64,000 nt of DNA from positions 62,001-126,000 of the forward strand of contig MCFE01000100.1 of the NCBI GenBank assembly GCA_002104905.1. The letters are read 5' to 3'. This document shows positions 1-64,000 of this stretch, piece by piece. Within the stretch, counting starts at the first letter, position 1. Each line of letters opens with the position of its first letter. The notes beneath the pieces are model-generated. The model was given only the letters and a program-made list of their open reading frames with translations, had not been told where the DNA came from and ran no database searches. The translations under genes were made by a program, and so were the position numbers. Source of the DNA: Basidiobolus meristosporus CBS 931.73 (Eukaryota; Fungi; Basidiobolomycota).

Positions 1-642
1 CCGCTCACTATTTTTCACAAGAATGTTAGTTTATACTTGGCAGAGTTCGTTGCAAGGGCGTAGCTACCTGCAAGACTGACAGCGGTGGACCTCTTCCTGA
101 CAAACCAATGAGATGGCGCACTGATGGCTGGGAAATACACCATTGAAGCACCAACACCCAGAAGAAAGCCCTGGGTCAGGTAGAGTTGCCATAGCTATAG
201 GGAAAGCGCTGTGAGACTCAAAGATGGATCAATGGTGGGCTTTGGAAAGTACCTGTGATGCAAACGACGCTCCTATTAAACTACTCGCAAGGATTACCGA
301 CCCAATCAATATGGATTGGCGAAAGCCTAGACGCTCCGCCAACGGGCCGGAGAACACACCGAAGACGTAGCATGTGGTGGACTCGATGGTTCCCACCAAT
401 GCAATCTCCTTGGATGAATGCTGGGTAAATTTGGTTTGCTCGTAGTACTGTTGAAACACCCCGAAGGTGAACTCAAGCCCAAATACAACGAAGTGGACGA
501 CGAAGCTTCCGAGAACCACCAGCCAGACCCAGCCCTTCTCGGAGTCATTGAAGATCTTGCTCTCCTCGATGGCAGCGACGGTCTCTTCGGTGATCTCTGG
601 AGAGATGACTTGGAGTTCAAAGGAGGTTTTTTCCCGTTCCAT
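1..642 (-). CDS. MFS monocarboxylate-transporter (MCT/SLC16-like) protein, 5' part; exons 642-253, 194-68, 7-<1
   Basis: ORF has GWVWLVVLGSF, FGVFQQYY and GPLAERLGFR motifs. Splicing a GT-AG intron at 252-195 gives LWQLYLTQGFLLGVGASMVYFPAISAPSHWFVRKRSTAVSLA. A second intron at 67-8 (CTAAC branch point) continues into VSG. Gene runs off the window edge. Confidence 0.9.
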
Positions 643-1709
643 ACTTTGGACTGACGGGAAGGACAGCCGAATGGCTTTTATAGGAGCTATTCTGTCTTTG
701 CTGTTGTTTTTCTCACTCCTGTACTCTAATTAGCTCCATTGGCTCATAAGAATAGCACGGAGAATGTACTAGTTTGTGTGACTTTATAATTCACTTTAGT
801 GTGGTCACACCAGGGTGGCTCAGGATAGGAATCACAGTTCCGGGTAACAATGTCTCAGTTGGGTGGCCACGTTACTAACCCATTGAAGTATATGATCGGA
901 TTCCTCCTCTCCCTAACGCATCTAAATTGGCCCGGATGCGCATCAAATCCTTTTCATGCAAATCGGTAAACTCAGAGATTATTCCACTCGCAAATCCCTT
1001 TCTAAAGAGGTTCGACAAACAGATTTGCCAAAAAGCTTTGCAAGATTACTCGCTTATTGAGCTGTGATAGCATGACTTGCTATCAGATGCACCATCATTT
1101 CCTCCCTTCTGACCTGTCCCGTTGACAACTCGATGCCATATCGGCCAGCATAATGATAGAGTTACTGCTTGACAGTGCGAAGTTCCAGTTTCGTTTAGCG
1201 ATCATCATTAGCTGAGCCTGCCTTGACCTAGCATCATCGGTCAACTTCATTATGTAGTTTATGCACCATGTCCACCGTAACTTTGTAGCTAATTTGACTG
1301 CGTTGTGAAGGTGTTGAAAATGTCGAGAGTTTGATTGGATGTGAAGAATTGATTGGAGGATCTGGGTTTGGATAGACGGACAAGATCGAGTTGGCCTATA
1401 GTATTGGTGGCAAGGGTGAGATGGTTTGAGGAGAGGAAGATTTTGCGAGGAATGATTTTACGGACAAGCATGGGGTTGTGGAAATAAAGGAATTCTATGA
1501 AGAGGATGTAACTAATGAAGGAATAAGGCTTGCATTCAAGATCTAAGAGCTCTATATTGGAGAGCAGGGTTTTGTTGGGGGAAGATGTTGAGCTTGGGCT
1601 TAGGAGGAGGTTTACTGTTGCGTGCTTGCACTTGTTAACATAAAAGCTGAAGTGAGATGTTGTACTTCAAGAATGTGGTGCAAAATTTATTTGCAGAACA
1701 AGGAAGCTT

Positions 1710-2635
1710 TTGGATGGCCTTAAGAGGGTACCATCATCTGCTCTAAGTAACCTTTCTTGCAGCTACTGTGAAAGGAAAGGGCACACATCAGACTGGTGCT
1801 TCAAAAATATAATAATCAGAAGAAAATGCCTGAGTATGAAGATGCTGCAACCACTGAAGATGGACTATTCATATCAGCACTCAGTATGACAACAAACAAG
1901 GATTCTCAGATATGGTATATTGACTCTGGAGTATCTCAACACTTAACACACCAAAAAGAACTTTTTACTAAATGTCAAGAAGTTCCAACTAAGAAGGTCT
2001 CATGGGAGACAACAGAACACTTGATGCAGTTAGACAGGGAACTATTAACTAATCCTTGGAAGCACTGAAGGAAGCCACACACTTACCTTCAAAGAAGTAC
2101 TTTATATATCAGAAATAACCAGACACCTATTATCTGTAAGCAAGACCACAACAAAATAGCTTGGTTACAGTTTTGACAATTTTTGATGCAGATACACTGA
2201 TCAAAATGGTGCCTATATTGCCTGAAGTATCAGCAATGAGAATCTATGTAAGCTAACTCATACTCTATTATTTCTGGGAGCCAACAGATATAACTTGACA
2301 GAAGAAACACCAATGCTTTTGCACAGGAGATTTGCCCAGGTCAGCTTTAGTCATCTGAGCAAAATAATCTAAATCAGCTAATTGCCGGAGTAAGAATACA
2401 TTACACAGCAAATCTGAGGCACTGCAAAGCCTGAACATACAAGAAACAAGCCAGAAAATATTTCAAGAGCTGTGGGTTCAGCAATATCAAGAAAGAACTT
2501 GATTTAATTCACTTGGATCTATATGGATCAATGCAGATATTATCTTTGGGCAGAATAAATTATTTAGTATCATGAATTGATTATTATACAAGATATATGC
2601 AGGTGTAATACATGGAGAGAAAGAAAGAAGCTCTG
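1710..2635 (+). mobile_element. Ty1/copia family A internal remnant (zinc knuckle, protease, GAG-pre-integrase, integrase start)
   Basis: CSYCERKGHTSDWC knuckle and WYIDSGVSQH protease motif (ORF 1796-2068). Homologous to the better-preserved copies at 7224-7970 and 56939-58435. Many stops; ends approximate. Confidence 0.85.
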
Positions 2636-2639
2636 CCTA

Positions 2640-3251
2640 GTTGTAAAAGCTTTGGAGATATTGGAAGTAATTAGGAGAAAAGGTAGATTATGTGGTTCCC
2701 ACCTAATTGCTTATTGAATGGAAAAGTAGTCATATACTTTTATATGGTCTTGACAAGAAAACCATGTAGGGTATGTTTAGGAAGGAAACAAAAAGATATG
2801 CTCAATGCTTGGTACTGTTTAGGTGACTTTATAAAATTTGATGTTCTGGGTACCTAATATTTTGGCAAAAATATTCTAAGTAAATTACAACAAGGAATCT
2901 GGTTGAAATTCTCAAAGATTTGTAGGTAATGATATAAGTGACTAAGTTAGGTGAATTTCCAGGTAGCATTATGACATTTTGCAACACTCCCAATCTACTA
3001 AACATCCATATCAACTGATCCTAAGTGTGATCTAAGATATTCAAATTTGTCTCTTACTAATGGTTTGGTAAATATGCCAGCAATCATTTCATCTGTAGGA
3101 CAGTAAGCTAAGTTAGCCAAGTTATTCTCTATAGCTTCACATCTGAAATGATGTTTACTATTTGTGCACTTAGTTCTAGCAAGGGAAGTTGCATTTCTAA
3201 ATAACTCTATCCATCCTTAATTACCTTGGAATAATGTAATAGGTGATTTTT
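2640..3251 (-). mobile_element. Copia family A remnant: degenerate 3' LTR (2640-2986), PPT and RNase H fragment
   Basis: Similar to the LTR at 3757-4106. Followed on + by CTCCCAATC (PPT) and sequence matching the RNase H at 4118-4588. Cut off by the LTR starting at 3252. Confidence 0.8.
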
Positions 3252-3756
3252 TGTTGTAAGAATTTGTAATTTCCCCTATATGCTTACCTAATTTAGTTAG
3301 TTATATCACTACATACAAATCTTAGAGAATACTGACCAAACTCCCTATTAGGATTTACTTAGAATATTTTCACCAAAATATTAGGTACCCAGAGCATAAA
3401 AATTCTCATAGTTCTCTAAACAGCCCCAAACATTGCACATATGTTGTTGGGACCTTCCTAAACTTATTATATGTGCTTATTATGCCAAGACCATGTAAAT
3501 GTATAAATAGTACTTTACATCCAATAAATCATTAAGTCAGAAGCATATAATAGACTTGTTCCATTGTGCCATTGATCATGGTGCCAGAGAGTGCTGTATA
3601 TTTTGCTATTAATTTGATATTTTAGGGTCATATGCATGTCAATTTTGATCCTAAATTGGTACTGTATGGCACTGTCTGGCACTCTGAGGTATGACCAGGC
3701 ACCATCTGGCATGCTATGGCACTATGGGGCACTATGATCAGCTGGAATGATGGAAC

Positions 3757-6700
3757 TGTTGTAAGAGTCTTGGAGATATTGGAAGTGATTGGGAGGACAA
3801 GTAGATTATGTGGTTTTCACTTAATGATTTATAGAATGTAAAAGTAGAATTTATACTTTTACCTGGTCTTGGCATTACAAACACATAGAGTAGGTTAAGG
3901 AAGGTCCCAAGAACATGTGTGCAAGTTTGGGGCTGTTTGGACAACTTTGAGAATTTTCATGTTCTGGGTACCTGGTATTTTTGGTGAAAATATTCTAAGT
4001 AAGTCACGACAAGGAATTTTGGTCAGTATTCTCCAGGATTTGAAGGTGATGATCTAAGTGACTAAGTTAGGTGAATATTTAGGTGGAAATACAAATTTTT
4101 ACAACACTCCCACTTAGCTAAATGTTCATACTGACTAGTCCTAATTTTGACCCAAGATATTCAGACTTGTCTCTAGCTAATGGTTTGGTAGATATGTCTG
4201 CAATCATTTCATCTGTAGGACAATAAACTAAGTTAACTAAGTTAGTCTCTATAGCCTCACATATGAAACAATGTCTAATATCTCTGTGCTTGGTTCTAGC
4301 ATGAAAAGTTGGATTTCTACCTAATTGTATACATCCTTGATTATCTTGAAATAAAGTAATAGGCATTTTTTGACATAGGCCTAAATCTGTAAAAAGTTTT
4401 CTTAACCACATTACTTCTTTTGTAGCTTCATAGGCTGCCATATACTCTGCCTCTGTGGTGGAAAGTGCTACAGTTGGTTGCTCTCTTGAATTCCATGAAA
4501 TTGCTCCTTTACAGTAAAGAAAGGTGTATCCTGTGGCGGATCTTCTGTCTTCTAAATTTTGTCCACAATCAGCATCAGAGTATCCCACAAGATCCTGTTC
4601 TGAATCCTTATAAGGTATCTTAAGCAGATATCAGCAGTTCCTTTTAGGTATCTAAAAATTTGCTTAACTGCTGCAATATGATCAGATCCAAAGTTCTGAT
4701 TATGTTGGCTGACAACTCCCACGGAATATGAGATATCTGGACATGTTCCAAGCATGATATACATCAGACTGCCAACCATAGATTGATAAGGGAAGTCAGG
4801 GCTTTCAGATGGCACCAAGCTATCTTGATTTGGTTGGGTTTTGACCAAATAAAGGTTTGTCTCCATTGGGGTAGCTGCCTGTTTACAGTCTTCCATTTGG
4901 TACATCTTTACTATATCTTGAATATACTTGGATTGGCTTAGGGGGATAGTCTGGGTACTTCTGTATATGGAGAACTTAATCCCTAAGTAGTAATTAAGTT
5001 CTCCTAGATTGGACATCTTGAACTCCTTAGATAGGCTGGATTTAGTCTCTTACAATGTTTCTAGGTTATTGGTGGCTATAATAAGATCATCCACATATAG
5101 AGCTAATAGAGCTGGATTTACTCTATCTGGCTTATAGTATATAGTATAGTCAGCATTACTCCTTTTCAAACTCAAAGATTCCAAATAAGAATCTATCTTG
5201 CAATTCCAGGCTCTTGGTGATTGTTTGAGACCATATAGCAACTTCTTAAGCTTGCAGACCAAATGGGGGTTATCTTGGTTAATAAACCCATCAGGCTAGT
5301 CAATATACACATCCTCATCAAGTTCTCCATTCAAAAATGCAGTATTTACATCCATTTGATGAATAAAAAACTTATATTTGGCTGCAATAGCTAATATTAA
5401 TCTGATGGAATTAAACTTGGCTACCAGTGCAAAGGTCTCCATATAGTCAAGTCCTTTTGTTTGAGAGTATCCTTTGGCTACAAGTCTTGCTTTGTATCTT
5501 TCAATTGCACCATCAGCCTTGTATTTGTCTTGAAGACCCATCTGCATCCCATTGATTTTTGGTAGATTGGTAATTTGACTGAGTCCTAAGTTTGATTTTC
5601 CATCAGGGCCTGATATTCCTCAGTCATTGCAGATCTCCAAAACTTTGTCTGAGGGCTATTTAGGGCCTCTTTTACAGTCTGGGGTTCATCAACATGGACT
5701 GAATAGGCATAGGCTAAGTTTGTACCCTCATTGATATAGTTATATGGTCTATATCTTGTCTGATTGGATCTCCAGGCATTTGATACTGGAATGATCACTT
5801 CTGCAAAATTCCTGGGCACTGATTCTGGCTGAACCATGATTGTAGAGTCCTCTGGAGTGAAAATTTTTTCATTTTTTGCTCTGATTCAATTCTGACAATT
5901 GGTGGACTTGAGATCAAATTTTCATCATCATCTGATGTCATTTTTTGTGAAAATTTTGAATTTTTATCAAACAACACATCCCTGGACTTGATCAGCTTCT
6001 TTGCTTTGGTATTGTAGAGTCTGTATGCCTTACTCCCATTGCAGTAGCCCAAAAATATGCAGTTTACACTTTTTGGCTCATATTTGACTGATTTCCAGCC
6101 AGTTTTTTGGCACATGCTGTACACCCAAATATTCTTAGATGTTCTGCACTTGGTCTGTATCCATACCATGCTTCAAATGGAGTAGAATCACAAAGTATTC
6201 TGTTATAACTGTTATTTTTAAGGTAGGCAGCAGTGGCAGCTAATTCCGCCCAAAAATCATAGGATAATTCTAGATCATGGATCATAGATCTTGCCAAATC
6301 ATTTATTGATCTGTTAGCACATTCTGCTACTCCAGTTTGCTATGGGGAGTATGGTACAGTAGTCTCTTGCTTTATCCCATGAATTTTGCAGAAGTGGATG
6401 AAGAGTTTTGAGGTATATTCTCCACCATTGTCAGAGTGTATTTTCTTGATTTTTTCACCAGTTTCTCTCTCCACCATGGCTTTAAACTCCCTGAACTTAG
6501 ACAGAGCTTCTTCCTTTCTCTCCATGAAGCAGACCCATGTGTATCTTGTATAATCATCAATAAAGGTGATCAAGTACTTCATCCCACCTAAGAATAAAAT
6601 TTGCATAGGTCCACATAGATCTAAGTGAATTAGATCTAATTTTTTCTTAGTTTTGATTAACCCAGAGCTCTTGAACAGTTGTCTGGCTTGTTTCCCATAT

Positions 6701-8436
6701 ATGCAGGCTTAACAGTGCTCCAAATTAGCTGGGGGATCAATTTTCACTCCAGAAATTAGCTGATCATTGATCATTTTACACAAATAATCAAATTGGTGTG
6801 TCCAAATCTCCTGTGCCAAAGCATTGGTGTTTCTTCATTTAAGTAACTTATATTGGCTTCCAGATATGATGGAATATAAGTCAACTTGTATAGATTCTGA
6901 TCTCTGATGCCCAAAGCAATATGGGCACCATTTTGATCGGTGATCCTGCATCCAGAATTGTCAAAACCAAAACTGAGTCCTTCTGCTGTGGCCTTGCTTA
7001 CAGATAGTAGGTTCTTGGCTATTTCTATTACATAGAGTACTTCTTTAAAGGTCAGTGTATGGCTTCCTTCACTACTTCTTAGGTTTGCTTGGATAGTTCC
7101 TTCTCCCATTGCATCAAGTGTTCTATTGTCACCCATGAAAACCTTCTTAATTGGAATTTCTTGATATTGGGTAAAAAGTTCTTTTTGGTGTGTAAAGTGT
7201 TGAGAAGCTCCAGAGGCAATATATCACATCTGAGAATCCTTGTTTGTGGTCATATTTAGTGCAGATATGAATAGTCTATCTTCAGTTGTTGCAGCATTTC
7301 CATATTCAGGCTTCTTTTGCTGATAATCTCTCTTTTTGAGACACCAGTCTGATGTGTGTCCTTTCCTTTTGCAGTAGTTGCAAAATAGGTTGCTGTTGCC
7401 TTTGTAGGGTCTTAGGGACCTTCTTTGTTGGTTTTCATTGCTTATTAAAGCATTTTCTTCTTCCTTCTTATTGGTGCTTGATTTTTTTAATTCTTCATCC
7501 AGGAGCCTTCCATATACATAATTAAAGGTCAAGTCTTCAGTTCTGGACTCTAGAGCTGACACAAGGCCCTGAAACCTGTCTGTCAGGCTATTCAGGATGG
7601 TAACTATCACATCCTCATCAGTAGTTGGTACACCCACAGATTCCATCTCATCTACTAGCAGGGTAATTCTGTTAATTAGATTTTTCATTTCTTCTCCTGG
7701 CAGCATCTTTGTAGTAAAGAATTTTTGTCTCAGATACATTTTCTTAGCAGCTGAACATGACTGGTAGGTGTCTTCTAATGCTTTCCAGGCATTCTTTGAC
7801 ATTTTTGCTCTTGAGCATTGAATTAGCAATTTGTCTTTAACATCAAGGCAAATGCAGTTAAAGGCACTTTGTTCTTTCTTCTGGTACTTCAAGGCTTCCT
7901 CTTCCTCATTTTTAGGAGGGCATTCTTCTCCCATGGTGATATCCCAAAGGACTCTTTCTTGTAGCAGCATCTACATTCTCACCTTCCACACTTGGTAGTT
8001 AGATCCAACCAACTTTTCAGCAGAGGGAAATTCCAGTAATAGCAGTAGTGGACATTACAGAGAGTGACAGCTTGGGGCTCATAACCTGTTGCAAGAGTCT
8101 TGGAGATATTGGAAGTGATTGGGAGGACAAGTAGATTTTGTGGTTTTCACTTAATGATTTATTGAATGTAAAATTAGTATTTATACTTTTACCTGGTCTT
8201 GGGATTACAAACACATAGAATAGGTTAAGGAAGGTCCCAAGAACATGTGTGCAAGTTTGGGGCTGTTTGGACAACTTGGAGAATTTTCATGTTCTGGGTA
8301 CCTGGTATTTTTGGTGAAAATATTCTAAGTAAATCCCAACACGGAATTTTGGTCAGTATTCTCTAGGATTTGAAGGTGATGATCTAAGTGACAAAGTTAG
8401 GTGAATATTTAGGTGGAAATACAAATTTTTACAACA
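3757..8436 (-). mobile_element. Full-length Ty1/copia family A element (LTRs 3757-4106 and 8087-8436, 350 bp), TSD GGAAC
   Basis: TGTTG...CAACA LTRs, ~14 mismatches by eye (~96%). GGAAC at 3752-3756 and 8437-8441. PBS GGTTATGAGCCCC at 8086-8074; PPT at 4117-4107. Order gag, protease, integrase, RT (YVDD), RNase H. Confidence 0.97.
4118..8070 (-). pseudogene. Copia gag-pol polyprotein, broken by stops and frameshifts
   Basis: Fragments: gag 7224-7970 (CNYCKRKGHTSDWC), GAG-pre-integrase 6771-7136, integrase 6340-6606 (FIDD, HSDNGGEY), RT 5050-5547 ([17 protein letters not shown]), RNase H 4118-4588 (YSDAD, STTEAEY). Confidence 0.95.
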
Positions 8437-8450
8437 GGAACAAGTCTATT

Positions 8451-9184
8451 AGACTTGTTCCATTGGATAGTGCCACATTGAGCCATGAGTGCCAAATGAT
8501 GCCATAGTGTGCCAGAGAGGTCAAGTGAGCCTATACTTGGCCACAGAGTGTGCAACATAGCTCTGCATCTTCATGTAAAGCAGCCCCTGTGTTTCACCCA
8601 TTGCGCAGGAGAAAATCCATTTTTTGACCTTTTTTTGTGGATCAATGTAGCTCAGGATGTGTGAGAGCACAGGAGAACTGAAGATATGCATCTGGTACTC
8701 AATACCCATGGCACTCTGAATCTAGCTCCCGTAGCTTGTATCATGTCACAAAAACAAATGGCACTATCTTTGTCCACTGGTACTATCTGGCACTATAAGT
8801 GCTTTGTATAGATCTTACTTTAGGGCTAATATTTAAATATAGTGCCAGAGAGTACCAGTGGACAAAGATAGTGCCATTTGTTTTTGTGACATGATACAAG
8901 CTACAGGAGCTAGATTTAGAGTGCCATGGGTATTGAGTACCAGATGCATATCTTCAGTTCTCCTGTGCTCTCACACATCCTGAGCTACAATGATCCACAA
9001 AAAAAGATCAAAAAATGGATTTTCTCCAACACAATGGGTGAAACACAGGGGCTGCCTTGCATGAAGATGCGGAGCTATGTTTCACACCCTGTGGCCAGGT
9101 AGAGGCTCAATTGGCCTCTCTGGCACACTATAGCATCATTTGGCACTCATGGCTCAATGTGGCACTATCCAACGGAACAAGTCT
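8451..9184. mobile_element. 734 bp foldback MITE (arms 8451-8797 and 8838-9184, 40 bp loop), TSD ATT
   Basis: Same AGACTTGTTC TIR as the PHIS element. The right half is the reverse complement of the left half. ATT at 8448-8450 and 9185-9187. Confidence 0.95.
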
Positions 9185-12174
9185 ATTCTACTTGTCCTCC
9201 CAATCACTTCCAATATCTCCAAGACTGTTACAACAGGTTATGAGCACCAAGCTGTCACTCTACACAATGTCTACTACTGCTATTACTGGAATATCTCCCT
9301 CTGCTGAAAGGTTGGTTGGATCTAACTACCATTTGTGGAAAGTGTAGATGAAGATTCTGCTACAAGAAAGAGGCCTTTGGGATATCACCATGGGAGAAGA
9401 ATGCCCTCCTAAAAATGAGGAAGAGGAAGCCTTGAAGTACCAGAAGAAAGAGCAAAGTGCCTTTAACTGCATTTGCCTTGATGTTAAAGACAAATTGATA
9501 ATTCAATGCTCAACAACAAATATGGCAAAAAATGCCTGGAAGGCATTAGGAGATACCTACCAGTCATGTTTGGTAGCTAAGAAAGTGTATCTTGGACAGA
9601 TATTCTTCACTAAAAAGATGCTTCTAGGTGAAAAAATGAAAAATCTAATCAAAACAATTACCCTGCTAGTGGATGAGATAGAATCCAAGGGCATAACAGC
9701 TACTGATGGAGATGTGATAGTCACCATCCTGAATAGCCAGTCAGCAAAGTTTCAGGGCCTTGTATCAGCCCTGCAGTCTAGAGCTGAGAATTTGACCTAA
9801 AGTTATTTGTATGCAAGCCTCCTAGATGAAGAATTAAGAAAATTAAGTGCCAATATAAAGAAGAAGGTGCTTTAATAAGCAGTGGTAATCAGCAAAAGAA
9901 GTACCCAAGACCCTTCAAAGGCAACAGCAACCTGTTTCACAAATACTGCAAAAGGAAAGGGCACACATCATGCCAGTGCTTCCAACAGAGAGATAATCAG
10001 CAGAAAAATCCTAAATGTGGATATGCTGCAACCACTGAAGATAGACTATCCATATTGGTACTCAATATGACCTCCAGCAAGGATTCTTAGATGTGGTATA
10101 TTCACTAAAGAGCATCTAAACACTTTACACACCAATATGAACTTTTACCCAATATCAAGAAATTGCAATCAAGAGGGATTTCATGGGTGACAATTAAACA
10201 CTTGATGGAGTTGGGGAAGGATCTATCCAAAGTAAACCTCAGGAGCATTGAAGAAAGCCATACACTGACCTTCAAAGAAGTACTCTATTTACCAGAAATA
10301 ACCAAGAACCTATCATCTGTAAGCAAGGCCACTGCGGAAGGACTCAGTTTCAGCTTTGACAACTCTAGATATACTATCACTGATTGAGATGGTGTACATA
10401 TTGCTTAAGGTATCAGAGATTGGAGTCCATACATGTTGACTTATATTCAATCACATTGGGAGGCCAATACAAGTAACCTAAACAAAGAGACACTAATGCT
10501 TTGGCACAGGAGATATGGACACATCAATTTTGATTATTTGCACAAAATGATCACAGATCAGCTAATTTCCAGAGTAAAAATTGATCCCCCCACTAATTGA
10601 GAGCACTGTGAGGCCTACATATATGGCAAAAAAGCTAGACAGCTGCTCTAGAGCTCTGGTTAGTTAAAACTAAGAATATACTTGATATAACTCACTTGGA
10701 TCTGTGTGGGCCTATGCAAAATTTATCCTCAGGTGCAATCAGGTACTTAATCACTTTTGATGATTCAAAACAAGATACAGACAGGTCTTCTTCATGGAAA
10801 GAAAGGAAGAAACTCTGTCTAAGCTCAGGGAGTTCAAAGCCATGGTGGTGAGAGAAACTGGTGAAAAAATCAAGAAAACATGCTGTAACAATGGTGGAGA
10901 ATATATCTGATAACTCTTAATCCACTTGTGCAAAACTCATGGGATAAAGCAAGAGACCACTGTATCAAACTCCATACAGCAAACAGAAGTGGCAGAACTT
11001 GCAAACAGATCAATGATCCATAATCAAAAATTATCTTATAATTATTGGGCAGATTCAGTTGCCACAGCTGTATACCTTAAAAATCAAAGTTAACAATGGA
11101 AAACTTTATTTTTCTACTTTATTTGAGGCATGATATGGATACACGCCTAGTGCATAATATCTCAGAATACTTGGGGGTACAGCCTATGTCACAGAACTGC
11201 CTGAAAATCAATAAAAATTTGCGCCAGAACTTGCAAAATGCATATTTTTGGGGTACTGTAACAAGAGAAGGATACACAGACTCTACAATACCAAAGCAAT
11301 GAAGCTGATCAAGTCCAGGGATGTGTGATTTAACAAGAATGCATAACTTTCACAAAAAATGTCATCACATGATGATAAATCAAATCTCAAGTCCACCAAT
11401 AGTGACAATTGAATTAGAGCAAAAAAATCCTATTTTTTGCTCCAGAGGACTTGACAACAGTGGCTCAGCCTGTACTAGTGCCCAGGAATATCTTCAAAGT
11501 AATCATTCCAGTATCATTAGCCAAGAGATCCAACCAGACCAGAAAGAGCCCAATTTACTACATCAATGAGGGTACAAGCTTAGCCTTTGCCTATTCAGTC
11601 CATATTGACAAGCCCCAGACTGTAATGGAGTCCCTAAATAGCCCTCAGACAAAGCTCTGGAAATCTGCAATGACTATGGAGTATCAGACCTTGATGGAAA
11701 ATCAAACTGGGCATAGGGTGAACTTAGCAATCAACCAAACATCATTTGGACACAGATGGATCTCCAAGACAAAATACAAGGCTAATGGTATAATTGAAAG
11801 ATAGAAAGCAAGACATATGGCAAAGGATACTCTCAAACTAAACAACTTGACTATACTGAGACCTTTGCAACAGTAGCCAAGTTTAAATCCATCAGATTAA
11901 TATGGGCTGTTGCAGCCAAATATAGGTTTTTTATACATCCAATAGATGTAAAAGCCATATTTTTGAGCTGGGGACTTTCTGAGGATGTCTATATGGACCA
12001 GCAACATGGGTTTGTTGATCAAGATAAGCCCCACATGATCTGTAACTTAAAACATCTCTATAAGGTGTAAAACAATCACCAACAGCCTGGCATTGAAACA
12101 TAAATACATAGTTGGAATCTTTGAGTTTCCAAAGAAGTACTGCTATTGCAATGATCCCATCAAAAGGCTGTCAC

Positions 12175-15100
12175 AGTCACTTAGATCATTACCTTCAAGT
12201 CCCAAAGAATACTGACCAAATTTCTTGTTGGGATTTACTTAGAATATTTTTGCCAAAATACTTGGTACCCAGAACATGAAATTCTCAAAGTTTTCCAAAC
12301 AGCCCCAGACTATGCGCTCATGTTTTTAAGACCTTCCTTAACATATTCTATGTGTTTTTTATGCCAAGACCATGTAAAAGTATAAAGACTACTTTTGCAT
12401 TCAATAAATCATTGATTGTAAAACACATAATCTGTTTGTCCTCCCAATCACTTCCAATATCTCCAAGACTCTTACAACTGGTTATGAGCCCCAAGCTGTC
12501 TCTCTCTGCAATGTCTACTACTGCTATTACTGGAATTTTTCCCTCTGCTGAAAAGTGGTTGGATCCAACTATCAAGTGTAGAAGGTGAAGATGAAGATGC
12601 TACTACAAGTAAGAGGCTTTTAGGATATTGTTATGGGAGAAAAATGGCCTCCTCACAGCATGGGAGAGGAAGCCTTAAAGTACCGGAAGAAAGAACAAAG
12701 TGCATTTAACTGCATTTGCCTTAATGTTAAAGACAAATTGCTAGTTCAATCCTCAAGAGCAAAAATTGCAAAGAATGCCTGGAAGGCATTAGAAGACACC
12801 AACTGGCCATGTTCAGCTGCTAAGAGAATATATCTGAGACAAAAACTCTTTACTACAAAGATGCAGCCAGGAGAAGAAATGAAAAATCTAATTAACAGAA
12901 TTACCCTGCTGGTAGATGAGATGGAATCTGTGAGCGTACCAACTACTGAAGAGGATGTGATAGTTACCATCCTGAATAGCCTGACAGACAAGTTTCAGAG
13001 CCTTGTATCAGCCTTAGAGTCCAGAACTGAAGATTTGACCTTAAATTACATATATGGAAGGCTCCTGGATGAAGAATTAAAAAAATCAAGTGCCAATAAG
13101 AAGGAAGAAGAAAATGCTTTAATAACCAATGATAACCAACAAAGGAGGTACCTAAGACCCTACAAAAGCAACAGCAACCTGTTTGTAACTACTGCCAAAT
13201 GAAAGGACACACATCAGACTGGTGTCTCAAAAAGAGAGATTATCAGCAAAAGAAGCCTGAATATGGAAATGCAGCAACAACTGAAGATAGACTATTCATA
13301 CCTGCACTAAATATGACCACAAACAAGGCTTCTCAGATATGATATATTGACTCTGGAGCATCTTAACACTTTACACACCAAAAGAACTTTTTACCCAATA
13401 CCAAGAAATTCCCATTAAGAAGGTCTTCATGGGTGACAATAAAACTCTTAATGCAGTGGGAGAAGGAACTATCTAAGTAAACCTAAGAAGCAGTGAAGGA
13501 AGCCATACACTGACCTTTAAAGAAGTACTCTATGTACCAGAAATAACCACAAACCTACTATGTGTAAGCAAGGCCACAGCAGAAGGACTCAGTTTCAGCT
13601 TTGACAAGTCTGGATGCAAGATCACTGATCAAAATGGTGCCCATATTGCATTGGGTATCAGAGATCAGAATCTATACAGGTTGTCTAATATTCCATCATA
13701 TTTGGAAGCCAATACAAGTAACTTAAATGAAGAAACACCAATCCTTTGGTACAGGAGATTTGGGCACATCAAATTTGATTATTTGTGCAAAATGATCAAA
13801 GCACATCTGATTTCTGGAGTAAAAGTTGATCCCCAGCTAATTTGGAGCACTGTGAGGCCTGATTATATGGGAAAGAAGCCAGAAAACTGTTCAAGAGCTC
13901 TGAGTTAATCAAAACTAAGAAAAAATTAGATCTAATTCACTTGGATCTGTGTGAACCTATGCAAAATTTATCCTTAGGCAGGATGAAGTACCTAATCACT
14001 TTGGTTAATGATTATACAAGATCCGTGTGGGCCTACTTCATAGTGAGAAAGGAAGATGCTCTGTCTAAGTTCAGCAAGTTTAAAACCATGGGGAGAGAGA
14101 AACTGGTGAAAAAATCAAGAAAATATGCTCTGACAATGGTGGAGAATATACCTCAAAACTCTTCATCCACTTCTGCATAATTCAGGGGATAAAGCAAAAG
14201 ACTACTGTACCATACTCCCCATAGCAAACTGGAGTAGCAGAATGTGCTAACAGATCAATAATTGATATGTCAAGATCTATGATCCATGATCAAAAGTTAT
14301 CCTATAATTTTTGGGCTGCATCAGTTGCTACAGCTATATACCTTAAGAATAGGAGTTATAGCAGAATACTTTGTGATTCTACTCCATTTGAAGCAGGGTA
14401 TGGATACAGACCAAGTGCAGAAAATCTTAGAATACTGGGTGTACAGCATATGCCAAGAAACTGCCCGGAAATCAGCCAAAATTTTAGCCAAAAGTGCAAA
14501 ATGCATATTTTTGTGGTTACTGCAATATGAGTAAAGCATACAGATTCTACAATAACAAAGCAAAGTAGCTAACCAAGTCCAGGGATGCTTTGTTTGATGA
14601 AAATTCAATATTTTCACAAAAAATGACACTAGATGATGCCAAAAATCTGATCTCAAGTCCACCAATTGTCAGGATTGATTCAGAGCAAAATAATGAAAAT
14701 CATTTCACTCAAGAGGACTCTAAAACTGTGGTTCAGCCAGAATCAGTGCCCAGGAATATCCTAGAAGTGTTCATTTCAGTATCAAAAGCCTGGAGATCCA
14801 ATTGGACAAGATATAGCCCATATTACTATATCAATCAGGGTACAAACTTAACCTATGCCTGTTCAGTCCATATTGATGAGCTCCAGACTGTAAAAGAGGC
14901 CCTAAATAGCCCTCAGACAAAGTTTTGGAGATCTGCTATGACTGAGGAATATCAGGCCCTGATGGAAAATCAAACTTGGGACTCAGTCAAATTACCAATC
15001 AACCAAAAATCAATGGGATGCAGATGGGTCTTCATGACAAAATACAAGGCTGATGGTACAATTGAAAGACACAAAGCAAGACTTGTGGCCAAAGGATAGT

Positions 15101-16590
15101 CTCAAACAAAAGGACTTGACTATATGGAGACCTTTGCACCGGTAGCCAAGTTTAATTCCATCAGATTACTATTGGCTATTGCAGCCAAATATATGTTTTT
15201 TACTCATCAAATGGATGTAAAGCAGCATTTTTTAATGAAGAACTTGATGAGGACATGTATATGGACGAGCCTGATGGGTTTGTTGACCAAGATAACCCCC
15301 ATTTGGTCTGCAAGCTTAAGAAGTTGCTATATGGTCTCAAACAATCACCAAGAGCCTGAAATTGCAAGATAGATTCTTATTTGAAATCTTTGAGTTTGAA
15401 AAGGTGTAATGCTGACTATACTATATCCTGTAAGCCGGATAGAGCAAATCCAGCTCTATTAGCTCTATATGTGGATAATCTTATAATAGCCATCAACATC
15501 CTAAAAACATTGAAAGAGACTAAATCCAGTCAATCTAAGGAGTTCAAGAGGTCCAATCTAGGAGAACTCAGTTCTAAGTTTCTCAAAATTGACAACTCAT
15601 AATATCTCTGTTTTTTGCTGATGGACAGGCAAGCAAACAGGCTCTCCAGGAGGAGACTAGACAAACTAGCATCCATACCAAATTTGGTAATTAGCTGCCC
15701 ATCACTTCCATCAAAAATTGCATTTGAAATTTTGAGCCCAAAACACCAGCTGAATACCAGCAAAATATCATTAGAATATCAGCAGAATACCAGCTAAAAA
15801 TCAGATGAATTCCAAGTTTAAGATTTCTCATAGAGAAGATACACCTACAAGGAATCAGAACAAGGTCTTGAAGAATAATCTGATACATCCTACCTCAGGG
15901 GCAGAGTAAATAGTAGCTTGTGAATCTACAAAAGAAGTAATGTGGTTAACAAACTTCTTTAAAGATCTAGGCTTATGTCAAAAAGCCTATTACTTTATTC
16001 AAGGATAATCAAGTATATATATAGTTAGGTAGAAAACCAAATTTTCATGCTAGAACTAAGCACATAGATATTAGTGATCATTTCATACATAAAGCTATAG
16101 GGAATAACTCAATTAAATTGGATTATTGCCCCAGAGATGAAATGATTTCAGACATATTTGCCAAACCATCAGCTGAAGACAAATTTGAGTTTCTTAGGTC
16201 AAAATAGGACCAGTTGGTATGAGCATATAGTTGAGTGGGAATGCTGTAATAATTTTTAATTGATCTAAATACTCATCAAACATAGCCGCTTAGACCATTA
16301 CCTACCTATCCTAGCAAATAACTGACCAAATTCCATGTCAGGATTTATTTCAAATATATTCACCAAAATATCAGGAACCTAAAACATCAAGATTCTCAGA
16401 GTTATTCAAAGAGTATCACCCCTGGAACACTTGTTTTTAGGACCTTCCTAAACCTATTCTACATGTTTGTTATGCCAAGACTATGTAAAGATACAGATAC
16501 TACTTTTGCATTCAATAATTTGTTAATTGTAAACCACATAATCTACTTGTTGTTCCAGTCACTTCTAATATCCCCAGTACTCTTACAACA
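12175..16590 (+). mobile_element. Copia family A element: 5'-truncated 5' LTR (12175-12479), PBS 12480, degenerate gag-pol, internal replacement 15574-15900, PPT, degenerate 3' LTR (16242-16590)
   Basis: GGTTATGAGCCCC follows the LTR. ORF pieces: gag 12633-13202, integrase 13941-14530, RT 14590-15602. GAGTGGGAA PPT precedes TGCTG; the LTR ends TTACAACA. Confidence 0.9.
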
Positions 16591-17447
16591 GAGAGTATAT
16601 TATATACTTTTTGGCAATATGGATGCCAAGAGATATTGGCTCATGTTGAATGAATTTTTATGCTTTCTGACAGGATATTACCAATTGGTCATCATATCTA
16701 AGCACATATTATTATCTGCAGAGGAGATACTCCAGCCATCAGCAAATTAGCCAGCTTTTCTGGGCACAATGAATGGTGTTGCTGTCAAATGTGTGAAATC
16801 CAGGGGATATACTTCATAATGCCCACACATTGTTATTATCCAAACACCAACACTAAGAGGTTCATCTTCCCACAGAGAGGACATACAGAAGTCAGCATGC
16901 AATTGCAGCAATGTTGGCAAGCTAAATCTCATTGGTGAGAAAGTGGAAATAATTGAAAACCAGAGATATTTGAGATACAGGGTGTCTGTTGGAACAATAG
17001 CTCTCCACTGGGAGCAATGCATTTGTTTTTCAACAATATCTCTATACTAATGAGCAAGTTGTATACAGGGGAGCTCAAGCTGAATGAGCCCTTTGAGATA
17101 CCAGAGAAAGTTGAAAGAAGGGCAAGATATTACTGAGTATCTGCTGCCCAAAGTACTTCTCATGGCATTGATAAATATTTCTGCATATGCAACAATACAA
17201 ATGCAAAGACTGGATGAGCTGGATATGCATTTATCAGGTGGCCTTCTGAAGCCATCTCTACTAAGAGTATACTGGAAGCCTTGGGAGTTGTAGGCTGATA
17301 TTTTAGGAATATTTATCCAGCAGCAGATCCCCAATGCCAACTTGATGCCTCTAGTACCTGTCTGCAAGGAGTTTGTGACAGGATTTGGACAGCTATGCCG
17401 CTGTTCTACAGGAAATTTGCACTGGGAAATAAGGTTAAATATACACT
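16591..17447 (+). pseudogene. CACTA/EnSpm (tnp2-type) transposase remnant
   Basis: Translates around 16720-16815 to GDTPAISKLASFSGHNEWCCCQMCEIQGIY, the GD.PA...GH.G..CR.C motif of fungal tnp2-like transposases. Homologous to 39064-40350. Confidence 0.7.
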
Positions 17448-18179
17448 AGACTTGTTCTGTTGGATAGTGCCACATTGAGCCATCAGTGCCAAATGATGAC
17501 ATAGTGTGCCAGAGAGGCCAGGTGAGCCTATAGTTGGCCACAGAGTGTGAAACATAGATCTGCATCTTCATGCAAAGCAGCCCCTGTGTTTCACCAATTG
17601 TGTTGGAGAAAATCCATTTTTTGACCTTTTTTTTAGGTCAATGTTGTGCAGGATGTGTAAGAGCATAGAAGGACTGAAGACATGCATCAGGTACTCAATA
17701 CCCATGGCACTCTGAATCTAGCTCCTGTGGCTTGCAACATGTCACAACAATGCATGGCACTATCTTGGCCCACTGGTACTATCTGGCACTATAAGTGCTT
17801 TGTATAAATCTTACTTTAGGGCTAATAATTAAATATAGTGCCAGATAGTACCAGTGGACCAAGATAGTGCCATGCATTATTGCAACATGTTGCAAGCCAC
17901 AGGAGCTAGATTCAGAGTGCCATGGGTATTGAGTACCTGATGCATGTCTTCAGTCCTTCTTTGCTCTTTCACATCCTGCTTAACATTGAACCACAAAAAA
18001 TGTCAAAAAATGGATTTTCTCCTGTGTCATGGGTGAAACACAGGAGCTGCTTTGCATTAAGATGCAGATCCATGTTTCACACTCTGTGGCCAAGTATAGG
18101 CTCACCTGGCCTTTCTGGCACACTATGTCATCATTTGGCACTCATGGCTCAATGTGGCACTATCCAACAGAACAAGTCT
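17448..18179. mobile_element. 732 bp foldback MITE, second copy (loop 17794-17833)
   Basis: TIR AGACTTGTTC/GAACAAGTCT, flanks ACT/ATT. Same loop sequence as 8798-8837; long inverted arms. Confidence 0.95.
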
Positions 18180-18420
18180 ATTGGCCAAATACAAAAAGTT
18201 CATTGTGGATATTCAGGAGGTGCTTATGGCAATAATGGCAGCAACCTAGCATAGGCTTGCAATACCTATATGCCACCAGCAATACAAAACATATGGCAAC
18301 TTTGCAAGTACCACTCTGAAAAGCTGTAGAGTGAAGGTGGTAGAAGCTTGTCAGCTGTAGCAGGTGTGCATGTATTTGAAGGCTATAAGCAAGAAGCCAA
18401 ATTTTTTGTATATGAACCAT

Positions 18421-19060
18421 GGACTTGATCCAATGGATGGTGCCATATTGAGCTGAGTGCAAAAAAGTGCCAAGTATACCAGAGAAGCATAGCCAACCTA
18501 TACTTGGCCACACAACATGAAGCAAACTTCATCTTCATGTAAAGCAGCCTATGTGTCTTGCCCACTGTGCTGAAGAGAATCCATTTTTTGACCTGTTTTT
18601 TGGGATCAATGCTGTCCATGACACAAAAATGCACAGTAGAACTGATTACATGCATTTGGTGTACAATACCCATGGGACTCTGAATTTAGCTTCAAAGGTT
18701 TGTATCATACTGCAAAAATGCATGGCACCATCTGGGTACTATATATATGTAATTAGCAGTCTTAGTGTAAAGTTATATGAAGAGCACTTATAGCGCCAAT
18801 AATACATGCAGACCAAGACAGTGTGATGCATTTTGCAACATACTCCAAACTCTTGAGCTAGATTCAGGGTGCCATAAATATTGCACACCAAATGCATGCC
18901 TTCAGTCCTTCTGAGCTTGTCCACACCATGCACAACATTGATCCCAGCAAAAAGGTCAGAATTGGATTTTCCTCAGCATAGAGAGTGGAATGTACGGGCT
19001 GCTCTGCAAGCTTATGACTTTGTTTGACAATATATTGAGCTAGGCACTGTTGCAGTTTGT
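18421..19060. mobile_element. Older diverged foldback MITE copy
   Basis: Starts GGACTTGATCC and follows the foldback arm sequence. Inverted arms around a loop remnant near 18750-18790. Right terminus not recognisable. Confidence 0.7.
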
Positions 19061-19369
19061 TTGTGCAGGGATCAGCACACCTGCCATCCACATGTTCTCT
19101 ATATAGCTCTCACTATACACTTATCTATATTGGACTTTTCTGCTGGAAAATGTAGCATTAAGCCATGATTGCCAAATGATGCCATAGTGTGCTAGGGCAG
19201 TCAAGTGGACATGTACTTGGCCACAAAGTGTGAAACATGTTCTTCATCTACACGCAAAGCAGCCCCTGTGTTTCACCTGCAGTGTTGCAGAAGATTTGTT
19301 TTTGAACTTCTTTTTGGATTGATATTGTGCAGGATGTGTAAGAGGACTCAAGGACTGCACAAGTGCATC

Positions 19370-19737
19370 TGTTATTATCTGCCGCTTGAATGTTTAAGTT
19401 AGATCAGTTTTTAGTCTAATCAATTAGTATATGTTTAGGTTATCAGTATATCAGTATTATCTATGAAATCTGTAGCATTAGTCAGCAAATGAATCAGCAG
19501 ATCCTTATCAGACAGAAATAGATATATTAAGTAGGATCTTATTGGGTGATTATGATGCAATCAAATGAGTCATCAGCCACAACCTACATTAGGAAATACA
19601 ATTAGTCAGCAATTGATCTGGCAAAATGTATATAAGGAGCTGCTGGAACCTCAATAAAAATCAGTTCAAGTTTTAGTGAATACAATACTAGCTAAACTCC
19701 CTATTCCTCTACAACTCTTGTACCAAGACTTGTAACA
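19370..19737. mobile_element. Solo LTR of an otherwise unrepresented family (368 bp), 4 bp TSD CATC
   Basis: TGTTA...TAACA termini. CATC at 19366-19369 and 19738-19741. Removing it restores the foldback arm sequence gcatc-a(g)gtact. Confidence 0.85.
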
Positions 19738-19765
19738 CATCAAGTACTTAATACCCATGGCACTC

Positions 19766-19768
<3 letters not shown>

Positions 19769-19798
<30 letters not shown>
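19769..19798. repeat. (AT)15 microsatellite
   Basis: Perfect dinucleotide run at the junction of two foldback arm fragments. Confidence 0.95.
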
Positions 19799-19801
<3 letters not shown>

Positions 19802-20559
19802 AAACATAGCTCTTGATCTTCATGCAAAGCAGCCTCTATGTTTTACTCATTGTGCTGGAGAAAATCCATCTTTTAACCTATTTTTTGGATCCATGTTGTG
19901 TAAGATGGGTACAAGCACAAAGAGACTGAAGACATGAATCCAATACTCAATGCTCATGGCACTGTGAACATAGCTCCTATGGCTTGTGTTAGGTTGCAAA
20001 AATGCATGGTACTATCTGGCACTATATCTAAGTTTTAGTCAAAAGTAAAACCTATACAAAGCACTTATTGTGCCAGATAGTAGCAGTGGACCATGATGGT
20101 GCCATGCATTTGTGTGACATGATACAAGCCACCGGAGCTAGGTTCAGAGTGCCATGGGTAATGAGTACCAGCTGCATGTCTTCAATCCTTTAGTGCTTTT
20201 ACACATCCTGTACAAAATTGATCCAAAATAAGGTCAAAAAATGGATTTTCTACCGTATAATGAGTGAGACACAGGGGCTGCTTTACAGGAATATGAAGAG
20301 TTATGTTTCACACTGTGTGGTCAATTTTAGATCTTCTATGCTGCTCTGGCACACAATGGCACTACTTGATGCTCATTGCACAATATGGCACCATCCAACA
20401 CAGCAAGTCTGTAAGTTTCAGTCCCATAGAATATTCACTGTAATTGGTTATCAGCATAAGTAGCTCCAAGTGCTATTCAACTTTGTGATTAACAGATTCA
20501 ACTCTATTAAGCATGTATCCACAACCATGCACATGACACATGACCTGTGTCTTGATTAC

Positions 20560-20900
20560 TGTCACTATCATTTCAACAACATAGATTGTATCTCTATGTC
20601 ACACAAATTGAATACTACCAATGCTGAATGAGTTGCATGTTCTGTGCCTACAAGTACCTTCCAGGACCTTTGTAGAGTACTTTTAACTCACGGCAATGTC
20701 ATCAAAAAATCTATTGATGCCTAGTATTTTCCACAACTCTGTCATTACTAATCACCTGGCAATTAGGAAAACTCTTGAAGTGAAGTCAATCCCTCACCAA
20801 TGAATCAACCCTTCAATTGGTAGCACTTTCCCCTTACTGATTAGCAACTGATCACTGCACATACCTTCAACTGTCACACCTCAGACCTGACATCAAGGAG
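20560..20900 (+). repeat. Diverged fragment related to the 1071 bp gypsy LTR family
   Basis: tgaatgagttgcatgttctgtgcc...ccttccaggacc...actgatcactgc resembles 42090-42330 and the reverse complement of 46080-46400. Confidence 0.55.
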
Positions 20901-22899
20901 CTTTTAAAGATAGTGCAAAAGACCCAAAGAGGCCTTTGAAGTCACTTCAGCAAATGGAAAACATGTGAAGCAGGAGCCTCTACTTGAGTGACTGATTAAT
21001 GCTGACACCTGTTATGAATAGAGCTAAGCAAGGTAGGACTAGGAGAGTATGTAGGAATGGATCAACTGGCAAGGCTGCTATTGCAAGACCTGTGTTTATT
21101 AGACCAAAGAATACATAAAAGGAGAAAGGTTTATGTATGCCACTTGGTAATATGGATGTCAAGAGACATTGGCTTATGCTGATGGAGCCTGTGATTATGC
21201 ACAGTGAGTGTACAAAAATAGAGATAGATGAAAGAACAGACTAGTATAGCACATGGGGAAATGCAAGAGGTCAGGTCATCACAAGACTTAGTCATGTGCC
21301 ATGTGATTAATTTGTGCTATTGTTCACTGATTCACATACATCCTGGTCTGCAGCAATATCTGCAAGGTCTAGCACCTCATTTGCTATTCCTCAAACACTG
21401 AGAAGAAATTTAAAGACAAGGCCAGCATAACAGTGTCACATTGTCAGGTTGATGCCATGTCTGTCAGATCTTAGAGCTCTGAATATCCCAAGTACTGTCT
21501 ATTGGGAAGGAAAGCAGACTTGGTTTTCATAGGAATACTAGGCTAGTTTGAAATTTTATAGAGTATACAAGTGAGCTGCTCACATGATCCATCAAAGATT
21601 GAATCTAAAAATTTGAAGGTATGGCACCAGCTGAATTATGGTAAGATGCTATAAAAATAACAGCACAAGACCAGCTGCAAGTCAGATCAGCTTCAAGTTG
21701 GGCCTTTCTCACAGAGTTGCATTGCTTGTCAGCAGGATCTCCAATCTGCAATCAATGCAAGGTATGGAGGCTGTGGTAGCCACATTGTGTTTCTCTGCAA
21801 GCTCATCTAGCCCACCGGAGTGCTGCCCAACTAGGTGTGCTTCAAGCTCTGTTGAAAGCTGCAGTTGTCATTTTAGTAATTCCTTTTGGTTATACTTGGA
21901 TTCAGAGTGCTATTAGTGAACAGCAACATTTGGGAGAACTGCAACTTTCCCATCAACAATTTCATGCTTAGAAAGACATGCATTTTTTCCCTTCCCTGAA
22001 TCTTTGCCTCTGCCTTATTCATTGGAGCTATTTTGCTAGTGCTTCATGTGCCATTCTACACTTTTTTCTTAGTATATACCTCACTTGTGAAGCTTTTGTG
22101 CATATTTTTCCCTACCCAAACCTTCTTGAGGAAATCTATATTTCCTGACTTCTGTAGTAAATCTACAGGCCCTGATGGTGACAGGTTCTGGAGGAAGCTG
22201 CTGGCTTGTAGGCATGGCACCCTTGTACTTGTGTCTTTTGTAGTCTCCAAGATTTTTGAGATACACTCTTGGCACACTTTTGCTGGTTCTGAATTCATGA
22301 ACAGGTTGAAACCCCAGACTATGCTCAGGGAGCATACCAAGCACAGCCCCCACGTGGCCCTGGGTCCTATAAATTGTGTGGTATGTAAGCCTTTAGAAGG
22401 TTATATAGCTGAACTCTTACAAGCTCATGAATATGAGCCTGCTAATCATGGCCGTAATCAACAGCTGGGCAGATCTTCATGACTTTTGGTTCTTGAGCTT
22501 TCATATTGATATAACAGTCTTGGATAACCATGCTGTGACAAGTTTTTCTGCAGGCTTTATATTTAAGCATAAGGGTTTTGCTTAAAGGTTATATGGCATC
22601 TTTCTGCTACTTTGCTGTGAGACCAATGAACACTGGTATGTTACACCAAGCAACTTAAGTACCTTCTTTGCAGTCAAGATAGTAAATTCCTTGCCTGTAA
22701 TGGTGATACACTACAAGCGTATCTGATCATGCAATCTCTGTGCTTTTCTTAAGCTTTTTGGCCTATTACATCTATCCTATCAGCCACAATACCTAATTAC
22801 CTCAATATATTTAGCAACAGGCTGATGACTAGCTTGCAAACATAAGTGGGGGTGATGTCATGATGACCATTTGCTTGTCCTGCACTGGAGGTACTGCAT

Positions 22900-24880
22900 T
22901 TTCTTTATTCTAATTTGCCTGAGCAATATGGTCAATTTGCAGCTCCACAGATATTCTCAGTTGCCTACTAGACTGAGAGCCTGAAGAGTCAGCATTATTA
23001 TCTTGAGTGGATACCACTTGATTCACTGAATGTCAAAGCAATCTGTTCAGGGTTTTCAGCTGATGTATGCAGTGAGGTTTGGTTGGGATCCAGACAACTG
23101 CGCTTTATCCTTTGGCAGCATATATATTGATGTGAGTCAAAATAAAGGAGAAATGTTGTCCCACATTTGTACATGTATGGTGCCAAAGCTACATTTTCAA
23201 TGCCAACCATGGTGTTTTAACATTGATTCTTACATGCATGTAGGCACAATGGCTGAAATACAAAACTGTCTTGAATGCATGTTGAATTCAAAAAAGTGAT
23301 ACAAGAGTGAAGCAGACTTGGAGTTAATCATCCATTATAATTAATGGGGGCTTAAGGACCTACTGCTACTTTCTGCAAAGTCAATCCTGGGATTTAGCTT
23401 ACTGTGCACATGGTAAAAATGAACAACATTATGGCACTGGTGCATATGACCCAGAAACCATTCAGATGTCAGCAGGTGCTGACAGTTGAGTAGTGTGCAT
23501 ATCAGAACTGCCACCAATGCAAGGTTTTCAGCTTGTCAGGAATCCACCACCATAGGTGCAAAAGATTACTTACACTCCAGATGTATTTCTTCAATACCCC
23601 ATATAAGGAAGCTCATACAACCTAACAAATATTGTAAAGCTATAGACAATAACATTCAGCATCAGCAAAACCAGCATATCTGATTTCTTTGATTGTAAGC
23701 ATTGCATCTAACTTGGAAGCAAGGGCTGCCATGAAAGTATGTACAACCATACATTTGCCTTGGCACTCTATAGACTCTTATTAGTCAAGTACTTTGCAGG
23801 CACTTCCAACTGACCACTGATTCATTTTTAGCAGAATTTGACATCAATCTTGCAACCCTTACCAATGCCTGAAAACTCTAAAAGAGTTGGCAAAATATTA
23901 TAGAGTAACTGCATGCCAAATTACTCCAATGAGCTCCACCCAAAGTTCATATGCCTATGTAACAACACTAATGGGGACTGGATGAGCTGGATAAGTATTT
24001 ATTGAAGTAACCATCTGATGCTAACTCTATTCAAAGAACACCAAAAGTATTGGCCAAATTGCAGGCTTCACACTAAAAAGCCATAATGTTGAGGAGATAG
24101 AAGTGTTCTAACTGCAGTGGGTGGATGCATATGTTGGGGTTAGTAGGCAAGAGGCCATATGCTGATGAATCAAGCTGTTTGAGAAATACCCATGGCACTG
24201 GTGAGTAAGTAAATAAATAAGGACATCTCTACAGCACAATCTCTGAATGATTCAAGGGGATATACAATTGTTTGCTGACTACTATATGCTCTTTCCTCAG
24301 GAAGATGATGTTCTTAGTATTTGTGTTTGGGTAATAATCTAGTGTGTGAGTTATGGAGTACATTCCTGGGCTCTCACACATCTATCAGTAATGCCATCCA
24401 TTGTGCCCAGAAAGCTAGCTATCTTGCTGATAGCTAGGGTATCTCCAATGCAGATAATGATATGTGCTATGACATGATGGCTATTTACTGTTATCCTGCT
24501 AGAAAGCATACAAATTCATCCAACAATGGGTACAGGTAGCTATCTAGGTTGGATGGCAATTTTGGCACAGATTCTAGTGAGACAACCATCAGATTATTGC
24601 TCTGATACCATAAGATGGGTGGCAGATTTAGATTGATTAGAATCAATGGCCAGCAGGATATGCAGGTAGAGTACTTGGTGTGTAAGAATCCATCAAGTGT
24701 CAAGGCAAAGGCATGCTCATGGATACTTTCAAAGTATCCCTTGCTTCTTTGCTGTTTGTAATGGTTGCCATCAATACATTGGAAATATTTGTGCTTGATT
24801 GATACTAAGTGCAGTACCTTGTAGCATCATAATATTTGTCAGACTGCATGAGCTTCTTCAGGTGGTTTATTATGGGATTA
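22900..24880. pseudogene. CACTA/EnSpm transposase remnants (N-terminal part on +, ~23000-23700; core fragment on -, ~24300-24800)
   Basis: Minus frame 24491-24703 reads WPLILINLNLPP...LPSNLDSYLYPLLDEF, typical of fungal tnp2 transposases. 23486-23683 is homologous to 38620-38780. Confidence 0.6.
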
Positions 24881-24924
24881 GTACCAGAGTGTAAATAGTT
24901 TTTTCCCCCAATGCTGGTGAATTA

Positions 24925-27900
24925 TGCCGCAATTAATAAAGTGATTTGGATATAAGGAACTTAACAAGAAATAGATATAATAGTTGAACTGCTGTTTATT
25001 CATAAAAAAGCATAGTATTTATACCTTTGTAGTAGTAATGCAGTTGTAGCACTGATAAAGGAGGGTTTCTCAACTTTCTTGAATATTTTGTAACAGTTTC
25101 AGGGCTAGTACACAATATATGGTAAAGTACTAATCTGATCTTGACTATGGTGAAATAATCATAGGATCATAGATCTGAAGAAAGTGGCAAAGTTAGGGCT
25201 ATAGGTTAGTCCTATGGTGACCAAGAATTGTCTGCAATTGTCAAGTAAATTCAGCTGCTGAATGAGACCAAATAGTCCAATCCTTCAACACTGCCCCTCA
25301 ACTAAATAATTTCTTAATCATACTTCCTCTCTGTGATTCTCAAATTGTGACCTAGTTAGTGGTATTGTCAATATATCTGCCACTGTTTTGTCAATTGGGC
25401 AGTAAACTAACTCTACTAAGGTATTTTCTACAGCTTCCCTCACAAAGTGGTGTTTTACATATATGTGCTTAGTTCTAGCATGATAAGCAAGATTCCTAGC
25501 TAGTGAAATACAACTTTGATTATCCTTGTAAATACATGTTGGTTCATCTGAGTTAAAACCTAAGTCTTTGAGTAATCTTTGTAGCCATATAGCCTCCTTA
25601 GTTGCTTGACAAGCAGCCATATACTCAGCATTGGTTGTAGATAGGGCCACAGTTAGTTGTTTCTTGCAATTCCAAGTAATAACTGCACCACCATAAACAA
25701 ATACATACCCAGTGGTGGAGTGTCTGTCAGTCTGGTCTCTGCCCCAATCTGAGCTATCATAACCATCAAATATTTGCCTATTACCTGCTCCAGAGCATTC
25801 CAGTGCCATATTGATGGTACCATTTATATAGCTGAAAATCTGCTTAACTGCTGTAACTATATGATCCATAACTCCACATGAATTGACTAACAATTCCAAC
25901 TATCACTGTAATATCTGGACATGTAGACACCATCAAGTACATCATGCTATCAACCTTTGATTAATAGGGAAGGTTTTGGCCAATATTTCAGCCTTTATCC
26001 CCTCAAACTGGCTGAGAATTGCTCAGGTTCAGGTCATTGTCCATAGGGGTAGCTGCAGGCTGGCAATTTTTCATTTTGAAGCGTCTAAGAGTGTCCCTGA
26101 TGAATCTAGGCTGATTCAGCATGATTTTCTGTGTAGGTATGTCAAACTTGACTTCAGTTCCAAGATAATAGCTCTAATTTCTAAGATCTTTCATCTCATA
26201 TGGGCTGAAGAGATCTGATTTTTTCTGTTTCAGTGCCTTCTAGTCATATGTAGCTATTACTAGGTTGTCCACATAATGAACTAGGATGATTAAATCCTTT
26301 TTAAGTGGTTTCACATATGTACTGTGATCTGAAGTGCTAAAAATGAGCCTAATCTCATTGATATATGTGTCAATATTGTTACACCATGCTCTAGATGCCT
26401 GCTTAGTACATATTGTTTGGTAATACTGCTAATTTGATCCTGACTATAGGGGAATAATCATAAGATCATATATCTGGAGAAAGTGGCAAAGTTAAGGCAG
26501 TGAATAAGTCCTACAGTGACTAAGACTAGTCTAGAATTGTTAAGTAAATTTTTAGCTGCTGAATGAAACCAAATAGTCCAATATTTCAACATGCACACCT
26601 TATGGGGGCCTTTTGGATCGGTAAAACCTTCTGGTTGCTCCATATACATAGTTTCATGCATATCCCCATTTAGAAAGACTGTTTTGACGTCCATTTGGTG
26701 TAGATCTAGACTGTGTACAGCTGCCAGGGCTAGAACTGTCCAAATAGAGTTAAACTTAGCAACCAGAGCAAATGTTTCCTTAAAGTCTAGTCCCTGGACC
26801 TGGGAGTAGCCTTTAGCTACCAATCTAGCCTTGTACTTATCAATGGCACCATTTGAGGTTATCTTGATCTTGTAGACCCATCTACATCCTATTGGCTTTC
26901 TCCCATTTGGTAAATCTACCAGTTCCCACATTTTTGCCTTGATCAATGATTGGTACTCCTTCTGCATGGCTTGTTGCCACTTAGTAGCATCTTGACCTTG
27001 CATTGCCTGTTCCAGATTCTGAGGTTCAGCACATAAGGCAAGATAAGCTTCTTCATGATCATTGGATGTCTGCCACCAGCATCCAGGGGCATTTCTTGTT
27101 CTGGTAGATCTCCTAACTGAGACTATCTGTTCTGATCTGGAACTGGTAGAAGTATCTTCCATCTCTGGCTGGATTTGGTATGTATCTACTTCATTTGTGT
27201 TGATTGCATCATCAGGCAGCTGGCCAATAATTTCCATGGCTTTCTGATCTGAATTCTCCTCAAATACAATGTCCCTGCTCTTGATCAGCTTCTGAATTTT
27301 GCCATCATACACTCTATACCCTTTAGTATCTTCACAATACCCAAGAAAGATCCCTTTTCTACTCTTTGGCTCCAACTGTGAGCGTTTTTTGTCAGGGATG
27401 TGATAAAAAACATCACTGCCAAAGATCCTGAGGTGCTGGAGATCTGGTTTTTTGCCTGTGTATGCTTCAAAGGGGGTAGAATTACGTAGTGCTGTTGTTG
27501 GGTATCTGTTCTTGATGTATACAGTGGTAGCAACAGATTCAGCTCAAAACTTGTAGTCCATTCCCTTATCATGTAACATAGATCTTCCCATCTCTACTAT
27601 TGTTCTATTTACATGTTCTGCTACTCCATTTTGCTGTGGAGTATGAGGAACTGTGGTCTGTTGAAGTATACCAGTAGACAAGCAGTATTTTGCAAACTCC
27701 TTTGAGCAGTATTCTCCTCCATTGTCACTTTGTAGTACCTTCAATTTAAACCCAGTTTGTGTTTCTGCCATGTTCTTGAAGTGCTTAAATGTCTCTAAAG
27801 CTTCATCCTTTGTTTTGAGGAAGTACACCCATGTACATCTTGTCTTGTCATCAATAAACGTCATAAAGTATCTCTTTGCTCCAAAGGACAGTGTTCTCAT

Positions 27901-30900
27901 GGGGCCACATATGCCTGAGTGTACAATAGCCAATATTTTGGTGGTATTGATTCCTTCTGAGTACTTGAAACGTTGCCAAGCTTGTTTCCCATATGAACAT
28001 CCCTTACAAACATTCAATCTGATTGGAATTGAGTATTTTAGGCTCAAAACAAGCTGATTTTGCACCAATTGGCTCATTTTCTGTTCCCCTATGTGTCCTA
28101 ACCTCCTATGCCACGTCTCCCAGTTGGTTTCATCAGTTTCAGCAATGTTGACATACTCAGGTACAATGATCTTGCATTGTAACTTGTATATATTGTGATC
28201 TCTGATTCCCAAAGCTAATCTTTGTCCATTTTCACTCAATATTGAGCAGCTCAGCTTAGTAAAAACAAATTTCAGTCCCTGAGTAGTTGCTTTACTGACT
28301 GAGAGTAGGTTCTTAGCTATTCCAGTTACATAGAGTACGTCAGTCAGTTTTGCTGTTGTTGCCCCTGAGTTATCACTCATATTTAGTTGCATAGACCCAC
28401 TGGCAGTAGCTTCCAATGCAGAGTTATCTCCCAGATAAACCTTTCTTACGGGAATAGTCTTTAAGTTGCTGAAACAATCCTTTATACCACAAATATGCGG
28501 TGATGCACCAGAGTCAATATACCATTCATTACTTTGGTTACTTGCACTCTCTTTTACAGTTACAAATAACTGTTCATCAGTAGTTGTATAGTTTGCCTGC
28601 TCTAGCTTCTGTTTTTTGTCTGCTTGTTTCTTGTTGCATTCTCTTGCCCAGTGTCCTGGCTTTTTACAATAATTGCAGCAACCAGGTTTTCTTTGATTTT
28701 GTTGCTTTCCCCTCTTTCTGAGCACCTTTCTGAGCTGAATAAAGCATTATCATTGATTATCTCTGCTTGAACATTACATCTGAGTTCTTCATGGAGAAGT
28801 CTTCCTAAGACATAGTCTAAAGTCAAATTGTCTTATCTGCTTTCAAAAGAAAGCATGAGTGGCTCATACTTGTCTGGTAGGCTGCAAAGCAGACAGAGTA
28901 TCTTTTCTTCATCATCTACACCAGCATTAATACTGTAAAGTTCTTCTGCTAGTGTCTCCATTTTGGTATTGAGTAGTAGCATGTCATCATCTGGCTTCTT
29001 CCTCATGTTGAAGAACTTTTGTTTCATATAAAGCTTGCTTGATACTGACTTTGCTCTAAAGATCTTCTCTAAGGATTCCCATGCTGCTTTGGTAGTATTT
29101 GAGGCATAGATTTGTCCAATGAAGGAGTTTTGCACATTGATGCATATGGCATTGAAGGCCTTTCTCTTCTTCTCTTGAAACTTCTCCACATCTTCTGCTG
29201 TTCCTTTGGGCTCAACTTCCTTTCCTGTTACTTTGTTCCAAAGCTTTCTTTCCTCATGTGGATCTGCATCTTGATTCTCCAAAGTCTGTAGTTCTTCCCA
29301 TCAAACCTCTCCTTTACAGGGAAGATGTTAGTATTGCTTTGTTTGCTGGTAGAAGTCATCTTTAGAATAGATTAAGGCAATTGGGGCTCATAACCTGTTG
29401 CCATTTAAGAAGTGATTTGGATATAAGGAACTTATTAAGAAATAGTGATAATAGTTGAACTGTTGTTTATTCATAAAGAAGCTCAGTATTTATACCTTTG
29501 TAGAAGTAATACAGCTGCAACACTAAGTAGTGAGGGTTTCTCAATATTCAGGAGCATTGTGTAACAGTTTCAGGGTTAGTACATATTGTTTGGTAATACT
29601 GCTAATTTGATCCTGACTATAGGGGAATAATCATAAGATCATATATCTGGAGAAAGTGGCAAAGTTAAGGCAGTAAATGAGTCCTACAGTGACTAAGACT
29701 AGTCTAGAATTGTTAAGTAAATTTTTAGCTGCTGAATGAAGCCAAATAGTCCAATATTTCAACATGCACACCTTATGGGGGTCTTTTGGATTGGTAAAAC
29801 CTACTGGTTGCTCCATATATATAATTTCTATCAAATCCCCATTCAGAAAGGCTGTTTTGATGTCCATATGATGTAGATCTAGACTGTGTACAGCTGCCAG
29901 GGCTAGAACTGTTCTATTGGAGTTAAGCTTGGCAACCAGAGCAGGTGTTTCCTAAAAGTCTAGTCCCTGGATCTGGGAATAGCCTTTTACCACCAATCTA
30001 GCCTTGTACTTCTCAACAGTACTATATGAGGTTATCTTGGTCTTGTAGGCCCATCTACACCATACTTGCTTTCTCCCATTAGTATTTCTCTCATATCTGC
30101 CTGAATTAGGTACATATCTTCCTCATTAGTGTTGATTGCATCATCAGGAAGCTGGCCAATGATTCTGAATTCTCCTCAAATATAATGTCCCTGCTCTTGA
30201 TCAGCTTCTGGAATTTGCCATTATACACTCTATGCCCATAAGTATTAACACAATACCTATGAAAGATCCCTTTTCTACTCTTTGGTTCCTGCTTAGAGCA
30301 TTTTTTGTCAGGGATATCATAAAAGACACCGCTGCCAAATATCCTGAGGTGCTGTAGGTCTAGTTTCTTGCCTGTATATGCTTCAAAGAGTGTAGAATCT
30401 CCATGTGAAGTTGTTGGGCATCTATTCTTGATTAGTATTGTGGTAGCAACAGACTCAGCCTAAAACTTGTAGTCCTTTAACATATCATATAGCATAGGTC
30501 TTCCCCCATTGCTATTGCTCTATTTGCACATTCCAATAATCTGTTTTGTTATGGAGTATGTGAGCAGTGGTCTGTTGAAGTATACCAGGAGCTGAGCAGT
30601 ATTTTGCAAGCTCCTGTTAGCAGTATTCCTATATATTGTCACTTTGAGGTAATTTCAGTTTATGCTATTTTGTGCTTCTGCCATGTTCTTGAAGTGCTTA
30701 AACATCTCTCAACCCTAATCCATTGCTTTGAGGTAGTACACCCATGGGTATCTTGTCTTGTCATCAATAAACATCATTAAGCATCTCTGGACTCCTAAGG
30801 ACAGTGTTCTCATGGGTCCACATATGTCTAAGTGTACAATAGCCAATATTTTGGTGGTATTGATTCCTTCTGAGCTCCTGCAACATTGCCTAGCTTGTTT

Positions 30901-32335
30901 ACAATATCAACATCCTTTCCAGACACTCAATATAGTTGAAATTGAGTAATTTAGACCAAAAATAAGTGGATTTTTCAGTAATTGGCTTGTAATCTGTTCT
31001 CCAACATGTGCTAGCCTCCTATGCCACATCTCCCAGCTAGAACCATCAATTTTGGCAATGCTGACCTACTCAAATATAACAATCATGCATTGTAACTTCT
31101 TTGTATGGTGATCTCTGATTCCCAAAGCTAGTTTAGGTCTATTCTCACTCAATATTGAGCAGCTCAGCTTAGTAAGAATAATTTTCAGTCCCAAAGTAGT
31201 TGCTATACTCACTGAGAGTAGGATCTTTGCTATTTCAAGTACATAGAGTACATGAGTCAGTTTTCCTGTTGAAGCCTCTGAGATATCACTCCTCTTTAGC
31301 TGCATAGACCCACTGGTAGTAGCTGCCAGTGCAGAGTTGTCCCCTAGATACACCTTTCTTACAGCAATTGTCTTTAAGTTGCTGAACCACTTCTTTATAG
31401 CCCAAATATGTTGTGACGCCCCAGAGTCAATATACCATTCATAATTTTGGCTACTTGCAATCTCTCACAAGGTTACAAATAACTTCTCTGCAGTATTTAT
31501 ATAGTTTGCCTGCTCCAGTTTCTATTTTTCTGCATGTTTCTTCTTGCATTCTCTTGCCCAGCATCCTGGCTTCTCACAGTATTACAGCAACAAGGTTTTC
31601 TTTTATTTTGTTGCTCTCCATTCTTTTCTGTGTGCCTTTCAATGCTGAACTAAGCATTGTCTTCAATTGTCTCTGCTTGATCATTGTATCTGAGTTTGTT
31701 ATGGACAGGTCTTCCTTTGACATTGTGTAGGTCAAGTTGTCTTCTCTGCTTTTAAAAAAAAAGTATGAGTGGCTCAAACCTATCTGGAAGGCTACAAAGC
31801 AGACAGGGTATCTTTCCTTCATCATCCACAGCATATTTGATACTGTAAAGTTCTTTTGTAAGTGTCTCCATTCTGGCTATGGGTTGTAGAATGTCATCCT
31901 CTGGCTTCTTCCCCATGTAGAAGAACTTTCTTTTAAGTAAAGTATGCTTGATACAGACTTTGCTCCAAAGATTCTCTCCAGGGATTCCCATGCTGCTTTG
32001 GCAGTATCAGAAACATGAGCATGCCTGGTCAAGGAATCTTGTACATTGATATATACAGAATTAAAGGCCTTTCTCTACCTCTCTTGATACTTTTAACCTC
32101 TTCTGCTGTTGCTTTGAGCACCAATTTCTTTCCTGTTACAATATTCCAAAGCTCTATTTCCACAGGTTGGATATTCAACCTGACTCTCCAAAGTCCGTAG
32201 TTCTTCTCATAAGACCTCCCTTTTACAGGGAAGATGTATGTATTGTTCAGTTTAATGGCAGATGTCTTCTGTAAAATAGACTTAGGCAATTGGGGCTCAT
32301 TACCTGTTGCATTTCAAGAAGTGTTTTGGAGTATA
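24925..32335 (-). mobile_element. Old Ty1/copia family B element (3' LTR 24925-25290; RT/RNase H 25318-26405; 5' part 29765-32304; 5' LTR stub from 32305) hosting a younger copy
   Basis: PPT CTGCCCCTCAAC next to the LTR. RNase H ORF 25318-25899 (YDSSDW, STTNAEY). PBS GGTAATGAGCCCC at 32304. Both parts are heavily diverged from the younger B copies. Confidence 0.8.
26403..29764 (-). mobile_element. Younger copia family B insert: 5' LTR 29396-29764, PBS, gag-PR-INT-RT to codon KVC, then a 189 bp LTR fragment (26403-26591)
   Basis: PBS GGTTATGAGCCCC at 29395. ORFs 28833-29282, 27544-28725 (CNYCKKPGHWAREC, WYIDSGA, SDNGGEY) and 26592-27375. The LTR fragment is nearly identical to 29576-29764. 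Confidence 0.9.
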
Positions 32336-32478
32336 TGTCTATCACAGCCTCCATATCCTCCAATGCTGATGGAGTGGAGATCCAATGATAGACAAAGCAA
32401 CAAAGTTAAGTCCTCAAAAGGTTATTACAATGCATTAAGTGGGATTTTGCAACATTAATAGGGACACCAAGAGGTTGC

Positions 32479-35400
32479 TGTTGCAATTTAAGAAGTGATT
32501 TGGATACAAGGAACTTATCAAGAAATAATGCTAATAGTTGAACTGTTGTTTATTAGTAAAGAAGCTCAGTATTTATACCTTTGTAGAAGTAATATAGCTG
32601 TAACACTAAGTAAGGAGGGCTTCTCAATACTCAGGAGCATTCTCTAACAGTTTCAGGGTTAGTACATAATTGTTAGTATTAGTGATAATTTGATCCTGAC
32701 TATAGGTGAATAATCAGAGGATCATAGATCAGAAGAAAGTGGCAAAGTTAGAGCTGTAAATCAGTCCCACAGTGACCAAGACTAGTCCAGAATTGTTAAG
32801 TATATTTTTAGCTGCAGAATGATACTAAATAGTCCAATATTTCAACACTCCCCCTCAACTAAATAATTTCTTAATCCTAATTCCTCCCTGAGATTCTCAA
32901 GTTGTGGCCTAGCCAGTGGTTTTGTCAATTTATCTGCCACCATTTTGCTAGTAGGGCAGCACACTAACTCTACTAAGGTATTTTCTACAGCCTCCCTCAC
33001 AAAGTGATGCTGAATATCAATGTGCTTAGTTCTGGCATGATTAGTAGGATCTCTAGCTAATGAAATACAACTTTGATTTTCCTTGTAAACACATGTTGGT
33101 TCATCTGAATTAAAACCTAAGTCCTTGAATAATTTTTGTAGCCATATAGCCTCCTTAGTTGCTTTACATGCTGCCATATATTCTGCTTCAGTTGTATATA
33201 GGTCCACAGTTGGTTGTTTCTTGCAATTGCAAGTAATAGCTGCACCAGCATAAAGAAATACATATATTGTGATAGAGTGTCTGTCAATCAGATACCTACC
33301 CCAATTGGAATCACTATAGCCATCAAATTTTTGCCTATTAGCTGTTCCAGAGTATTCCAGTACCATACTTATGGTACCTTGTAGATATCTGAAAATCTGC
33401 TTAACTGCTGCAATTGGATCTGATCCATAATTTTGCATAAATTGACTCACTATTTCAACTGCCACTGCAATATTGGGACATGTAGGCACCATCAAGTTCA
33501 TTAGGCTACCAACAATTGATTGATTGGGACCATTTTGGTCCATATTTGAACTGTTTTCATCTATAACTGGCTGAGATTTGCTTAATTTCAGGTTATTGTC
33601 CATAGGGGTACCTGCAGGTTTGCAATTTTCCATTTTGAAGCATCTAAGAATGTACCTGATGCTCTTAGATTGTTGAGCACGATTTTCTGCGTAGGTATGT
33701 CAATTTTGACCTCAAATCCAAGAAAATAGCTCAATTTTCCAAGATCTTTCATATCAAACTTGCTGAAGAGATCTGATTTTGTCTGTTTTAGTGCCTCTTG
33801 GTCTCTTGTAGCTATAGTTAGGTTGTACACATAAAGAACCAGGATGATCACACCCTTTTTGAGCTGTTTCACATATATACTGTGACATGCAGTGCTACAA
33901 GAAAACTCAATTTCCTCTAGATAGGTGTCAATCTTGTAATACCATGCTCTAGGTGCCTGCTTAAGCCCAAAAAACAATTTTCTAAGCTTGCACACCTTGT
34001 GGGGGTCTTTTGCATTGGTAAAACCTTCTGGTTGCTCCATATATATAGTCTGTTGAAAATCCCCACTTAGAAAGGCTGTTTGATGTCCATTTGGTGTAGA
34101 TCTGGACTGTTTACAGCTGCCAGGGCTAGAACTGTCCAAATAGAGTTAAACTTGGCTACTGGAGCAAATGTTTCCTTAAAGTCTAGTCCCTGGATCTGGG
34201 AATAGCCTTTAGCCACCAATCAAGCCTTGTACCTACCAACAGCACCATTTGAGGTTATCTTGATCTGGTGGACCCAACTACATCCTATTGGCTTTCTCCC
34301 ATTTAGTAAAACTACCTGTTCCCACGTTTTTGCCTTGATCAGTGATTGGTACTCCTCCTGCATGGCTTGTTGCCATATAGCAGCATCTGGGCTCTGCATT
34401 GCCTGTTGCAGATTCTGAGGTTTGACACATAAGGCAAGATAAGCTTCTTCATGATCATTTTATGTCTGCCACCAGGATCCAAGGGCCTTTCTTATTCTGG
34501 TAGATCTCATAAATGGGATAATCTGTTCTGATCTGGAACTGGTAGAAGTATCTTCCGTATCTGACTGGATTTTGTTTGTATCTTCTTAATTAGTGTTGAT
34601 TGCATCATCAGGCAGCTGGCCAATGATTTCTGTGGCTTTCTGATCTGAATTCTTATCAAATACAATGTCCCTGCTCTTGATCAGCTTCTGAACTTTGCCA
34701 TCATACACTCTACACCCTTTAGTATCTTCAATATACCCAAGAGAGATCCCTTTCCTACTCTTTGGTTCCAACTTTGAGCGTTTTTGACAGGGATGTGATA
34801 AAAAACATCACTGCCAAAGATCTTGAGGTGCTGGAGATCTGGTTTTTGCCTTTATATGCTTCAAAGGGTGTAGAATCATGTAGTGCTGTTGTAGGGCATC
34901 TGCTCTTGGTGTATGCTGTGGTAGCAATAGATTCAGCCCAAAACTTGTAGTCCCTTTCCTTATCATGTAGCATAGATCTTCCCATCTCTACTATTGTTCT
35001 ATTTGCATGTTCTGCTACTTCATTTTGCTGTGTAGTATGAGGAACTGTGGTCTGTTGGAGTATACCAGTAAACAAGCCGTATTTTGCAAACTCATTTGAA
35101 CGGTATTCCCCTCCATTGTCACTTTGTGGTACCTTCAATTTATACCCAGTTTGTGTTTCTGCCATGTTCTCAATGTGCTTAAACATCTCTAAAGCTTCAT
35201 TCTATGTTTTAAGGAAGTACACCCATGTATATCTTGTTTTGTCATCAATAAACGTCACAAAGTATCTCTTGGCTCCAAAGGACAGTGTTCTCATGGGGCC
35301 ACATATGTCTGAGCTTACAATAGCCAGTATTTTGGTGGTATTAATGCCTTCTGAGCTTTTGAAACATTGCCTAGCTTGTTTGCCATATGAACATCCCTTG

Positions 35401-37368
35401 CAAACATTCAATTTGATTGGAATTGAGTATTTTAGGCCCAAAACAAGCTGATTTTTCACCAATTGGCTCATTTTCTGTTCCCCAATGTGTCCTAGCCTCC
35501 TATGCTATGTTGCTCAGTTGGTTTCATCAGAGTAAGCAATGTTGACATACTCAGGTGCAATGATGTTGCACTGTAACTTGTCTATATTGTGATCTCGGAT
35601 TCCCAAAGCTAATTTTTGTCCATTGTCACCCAATATTGAGCAGCTCATCTTAGTGAAACAAATTTCAGTCCTTGAGCAGTTGCTTTACTGACTGAGAGTA
35701 GGTTCTTAGCTATTCCAGGTACATGGAGTATATCAGGGAGTCTTGCTGTTGTTGCCCCTGAGCTATTGCTCATATTTAGTTGTATAGACCCACTTGCAGT
35801 AGCTTCCAGAGCAGAGATATCTCCCAGATAAACCATTCTCATGGGAATAGTCTAAAGTTGCCGAGTCACTCCTTTATACCATAAATATGCTGTGAGGCTC
35901 CAGAGTCAGTATACCATTCATTACTTTGGTTACTTGCACTCTCTTGTATGGTTACAAATAACTGTTCATCAGTAGCTGTATAGCTTGCCTGCTCTAGCTT
36001 CTGTTTTTTGTCTGCTTGTTTCTTCTTGCATTCTCTTGCCCAGTGTCCTGGCTTTTACAATAATTGCAGCAACCAGATTTTCTTTGGTTTTGTTGCTTTC
36101 CCTTCTTTCTGAGCACCTTTCTGAACTGAACAAAGCATTATCATTGATTATCTCTGCTTGAACATTACATCTGAGTTCTTCATGGAGAAGTCTTCCTAAG
36201 ACATAGTCTAAAGTCAAATTGTCTTCTCTGCTTTCAAAAGAAAGCATGAGTGGCTCATACTTGTCTGGTAGGCTGCAAAGCAGACAGAGTATCTTTTTCT
36301 CATCATCTACACCAGCATTGATACTGCAAAGTTCTTCTGCTGGTGTCTCCATTTTGGTATTGAGTAGTAGCATGTCATCATCTGGCTTCTTCCTCATGTT
36401 GAAGAACTTTTATTTTAAGTAAAGCTTGCTTGATACTGACTTTGCTCTGAAGATCTTTGCTAAGGATTCCCATGCTGCTTTTGCAGTACTTGAGGCATGG
36501 ATTTGTCCAATGAAGGAATCTTGCATATTGATACATATGGCATTAAAGGCATTTCTCTCCTTCTTTTGAAACTTCTCCACCTCTTCTGCTGTTCCTTTGG
36601 GCTCAACTTCTTTTCTGTTACTATATTCCAAAGCCTCCGTTCATCAAGGTGGATCTGCATCTTGATTCTCCAAAGTCTGTAGTTCTTTCCATCAAACCTC
36701 TCCTTTACAGGGAAGATGTTTGGGTTGTTCTGTTTGCTAGTAGAAGTCATCTTTTGAATAGATTAAGGCAATCAGGGCTCATAACCTGTTGCAATTTAAC
36801 AAGTGATCCGGATATAAGGAACTTATCAAGAAATAGTGATAATAGTTGAAGTGTTGTTTATTAGTAAAGAAGCTCAATATTTATACCTTTGTAGAAGTAA
36901 TACAGCTGTAACACTGAGTAAGGAGGGCTTCTCAATATTCAGGAGCATTCTGTAACAGTTTCAGGGCTAGTACATATTGTTAGTACTAGTGCTAATTTGA
37001 TACTGACTATAGGGGAATAATTATAAGATCAGACTTGTTCTATCATTCCAGCTGATGTTAGTGCCCAATAGTGCCATAGCATGCCAGATGGTGCCTGATC
37101 ATGCCATAGAGTGCCAGATGGTGCCATACAGTGCCAATTTGGGATCAAAATTGACATGCATATGACCCTAAAATATTAAATTAATAACAAAATATACAGC
37201 ACTTTCTGGCACTATGATCAATGGCACAATGGAACAAGTCTATTATAGATCTGCAGAAAATGGCAAAGTAAGAGCTGTAAATTTGTTCCACAGTGACCAA
37301 GACTAGTCCAAAATTGTTAGGTAAAGTTTTAGCTGCGGAATGATACCAAATAGTCAAATATTTCAACA
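32479..37368 (-). mobile_element. Full-length Ty1/copia family B element (LTRs 32479-32847 and 36787-37368, the latter containing a MITE), TSD GTTGC
   Basis: GTTGC at 32474-32478 and 37369-37373. PBS GGTTATGAGCCCT at 36786; PPT CTCCCCCTCAAC at 32848. Broken gag-pol ORFs 32842-36750. Confidence 0.96.
37031..37241. mobile_element. 211 bp PHIS-type MITE inserted in a copia B LTR
   Basis: TIRs AGACTTGTTC/GAACAAGTCT, flanks ATC/ATT. The empty LTR site reads aagATCatagatc. Reverse complement of the 3552 copy. Confidence 0.95.
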
Positions 37369-38329
37369 GTTGCAGCACTACTTCAAGAGCAGTACTCTAG
37401 AAAGTGCACTTGATTATTGCAAAGACTTGCAGATGAGATGCTGGACCTTGCAGTGCTGGCTGAAGGCCAGGGCATATGCAAACCTGTGTATGAACAGTAG
37501 CATAGAGCCATAAGATTCTTGCCAAAGTCATGGAAACAAAGTGTTACAGTAGAAACACTTATTGGGTGGTGGATCTCAACAGAGTTACATATTGTGTGTG
37601 CATGTTAGTGTAGGTTATAGGGACTTAAGTAGGCAAATACAATTGTAATTGAGTTTAAACTGAGGTTTCAATGGAAATAAATTGATTTGTACACATAAAA
37701 AGTAAGAGAAATGGTTGAGTCAGGAAGTAAGGGGTGTGAACAGGAGGCAATAGCCAATCAATGCACACAAACATAGGAGGCAATAGGGTGTCTGGGACCA
37801 GAAAGTGATAATATTAGCAGAGAACCAGTCAAAAGCCACTTATGTATTGTTTGATGAAAAATTTTGACTATGTTTTTTGTGAAAGCTGGGGTGCAATTAC
37901 TTTCTGATGGTCTTTGTGCAGTGTCCTGATATGATTAATACCTCTCAGTCACAGGACTTGATATTTGTGACAGCCTTTTGACAGTTCCCTTTACCATTCC
38001 CTTAATTGCTGCTATGTCTTTTACTGCTACTTTGTGTGAGTGCATCCTGTATTGAGCTAGGTTTTCTTCTTGCTAAATGCTGCTCTGATGCATATATTTT
38101 GGCCTGCTTGTCCCTTACTGGCATGCTCTTGCCAGCCTGATATTTTTTTTTGCTTGTTTAGAGCTCTCAGCCCTGGTTGAGATGGACTTCTGAGCTCTCC
38201 TCAGCCTTCTGAATATGGCATGCAGAGTGATAGCTCTGAAGTACAAGGCTCACTGATTGGTAGTGAGCATATCACTCCTAACAACCGTACCCTGCATGAT
38301 CCTGGCAAAATCCCAATATGCAATGAGAC

Positions 38330-41173
38330 AACAATCATAAAAAAAATGACAAGGACACTTTATGGAGCCAGGTATGCCCAGTAATCCATCTACTGGTGAA
38401 TGATGTGTTTCTGTGACTATAGAAATGGCATGTTTCCACCAATATCAGTAGCAGGGGCTTTGAGGAGTTACTCCTATTTGTTGCCAAAATCATCTCAGGA
38501 TGCAACCCATTGTATACATGGAGTTTATGGACTACTGTCATATGGTGGGCAACATATGACCCACATACTGTCCTTATATCTGCATGTGCTAACAATTGCA
38601 TGGTATTCACTTCAGAAAGTGCCACCATTGAAAGGTGTCCACATTGTCAGGAATCCACTACTGTTGGGGGAAAACATTGTTGACACTCTGGTTCTATTCC
38701 AATAACTCCCCATCTAAAGAAGTGCATGCAGTCCAACACAAATTGTGAAGCTATAAAGTACCACACTGAATATCTATCAAGTGCAAACCTCCCAAATATA
38801 TTTGATTGAAAATATGATCAACAACTAAGTAGCAAGGGCTACCTTGAAGGTATATAAGACCATGCCTTTGCCTTGGCACATGATAGATTCTCAACAAAGA
38901 AGTACTTTACAAGCAAATCCTGCTGACCGTTGATTCTCATCAACTGGACTCTGCCACCTATCTTACAGCATCAGTGCAAATATCTAATGGTAGTCTCACT
39001 GGTATATTGGCCTAAATCATCATCCAACTGGAACAGCTACCTGTATCCATTGCTGGATGCACTTTGTATGCTTTGACACAGGATACTAATCAATGGACAT
39101 CTTGCCAAAGTGCATATTATTTTGGAGATATTGCAGCCATCAGTAAGATAGCTGGCTTATCTGGGCGCAATGGATGGTATTGCTGTCAAATGTGTGAGAT
39201 CAAGGGGACTTACTGTCATAATCACATAACACCCCTGGTCTCCAGTTATCTAGCCAAATCAAGTCAGTGAAGAAATCCCAGTTCCTTCTAGAAAGTTCTA
39301 CTACATTCTAGCAACCTCTTGAAAGCTCCAAGTTACATTACAAAATGAAACATTCTATGAAAGCTTCCCATTAAGATTTATGTAGTCCCATGCCATATAT
39401 GGTAGCTACATTTCACATGACCTAGTCACATGATCAGCTGACCCCTGACATATCTTCAGGTGATATTCCAGTCTGTTCTTTAGTATATTCTATCTTGGCA
39501 CACTTACTGTGCCTCACCCCAGAACCCCATCAGTATTAGCCAATATTTCTTGGCATCTGTATTGCCAAAAAGTATGTATAGTTCTATCCCCCCTTATGTA
39601 TTCCTCAGTCTGATAAACACAGGTCTTGAATAAACAGCCTTGCCTTGGAAATCTGCCTTGCCTTGTTGATCCACACCTAAGTCCTTTCCTGGTCCTGCCT
39701 TGCCTAGCCCTACTCTCTTGCCTTGTGTCTATTCATAACACTTACTCCATAACTCACATTCATTATTATTATCAAAACACCAACACAAAGATCATCAATT
39801 TTCCACAGAGAGATGAACAGTAGTCAGTATGCAAATGCAGCAAAGTTGGCAAGCTATAAGCCATCTGCCAGAATATGGAGATAACCGGAAGCAAGAAATA
39901 CTTAAGATAGAGGGTATCTGTTGAAGCAAAAGCTTTCCACTGGGAGCAATGCATTTGCTTTTCAGCAATATCCCTATTCTGATAACCAAGCTCTACATGG
40001 GCATTCCAAGCTAAATGAGCTCTTTGAAGTACCATAGAAATTTTAAATTCAACAACTTCAAAGGTATTGGCAAGATACTACAGAGTATCTACTACCCTAA
40101 GTACTTCTCACAAGTACCAACCAATATTTGTACATATATATGATAATACAAATGCAAGGACTGGATCAACTGGATATACATTTATTGAAGTGGCCTTCTG
40201 AAGCCATTTCTACGAAGAGCACATTTGAAGTACTGGGAGTCATATGTGGACATTGTATGAGTAAATATCCAAAAGCAGATCACCAATGACAACTTGATGC
40301 TTCTACTGCCTTTGTGCAAGGAGTTTGTGACAGGATTTGAGCAGCTATACTATAAGCATTAAGCTGAATACCTGGATCTCTGCTGCTACTGTGTTCATTC
40401 TCTACTCCATCTAGTTTGGTGTGGGGAGAATATTGGACTATACTTCACCTTTTTGGAGCCTCCTATGGAGCAGATGTATGGGTAAATAGTAAGACAAGTC
40501 ATGATGCAGGTACTATAGTATCCCGATTTCATCAAGAATATTGCCTTCATGTCCATCATGGATGTGATGAGTTAGCACATGGAGGACAGCCCAGAAGAGT
40601 TGGAAAATACTGAGGACAGATGTGCATGTGGAGACACCTATGCCTATTGCATTAAGAAGCTACGCAGCCCCAATGAGTGGGTGATCAGTTAAGTAATGCA
40701 AAGTTGGGTTTTGTACAACAAGCAACTGATTCTTATTAGGACAACTTGACCAAAGTAAGCTGGGTTTCTCTTGATCACAATCTGATTTCTATACCTTTGA
40801 TATAGTGTTCATAAGAATATAGGTCAGAGCTTACCAATAGGGGGGACTAGAATCCAGAAGAGAGAAGGAATATATTTGCTAATTACCAAAATGCTCCTTC
40901 CTGATATTCAAGAGGTGTTTATGGCAAAATTGGCAGCAATCAAACATATGATTGTAAGATGCATATGTTACAGGTAATACAAGGAATATAGCAACTTTGG
41001 AAGTATTGCACTCAAAAGCCAAAAAATTTAGGTGATAGAAGTGTGTCAAATGCTTCTGGGGTGTTTGTTGTGGTTGTGAAGAGGTACTGTTTGGAGAAGC
41101 TACATAAATCTTGGTGTATGGGATGTCTGTTGGGTGCAATAACCATGAGGTCTAAACTGCTGGTGTCTTTGTC
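38330..41173 (+). pseudogene. Long CACTA/EnSpm transposase fossil, with internal deletions or insertions
   Basis: YFGDIAAISKIAGLSGRNGWYCCQMCEIKG (39064-39270). EFVTGFEQLYY...CVHSLLHLV...FWSLPMEQMYG (40320-40470) matches the H.LLH...W.FPMER C-terminal motif of EnSpm-type transposases. Confidence 0.75.
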
Positions 41174-41307
41174 AATAGACTTGTTCCATTGTACTGTGCC
41201 AGGGCATGTGGCACAATCCGTAGATTCAAAGAACAATTGGGCACAAAATTGTAGCTACCAATAGGCAGGATTGCTCTTTGGCAATTTTGCACCGTGTGGG
41301 ATGATCT

Positions 41308-41656
41308 TGTTGTAAGAGTCTTGGAGATATTGGAAGTGATTTGGAGAACAAGTAGATTATGTGGTTTTCACTTAATGATTTATTGAATGTAAAAGTAGTA
41401 TTTATACTTTTACCTGGTCTTGGCATTACAAACACGTAGAATAGGTTAAGGAAGGTCCGAAGAACATGTGTGCAAAGTTTGGGGCTGTTTGGACAACTTT
41501 GAGAATTTTCATGTTCTGGGTACCTGGAATTTTGGTGAAATTATTCCAAGTAAATCCCAACAAGGAATTTGGTCAGTATTCTCTAGGATTTGAAGGTGAT
41601 GATCTAAGTGACTAAGTTAGGTGAATATTTAGGTGGAAATACAAATTCTTACAACA
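41308..41656 (-). mobile_element. Solo LTR of copia family A, TSD GATCT
   Basis: 349 bp TGTTG...CAACA. GATCT at 41303-41307 and 41657-41661. Nearly identical to the LTR at 54058-54406. Confidence 0.97.
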
Positions 41657-41753
41657 GATCTTGCACACTATGGCACATTCTGACACAATGAGGTTGGCAC
41701 AAATGATTGCACCCACTTGTAATGTTTGCATCACGTGCGCAATCAGATACTGC

Positions 41754-42824
41754 TGTAGTGGGGTGACAGTGACACCCACTGACAGATGTGCTCATTCCCT
41801 TATTTTCTACTTCCCTATATCTCTACTACACTTATTTTAGTTTTATCCCATTTGTCTTACCCAATCAGTACTATCCCATAAGCTGGTTGACTATCACACT
41901 TGCTTACCTTATTGCATAAGTTACCCCTTACTTTATGTAAGATTACTAGCTAAAAGTGCTACTATATTAGGCAAGTACACACGCCAGTACCTGTGACATA
42001 TGATCAACCCATGTCACCATCCCTACCATTTCCATACCATATATGGTATCCCTATGTTACACAGGTTTTAGAGTACTGATTCCTGATTGGTTGGATGTGC
42101 TGTGCCTCTTAGAGCCTTCCAGGACCTACCTAGAACATTCTTAGGTTGTTCTGATGTCATTAAGATTTCTACTGATAGCCGGAACCTTCTAGAACGCCAT
42201 GATAAATAATCACTTAGCCAGTAAGAAAAGTATATAAGGGAGGCTATCCCTCAACAATAAATCATCATCCCTTTTATCAATATTCCAACTTGTTGATTAG
42301 TGTGATCACTGCTACCTGCTGTTACCTGAACTTCCAACCCTAGACCACAGGACACTCCCAGGAAACCGTGCTGACAGCCAACTGACCTTGGAGGCACTAC
42401 TTGTGAGGGATACTCAGAGTAGGTATCTTTTATTATATTTGATTCTTTCCCAAGTTTGTTCTTGTACAGCCAAAGATACTTTTCTGTATTTGTAACTATT
42501 GACCACAGCTGCATTCTTATCAAGTCCCTGCTGGTGGAGTTTACTGTTATTTTGACTTTGGAAGCTTTAGTATATTGTCATCTCAAAGAATGCTGAACCC
42601 AGCACATACTTTTGTTAAGACGCCAACTAAGTTGGGGATTGTAGCTCAATAGTTTTCCCTTGACAAGCTTGTGGCTTTATTCCCCTTCACATTAGATTAG
42701 AGACAGAACCTAAGTATTCCTAGCAAGCTTTTGCCAGAGGTTATTGCACCCAGTGAACACCCCACACACAAAACACTTAAGAAGTGCTGGACATATCTCT
42801 CCCTTGAACCTATACACCACCACA
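41754..42824 (+). mobile_element. Solo 1071 bp gypsy-type LTR
   Basis: TGTAGTGG...CCACCACA; colinear with and the same length as 52390-53460. No PBS or PPT next to it and no clear TSD (ACTGC/CCACT). Confidence 0.88.
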
Positions 42825-43461
42825 CCACTATTATGGTAGGTAAACTCTGGTATTTGGATATGTTTCTTTAATGTAAATGGAAATAAATGCATACCACACT
42901 ATACACTACACTGATACTTACCATTTTGGGTACCATCCCTCCAATTGGATGGTATCACAGTGGTTAATTGATCCAAGAGTTTCCTGAAGCTGTCAGCCCC
43001 CAATTAGCTCTTTGACAAATACACAAGCTACCTGGTTTGCCATCAAATATTCCATTTTGCCCATTAAGCAAGTAAGTCCCTGATCCTAGTGATTGGACAA
43101 GGTGTCATAGCTAGCATGTGACCAATTGTATGGGTGCAAATCAGATCAAATAGCTGCACTGGTGCCACAGATGATGTATACATATGCAGGGTGTTTATTT
43201 ATAGGGGTCCTGTCTCAAATGTGAGACAACCTTAATATTGCTCATATTAAAAATTTAGTGATCACTGATTTGCAATGCTCAATGCAGATTGCAAAAAAAA
43301 TGCGTTGTTTGGATCATTACAAATAATAGCAATTCAATGCAATTGCATCATCTTCTCCTAGGCTTTTTTCCAACAGGGATTACTACTGAAGTACTTGGTA
43401 GTGATTCACTTTGCACACCTAAGCTACTTTCTTGTTGACTATCCTCTTGGCTACTTGTGTA

Positions 43462-44386
43462 TTAGTAGTCAGTATTTTGCCTCCTAGTTGATGAGTGCAA
43501 TGCTGCAGCTTGGCCACACTGGATTGCTCCAGATGATGCAACTGAACTGGCCTGCAGTGCTATGTGCTGACATGTTCTTTTACTTGCCAAAGGCTCTGGT
43601 GGTGGAGGTACTTCATGTGGGTCATCATCCGTCAGTTCACCAGAAGAAACTTGCTGATGGTCAGGTGTAATGGCATGTGCAACACAACTTGATGCGCTGG
43701 CATGGCCCTTGGCTGAGTTTGATGTGATACCGCTTGTTGACACAACTTGGCCTGCTCCAATGGACTTATGTCTTTTTGAGCAGTTTGGCAGGTTCTGGTG
43801 GTTTTGCCCTGAAGCACACACATTGACCTGATATGCATTGAGTCTATGCAGGGTGCTCTTATGAAGGGTGCTGGTGTAGTTTGGACTGATGTGCGCTGGC
43901 ATGCTGAAGTTGCTAGGGATGGTAAGGAATCCAGCAAGGCATGCTGACACAATCTAGACAATGTTGCTTGCGGTCTGTATTCTCCCTCTTGAAGCTCACC
44001 TTCTGATTCCTCAAGGTATGCACTTACCCTCTGTCAAATACTTTGCAACTGTTGCCTGGATGAGTCCTGTGTATATTGCTTCAGAAGCCATTTAGCTCTA
44101 CTAATATTTCAGGTAATACATTAGCCATTTGAGGCAAGAGCTCATTCAAAATCTCTTTAGGTCCCAAAGTCAAGGCACAAACGGATGCATCCAGCCCATA
44201 CTGTGCTAATTGTGTGCAAAATTGTTCCCGCATGGCTTCCTCATCAAATCCTCTCACTCTCAGCTCATTCTTGATTTCAATACTTGTCTTGTTATATATC
44301 CTCTTACATACATCTGCTGGCATCTTGATGTAGAACTCATGCCACATCTTTCTACTCAGGTTCTTCCATCTCTGTTGACTCTCCAA
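43462..44386 (-). pseudogene. Second ORF of the PHIS element, apparently frameshifted or with stops
   Basis: ORF pieces 44081-44386 (MESQQRWKNLSRKMWHEFY...), a linking frame (WLLKQYTQDSSRQQLQSI*QRVSAYLEES) and 43632-43961/43462-43950. Divergent from the transposase and inside the TIRs. No domain recognised. Confidence 0.5.
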
Positions 44387-44951
44387 GGTATCTAGCTCTG
44401 CTGGATTAATGAGTAGTGCCTAAGTATCTGTATGAAGGCTGATCATAAACACTTGGGCCATACTAAAATCATTTGGCAAGAACTTGAACAAATCTGACAT
44501 TGCCTTTTCCAGTCCAGACCATGCTTGTGAGCTGGGGGATGGGTTTTGTCTGGGTTGAACTAATGATGAGTTTAGACTTGGTATAGGGACCATAGTTATG
44601 GACTTGGATACCTATGCAGTAGTGTATTGGCATTAACCTGGTCTTATATGATATATATATGAAAACTAATGTGATTGTTGAATTTTCCATACATTATGCA
44701 TGATGCATCTTGGATTGCATTGTCACAGATCAGATCACATCAATTGCAGATTTCCTATTTGATTATGGACCTGTGAGTAAAACATCAATAAAAATACCCA
44801 GTCATTGTTTGAGGATGATGTTTGCAACATAATGATGGGATACATGACATTTGATGGAGATTTAATCATAATGCATGGAAAATCAGATAAATAAAGCTGA
44901 TTGCGCCAAATCAAATCTAATCATCTCAGCCCAATCCTTACCAATTCTAAT

Positions 44952-45836
44952 ATGACTTACTCATCTGAATGGTCTTTTCTCATCAATCCCATCACTACCA
45001 CTGGATTTCCTTTTGACACACTAGAGGAGATCTATACCAAGTACTATGGTCCATTTACCCCAATCTACTCAAGGAGATCCCTTCTTAAGCTTCTCTTCTA
45101 TTACAAGAACTATTGCCCTACAAGGTTTCATCCCACCATCCATGGCAACAACAGTCCTAGAAGCTTTCATTCCCAGCTGACAGCAATGGAGAACCACCTT
45201 GCAGGGGGTATGAATGACTTAGAGCAAGCTTGGAGTACCAGGTTTAGAAGCTCCAATAGACATCCATATCCCAGAGTGTTCAGCAACAGGTTTCATATAA
45301 GGAGTATTTTGGATACCTTCCCAGTCAGGATTAACAGACCTTCTAGAGGGCAGAGGAACTTTTATTCTGGCAAGTACCAGGCACACTGTGTGAAGTTTCA
45401 AGCACTGTCTGATATTGAGGGTAACATCATCTGGTTTAGTGGGCCATTTGCTGGAAGTAGGCATGACAAAGCACTCTGGGTAGTGAATCATCCTGAATTC
45501 AGTAGAGGGGAAAAATGTATGGCAGACTTAGCTTATATAGCGGAGGATTGTCAGAGATTAGGATGTATTACAGCTTATAGGAAGCCAAGGAATGGTGTGC
45601 TTAGCAGGAAGCTGAAGCTCTACAATGAGATATTTAATCATTTCAGAGTGAGGGCAGAGCATACATTTGGATATCTGAAGAGATTCAGCATATTGGCAGG
45701 TAAATACAGAGGAAAGTCATATGTAGGAGAAAACAGCAGAATAGGTAAAATAGTTAAGATACTTATCAATGAACAGTATATTCATACAAGAAGACATCCA
45801 CTGAGAGAAATGTATCTGGAGCATTATGAAGAGTAA
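44952..45836 (+). CDS. PIF/Harbinger-type DDE transposase (DDE_Tnp_4-like), 294 aa, uninterrupted
   Basis: Motifs ILDTFP, FYSGKYQAHCVKFQ, GPFAGSRHD, MADLAY and YNEIFNHFRVRAEHTFGYLKRF give the D-D-E triad of HARBI1/PIF-like transposases. First ATG at 44952; the ORF track starts at an upstream TTG (44901). Confidence 0.9.
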   Translation: MTYSSEWSFLINPITTTGFPFDTLEEIYTKYYGPFTPIYSRRSLLKLLFYYKNYCPTRFHPTIHGNNSPRSFHSQLTAMENHLAGGMNDLEQAWSTRFRSSNRHPYPRVFSNRFHIRSILDTFPVRINRPSRGQRNFYSGKYQAHCVKFQALSDIEGNIIWFSGPFAGSRHDKALWVVNHPEFSRGEKCMADLAYIAEDCQRLGCITAYRKPRNGVLSRKLKLYNEIFNHFRVRAEHTFGYLKRFSILAGKYRGKSYVGENSRIGKIVKILINEQYIHTRRHPLREMYLEHYEE

Positions 45837-46059
45837 ATAAAGCAAGGAAACACTACTCTGAGCAACATAAGTAAGATTGAGTAAAATTACCAGTAACTAT
45901 AACATACCACTGGCATGATGGTAGAAATTATAGAGCCAGATAGTGCCAAATTGATCCGGCACTATAAACAGGCTGGTACCATGTGGCACTATCCAACAGA
46001 ACAAGTCTAATATGTTACAATGGTAAAAGCTCCTGCTACTCTAGCTTGCAAGGTGCTTC

Positions 46060-47050
46060 AAGTGTCTCCAAAGGCCTCTGAGTTCTCTGTGCACTACCCT
46101 GAGCAGCTCCCTGATGGCAGGTTGGAGGTGTAACTGTTGAAGGTAGGTATAGTGATCAACTGCTAATCAACAAGGGAGAAGTGTTACTGATAGTGGGGAT
46201 GATTTATTGATAAGGGATTGACTTCCCTTAAAATACTTTGACAGATTGCCAAGTGGTTACTAATGACAAGGTTAAAGAAGATTCCATTAGTGGAACTCAG
46301 GATGACATCACTATGAGCTAGAAATACTCCAAGAAGGTCTTGGAAGGTTCTGAAAGTCACAGTACATCCAACCAATCAGGGATCAGTAGTCTAAGAACTG
46401 TGTAGTAAAGAGATACCATATAAGGTATTGGAATGGTATGGATGGTACCACAGACTTGGGTCATGAGTCACAGGTACTGATGCAGGTAATTGGCTAATGC
46501 CAGTTCATATACTTGATGCAATGAGTGGGACTAAAACATCTTGGTGTATGATAAGATTCCCTAGCCAGTTGGGGTAAATTGTGACCACACCTACAGTTGT
46601 GTCTAATTGGTCATTTGCTAGCTGTACTTGAATGATATTGTTGGGAACTATTTCTAACTTTATTTGTTTTGCCAATGACTCTGCCATGATCAGCATAGAG
46701 GAACCTGTGTCAATGAGGGTAAGAATCTCCTTATTCTTAAACTATCAAAAAAAATATAACCCAGATTTCATCACAATAATACAAAAGTGGCTTTTGAATA
46801 GTTTTCTGACAATTTTCTCACTCTCTGATCCTGAACACTCTATCACCTTGTACATTTGTGTGCATTGATTGGCTATTGCCTCTTTTTTACACTTCTTACT
46901 TCCTGACTCAGCTGTTTCTCTTACTTTTCAAGCATATAATTGATTTATATCTGTTAAAACTTCAGTTGTACCACAATTGCCAATTGCATTGTCCTATGCA
47001 GGTTCCTATACCCTATACTAACATTAAGTGCAACCCCACACTGAAGAAGT
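46060..47050 (-). mobile_element. Gypsy remnant: retropepsin fragment plus a diverged LTR-like segment
   Basis: Minus strand reads EILTLIDTGSSMLI at ~46690-46730. 46080-46500 is a diverged reverse complement of the 1071 bp LTR interior. Confidence 0.6.
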
Positions 47051-47099
47051 AACTCCATTAAAATCCAGCACTCAATGGGTATTTCAGCTGTAACACTCT

Positions 47100-48500
47100 G
47101 TTTCCATGACCTTGGTGGGAACCCTACATCTTTATGCCACTATTCATTCACTTGTTCCCATATGTCCTGGTCTTCAGCCAGCACTGCAAGGTCTAGCACC
47201 TCATCTGCCAGTATTTGCAATAAATCCTTGCAATATTCAAGTGTGTTTTCTTGAGCACTGATCTTGAGAAGTGCTGTGACCTCTTGATGTGCCTATTAAT
47301 GTTCCAAAATTCCTGAGAAGACATTGTGGTAGTCTTTTGAGTTGTTGGCATTGTCACTTTGTTTGTAGTGAGATCTCCACTCTGTCAACAATGATGCATA
47401 TGGAGGCTGTTGTAGACAAACCCTATGAAAAAACTTGGTCCTGCAGGTGGTTCTGATTTGGATGAGCCATCAGGAGACTATTATAATACCAGCAGCTTGG
47501 AATTAATGGCCTTCTACGCAAACGTATGACAGGATTACAACAGTTTTTGGCTGATTTTACCACCAAATAATGTTAAAAAACACAATAGTGTTTGGGTGGT
47601 GTATTGCTAAGAGTTGCATGGAATTGTTGCGGTCTTAATGCACTCTACAACTATTTGAGTGGATTTAACTGGCAGTACATTCAATTCACTTATATGGCCA
47701 GAAACTTGACAGTGTTTTGATGGCCTCATTCCAAGCCTCTGATGATATTATCATGGCAGTACGGTGGCCTACTGCTAGTTCTATATAATGCTACCATACC
47801 AGTATAGCAAGTGGTATTTCCTTTATCTGCCTCCCCTTGTGCAATTTATATATTTTGCTGTTGAGTCAGCCCTCTTTATTTCCTGGCCCACTACCACCTT
47901 GGGTATTCCACATATAGTTTAAATCAGAGAAAACTATGGCCTCCTGCTTACTAACCTCTACAAACATACACACCTGCTATAATTGACATACTTCTATCAC
48001 CACAACTTTACAGATTTTTGGTGTGATACTTGCAAAGTTGAAATATACCTTGTACTGCTGGTAACATATACATCTTGCAAACATATGCTTGGTTACCTCT
48101 ACTTCTGCCATGAATACCTCCTGAATATCCACAAAGAACTTTTTGGTATTTAGCAAATATGTTCCTGCTCCCTTCTGGATTCTAGTCCCCCTTGAAGGTG
48201 AGTTCTGGCCCTTGTTTGTGTGAATTTTGTATTGAATGGTATAGCAATTGGCTTGTAACCAATAGAAACCTGGCATACCTTGGTAGAGTTTTCCTAATAA
48301 AAATCAGTTGCTTGTTGCACTCAGCCCAACTTTGCATTACATAACTGATTACCCACACATTGGGGCTGCTTAGCTTCTTAATTCCATAGGAATAGGTGTC
48401 TCCATGTGCACATCTGTCCTCACTATTGTCCAACTCTTCCTGGAAAAGTGTAATGAAACTTTTGAATGAGTTAACTGAACCTATATGACAACTAAGCACA
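47100..48500 (-). repeat. Old DNA-transposon (CACTA-associated) repeat fragments
   Basis: 48180-48420 is the reverse complement of 40620-40860. 47140-47330 is the reverse complement of the flanks of the copia B element at 32479-37368, and is also seen at ~21340. Confidence 0.6.
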
Positions 48501-51500
48501 GAATCTTAGAATTGTCAAGGGTGACAGAAATATTAGCAGAGAAGTACTGGTTTAATATTGGCTTTGTATATAGTTGAGTTAGGCTATAAAGGCAACAGAG
48601 TTGCTTTGCTATACAGACTAGGCTTGGTGTTCATGGGAATTCTAGATATGCTGGTCTTGGGTGGAAACTAGAACAGAATTGTTGAGTTCTTAATTTTGCT
48701 GAGGCACAATCCTAATTTTGTTGAGACACACACTAAACCAAAAGATTTGGTAAGCTGTATTCATATTTCTCTGATCAAGTTGAATTAGTAAGAGCCAAGA
48801 GACTGGGCTGATTGAAATCTGTTTGGGTGCTCATAGGTGCATATGATAAATGAGAAATTGCATCATTAATCAGCTGATGTCTTGGCAACTGCTCAGTAGT
48901 TGGATAGATCTCAGATGACTAATCACTTGGAATGGCTTAGCAGATCAGTTGAGGACATAATGACTGTATCATAACTGATCAGGTGTGACAGCTAAAAATT
49001 GATTTTGAGAAGTGATAACATAAACTATAGCTGGGATTAGTTATGCTTGGGTTAGGGAAAATCAGTTAGGGTACTAGATTTTCTAACAGAGTAATATAGG
49101 CTAAGTTTTAAATGTTGATGCACAACATCACTTCCTCCCCAGAGAGGAGTTTTCTGATATCTTTTGGGTTCCCCTGTGGCTCTAATACTGATTGAAGATG
49201 GCAAAATCATCAAAGTTGGTGTAAGGTTCCCAGGTGTTGTGTTTGGCATCATATCCTTTCCACTTGACTAAATAAGGGCAACTTAGTTCTTCTCTATCTT
49301 GGTCAACAATAGCTTCAACTTCATAGGATTTTGAAGTAACTGGGTCTTGAGATATAAGCTTCAGTGAAGAAGGTGGAAAGTTTTTGGGTAGCCATGCTCC
49401 TGTATTGTCCTGAAGTACATATGATCCTCCAGTGGTCCATCTGACAACTTTGAATGGGCCTTCAAATTTGGGGTTGTGTTTAGATTGTTGGATTGGATCT
49501 AGTGTCATGACATATAACCCATCTGGCAAGCTGCTGTTCCTGTGTCTTAAGGCATATGTTGAAGTCATCTTTTGCTGTGAGGTCTTACATCTGGCACTGA
49601 TATCAGGGTAGACAATGTTGTTAAGGTACTCAAGCCAGTTCTTTAGCTTGTCTGTATTCAATTTTGCTAACTCTGTATTCTGGTAGTCTCCAAAGTGTTT
49701 GAATTTTCTTCCATACATCAACAAAATGGCATCAATCCATGTAGAGCAGCAATTTTGGGGTTGATAGCATACTGTATGGTTGGAATGTACTTGTCCCAGT
49801 TACTCTTGATACCTTTGATAGATTTCATGATGATGATCACTGAGGTCTGAACATGTCTTTCAGCAAGTCCATTAGCTTTGCAATGATATGGAGTGATCAG
49901 AAGGTGATTAATGGCGCTATTCTGACAAAGGGTTTTGATCACGTGATTCACAAACGCTGCTCCATTATCTGATTGAATTACCTTGCGGAATCCTAATAGG
50001 CAGAAGAGCTTGAATTGTGCTTGTGCAATAGTGACAGCATGCTTGTCTGGGATAGCTTGGAGGAAGACAATATATGTGCAGACATCCACAGCTGTAAAGA
50101 GGCAGTGATTACAATCATCAATAGTGGTGAAAGGTCCAGCCAGATCAATTGCAATATGATCCATAGGAAGGCTTGCATGGATGGGACTCAAAGGGTGAAA
50201 TCCTAGTGATATCCATCAGAATGTAGCCTCTTCATAAGTGTGCCAGCTCCAAAGTGGCCATGCAAATGACTCCTCTGCATCAATGTTTTCATTTCATTGG
50301 CATGTGGAAATGTCCAAGTTGCTGAATCCAGTTAAGGAATTATTTTGGAAGCTGTAGTGAGCTTACTGACTATGTCAGTAATCACATGTCCCTCCCAAGG
50401 TGAAGTTGGGAAAAGTCTTGAGAGGTGGTCAGGCAGGATGTTGAGGATTCCTTGGCAATGAGTAACTGTATATTCATAATCAAGTTGAGTATCAAGCCAG
50501 TTGGTGAGCATTAGAGTCAGAGTCTGTTGAGTATGGATATAGACAAGGGCTTGGTGGTCAGTGTACAGGGTAAAGGGTTACCCCATAAGTACTGATGAAA
50601 CTTCTTCAAGGCAACAACTATGGCAAGTGGCTCATTCTTAGCAGCAGAGTAGTTTCTCTCAGCAGGTTGTGGTGACTTGGCTTGGAAAGAGATCTAGTGA
50701 GGTGGATTTTGGTCTTCATCCTGGTATAGGACAGCCCCTAACCCAACATTAGATGCATCTGTAGCAACAACAAAGGTCTTAGTAAGGCCTGGGTAGGATA
50801 GGGTGGGTGCTAGTGGGAGCAGCTGGCAGAGTGACTCAAATGCTTGGGCATGATCCTTGTTCCAGGCTGAAGGAAGATCAGGACTATGGCATGATGCATC
50901 CAAAGGGGCACTCAAAGAGGACATGAGAGGAATGTGTTCCCTGAAATAGCTGAATACTCAAAGATAATGTTGGAGTTTCTTAGCGTTAGTGGGTTTTGGC
51001 CATTCAGGAATATTGACCAGCATGAAAGGGTCAAGTTGGTGGCCATCTGGTGTGACTATGAATCCAGGAAGATTGATTTTGAGGCAAGCAAGACTGCACT
51101 TTTCAGCATTAAGAATCAGTCCAGCAGCTGTTAGTCTATTGATGACATTGATGACATGAGTTGCATGATCATCATGGTTTGTGGAAAATATGATGGCATC
51201 ATCAACAAATACTAAGGTGTATGTTGCATTCTTGAGTATCATAGTCATGACTCTCTGGAACATGCTGGTAAGTGTCTTTAGGCCAAAGGGAGCTCCCTGA
51301 AACATCCATTTCATAATATTCCTAGTAAAGGCAGTTGTATGCTGATGATAAGGATGGATCTGGATTTGGTGATATGCATCCTTCATGTCCAATTTGGAGA
51401 ATACTTTTACACCTGATAGTGAGGAAAAGATATCCTGGATTTGTGGAATTGGAAGTTTATCATCTTGGAGAAGTTTGTTCAGAGGTCTAGGGTCCAAACA

Positions 51501-52380
51501 GGGCCTCTTCAGAGTTAGATTTCCATTTGCATCCTTCTTGGGTGCAAGTATCAAAGGGCTATTGAATATTGTGTTGACAGGGGCTTGAGTGATAATTCCA
51601 TTGTCAGCCCACTTTTGGACTATTTCATCAACTAAGTGCTGACAAGAATGTGGAATTGGGTATTGCCTCCTCCATGTTGACTCACCAGGTGGGGTTTCTA
51701 GCATAACAATGGATTCTGGAATAGTGCAGAAACTGCTCCTAGGAATGACTTGGTTTCTTTCAATGGCCGGCTGAATTTCCAATTTGACTGATTGAGAATA
51801 CACTTGAAAAGTTGGGGTTGCTCCTCTGCTTCCAGAAGGGGAGATATAATCTCTGGAATCCAATCTGTTCTGGGTGGCTGAGACTTAGTGATTCCAGGAT
51901 ATGAAACTTGTAGTCTGTCTATATGAAAGCCAAGTTTGGTGAAGGTGTCTAGACCAATGACTAACTGAGGTCCATCTGGAATGTCAATAACTTCTATTTG
52001 ATGGATTATAGTCATTGAACCACAATGTATGCTGATTGGGTTGGTGATACCAATTCTTGGGGCTGAGAGGTCCTTAGCTGCAAGTATGATTTTTCCTGGT
52101 TGATTTTCTATTTCCAATTTGAGTTCTTTGACTACATTAGGTGATACAATAGAGTTGGATCATCCAGTGTCTAGTAGTGCTACATATGATTGGCCATTGA
52201 GTTAGAGTGGCACCTCTATAGCTTTTGGCTGTGCAATCAGTTGCTTCTTTTCTTGAACAGTTGCAATCTTAGCTGGAATTTCAAAAAGGTTGTTATAATC
52301 TTAAACTGTCAGTTCTTCATATGATTCCTCACACCCTGTCATTTCATTAGCTGAATTTCATCTAGGATCTGAGTAATCTT
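48500..52380 (-). mobile_element. Chromodomain Ty3/gypsy (chromovirus), 5'-truncated; 3' LTR starts at 49127 (left end uncertain)
   Basis: Protease LLDTG (~52170), RT 50958-51863 (FVDD), RNase H ATDASNVGLGAVLYQ, integrase 49718-50191 (IDLAGP, SDNG, GLAER), GPF motif, and chromodomain YEVEAIV...YLVKWKGYDAKHNTWEP. PPT GGGGAGGAAGTGA precedes TGTTG. Confidence 0.92.
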
Positions 52381-52389
52381 TGCCATTGG

Positions 52390-53833
52390 TGTAGTGGGGT
52401 CACAATGACACCCACTGACAGATGTGCTCATTCCTATATTTTCTACTTCCCTATTCCTCTACTACACTTATTTTAGTTTCATCCCATTTGTCTTACTTAG
52501 TCAGTACTATCCCAAAAGCCAGCTGACTATCACACCTGCTTACCTTATTGAATAAGTTATCCCTCACTTTATGTAAGATTACTAGCTGTAAGTGCTTCTA
52601 TATTAGGCAGGTACCCGTGCCAGTACCTGTGACATATGATCTACCCATGTCACCATCCCTACCATTTCTATACCATATATGATATCCCTATGCTACACAG
52701 GCTTCTGAGTACTGATTCCTGATTAGTTGGATGTGCTGTGCCTCTTAGAACCTTCTGGGACCTACTTAGAATACTCTTAGCTCATTCTGATGTGATTAAG
52801 ATTTCTACTGATCTCTGGAACCTTCTGGAACACCATGATTAGTATTCACTTAGCCAGTGAGAGAAGTATAAAAGGGAGGCAATCCCTCAACAATAAATCA
52901 TCATCCCTTTTATCAATAAGCCAACTTGTTGATTAGTGTGATCACTGCTACCTGCTGCTACCTGAACTTCCAACCCCAGACCACAGGACACTCCCAGGAA
53001 ACTGCATTGACAGCCAACTGACCTTGGAAGCACTACTTGGGAGGAATACTCAGAGTAGGTATCTTTGATTATATTTGATTCTTTCCCAAGTTTGTTCTTG
53101 TTCAGGCAAAGAAACTTTTCTGTCTTTGTAACTATTGACCACAGCTGCATTGTTATCAAGTCCCTGCCGGTGGAGTTTACAATTGTTTTGACTTTGGAAG
53201 CTTTAATGCAGTGTCATATCAAAGGACACTAAACCCAGTACATACTTTTGTTAAGACACCAACTAAGTTGGGAATTGTAGCTCAATAGTTCTCTCTTGAC
53301 AGGCCTGTGACTTTATTCCCCCTCACATTAAATTAGAGACAGAACCCAAGTATTTGTAGCAAGCTTTTGCCAGAGGTTATTGCACCCAGTAAGCACCACA
53401 CACGCAAAACACTTGAGAAGTGTTGTATGTATCTCTCCCTTGGACTTATACACCACCACATATTTGGCACCCAATGTGGGGGGATTCATACAAGCTCCTT
53501 AGGACCCAACAAGATGTATCTGTAAATTTGAGCCATTGTCCACTTATTGAAAAGAGACTACCAATACCATCAAGATTACAACACCAACCTACCTACCCAG
53601 AATGAACTCTATGCCATTACCACTCTCACATGGAGCTCCACAGTTTGATGGAAGAAATATGGAAAGCTTCATATTCCAATGGGAGAAGCTCTGCAAGATG
53701 TGCAGCCTATCTGAACAAGAAATGGCTGAGGACTTCCCCTACTACTGCACCAAAGATATTACCACTAAGCTTCTCAGACAAAGTGACATTCTCACTGACT
53801 GGGCCTTAATGAAGACCTACCTACAAACCAAAT
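52390..53833 (+). mobile_element. Gypsy element 5' end: 1071 bp LTR (52390-53460), tRNA-Lys PBS (53465-53481), gag start (53602)
   Basis: TGGCACCCAATGTGGGG equals the tRNA-Lys PBS TGGCGCCCAACGTGGGG with both CpGs decayed. ORF 53602-53841 has a gag-like APQFDGRNMESFIFQWE. Interrupted by copia at 53834. Confidence 0.85.
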
Positions 53834-56800
53834 TGTTGTAAGAGTCTTGGAGATATTGGAAGTGATTGGGAGAACAAGTAGATTATGTGGTTTTCACTTA
53901 ATGATTTACTGAATGTAAAAGTAGTATTTATACTTTTACATGGTCTTGGCATTAGAAACATGTAAAATAGGCTAATGAAGGTCCCAAAAACATGTGTGCA
54001 AAGTTTGGGGCTGTTTGGACAGCTTTGAGAATTTTCATGTTCTAGGTACCTGGTACTTGTTGCAAGAGTCTTGGAGATATTGGAAGTGATTGGGAGAACA
54101 AGTAGATTATGTGGTTTTCACTTAATGATTTATTGAATGTAAAAGTAGTATTTATAGTTTTACCTGGTCTTGGCATTACAAACATGTAGAATAGGTTAAG
54201 GAAGGTCCCAAGAACATGTGTGCAAAGTTTGGGGCTGTTTGGACAACTTTGAGAATTTTCATGTTCTGGGTACCTGGTATTTTGGTGAAATTATTCCAAG
54301 TAAATCCCAACAAGGAATTTGGTCAGTATTCTCTAGGATTTGAAGGTGATGATCTAAGTGACTAAGTTAGGTGAATATTTAGGTGGAAATACAAATTTTT
54401 ACAACACTCCCACTCAGCTAAATGTCCATACTGACTAGTCGTAATTTTGACCTAAGATATTCAAACTTGTCTCTAGCCAATGGTTTGGTAAATATGTCTG
54501 CAATCATTTCATCTGTAGAACAGTTAACTAAGCTAACTAAGTTATTCTCTATAGCTTCACGTATGAAATGATGTCTAATATCTATGTGCTTGGTTCTAGC
54601 ATGAAAAGTTGGATTTCTACCTAATTGTATACATCCTTGATTATCTTGAAATAAAGTAATAGGCGTTTTTTGACATAGGCCTAAATCTGCAAAGAGCTTT
54701 CTTAACCACATTGCTTCTTTTGTAGCTTCACAGGCTGCAATATACTCTGCCTCTGTAGTAGAAAGTGCTACGGTTGGTTGCTTTCTTGAATTCCATGAAA
54801 TTGCTCCTTTACAGTAAAGAAAGGTGTATCCTGTGGTGGATCTTCTGTCTTCCAAATTTTGTCCCCAATCAGCCTCAGAGTATCCCACAAGATCCTGTTC
54901 TGAATCCTTATAAGTGTATCTTAAGCAGATATCAGCAGTTTCTTTTAGGTATCTAAAAATCCGCTTAACTGCTGCAATATGATCAGATCCATAATTCTGA
55001 TTATGTTGGCTGACAACTCCCACTGAATATGAGATATCTGGACGTGTTCCAAGCATGCTATACATCAGACTGCCGACCATAGATTGATAAGGAAAGTCAG
55101 GGCTTTCAGATGGCACCAAGCTCTCTTGATTTGGTTGAGTTTTGACCAAGTTAAGGTTTGTCTCCATTGGGGTAGCTGCCGGTTTACAGTCTTCCAGTTG
55201 GTACTTCTTTAGTATATCTTGAATATACTTGGATTGGCTTATGGTGATAGTCTGGGTACTTCTGTCTATGGAGAACTTAATCCCTAAGTAGTAACTAAGT
55301 TCTCCTAGATTGGACATCTTGAACTCCTTAGATAGGCTAGATTTAGTCTCTTCCAATGTTTCTAGGTTATTGGCGGCTAAAATAAGATCATCCACATATA
55401 GAGCTAATAGAACTGGATTTGCTCTATCTGGCTTATAGTATATACTATAGTCAGCATTACTCCTTTTGAAACTCAAAGATTCCAAATAAGAATCTATCTT
55501 GCAATTCCAGGCTCTTGGTGATTGTTTGAGACCATATAGTTACTTTTTAAGCTTGCAGACCAAATGGGGGTTATCTTGGTCAACAAACCCATCAGGCTGG
55601 TCCATATACACGTCCTCATCAAGTTCTCCATTCAAAAATGCAGTTTTTACATCCATTTGATGAATAAAAAACTTATATTTGGCTGCAATAGCCAATATTA
55701 ATCTGATGGAATTAAACTTGGCTACCGGTGCAAAGGTCTCAGTATAGTCAAGTCCTTTTGTTTGAGAGTATCCTTTGGCTACAAGTCTTGCTTTGTATCT
55801 TTCAATTGTACCATCAGCCTTGTATTTTGTCTTGAAGACCCATCTGCATCTAATTGATTTTTGGTTGATTGGTAATGTGGCTAAGTCCCAAGTTTGATTT
55901 TCCATCAGGGCCTGATATTCCTCAGTCATTGCAGATCTCCAAAACTTCATCTGAGGGCTATTTAGGGCCTCTTTTACAGTCTGGGGTTCATCAATATGGA
56001 CTGAATAGGCATAGGCTAAGTTTGTGCCCTCATTGATATAGTAATTTGGGCTATTTCTTGTCTGATTGGATCTCCAGGCATTTGATACTGGAATGATCAC
56101 TTCTGGGATATTCCTGGGCACTGATTCAGGCTGAGCCACAGTTGTAGAGTCCTCTGGAGTAAAAAAATTTTCACTGTTTTACTCTGACTCAATCCTGACA
56201 ATTGGTGGACTTGAGATCAAATTTTTGTCATTATCTGATGTCATTTTTTGTGAAAGTTTTGAATTTTCCTCAAACAACACATCCCTGAGCTTGATTAGCT
56301 TCTTTGCTTTGGTATTGTAGAGTCTGTATGCTTAACTCTTATTGCAGTAGTCCAATAATATGCATTTTACACTGTTTGGCTCAAATTTTGACTGATTTCT
56401 GGGCAGATTCTTGGCATATGCTGTACATCCAAATATTCTTAGATGTTCTGCACTTGGTCTGTATCCATACCATGCTTCAAATGGAGTAGAATCAAAAGTA
56501 TTCTGTTATAACTCCTGTTTTTAAGGTATACAGCTGTGGCAACTGATTCCACCCAAAAATCATAGGATAATTTTTGATCATGGATCATAGATTTTGCCAT
56601 ATCAATTGTTGTTCTGTTTGCATGTTCTGCTACTCCATTTTGCTGTGGGGAGTATGGTACAGTAGTCTCTTGCTTTATCCCATGAATTTTGCCGAAGTGG
56701 ATGAAGAGTTTTGAGGTATATTCTCCACCAATGTCAGAGTGTATTTTCTTGATTTTTTCACCAGTTTCTCTCTCCACCATGGCTTTAAACTCCCTAAGCT

Positions 56801-58739
56801 TAGACAGAGCTTCTTCCTTTCTCTTCATGAAGTAGACTCATGTGTATTGTGTATAATCATCAATAAAAGTGATTAAATACTTCATCCCGCCTAGGGATAA
56901 ATTTTGCAAAGGTCCACACAGATCTGAGTGAATTAGATCTAATTTTTCTTAGTTTTAATTAACCCAGAGCTCTTGAATGGTTGTCTGGCTTGTTTCCCAT
57001 ATATGCAGGCTTCACAGTGCTCCAAATTAGCTGGGGGACCAATTTTTACTCTGGAAATTAGCTGATCTTTGATCATTTTGCACAAATAATCATAGTTGAT
57101 GTGTCCAAATCTCCTGTGCCAAAGTATTGGTGTCGCTTCATTTAAGTTACTTATATTGGCTTCCAAATGTGATGGAATATAAGTCAACTTGTATAGATTC
57201 TGATCTCTGATACCCAAAGTAATATGGGCACCATTTTGATCAGTGATCTTGCATCCAGAATTGTCAAAGCTGAAACTGAGTTCTTCTGCAGTGGCCTTGC
57301 TTACAGATAGTAGGTTCTTGGCTATTTCTGGTACATAGAGTACTTCTTTGAAGGTCAGTGTATGGGTTCCTTCACTGCTTCTTAGATTTACTTGGATAGT
57401 TCCTTCTCCCACTGCATCAAGTGTTCTATTGTCACCTATGAAAACCTTCTTAATTAGAATTTCTTGATATTGGGTAAAAAGTTCTATTTGGTGTGTAAAG
57501 TGTTGAGATGCTCCAGAGTCAATATACCATGTCTGAGAATCCTTGTTTGTGGTCATATATAGTGCAGGTATGAGTAGTCTTTCTTCAGTTGTTGCAGCAT
57601 TTTCATGTTCAGGCTTCTTTTGCTGATTATCTTTCTTTTTGAAGCACCAGTCTAATATGTGTACTTTCCTTTTGCAGTAGTTACAAAACAGGTTGCTGTT
57701 ACCTTTGTAGGGTCTTGGGTACCTCCTTTGTTGGTTATCATTGCTTATTAAAGCATTTTCTTCTTCCTTCTTATTTGGGCTTGATTTTCTTAATTCTTCA
57801 TCCAGGAGCCTTCTATATATGTAATATAAGGTCAAATCTTCAGTTCTGGTCTCAAGGGCTGATACAAGGCCCTGAAACTTGTCTGTCAGGCTATTCAGGA
57901 TGGTAACTATCACATCCTCATCAGTAGTTGGTACACCCACAGATCCCATTTCATCTACCAGCAGGGAAATTCTGTTAATTAGATTTTTCATTTCTTCTCC
58001 TAGTAGCATCTTTGTAGTAAAGAATTTTTGTCTCAGATACATTTTCTGAGCAGCTGAACATGACTGGTAGGTGTCTTCTAATGCCTTCCAGGCATTCTTT
58101 GTCATTTTTGCTCTTGAGCATTGAATTAGCAATTTGTCCTTGACATTAAGGCAAATGCAGTTAAAGGCACTTTGTTCTTTCTTCTGGTACTTTAAGGCTT
58201 CCTCTCCCACATTTTTTGGAGGGTATTCTTCTCCCATGACAATATCCCAATGGCCTCTTTGTTGTAGCAGCATCTTCATCTTCACCTTCCACACTTGGTA
58301 GTTAGATCCATCCAACTTTTCAGCAGAGTGAAATATTCCAGTAATAGCAGTAGTAGACATTGCAGAGAGTGACAGCTTGGGGCTCATAGCCTGTTGTAAG
58401 AGTTTTGGAGATATTGGAAGTGATTGGGAGAACAAGTAGATTATGTGGTTTTCACTTGATGATTTATTGAATGTAAAGTAGTATTTATACTTTTACATGA
58501 TCTTGGCTTTACAAATATGTAAAATAGGCTAATGCAGGTCCCAAGAACATGTGTGCAAAGTTTGGGGCTGTTTGGACAACTTTGAGAATTTGCATGTTGT
58601 AGGTACCTGGTATTTTGGTGAAAATATTTTAAGTAAATCCCAACAAGGAATTTGGTTGGTATTCACTAGGATTTGAAGGTAATGATCCAAGTGACTAAGC
58701 TAGGTGAATATTTAGGTGGAATTACAAATTTTTTCAACA
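53834..58739 (-). mobile_element. Copia family A chimera: partial LTR 53834-54057, full LTR 54058-54406, PPT, best-preserved pol, PBS, 5' LTR 58392-58739
   Basis: Long ORFs 54418-55485 (RT/RNase H), 55540-56139 and 56939-58435 (gag-PR). PBS GGCTATGAGCCCC at 58391. No TSD found. Confidence 0.93.
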
Positions 58740-59280
58740 TATTCAACATAAGATGAACATACTGCACTGTGTATCTGAGCTCAAATGAGATACCAATAGT
58801 ATCCTGCTGACTCATATCACTGATGAGGCCAAGACATGCAGCCAGCATGTGAAGATTGAAGAGGTGAAACTGTCACAGTCACTGATCATCACACAAAAGG
58901 TGATAAAAATACAACCTGCCTGTGAGATGGTGATCTTGTAAGAGACACCCATAGCTTGTTTGACAAATGAGTATATGATAACCCCAACAAAGGTATTGGA
59001 CCATCTAGTAGGAATCTCAGTCCTTAAAGCATCAATACCACCAAAATTTGAAGAGCAAAGCTTGAACTGCTTAGTAGTTAATCACATACAATGCACAGTG
59101 ATACTACCTAGAGGAGTGTTGTTGTTGAACATACAAGAAGTTGACGGTAACAACCAAGTACCACCTACAGGCAAAGAGCCAAAAGAGGAGCCCCCTGAGC
59201 TGGATGTGGACCCTGGTCCACCTCCTGTGCTACAGGATAAATACCTAGAAGGAATACACCCACCTGTCCATGTATTCTCT
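58740..59280 (+). pseudogene. Possible continuation of the interrupted gypsy gag
   Basis: Open stretch including ORF 58960-59355 on the same strand as the gag at 53602. No diagnostic motif; assignment is positional only. Confidence 0.3.
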
Positions 59281-59288
59281 AAGAACCA

Positions 59289-59997
59289 GGTGGAATTACA
59301 AACTCTTACAACAAGAACAACTAGATTAGCTGGTTTTCACCTAATAATCTATTGAGTGTAAAAGTAATGTCTATACTTTTACATAAACCTGGCAAAAATA
59401 GCCCATAGAATATGCTTAGGAAGGTACCAAAAGCATATGAGCAAAGTTTGGAGCTGTTTGGACAACCTTAAGAAATCATGTGTTCTAGGTGCCTGACATT
59501 TGTTGTGATTATCATGTTGTCACCTAGATATTCATACTAACTAACTCACATAGATCTTATTCTGTGATTAGCATTCTGTCCTGACCAGACTTCTTGTTGG
59601 GACCTGGAATATTTTCAGCAAATTATCAGGTACCCAGATTATGACCTTTCTCAAGGTTATCCAAAAGACCCCAAGCTTTGCACACATATTCTTGGGACCT
59701 TGCTAAGCATATGCTATGTGCTGTTTTTGCCAAGACTATGTTAAAGTATAAACATTACTTTTACATTCAATAAATTATCAAGTGAAAACCAGCTAATCTA
59801 GATGTTCTTGTTGAAAAAATTTGTAATTCCACCTAAATATTCACCCAAGTCACTTGGATCATTACCCACAAATCTTATAGAATTCTGACCAAACTCCTTG
59901 TTGGGATTTACTTGGAATATCTTCATCAAAACATTAGGTACCCAGAACATGAAAATTCCCAAGGTTGTCCAAGCAGCCCCAAACTTTGCCCACATGC
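59289..59997. repeat. Cluster of old copia A LTR fragments forming an inverted repeat (arms ~59289-59510 and ~59615-59833)
   Basis: ggtggaattacaaa..caacaagaaca.ctagattagctggttttcac occurs on + at 59289 and on - ending at 59833. Confidence 0.8.
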
Positions 59998-60621
59998 CCT
60001 AAGGAGGATCGATAACCAGAGCTGGGGTCCTCAGGGAGCGGGATAAAGCAGAAATAATGCCATGAGGATCATTATATGTGTGGAGGGATAGATTACGCAT
60101 GGGCATCCATCGAGCGGTTTCGTGATAAGAGCAGAAGATTGAATATTGTTATGGATTGGTAGAGAATGTTGGTGCCAAACACCCCCCCCCTCCAAGGTTT
60201 TGTGGCAACTGACATTAGGTTTGGGTGCGATTGAGGAAGTGTGGGCATGGTATTGAATATATTACAGAAGGGCATGGTGCAGCGAGCACAGAGGTTTGAG
60301 TGATTGGCCAAATCTGCGGAGTTGAAGAATCATCTAAAATTATGAAATTCGCTGACATATTGTACGATCGGCCGGGCACACCCTCCGATGTCGTTGGCAA
60401 CACTCTGGACCTTCGAAACCGAACCCATGGCAATCTCGGAGGCTACCAGAGCCATGAGGTCGGGAAGGCAGCCAAGGTTTGGAAGCGACGGGGATCCTCA
60501 ATAATAGTACAACTTTATAGTGGTTTCTGAATACATAAGGTGAGCTAGACTTGCAAGTTAGAGATAGACTGGATAGTGTCACATAAAATACATTTTTCAT
60601 GATCAAAAACTAAACGTAGGC

Positions 60622-60703
60622 GTGGGAGTGGGAGTGGGAGTGAGAGTGAGAGTGGTGGAGGTGAGGTACGGTGAGGTTCGGTTGGGTGCGGTGCGGTGCG
60701 GTG
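60622..60703. repeat. Short (GGGAGT)n / (GGTGC)n low-complexity tract just downstream of the PUF stop codon
   Basis: gtgggagtgggagtgggagtgagagtgagagt and ggtgcggtgcggtgcggtg seen directly. Confidence 0.8.
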
Positions 60704-60762
60704 AAGAATCACTAAAAAATTGGATATAAAACACGAAATGAAAGGGATTCCATCGGTGAGAT

Positions 60763-63445
60763 TCAGTAGAATGGATAGCGCATGTTGTTGACCTTCATGG
60801 GATGCTTGTAGTCTGCTCGGATCCCCTGATACCCGGAGTGGTTCATCGGGACCGAAGTTGGCGGGGGGTAGGCGCCGTTCGAGTGGCTCGGCTCCCTCAG
60901 AAGCTTCCCTTGGATCCGCTTGCCGTAGGGGGTGTTCTTGATGAAGGGGATCATGGGCTTGATGCACTCGACCAACTGGGTTCGTTGCACCGGATCCGCG
61001 TAATCGAGCGCCGTCTGAACCACGTAGTTGGCGAACGAGTCTCGGAGCAGCTTTTCCAACTGCTCCGGGTTCAGGAGCTCCTCGATCAAGCCTTTGCGGG
61101 TCTCGGGGTCGGCGACTCGGATGCACTTCTCGATCACGTTCGAGCTGAACTTCTGCACCGAGAGAACACACACGCTGCCCCAGAAGGTTCGGATCAAGGG
61201 GCTGGAGAACTGCTCCTCCCCCAGGTCCAGCACGTACTGGACCACGTAGTTGCCAAAGGGGTCCTGCACAAGCTGTAACCCATTGGCCGTGATCTCGTTG
61301 ATCAGCTGGGCCTTCTGGGCGGGGGAAGCGTAGTCGATACACCTCTGGAACACGCAGCACCCGTGACGATGTGAGGCCACCTCGACGCAATGGCGGCTCA
61401 CGGCGTCGTAGATGAACTGTTTGTTCTCCGGCAGCATGGAGTTCAGGCACTTCTGGATCACATGATTCCCGTTGAGGTCCTTGATCAAGGGGACAACGCT
61501 CGGGGTCAGCGCAGCTATGACCAGCTGGATCTGCGTGGGGTTCGACAGGAACTCGATCAGCTTCTGGGCCGCGCGTGTTCCATGCATGTTTAGCGAGATG
61601 TTCACCAGCTCGGGTGCCACCTTGCCAACGAGGACGGTCCTCTGCTCGTCACTGGAGTACTCGAGCAGTTTCTGGCACAGGTAGTTCCCGAATGGGTCGG
61701 TCATGAGATCCACGAAATACCCGTTCACCTCGTCGAAGATCAGGTCGGTGTACGCCGGGTTCTGCTCCTCGAGTTTCTTCTGCAGGTAGCGGCACCCATG
61801 CTGGTCCCGGCACAACCCATGGACCTCCCCCATAAGGCTCTCCAGGCTGACCCCTTGGAACCGGCTCATCAGCTCGACATCGTTGGCGGATTTTTTGTGG
61901 CCCCCCTTGTTGGAGGATGGCTTGCCGTTCTTTCCGACCGCCTGGCCTGCCTTGGAGTAACCGTAACCGCTGTGGTGGTTGTTGATGGCCAGGCTCGCTG
62001 CCCCAAACTCTCCCTTGTAATGGCCCTCGTGGTAGCTGCCACCGCGCACCAACTTGGGCACCAGGTGACTGGGCTCCATGTCGTGACCGAAAGCCGACTG
62101 TTTGCGCATCCCTGGCCCCTGCTTCAGGTATTGGTGGCGGACGTCGTGTTCGTCTAGAACTGAGTAGCCATCGTCAAAGAAATCCGGAGTAAACAGGTTG
62201 TGACTCCGGGTCGAGCTGGGCACAGAGATCAAGTCGTTGTATGCGGTTAGATTCCCTCGGATGGGCTGGCTGTTCACCCTTCCAGAGGAAACAAAAGCTC
62301 CCCAATCGGCTCCGTGGACATCCTCAGACACCGCCAATGGATGGGGGACACCCGAGAATGAGGAAGTGGTGGAAAGCTACATCAGAGAGACAGTCAGGTT
62401 AGACTATGTGTGGAGGGAATCAGCTGCGCGTAGACGCTTACCTTGGCTGGGAATCTGTCCGCCTCATTGTGCATACGAGGGTTTCTATGGGCAAAAGCAC
62501 CGCCTAAAAATCAGGTTAGAATCCGTTCGAAGTGGCCAGGTGAACTTCTTGCCGTACCTTGATGAATGAAATTGCTGTCAAAGACGGACGCCAACCCACT
62601 GTGCCCATTCAGATTGGAATGCAAATCGTTGGTGGTGCTGTTGTACAGAATCTTGCTATCGTTCAGGTAGGATGCTCTGTTTAATGGACCGGTTAGACCT
62701 TGGGGTGCTGTGGAAGTGGCTCGCTGGATGGAAACTAACTCTTTTAGCTGATGCGGGTTCTCCTCGAGGTTGAGCTTATCGAAGCTTTCCCAAATATTAG
62801 TATCATCGCTGGGGAAACGCTTGTACAGGGTGTGGCTGCGAGTAGGTCCTTCAGCGCCCTGAGGGTCCATACCACGTCTATGCGAGAGTCCAGCATACTG
62901 CTCAGAGAAATCCGACTCCTGTGCCAGCATCTCGTTGTTGAAAGTAGATGGCATAGTATTGGCACGGTGTCTATTCTCAAGAAACACCGCCTTAGGTGGG
63001 GGAAGGTCAGATTGCAGCCTAGGAATACCAAAGTAGGACTACGTTTCATTAATCTAGATGCTCACAGAAGAGTAAGCGAAAGGGGAGTGTAGGTTACCTG
63101 TCGGGTAGCATCCTCGACCGGGCTGTCGAAGACGGTCCCGCGACGATCGTACGGGGTCGCTTGGAAGATCTCCTCGTTGGGACTGAAGGGGCTTTCGCGA
63201 AGGAAGTCGATCGAGGGATTGTTCGGATTGGGAGGCAAATCCTCCCGCGGGGAGAGCAACCTTTCACGCGAATTGGGCCGCTTTACGCGAACATCCAAAA
63301 CCTCACCAGGCGTAAAATCGGTATGCCGCTGAAGCAGGCCATCGCTCACTTTTAGGCTGAGAATGCCGGGCTTTCTTTTCGAAGCCTCATCAAGAGCGCT
63401 TTGGTCAGGCCCGCTTGAATCGAGGACAGTGCGTTCTTTCGACAT
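60763..63445 (-). CDS. PUF4: PUF (Pumilio-family) RNA-binding protein, Puf4-type; exons 63445-63098, 63038-62558, 62503-62442, 62376-60763; 834 aa
   Basis: Three GT-AG introns (59, 54 and 65 nt; CTAAC/TTAAT branch points) join the ORF pieces in frame (2505 nt). Eight PUF repeats with recognition residues CRQ, NYQ, TRQ, NHQ, CCQ, NYQ, SNE, NYQ, as in yeast Puf4 rather than Puf3. Orthology not tested phylogenetically. Confidence 0.92.
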
Positions 63446-64000
63446 GGATTGTCAGCTTTCTAGGAAACCCTGGGCGTACTTGTCGGGGTAATGTACAGTA
63501 CTATGAGGAAGTCAAAAACATCCCATTAAAATCGGGCCAAACAGAAGAAAACGTCGACAGGGCAGAAAAGAGCCGCCAGCACTACGTGCGCCCAGATCTG
63601 AGAGTGGGGAATACTTACGTGGAAAGAGAAACCGGTGGTCTGTGGAGTTGGGTAAATAGAATATCGAGGTTGCCGACAGATATTAGAGAAAATATAGTAT
63701 ACAAAGTGGAATTCTAACGACAGAGAGAACAAGCTCACCAAAGCAAGGATTTTGGTCAAATTAAGAAATTACGAAAAAGACAAAAACAAGATGGTGGTAT
63801 TTGTGCAATTGTAAGTGGGTGTTGGGTCTCTGGGTAATTGGCGCGATTCCGATGGATTTGCCCATCAATTTGGCCATCCTTGGACAATCCCATGTTATTC
63901 CTCAGAAATCATCGGATGGATTTGGGGTTGGGTGGTACAAGCCAGACGGACTGGTAAACAAATGGAATTGCGCATCCAGCGGGACGCGATCTTGACTCGC

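Follow-up and report, generated by a model that had tools for sequence, protein, structure and literature searches.

A probable Pangu/Harbinger2-group transposon with MITE riders in Basidiobolus meristosporus

The element at positions 41177-46008 of the Basidiobolus meristosporus window (the whole 64-kb stretch of DNA analyzed here) is, taken as a whole, very probably best explained as a transposon of the Pangu/Harbinger2 group accompanied by MITE riders. The assignment to this group, made by match to the published description rather than to labelled references, is the most likely one given the combination of an A-N-T target-site duplication, ends that start with AG, a size of 3.4 kb, a partner open reading frame (ORF2) that lacks known domains, and an IS5-like transposase. 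A sequence-only reading of the same DNA had placed the element among the DNA transposons of the PHIS superfamily, and the DDE core of its transposase, its terminal inverted repeats (TIRs), and its 3-bp duplication support that placement.

The element is 4832 bp long. It opens with the 10-mer AGACTTGTTC at 41177-41186 and closes with the exact reverse complement at 45999-46008, both ends begin with AG, and an AAT read directly at 41174-41176 is duplicated exactly at 46009-46011. The 4.8-kb extent, 10-bp TIRs, and AAT duplication of the sequence-only reading all proved exact. Inside these termini, subterminal GTGCC/GGCAC motifs occupy positions 20, 34, and 64 of the left end (41177-41307, plus strand) and, numbered from the terminus inward, positions 20, 47, and 62 of the right end (45837-46008, minus strand). 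Ends of 105 to 120 nt contain 2 to 6 such motifs, whereas their density elsewhere in the window is 0.13 per 100 bp.

Without two nested LTRs, both of which sit in its left part, the element has a backbone of about 3.4 kb. The first is a 349-bp copia-type solo LTR with TG...CA termini (41308-41656), 98% identical to 54056-54406, with a 5-bp duplication of its own, GATCT, on either side (41303-41307 and 41657-41661); the same type of LTR bounds a retrotransposon at 3757-8436 that contains copia-type gag and RVT_2 remnants. The second is a 1074-bp LTR-like repeat, also with TG...CA ends (41751-42824), which is 89.8% identical to 52387-53460 and shows no clean duplication at its junctions as read.

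Bounding inverted ends are expected of a PHIS element, and here the end motif recurs throughout the window. There are 10 exact occurrences of AGACTTGTTC, arranged as five convergent pairs, where about 0.1 would be expected for a 10-mer; allowing up to one mismatch gives 13 occurrences compared with a shuffle mean of 5.9, and none of 100 shuffles reached at least 13. The triplet immediately outside is A-N-T at 9 of the 10 exact ends, a sample of five elements from this window. Read on each end's own strand, these outside triplets include AAT five times, ATT twice, and ACT and ATC once each. The flanks had previously been described as all ANT, which holds at nine ends and fails at the tenth, the ATC at 37028-37030. 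Left and right flanks are identical in two of the five elements (AAT/AAT at 41177-46008 and ATT/ATT at 8451-9184) and differ by one mismatch in the other three. The 3-bp ANT duplication that defines the Pangu/Harbinger2 group is therefore present in this family as sampled in the window, with one ATC target.

Each insertion adds exactly 3 bp, as two comparisons with paralogous uninterrupted sites demonstrate. The MITE-A copy at 37031-37241 can be set against four such sites (near 25166, 26465, 29638, and 32721), which read AAGATC directly before ATAGATC or ATATATC, and the gain at the occupied site is the MITE plus 3 bp. The second comparison involves a reverse solo LTR that was hit twice and now reads AAT, MITE-A, ATT, MITE-B, ATT; nine other copies of this LTR have a single ATT at the site (AAT on the window plus strand), giving three triplets for two insertions, with one substitution needed. 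We found no uninterrupted paralogous site for the main element, as the paralogue near 20984-21010, which spans the junction with a single AAT, offers just 15 nt of left flank and that is weakly matched. It can also be noted that the AAT of the doubly hit solo LTR adjoins CTACTTGTTC, which resembles the element's own ends.

Other ways of dividing ends from duplication were considered. A 5-bp T-A-N-T-A duplication with GACTTGTTC as the end motif is contradicted both by the paralogous site of MITE-A and by the number of triplets in the doubly hit LTR, and so are 13-bp ends that take in the AAT/ATT and leave no duplication. A related reading would make this a canonical PIF/Harbinger transposon with a TAA/TTA duplication that had been misread by one register. 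It draws on the T found outside the left end in four of five elements and the A found outside the right end in all five, which make the GACTTGTTC register look like T-A-N-T-A. We regard this as highly improbable, because the shifted 5-bp direct repeats match at only 2 to 4 of 5 positions, because the MITE-A empty site predicts GATCA where the right flank is TATTA, and because the doubly hit LTR has the number of triplets expected from a gain of 3 bp with each insertion. The coding sequences described below also argue against a canonical element, since Plant_tran is not matched, a Myb/SANT partner was not found, and the HARBI1-type anchors are distant.

The remaining four elements with these ends belong to two MITE families. 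MITE-A is 211 bp long and has the same 10-bp ends; the copy at 37031-37241 is flanked by ATC/ATT, and a second 211-bp copy, 92% identical to it and flanked by AAT/ATT, lies in two parts at 3552-3756 and 8442-8447. The span 3552-8447 had been taken for a single element, but it is really a MITE interrupted by the copia-type LTR retrotransposon at 3757-8436, which is 4.68 kb long and has a 5-bp duplication, GGAAC. MITE-B is a foldback, with one copy of 734 bp at 8451-9184 (arms 91% complementary, flanks ATT/ATT) and one of 732 bp at 17448-18179 (88% identical to the first, flanks ACT/ATT). Three decayed MITE-B relatives at 18421-19008, 19133-19374, and 19798-20410 are 70 to 77% identical to MITE-B and have degenerate or truncated ends. 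The window holds only one coding copy of the family.

Both families are short and non-coding, with identical 10-bp ends, subterminal GTGCC motifs, and 3-bp flanks, and so have the properties of MITEs; the proposal that MITEs share the TIR of the coding element is upheld and extends to the duplication type and the subterminal motifs. In these respects they resemble foldback and Tourist-like MITEs, which are likewise short, non-coding, and equipped with the ends and duplication type of a coding element. They differ in how little they have in common with the coding copy, namely, 16 to 28 terminal nucleotides plus the GTGCC motifs. The match to the MITE-B at 17448-18179 is exact over the terminal 28 nt of the main element's right end and holds for both ends of that MITE (a 27-bp match had been noticed before), the match to MITE-A at its 37241 end is exact over the first 16 nt of the main element's left end, and similarity stops beyond these points. 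The MITE partnership thus rests on ends and short motifs, and, judging from these alignments, neither MITE-A nor MITE-B is a simple deletion derivative of the copy at 41177-46008.

The transposase gene lies at 44952-45836 on the plus strand and encodes 294 amino acids in one open frame, confirming the uninterrupted DDE ORF seen earlier. The protein matches DDE_Tnp_4 (E = 4.6e-21) and DDE_Tnp_1 (E = 4.1e-7) in Pfam, and no other Pfam domain, including Plant_tran and HTH_Tnp_4, was detected. The family-invariant residues D121, D172, D192, and E236 are all present, so that, with the two Pfam models and D121, D192, and E236, the core is of the IS5/Harbinger type expected of a PHIS element. Among 1.84 billion representative proteins, 1015 relatives were found at E ≤ 1e-3 and 13 at E ≤ 1e-30; the closest, P0001, is likewise 294 aa long and is 60% identical. 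No relative was found in the PDB. A metagenome scan with an alignment of seven closer sequences returned seven contigs of 1.2 to 2.6 kb, none of which contains a complete element or inverted ends that could be used.

Several comparisons indicate that this transposase, as judged from its sequence, stands outside the canonical HARBI1/PIF type. A word search with the family alignment retrieved four members of the family along with three proteins of the HARBI1 type, and the latter were taken as anchors. The family profile scored bacterial IS5 transposases at 91 to 97 bits versus 43 to 51 bits for the HARBI1-type anchors. In the tree, where the canonical anchors are these three HARBI1-type proteins (ant HARBI1-like and close kin of one another), they fall on a separate branch (SH-aLRT 100), and a clade that contains the bacterial IS5 anchors is placed amid the top matches. 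Anchor P0168 matches Plant_tran and HTH_Tnp_4, which members of the transposase family do not. The view of the transposase as non-canonical taken in the sequence-only reading is therefore well founded. Identity to bacterial IS5 transposases (e.g., ISCysp19-like) is about 31% over the DDE core, and the score against the NCBIfam model transpos_IS5_4 is 42 bits where the family cutoff is 140, so the protein is not an IS5 member by the NCBI threshold.

Given an open frame in a copy that looks old (with nested LTRs and an ORF2 in pieces) and a relative, P0001, of equal length, one might ask whether the 294-aa frame is a domesticated HARBI1-like gene serving the host. This is the least credible of the readings that we weighed. 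The gene lies inside exact inverted ends and a target duplication that the MITEs have in common with it, and the protein deviates from the consensus of its family in 6 of 52 conserved columns, H166F included, compared with 4 for P0001. Furthermore, the frame contains a single CpG, and all of its Arg codons are AGA or AGG. Since the host genome is strongly CpG depleted, so CpG-poor a frame leaves the dominant mutation process of the B. meristosporus genome little to hit, and the frame may stay open partly for this reason.

The partner gene is oriented oppositely and lies in pieces. What the sequence-only reading had described as a single divergent second ORF is actually three stop-free stretches of 56, 112, and 162 aa on the minus strand (43462-44590), split by an in-frame TAG and a frame change. 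The first stretch (44590-44423) runs into the TAG at 44422-44420, the second (44419-44084) ends at a TGA, and the third (43950-43462) is Ser/Thr rich; the frame changes near 44092, and a GTAAGT donor-like site lies near 44021. ORF2 could yet be a whole gene, provided that it contains two or three short introns. Searched separately in Pfam, the pieces gave nothing above threshold (the best match being Phage_integr_3, E = 0.07 to 0.09), and no Myb/SANT/trihelix or MADF domain appeared in this fragmented ORF at E ≤ 10; THAP and YqaJ matches were likewise absent from the Pfam searches, and the PDB yielded no relative of the pieces. Look-alikes in Atlas share few features with ORF2 and are weak, coming from N-terminal portions of tyrosine integrases, and a single-sequence AlphaFold model was poor (pLDDT 54). 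The element therefore has the two-ORF layout of Pangu, with a transposase matching DDE models only and an ORF2, fragmented in the copy at 41177-46008, that is devoid of known motifs.

Pangu, called Harbinger2 in Repbase (PMC12730594), was defined within the PHIS superfamily by its ANT target-site duplication (Han et al. 2015, PMC4482050). Its members average 3487 bp, have TIRs of 11 to 40 bp that in most cases begin with AG or GG, and carry two ORFs, the second usually without a known motif, and their transposase adjoins IS5 (PMC4482050). The B. meristosporus element agrees in its 3-bp A-N-T duplication, AG ends, backbone of ~3.4 kb, two ORFs, and IS5-like transposase. It differs in its one ATC target and in its exact inverted end of 10 bp, just short of the Pangu range, at whose lower edge the ends lie; carried further inward, the repeat covers 26 nt at 81% identity. 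The host lineage also differs: Pangu is already known in fungi (Tuber, Talaromyces, Melampsora, Puccinia, and Tremella), but Basidiobolus (Zoopagomycota) is absent from the 2015 list (PMC4482050). That the host is B. meristosporus CBS 931.73 is confirmed by a Pumilio-family gene at 60766-62337 of the window, which has 100% identity to a protein of that strain.

The other groups fit less well. Canonical PIF/Harbinger elements and HARBI1 have in common with our element a DDE_Tnp_4 core, a 3-bp duplication, two genes, and MITEs (compare Tourist, mPing, and Pong), but their duplication is TAA/TTA (TWA) instead of A-N-T, the flanks here being AAT, ATT, ACT, and ATC, and Plant_tran, HTH_Tnp_4, and a Myb/SANT partner domain were not detected. 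IS5 elements also use an A-N-T target (Han et al. 2015, PMC4482050); what sets the present element apart from bacterial IS5 is its eukaryotic nature, its second gene, its larger size, and its MITE derivatives. ISL2EU, with its 2-bp AT duplication, THAP/HTH, and YqaJ-type second gene, is rejected because the net insertion is 3 bp and neither THAP nor YqaJ is matched. Spy, which makes no duplication, is rejected because each insertion gains 3 bp relative to the paralogous uninterrupted sites, and Nuwa I and II (CWG or C|TNA|G targets, Myb/SANT partner) are rejected because there is no CWG/CTNAG flank and no Myb/SANT match.

The strongest competing interpretation is an independent IS5-proximal lineage within PHIS, belonging to early-diverging fungi and sharing only the A-N-T duplication with Pangu, and hence a new group. 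The family profile gives bacterial IS5 transposases about twice the scores of HARBI1-type proteins, just 13 representative proteins match at E ≤ 1e-30, deep PHIS branches are weakly supported in published work, and the element is likened to Pangu by description. We nevertheless consider such a lineage unlikely. In the scheme of Han et al., the duplication defines each PHIS group and Pangu adjoins IS5, and the element has both features; its size, end motif, and ORF layout agree with Pangu as well. A fuller version, in which a lineage outside Pangu would have a partner with a non-Myb DNA-binding fold and maybe a preference for end-like target sequences, is similarly improbable. Under the preferred Pangu/Harbinger2 assignment, the suggestion of an undescribed family stands if it is taken to mean a new family inside a known group and goes too far if it is taken more broadly.

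In a Pangu/Harbinger2 element of this kind, the 294-aa transposase, probably acting with the product of the partner gene on the opposite strand, would recognize the AGACTTGTTC ends and the GTGCC(A) repeats that lie within the first ~100 nt of each end. Excision would be followed by reinsertion at an A-N-T trinucleotide, which 3-nt staggered cuts would duplicate. MITE-A (211 bp) and MITE-B (732 to 734 bp) would be non-coding riders moved in trans by the family transposase. We infer the binding of GTGCC motifs, the requirement for a partner protein, and the mobilization in trans from the arrangement of ends, motifs, and genes.

Whether the copy at 41177-46008 can itself supply this activity is doubtful. 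Its ORF2 in pieces, its two nested LTRs, and its transposase's departures at 6 of 52 conserved positions suggest that it is probably old and no longer autonomous, although there is some chance that it still is. The role of autonomous partner proposed in the sequence-only reading is thus questionable for this copy but not for the family.

Under the preferred assignment, these results extend the little-studied Pangu/Harbinger2 type to a zoopagomycete fungus and do not change the understanding of how Pangu-type elements work. An expansion of PIF/Harbinger elements in Basidiobolus has already been published (PMC5751038). What the window adds is a compact example that brings together a coding copy, two MITE families, 3-bp A-N-T duplications with empty-site support, and candidate binding motifs, which should be of use in annotating the very repeat-rich Basidiobolus genome and in picking copies for transposition assays.

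The element at 41177-46008 (4832 bp) begins with AGACTTGTTC and closes with its exact reverse complement, within an inverted repeat that reaches 26 nt at 81%. Copies of AAT lie directly outside it (41174-41176 and 46009-46011), so direct reading confirms the inverted 10-bp ends and exact duplication that the sequence-only reading had described. Nested inside is a solo long terminal repeat (LTR) of 349 bp (41308-41656) bounded by TG...CA and flanked by a 5-bp duplication of its own, GATCT; self-comparison of the window shows 98% identity to 54056-54406. A second LTR-like repeat (41751-42824; 1074 bp), also with TG...CA ends, is 90% identical to 52387-53460, and reading its junctions revealed no clean duplication around it. 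Subtracting both leaves a backbone of ~3.4 kb, the same value as had been estimated earlier, and 42825-45980 is unique within the window by self-comparison. Across the 64 kb of the window there are 10 exact copies of the AGACTTGTTC 10-mer, which form five convergent pairs (3552/8447, 8451/9184, 17448/18179, 37031/37241, and 41177/46008). Allowing up to one mismatch raises the count to 13, versus a shuffle mean of 5.9, and 0 of 100 shuffles reached 13.

With each end taken on its own strand, the triplets flanking the ten exact ends were AAT five times, ATT twice, and ACT and ATC once each. The earlier claim that these flanks are uniformly A-N-T therefore held at 9 of 10 ends and failed at one (ATC), while the outermost A was present at all 10. 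Left and right flanks are identical in only two elements (AAT/AAT for the main element and ATT/ATT for 8451-9184), and for this reason the duplication length was checked independently at two sites. At the first, a copy of MITE-A, a 211-bp noncoding element with the main element's ends, occupies 37031-37241 within a repeated unit that has four paralogous copies lacking it. The MITE-less paralogues read AAGATC followed directly by ATAGATC or ATATATC, and the filled site reads AAG-ATC-[MITE]-ATT-ATAGATC; the site is thus the MITE plus 3 bp, the right copy carrying what would be one C-to-T change. The paralogous uninterrupted sites belong to several diverged tandem-like units (roughly 3 to 4.5 kb, 60 to 96% identity between copies) spanning 24900-37400.

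The second site is a reverse-oriented solo LTR (3252-3551 plus 9188-9235) that was hit by two elements at one triplet. In nine other copies of this LTR the position holds a single ATT, equivalent to AAT on the plus strand of the window, and the doubly hit copy reads AAT-[MITE-A with a nested copia element]-ATT-[MITE-B]-ATT, MITE-B being a noncoding foldback with the same ends. One substitution suffices to explain three triplets from two insertions: MITE-A would have duplicated AAT, its right copy would have mutated to ATT, and MITE-B would then have duplicated that ATT. Two other ways of reading the junctions, a 5-bp T-A-N-T-A duplication and 13-bp ends without duplication, both fail at the MITE-A paralogous site and at the doubly hit LTR.

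The triplets of the doubly hit LTR lie at 3549-3551, at 8448-8450, and in the 9185-9197 stretch, and MITE-B landed exactly beside the end of MITE-A. The LTR sequence adjoining the triplet (consensus CTACTTGTTC) agrees with AGACTTGTTC at 8 of 10 positions. Some bacterial insertion sequences prefer targets next to end-like sequences, and the double hit could reflect such a preference or could be due to chance.

Groups of the PIF/Harbinger-ISL2EU-Spy (PHIS) superfamily are defined by their duplications: 5'-ANT-3' for Pangu, TWA for PIF/Harbinger, AT for ISL2EU, none for Spy, and CWG or C|TNA|G for Nuwa (PMC4482050). Pangu, named Harbinger2 in Repbase (PMC12730594), adjoins bacterial IS5 in the published tree and has an average size of 3487 bp (PMC4482050), with which the ~3.4-kb backbone agrees. 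Over just the DDE core of bacterial IS5 transposases from annotated plasmids, our family profile reached 96.6 and 91.1 bits; against three HARBI1-type proteins, including a Lasius niger protein named "nuclease harbi1," it reached only 43 to 51 bits. When 121 DDE cores were placed in one tree, a branch with an SH-aLRT support of 100 separated the HARBI1-type anchors, whereas the bacterial anchors fell within a 32-row clade (support 97) among the top hits of the window protein, the main element's own transposase; the window protein itself grouped with its relatives P0001 and P0151 (support 99). A HARBI1-type anchor matched the Pfam models Plant_tran and HTH_Tnp_4, neither of which matched the window protein or its relatives, and the NCBIfam model transpos_IS5_4 gave the window protein 42 bits, well under its cutoff of 140. 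By these profile, tree, Pfam, and NCBIfam results, the protein does not group inside canonical Harbinger or with HARBI1, the grouping that would have spoken against the sequence-only reading. Compared with the published description, the testable defining features of Pangu/Harbinger2 are all present or borderline in the main element, and those of canonical PIF/Harbinger, ISL2EU, Spy, and Nuwa do not fit it. The original observation was accurate and its classification largely right, with the likeness to Pangu judged by published description. Pangu elements had previously been recorded in ascomycetes and basidiomycetes (PMC4482050), and a "huge expansion" of PIF-Harbinger elements has been published for Basidiobolus (PMC5751038).

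The uninterrupted DDE frame reported earlier is indeed there, at 44952-45836 on the plus strand, open for 294 aa and matching Pfam DDE_Tnp_4 (E = 4.6e-21) as well as DDE_Tnp_1, with no further Pfam domain beyond the DDE models. Searching 1.84 billion representative proteins with HMMER brought up 1015 relatives at E ≤ 1e-3, of which only 13 passed E ≤ 1e-30. The top relative, P0001 (60% identity), also has exactly 294 aa, which makes this short length the family norm. Relatives from metagenomes lay on contigs whose short length left no element ends visible. Residues D121, D172, D192, and E236 are invariant in the 22-sequence family alignment and all are present in the window protein, which fits the consensus at 46 of 52 alignment columns with at least 80% conservation in its relatives. 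One of its mismatches is H166F, where 20 of 21 relatives agree; P0001 differs from the consensus at four of the 52 columns. The frame is thus open, with slight signs of drift in its sequence.

The window protein lacks a C-terminal extension found in many of its relatives. P0011 bears a true chromodomain (Pfam Chromo, E = 9e-11), and nine others (P0002, P0008, P0009, P0010, P0013, P0015, P0016, P0027, and P0047) share a conserved W- and V-rich tail of ~60 aa. This tail had no Pfam match in the four of the nine proteins that were run; by eye it looks Tudor- or chromo-like. The chromodomain and tails suggest that insertion may be chromatin guided in part of the family.

The partner gene, ORF2, runs along the minus strand in pieces: 56 aa (44590-44423) ending in an in-frame TAG, 112 aa (44419-44084) ending in a TGA and a frame change, and a Ser/Thr-rich 162 aa (43950-43462). 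A donor-like GTAAGT lies near 44021, and short introns could join the pieces. Searched separately, no piece matched Pfam above threshold, and a PDB search with the 112-aa piece found nothing. There was a subthreshold match to Phage_integr_3 (E = 0.07 to 0.09), the Atlas look-alikes were integrase fragments with few shared features, and a single-sequence model was poor (pLDDT of 54). Given this fragmentation and the 10% divergence of the nested 1074-bp repeat from its paralogue, the copy looks old, and we consider it rather unlikely to be autonomous. The proposal that it is a candidate autonomous partner for two MITE families thus stands better for the family, which probably supplies the MITEs with transposase, than for this old copy with its fragmented ORF2.

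The 10-bp ends are common to the main element and both MITEs. The right end of the main element shares 28 identical nt with MITE-B, bearing out the reported match to the foldback at 18179, and the left end shares 16 identical nt with MITE-A; past these 28 and 16 nt, no similarity exceeded shuffled controls. GTGCC/GGCAC occurs two to six times per end (first 105 to 120 nt) versus 0.13 times per 100 bp in the remaining window, and it stands at position 20 in both main-element ends and in MITE-B; from this distribution we infer candidate protein-binding sites. The second copy of MITE-A is 92% identical to the first. MITE-B measures 732 to 734 bp, with arms 90 to 91% complementary and two full copies 88% identical, and has three decayed relatives within 18421-20410. 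One of these (19798-20410) has an intact right end flanked by GTA rather than A-N-T, and its truncated left side abuts a (TA)n microsatellite (19770-19797).

The same 349-bp LTR type found at 41308-41656 borders a 4.68-kb copia-type retrotransposon present in two copies (3757-8436 and about 54056-58742), with solo LTRs at 2637, 12175-12478, 16242-16590, 41308, and 53833. The 3757-8436 copy has a 5-bp duplication, GGAAC, and its ORFs, on the minus strand, are all broken; they match Retrotran_gag_2 (copia-type gag, E = 4e-39) and a fragment of RVT_2. At 60763-62337 (minus strand), a GC-richer stretch (51 to 54% versus about 39% elsewhere) contains a host gene encoding a Pumilio-family RNA-binding protein. 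Its ORF is identical over its full length to an 813-aa protein of B. meristosporus CBS 931.73 (100% identity; next best, B. ranarum at 75%), a match that confirms the host; given the size of that protein, the ORF represents a single exon of a longer gene. CpG is strongly depleted across the window (observed/expected of 0.16). The 885 bp of the transposase ORF contain a single CpG (0.03), and each of its 28 arginines is encoded by AGA or AGG; the ORF2 region, at 0.09 to 0.14, is similar to background.
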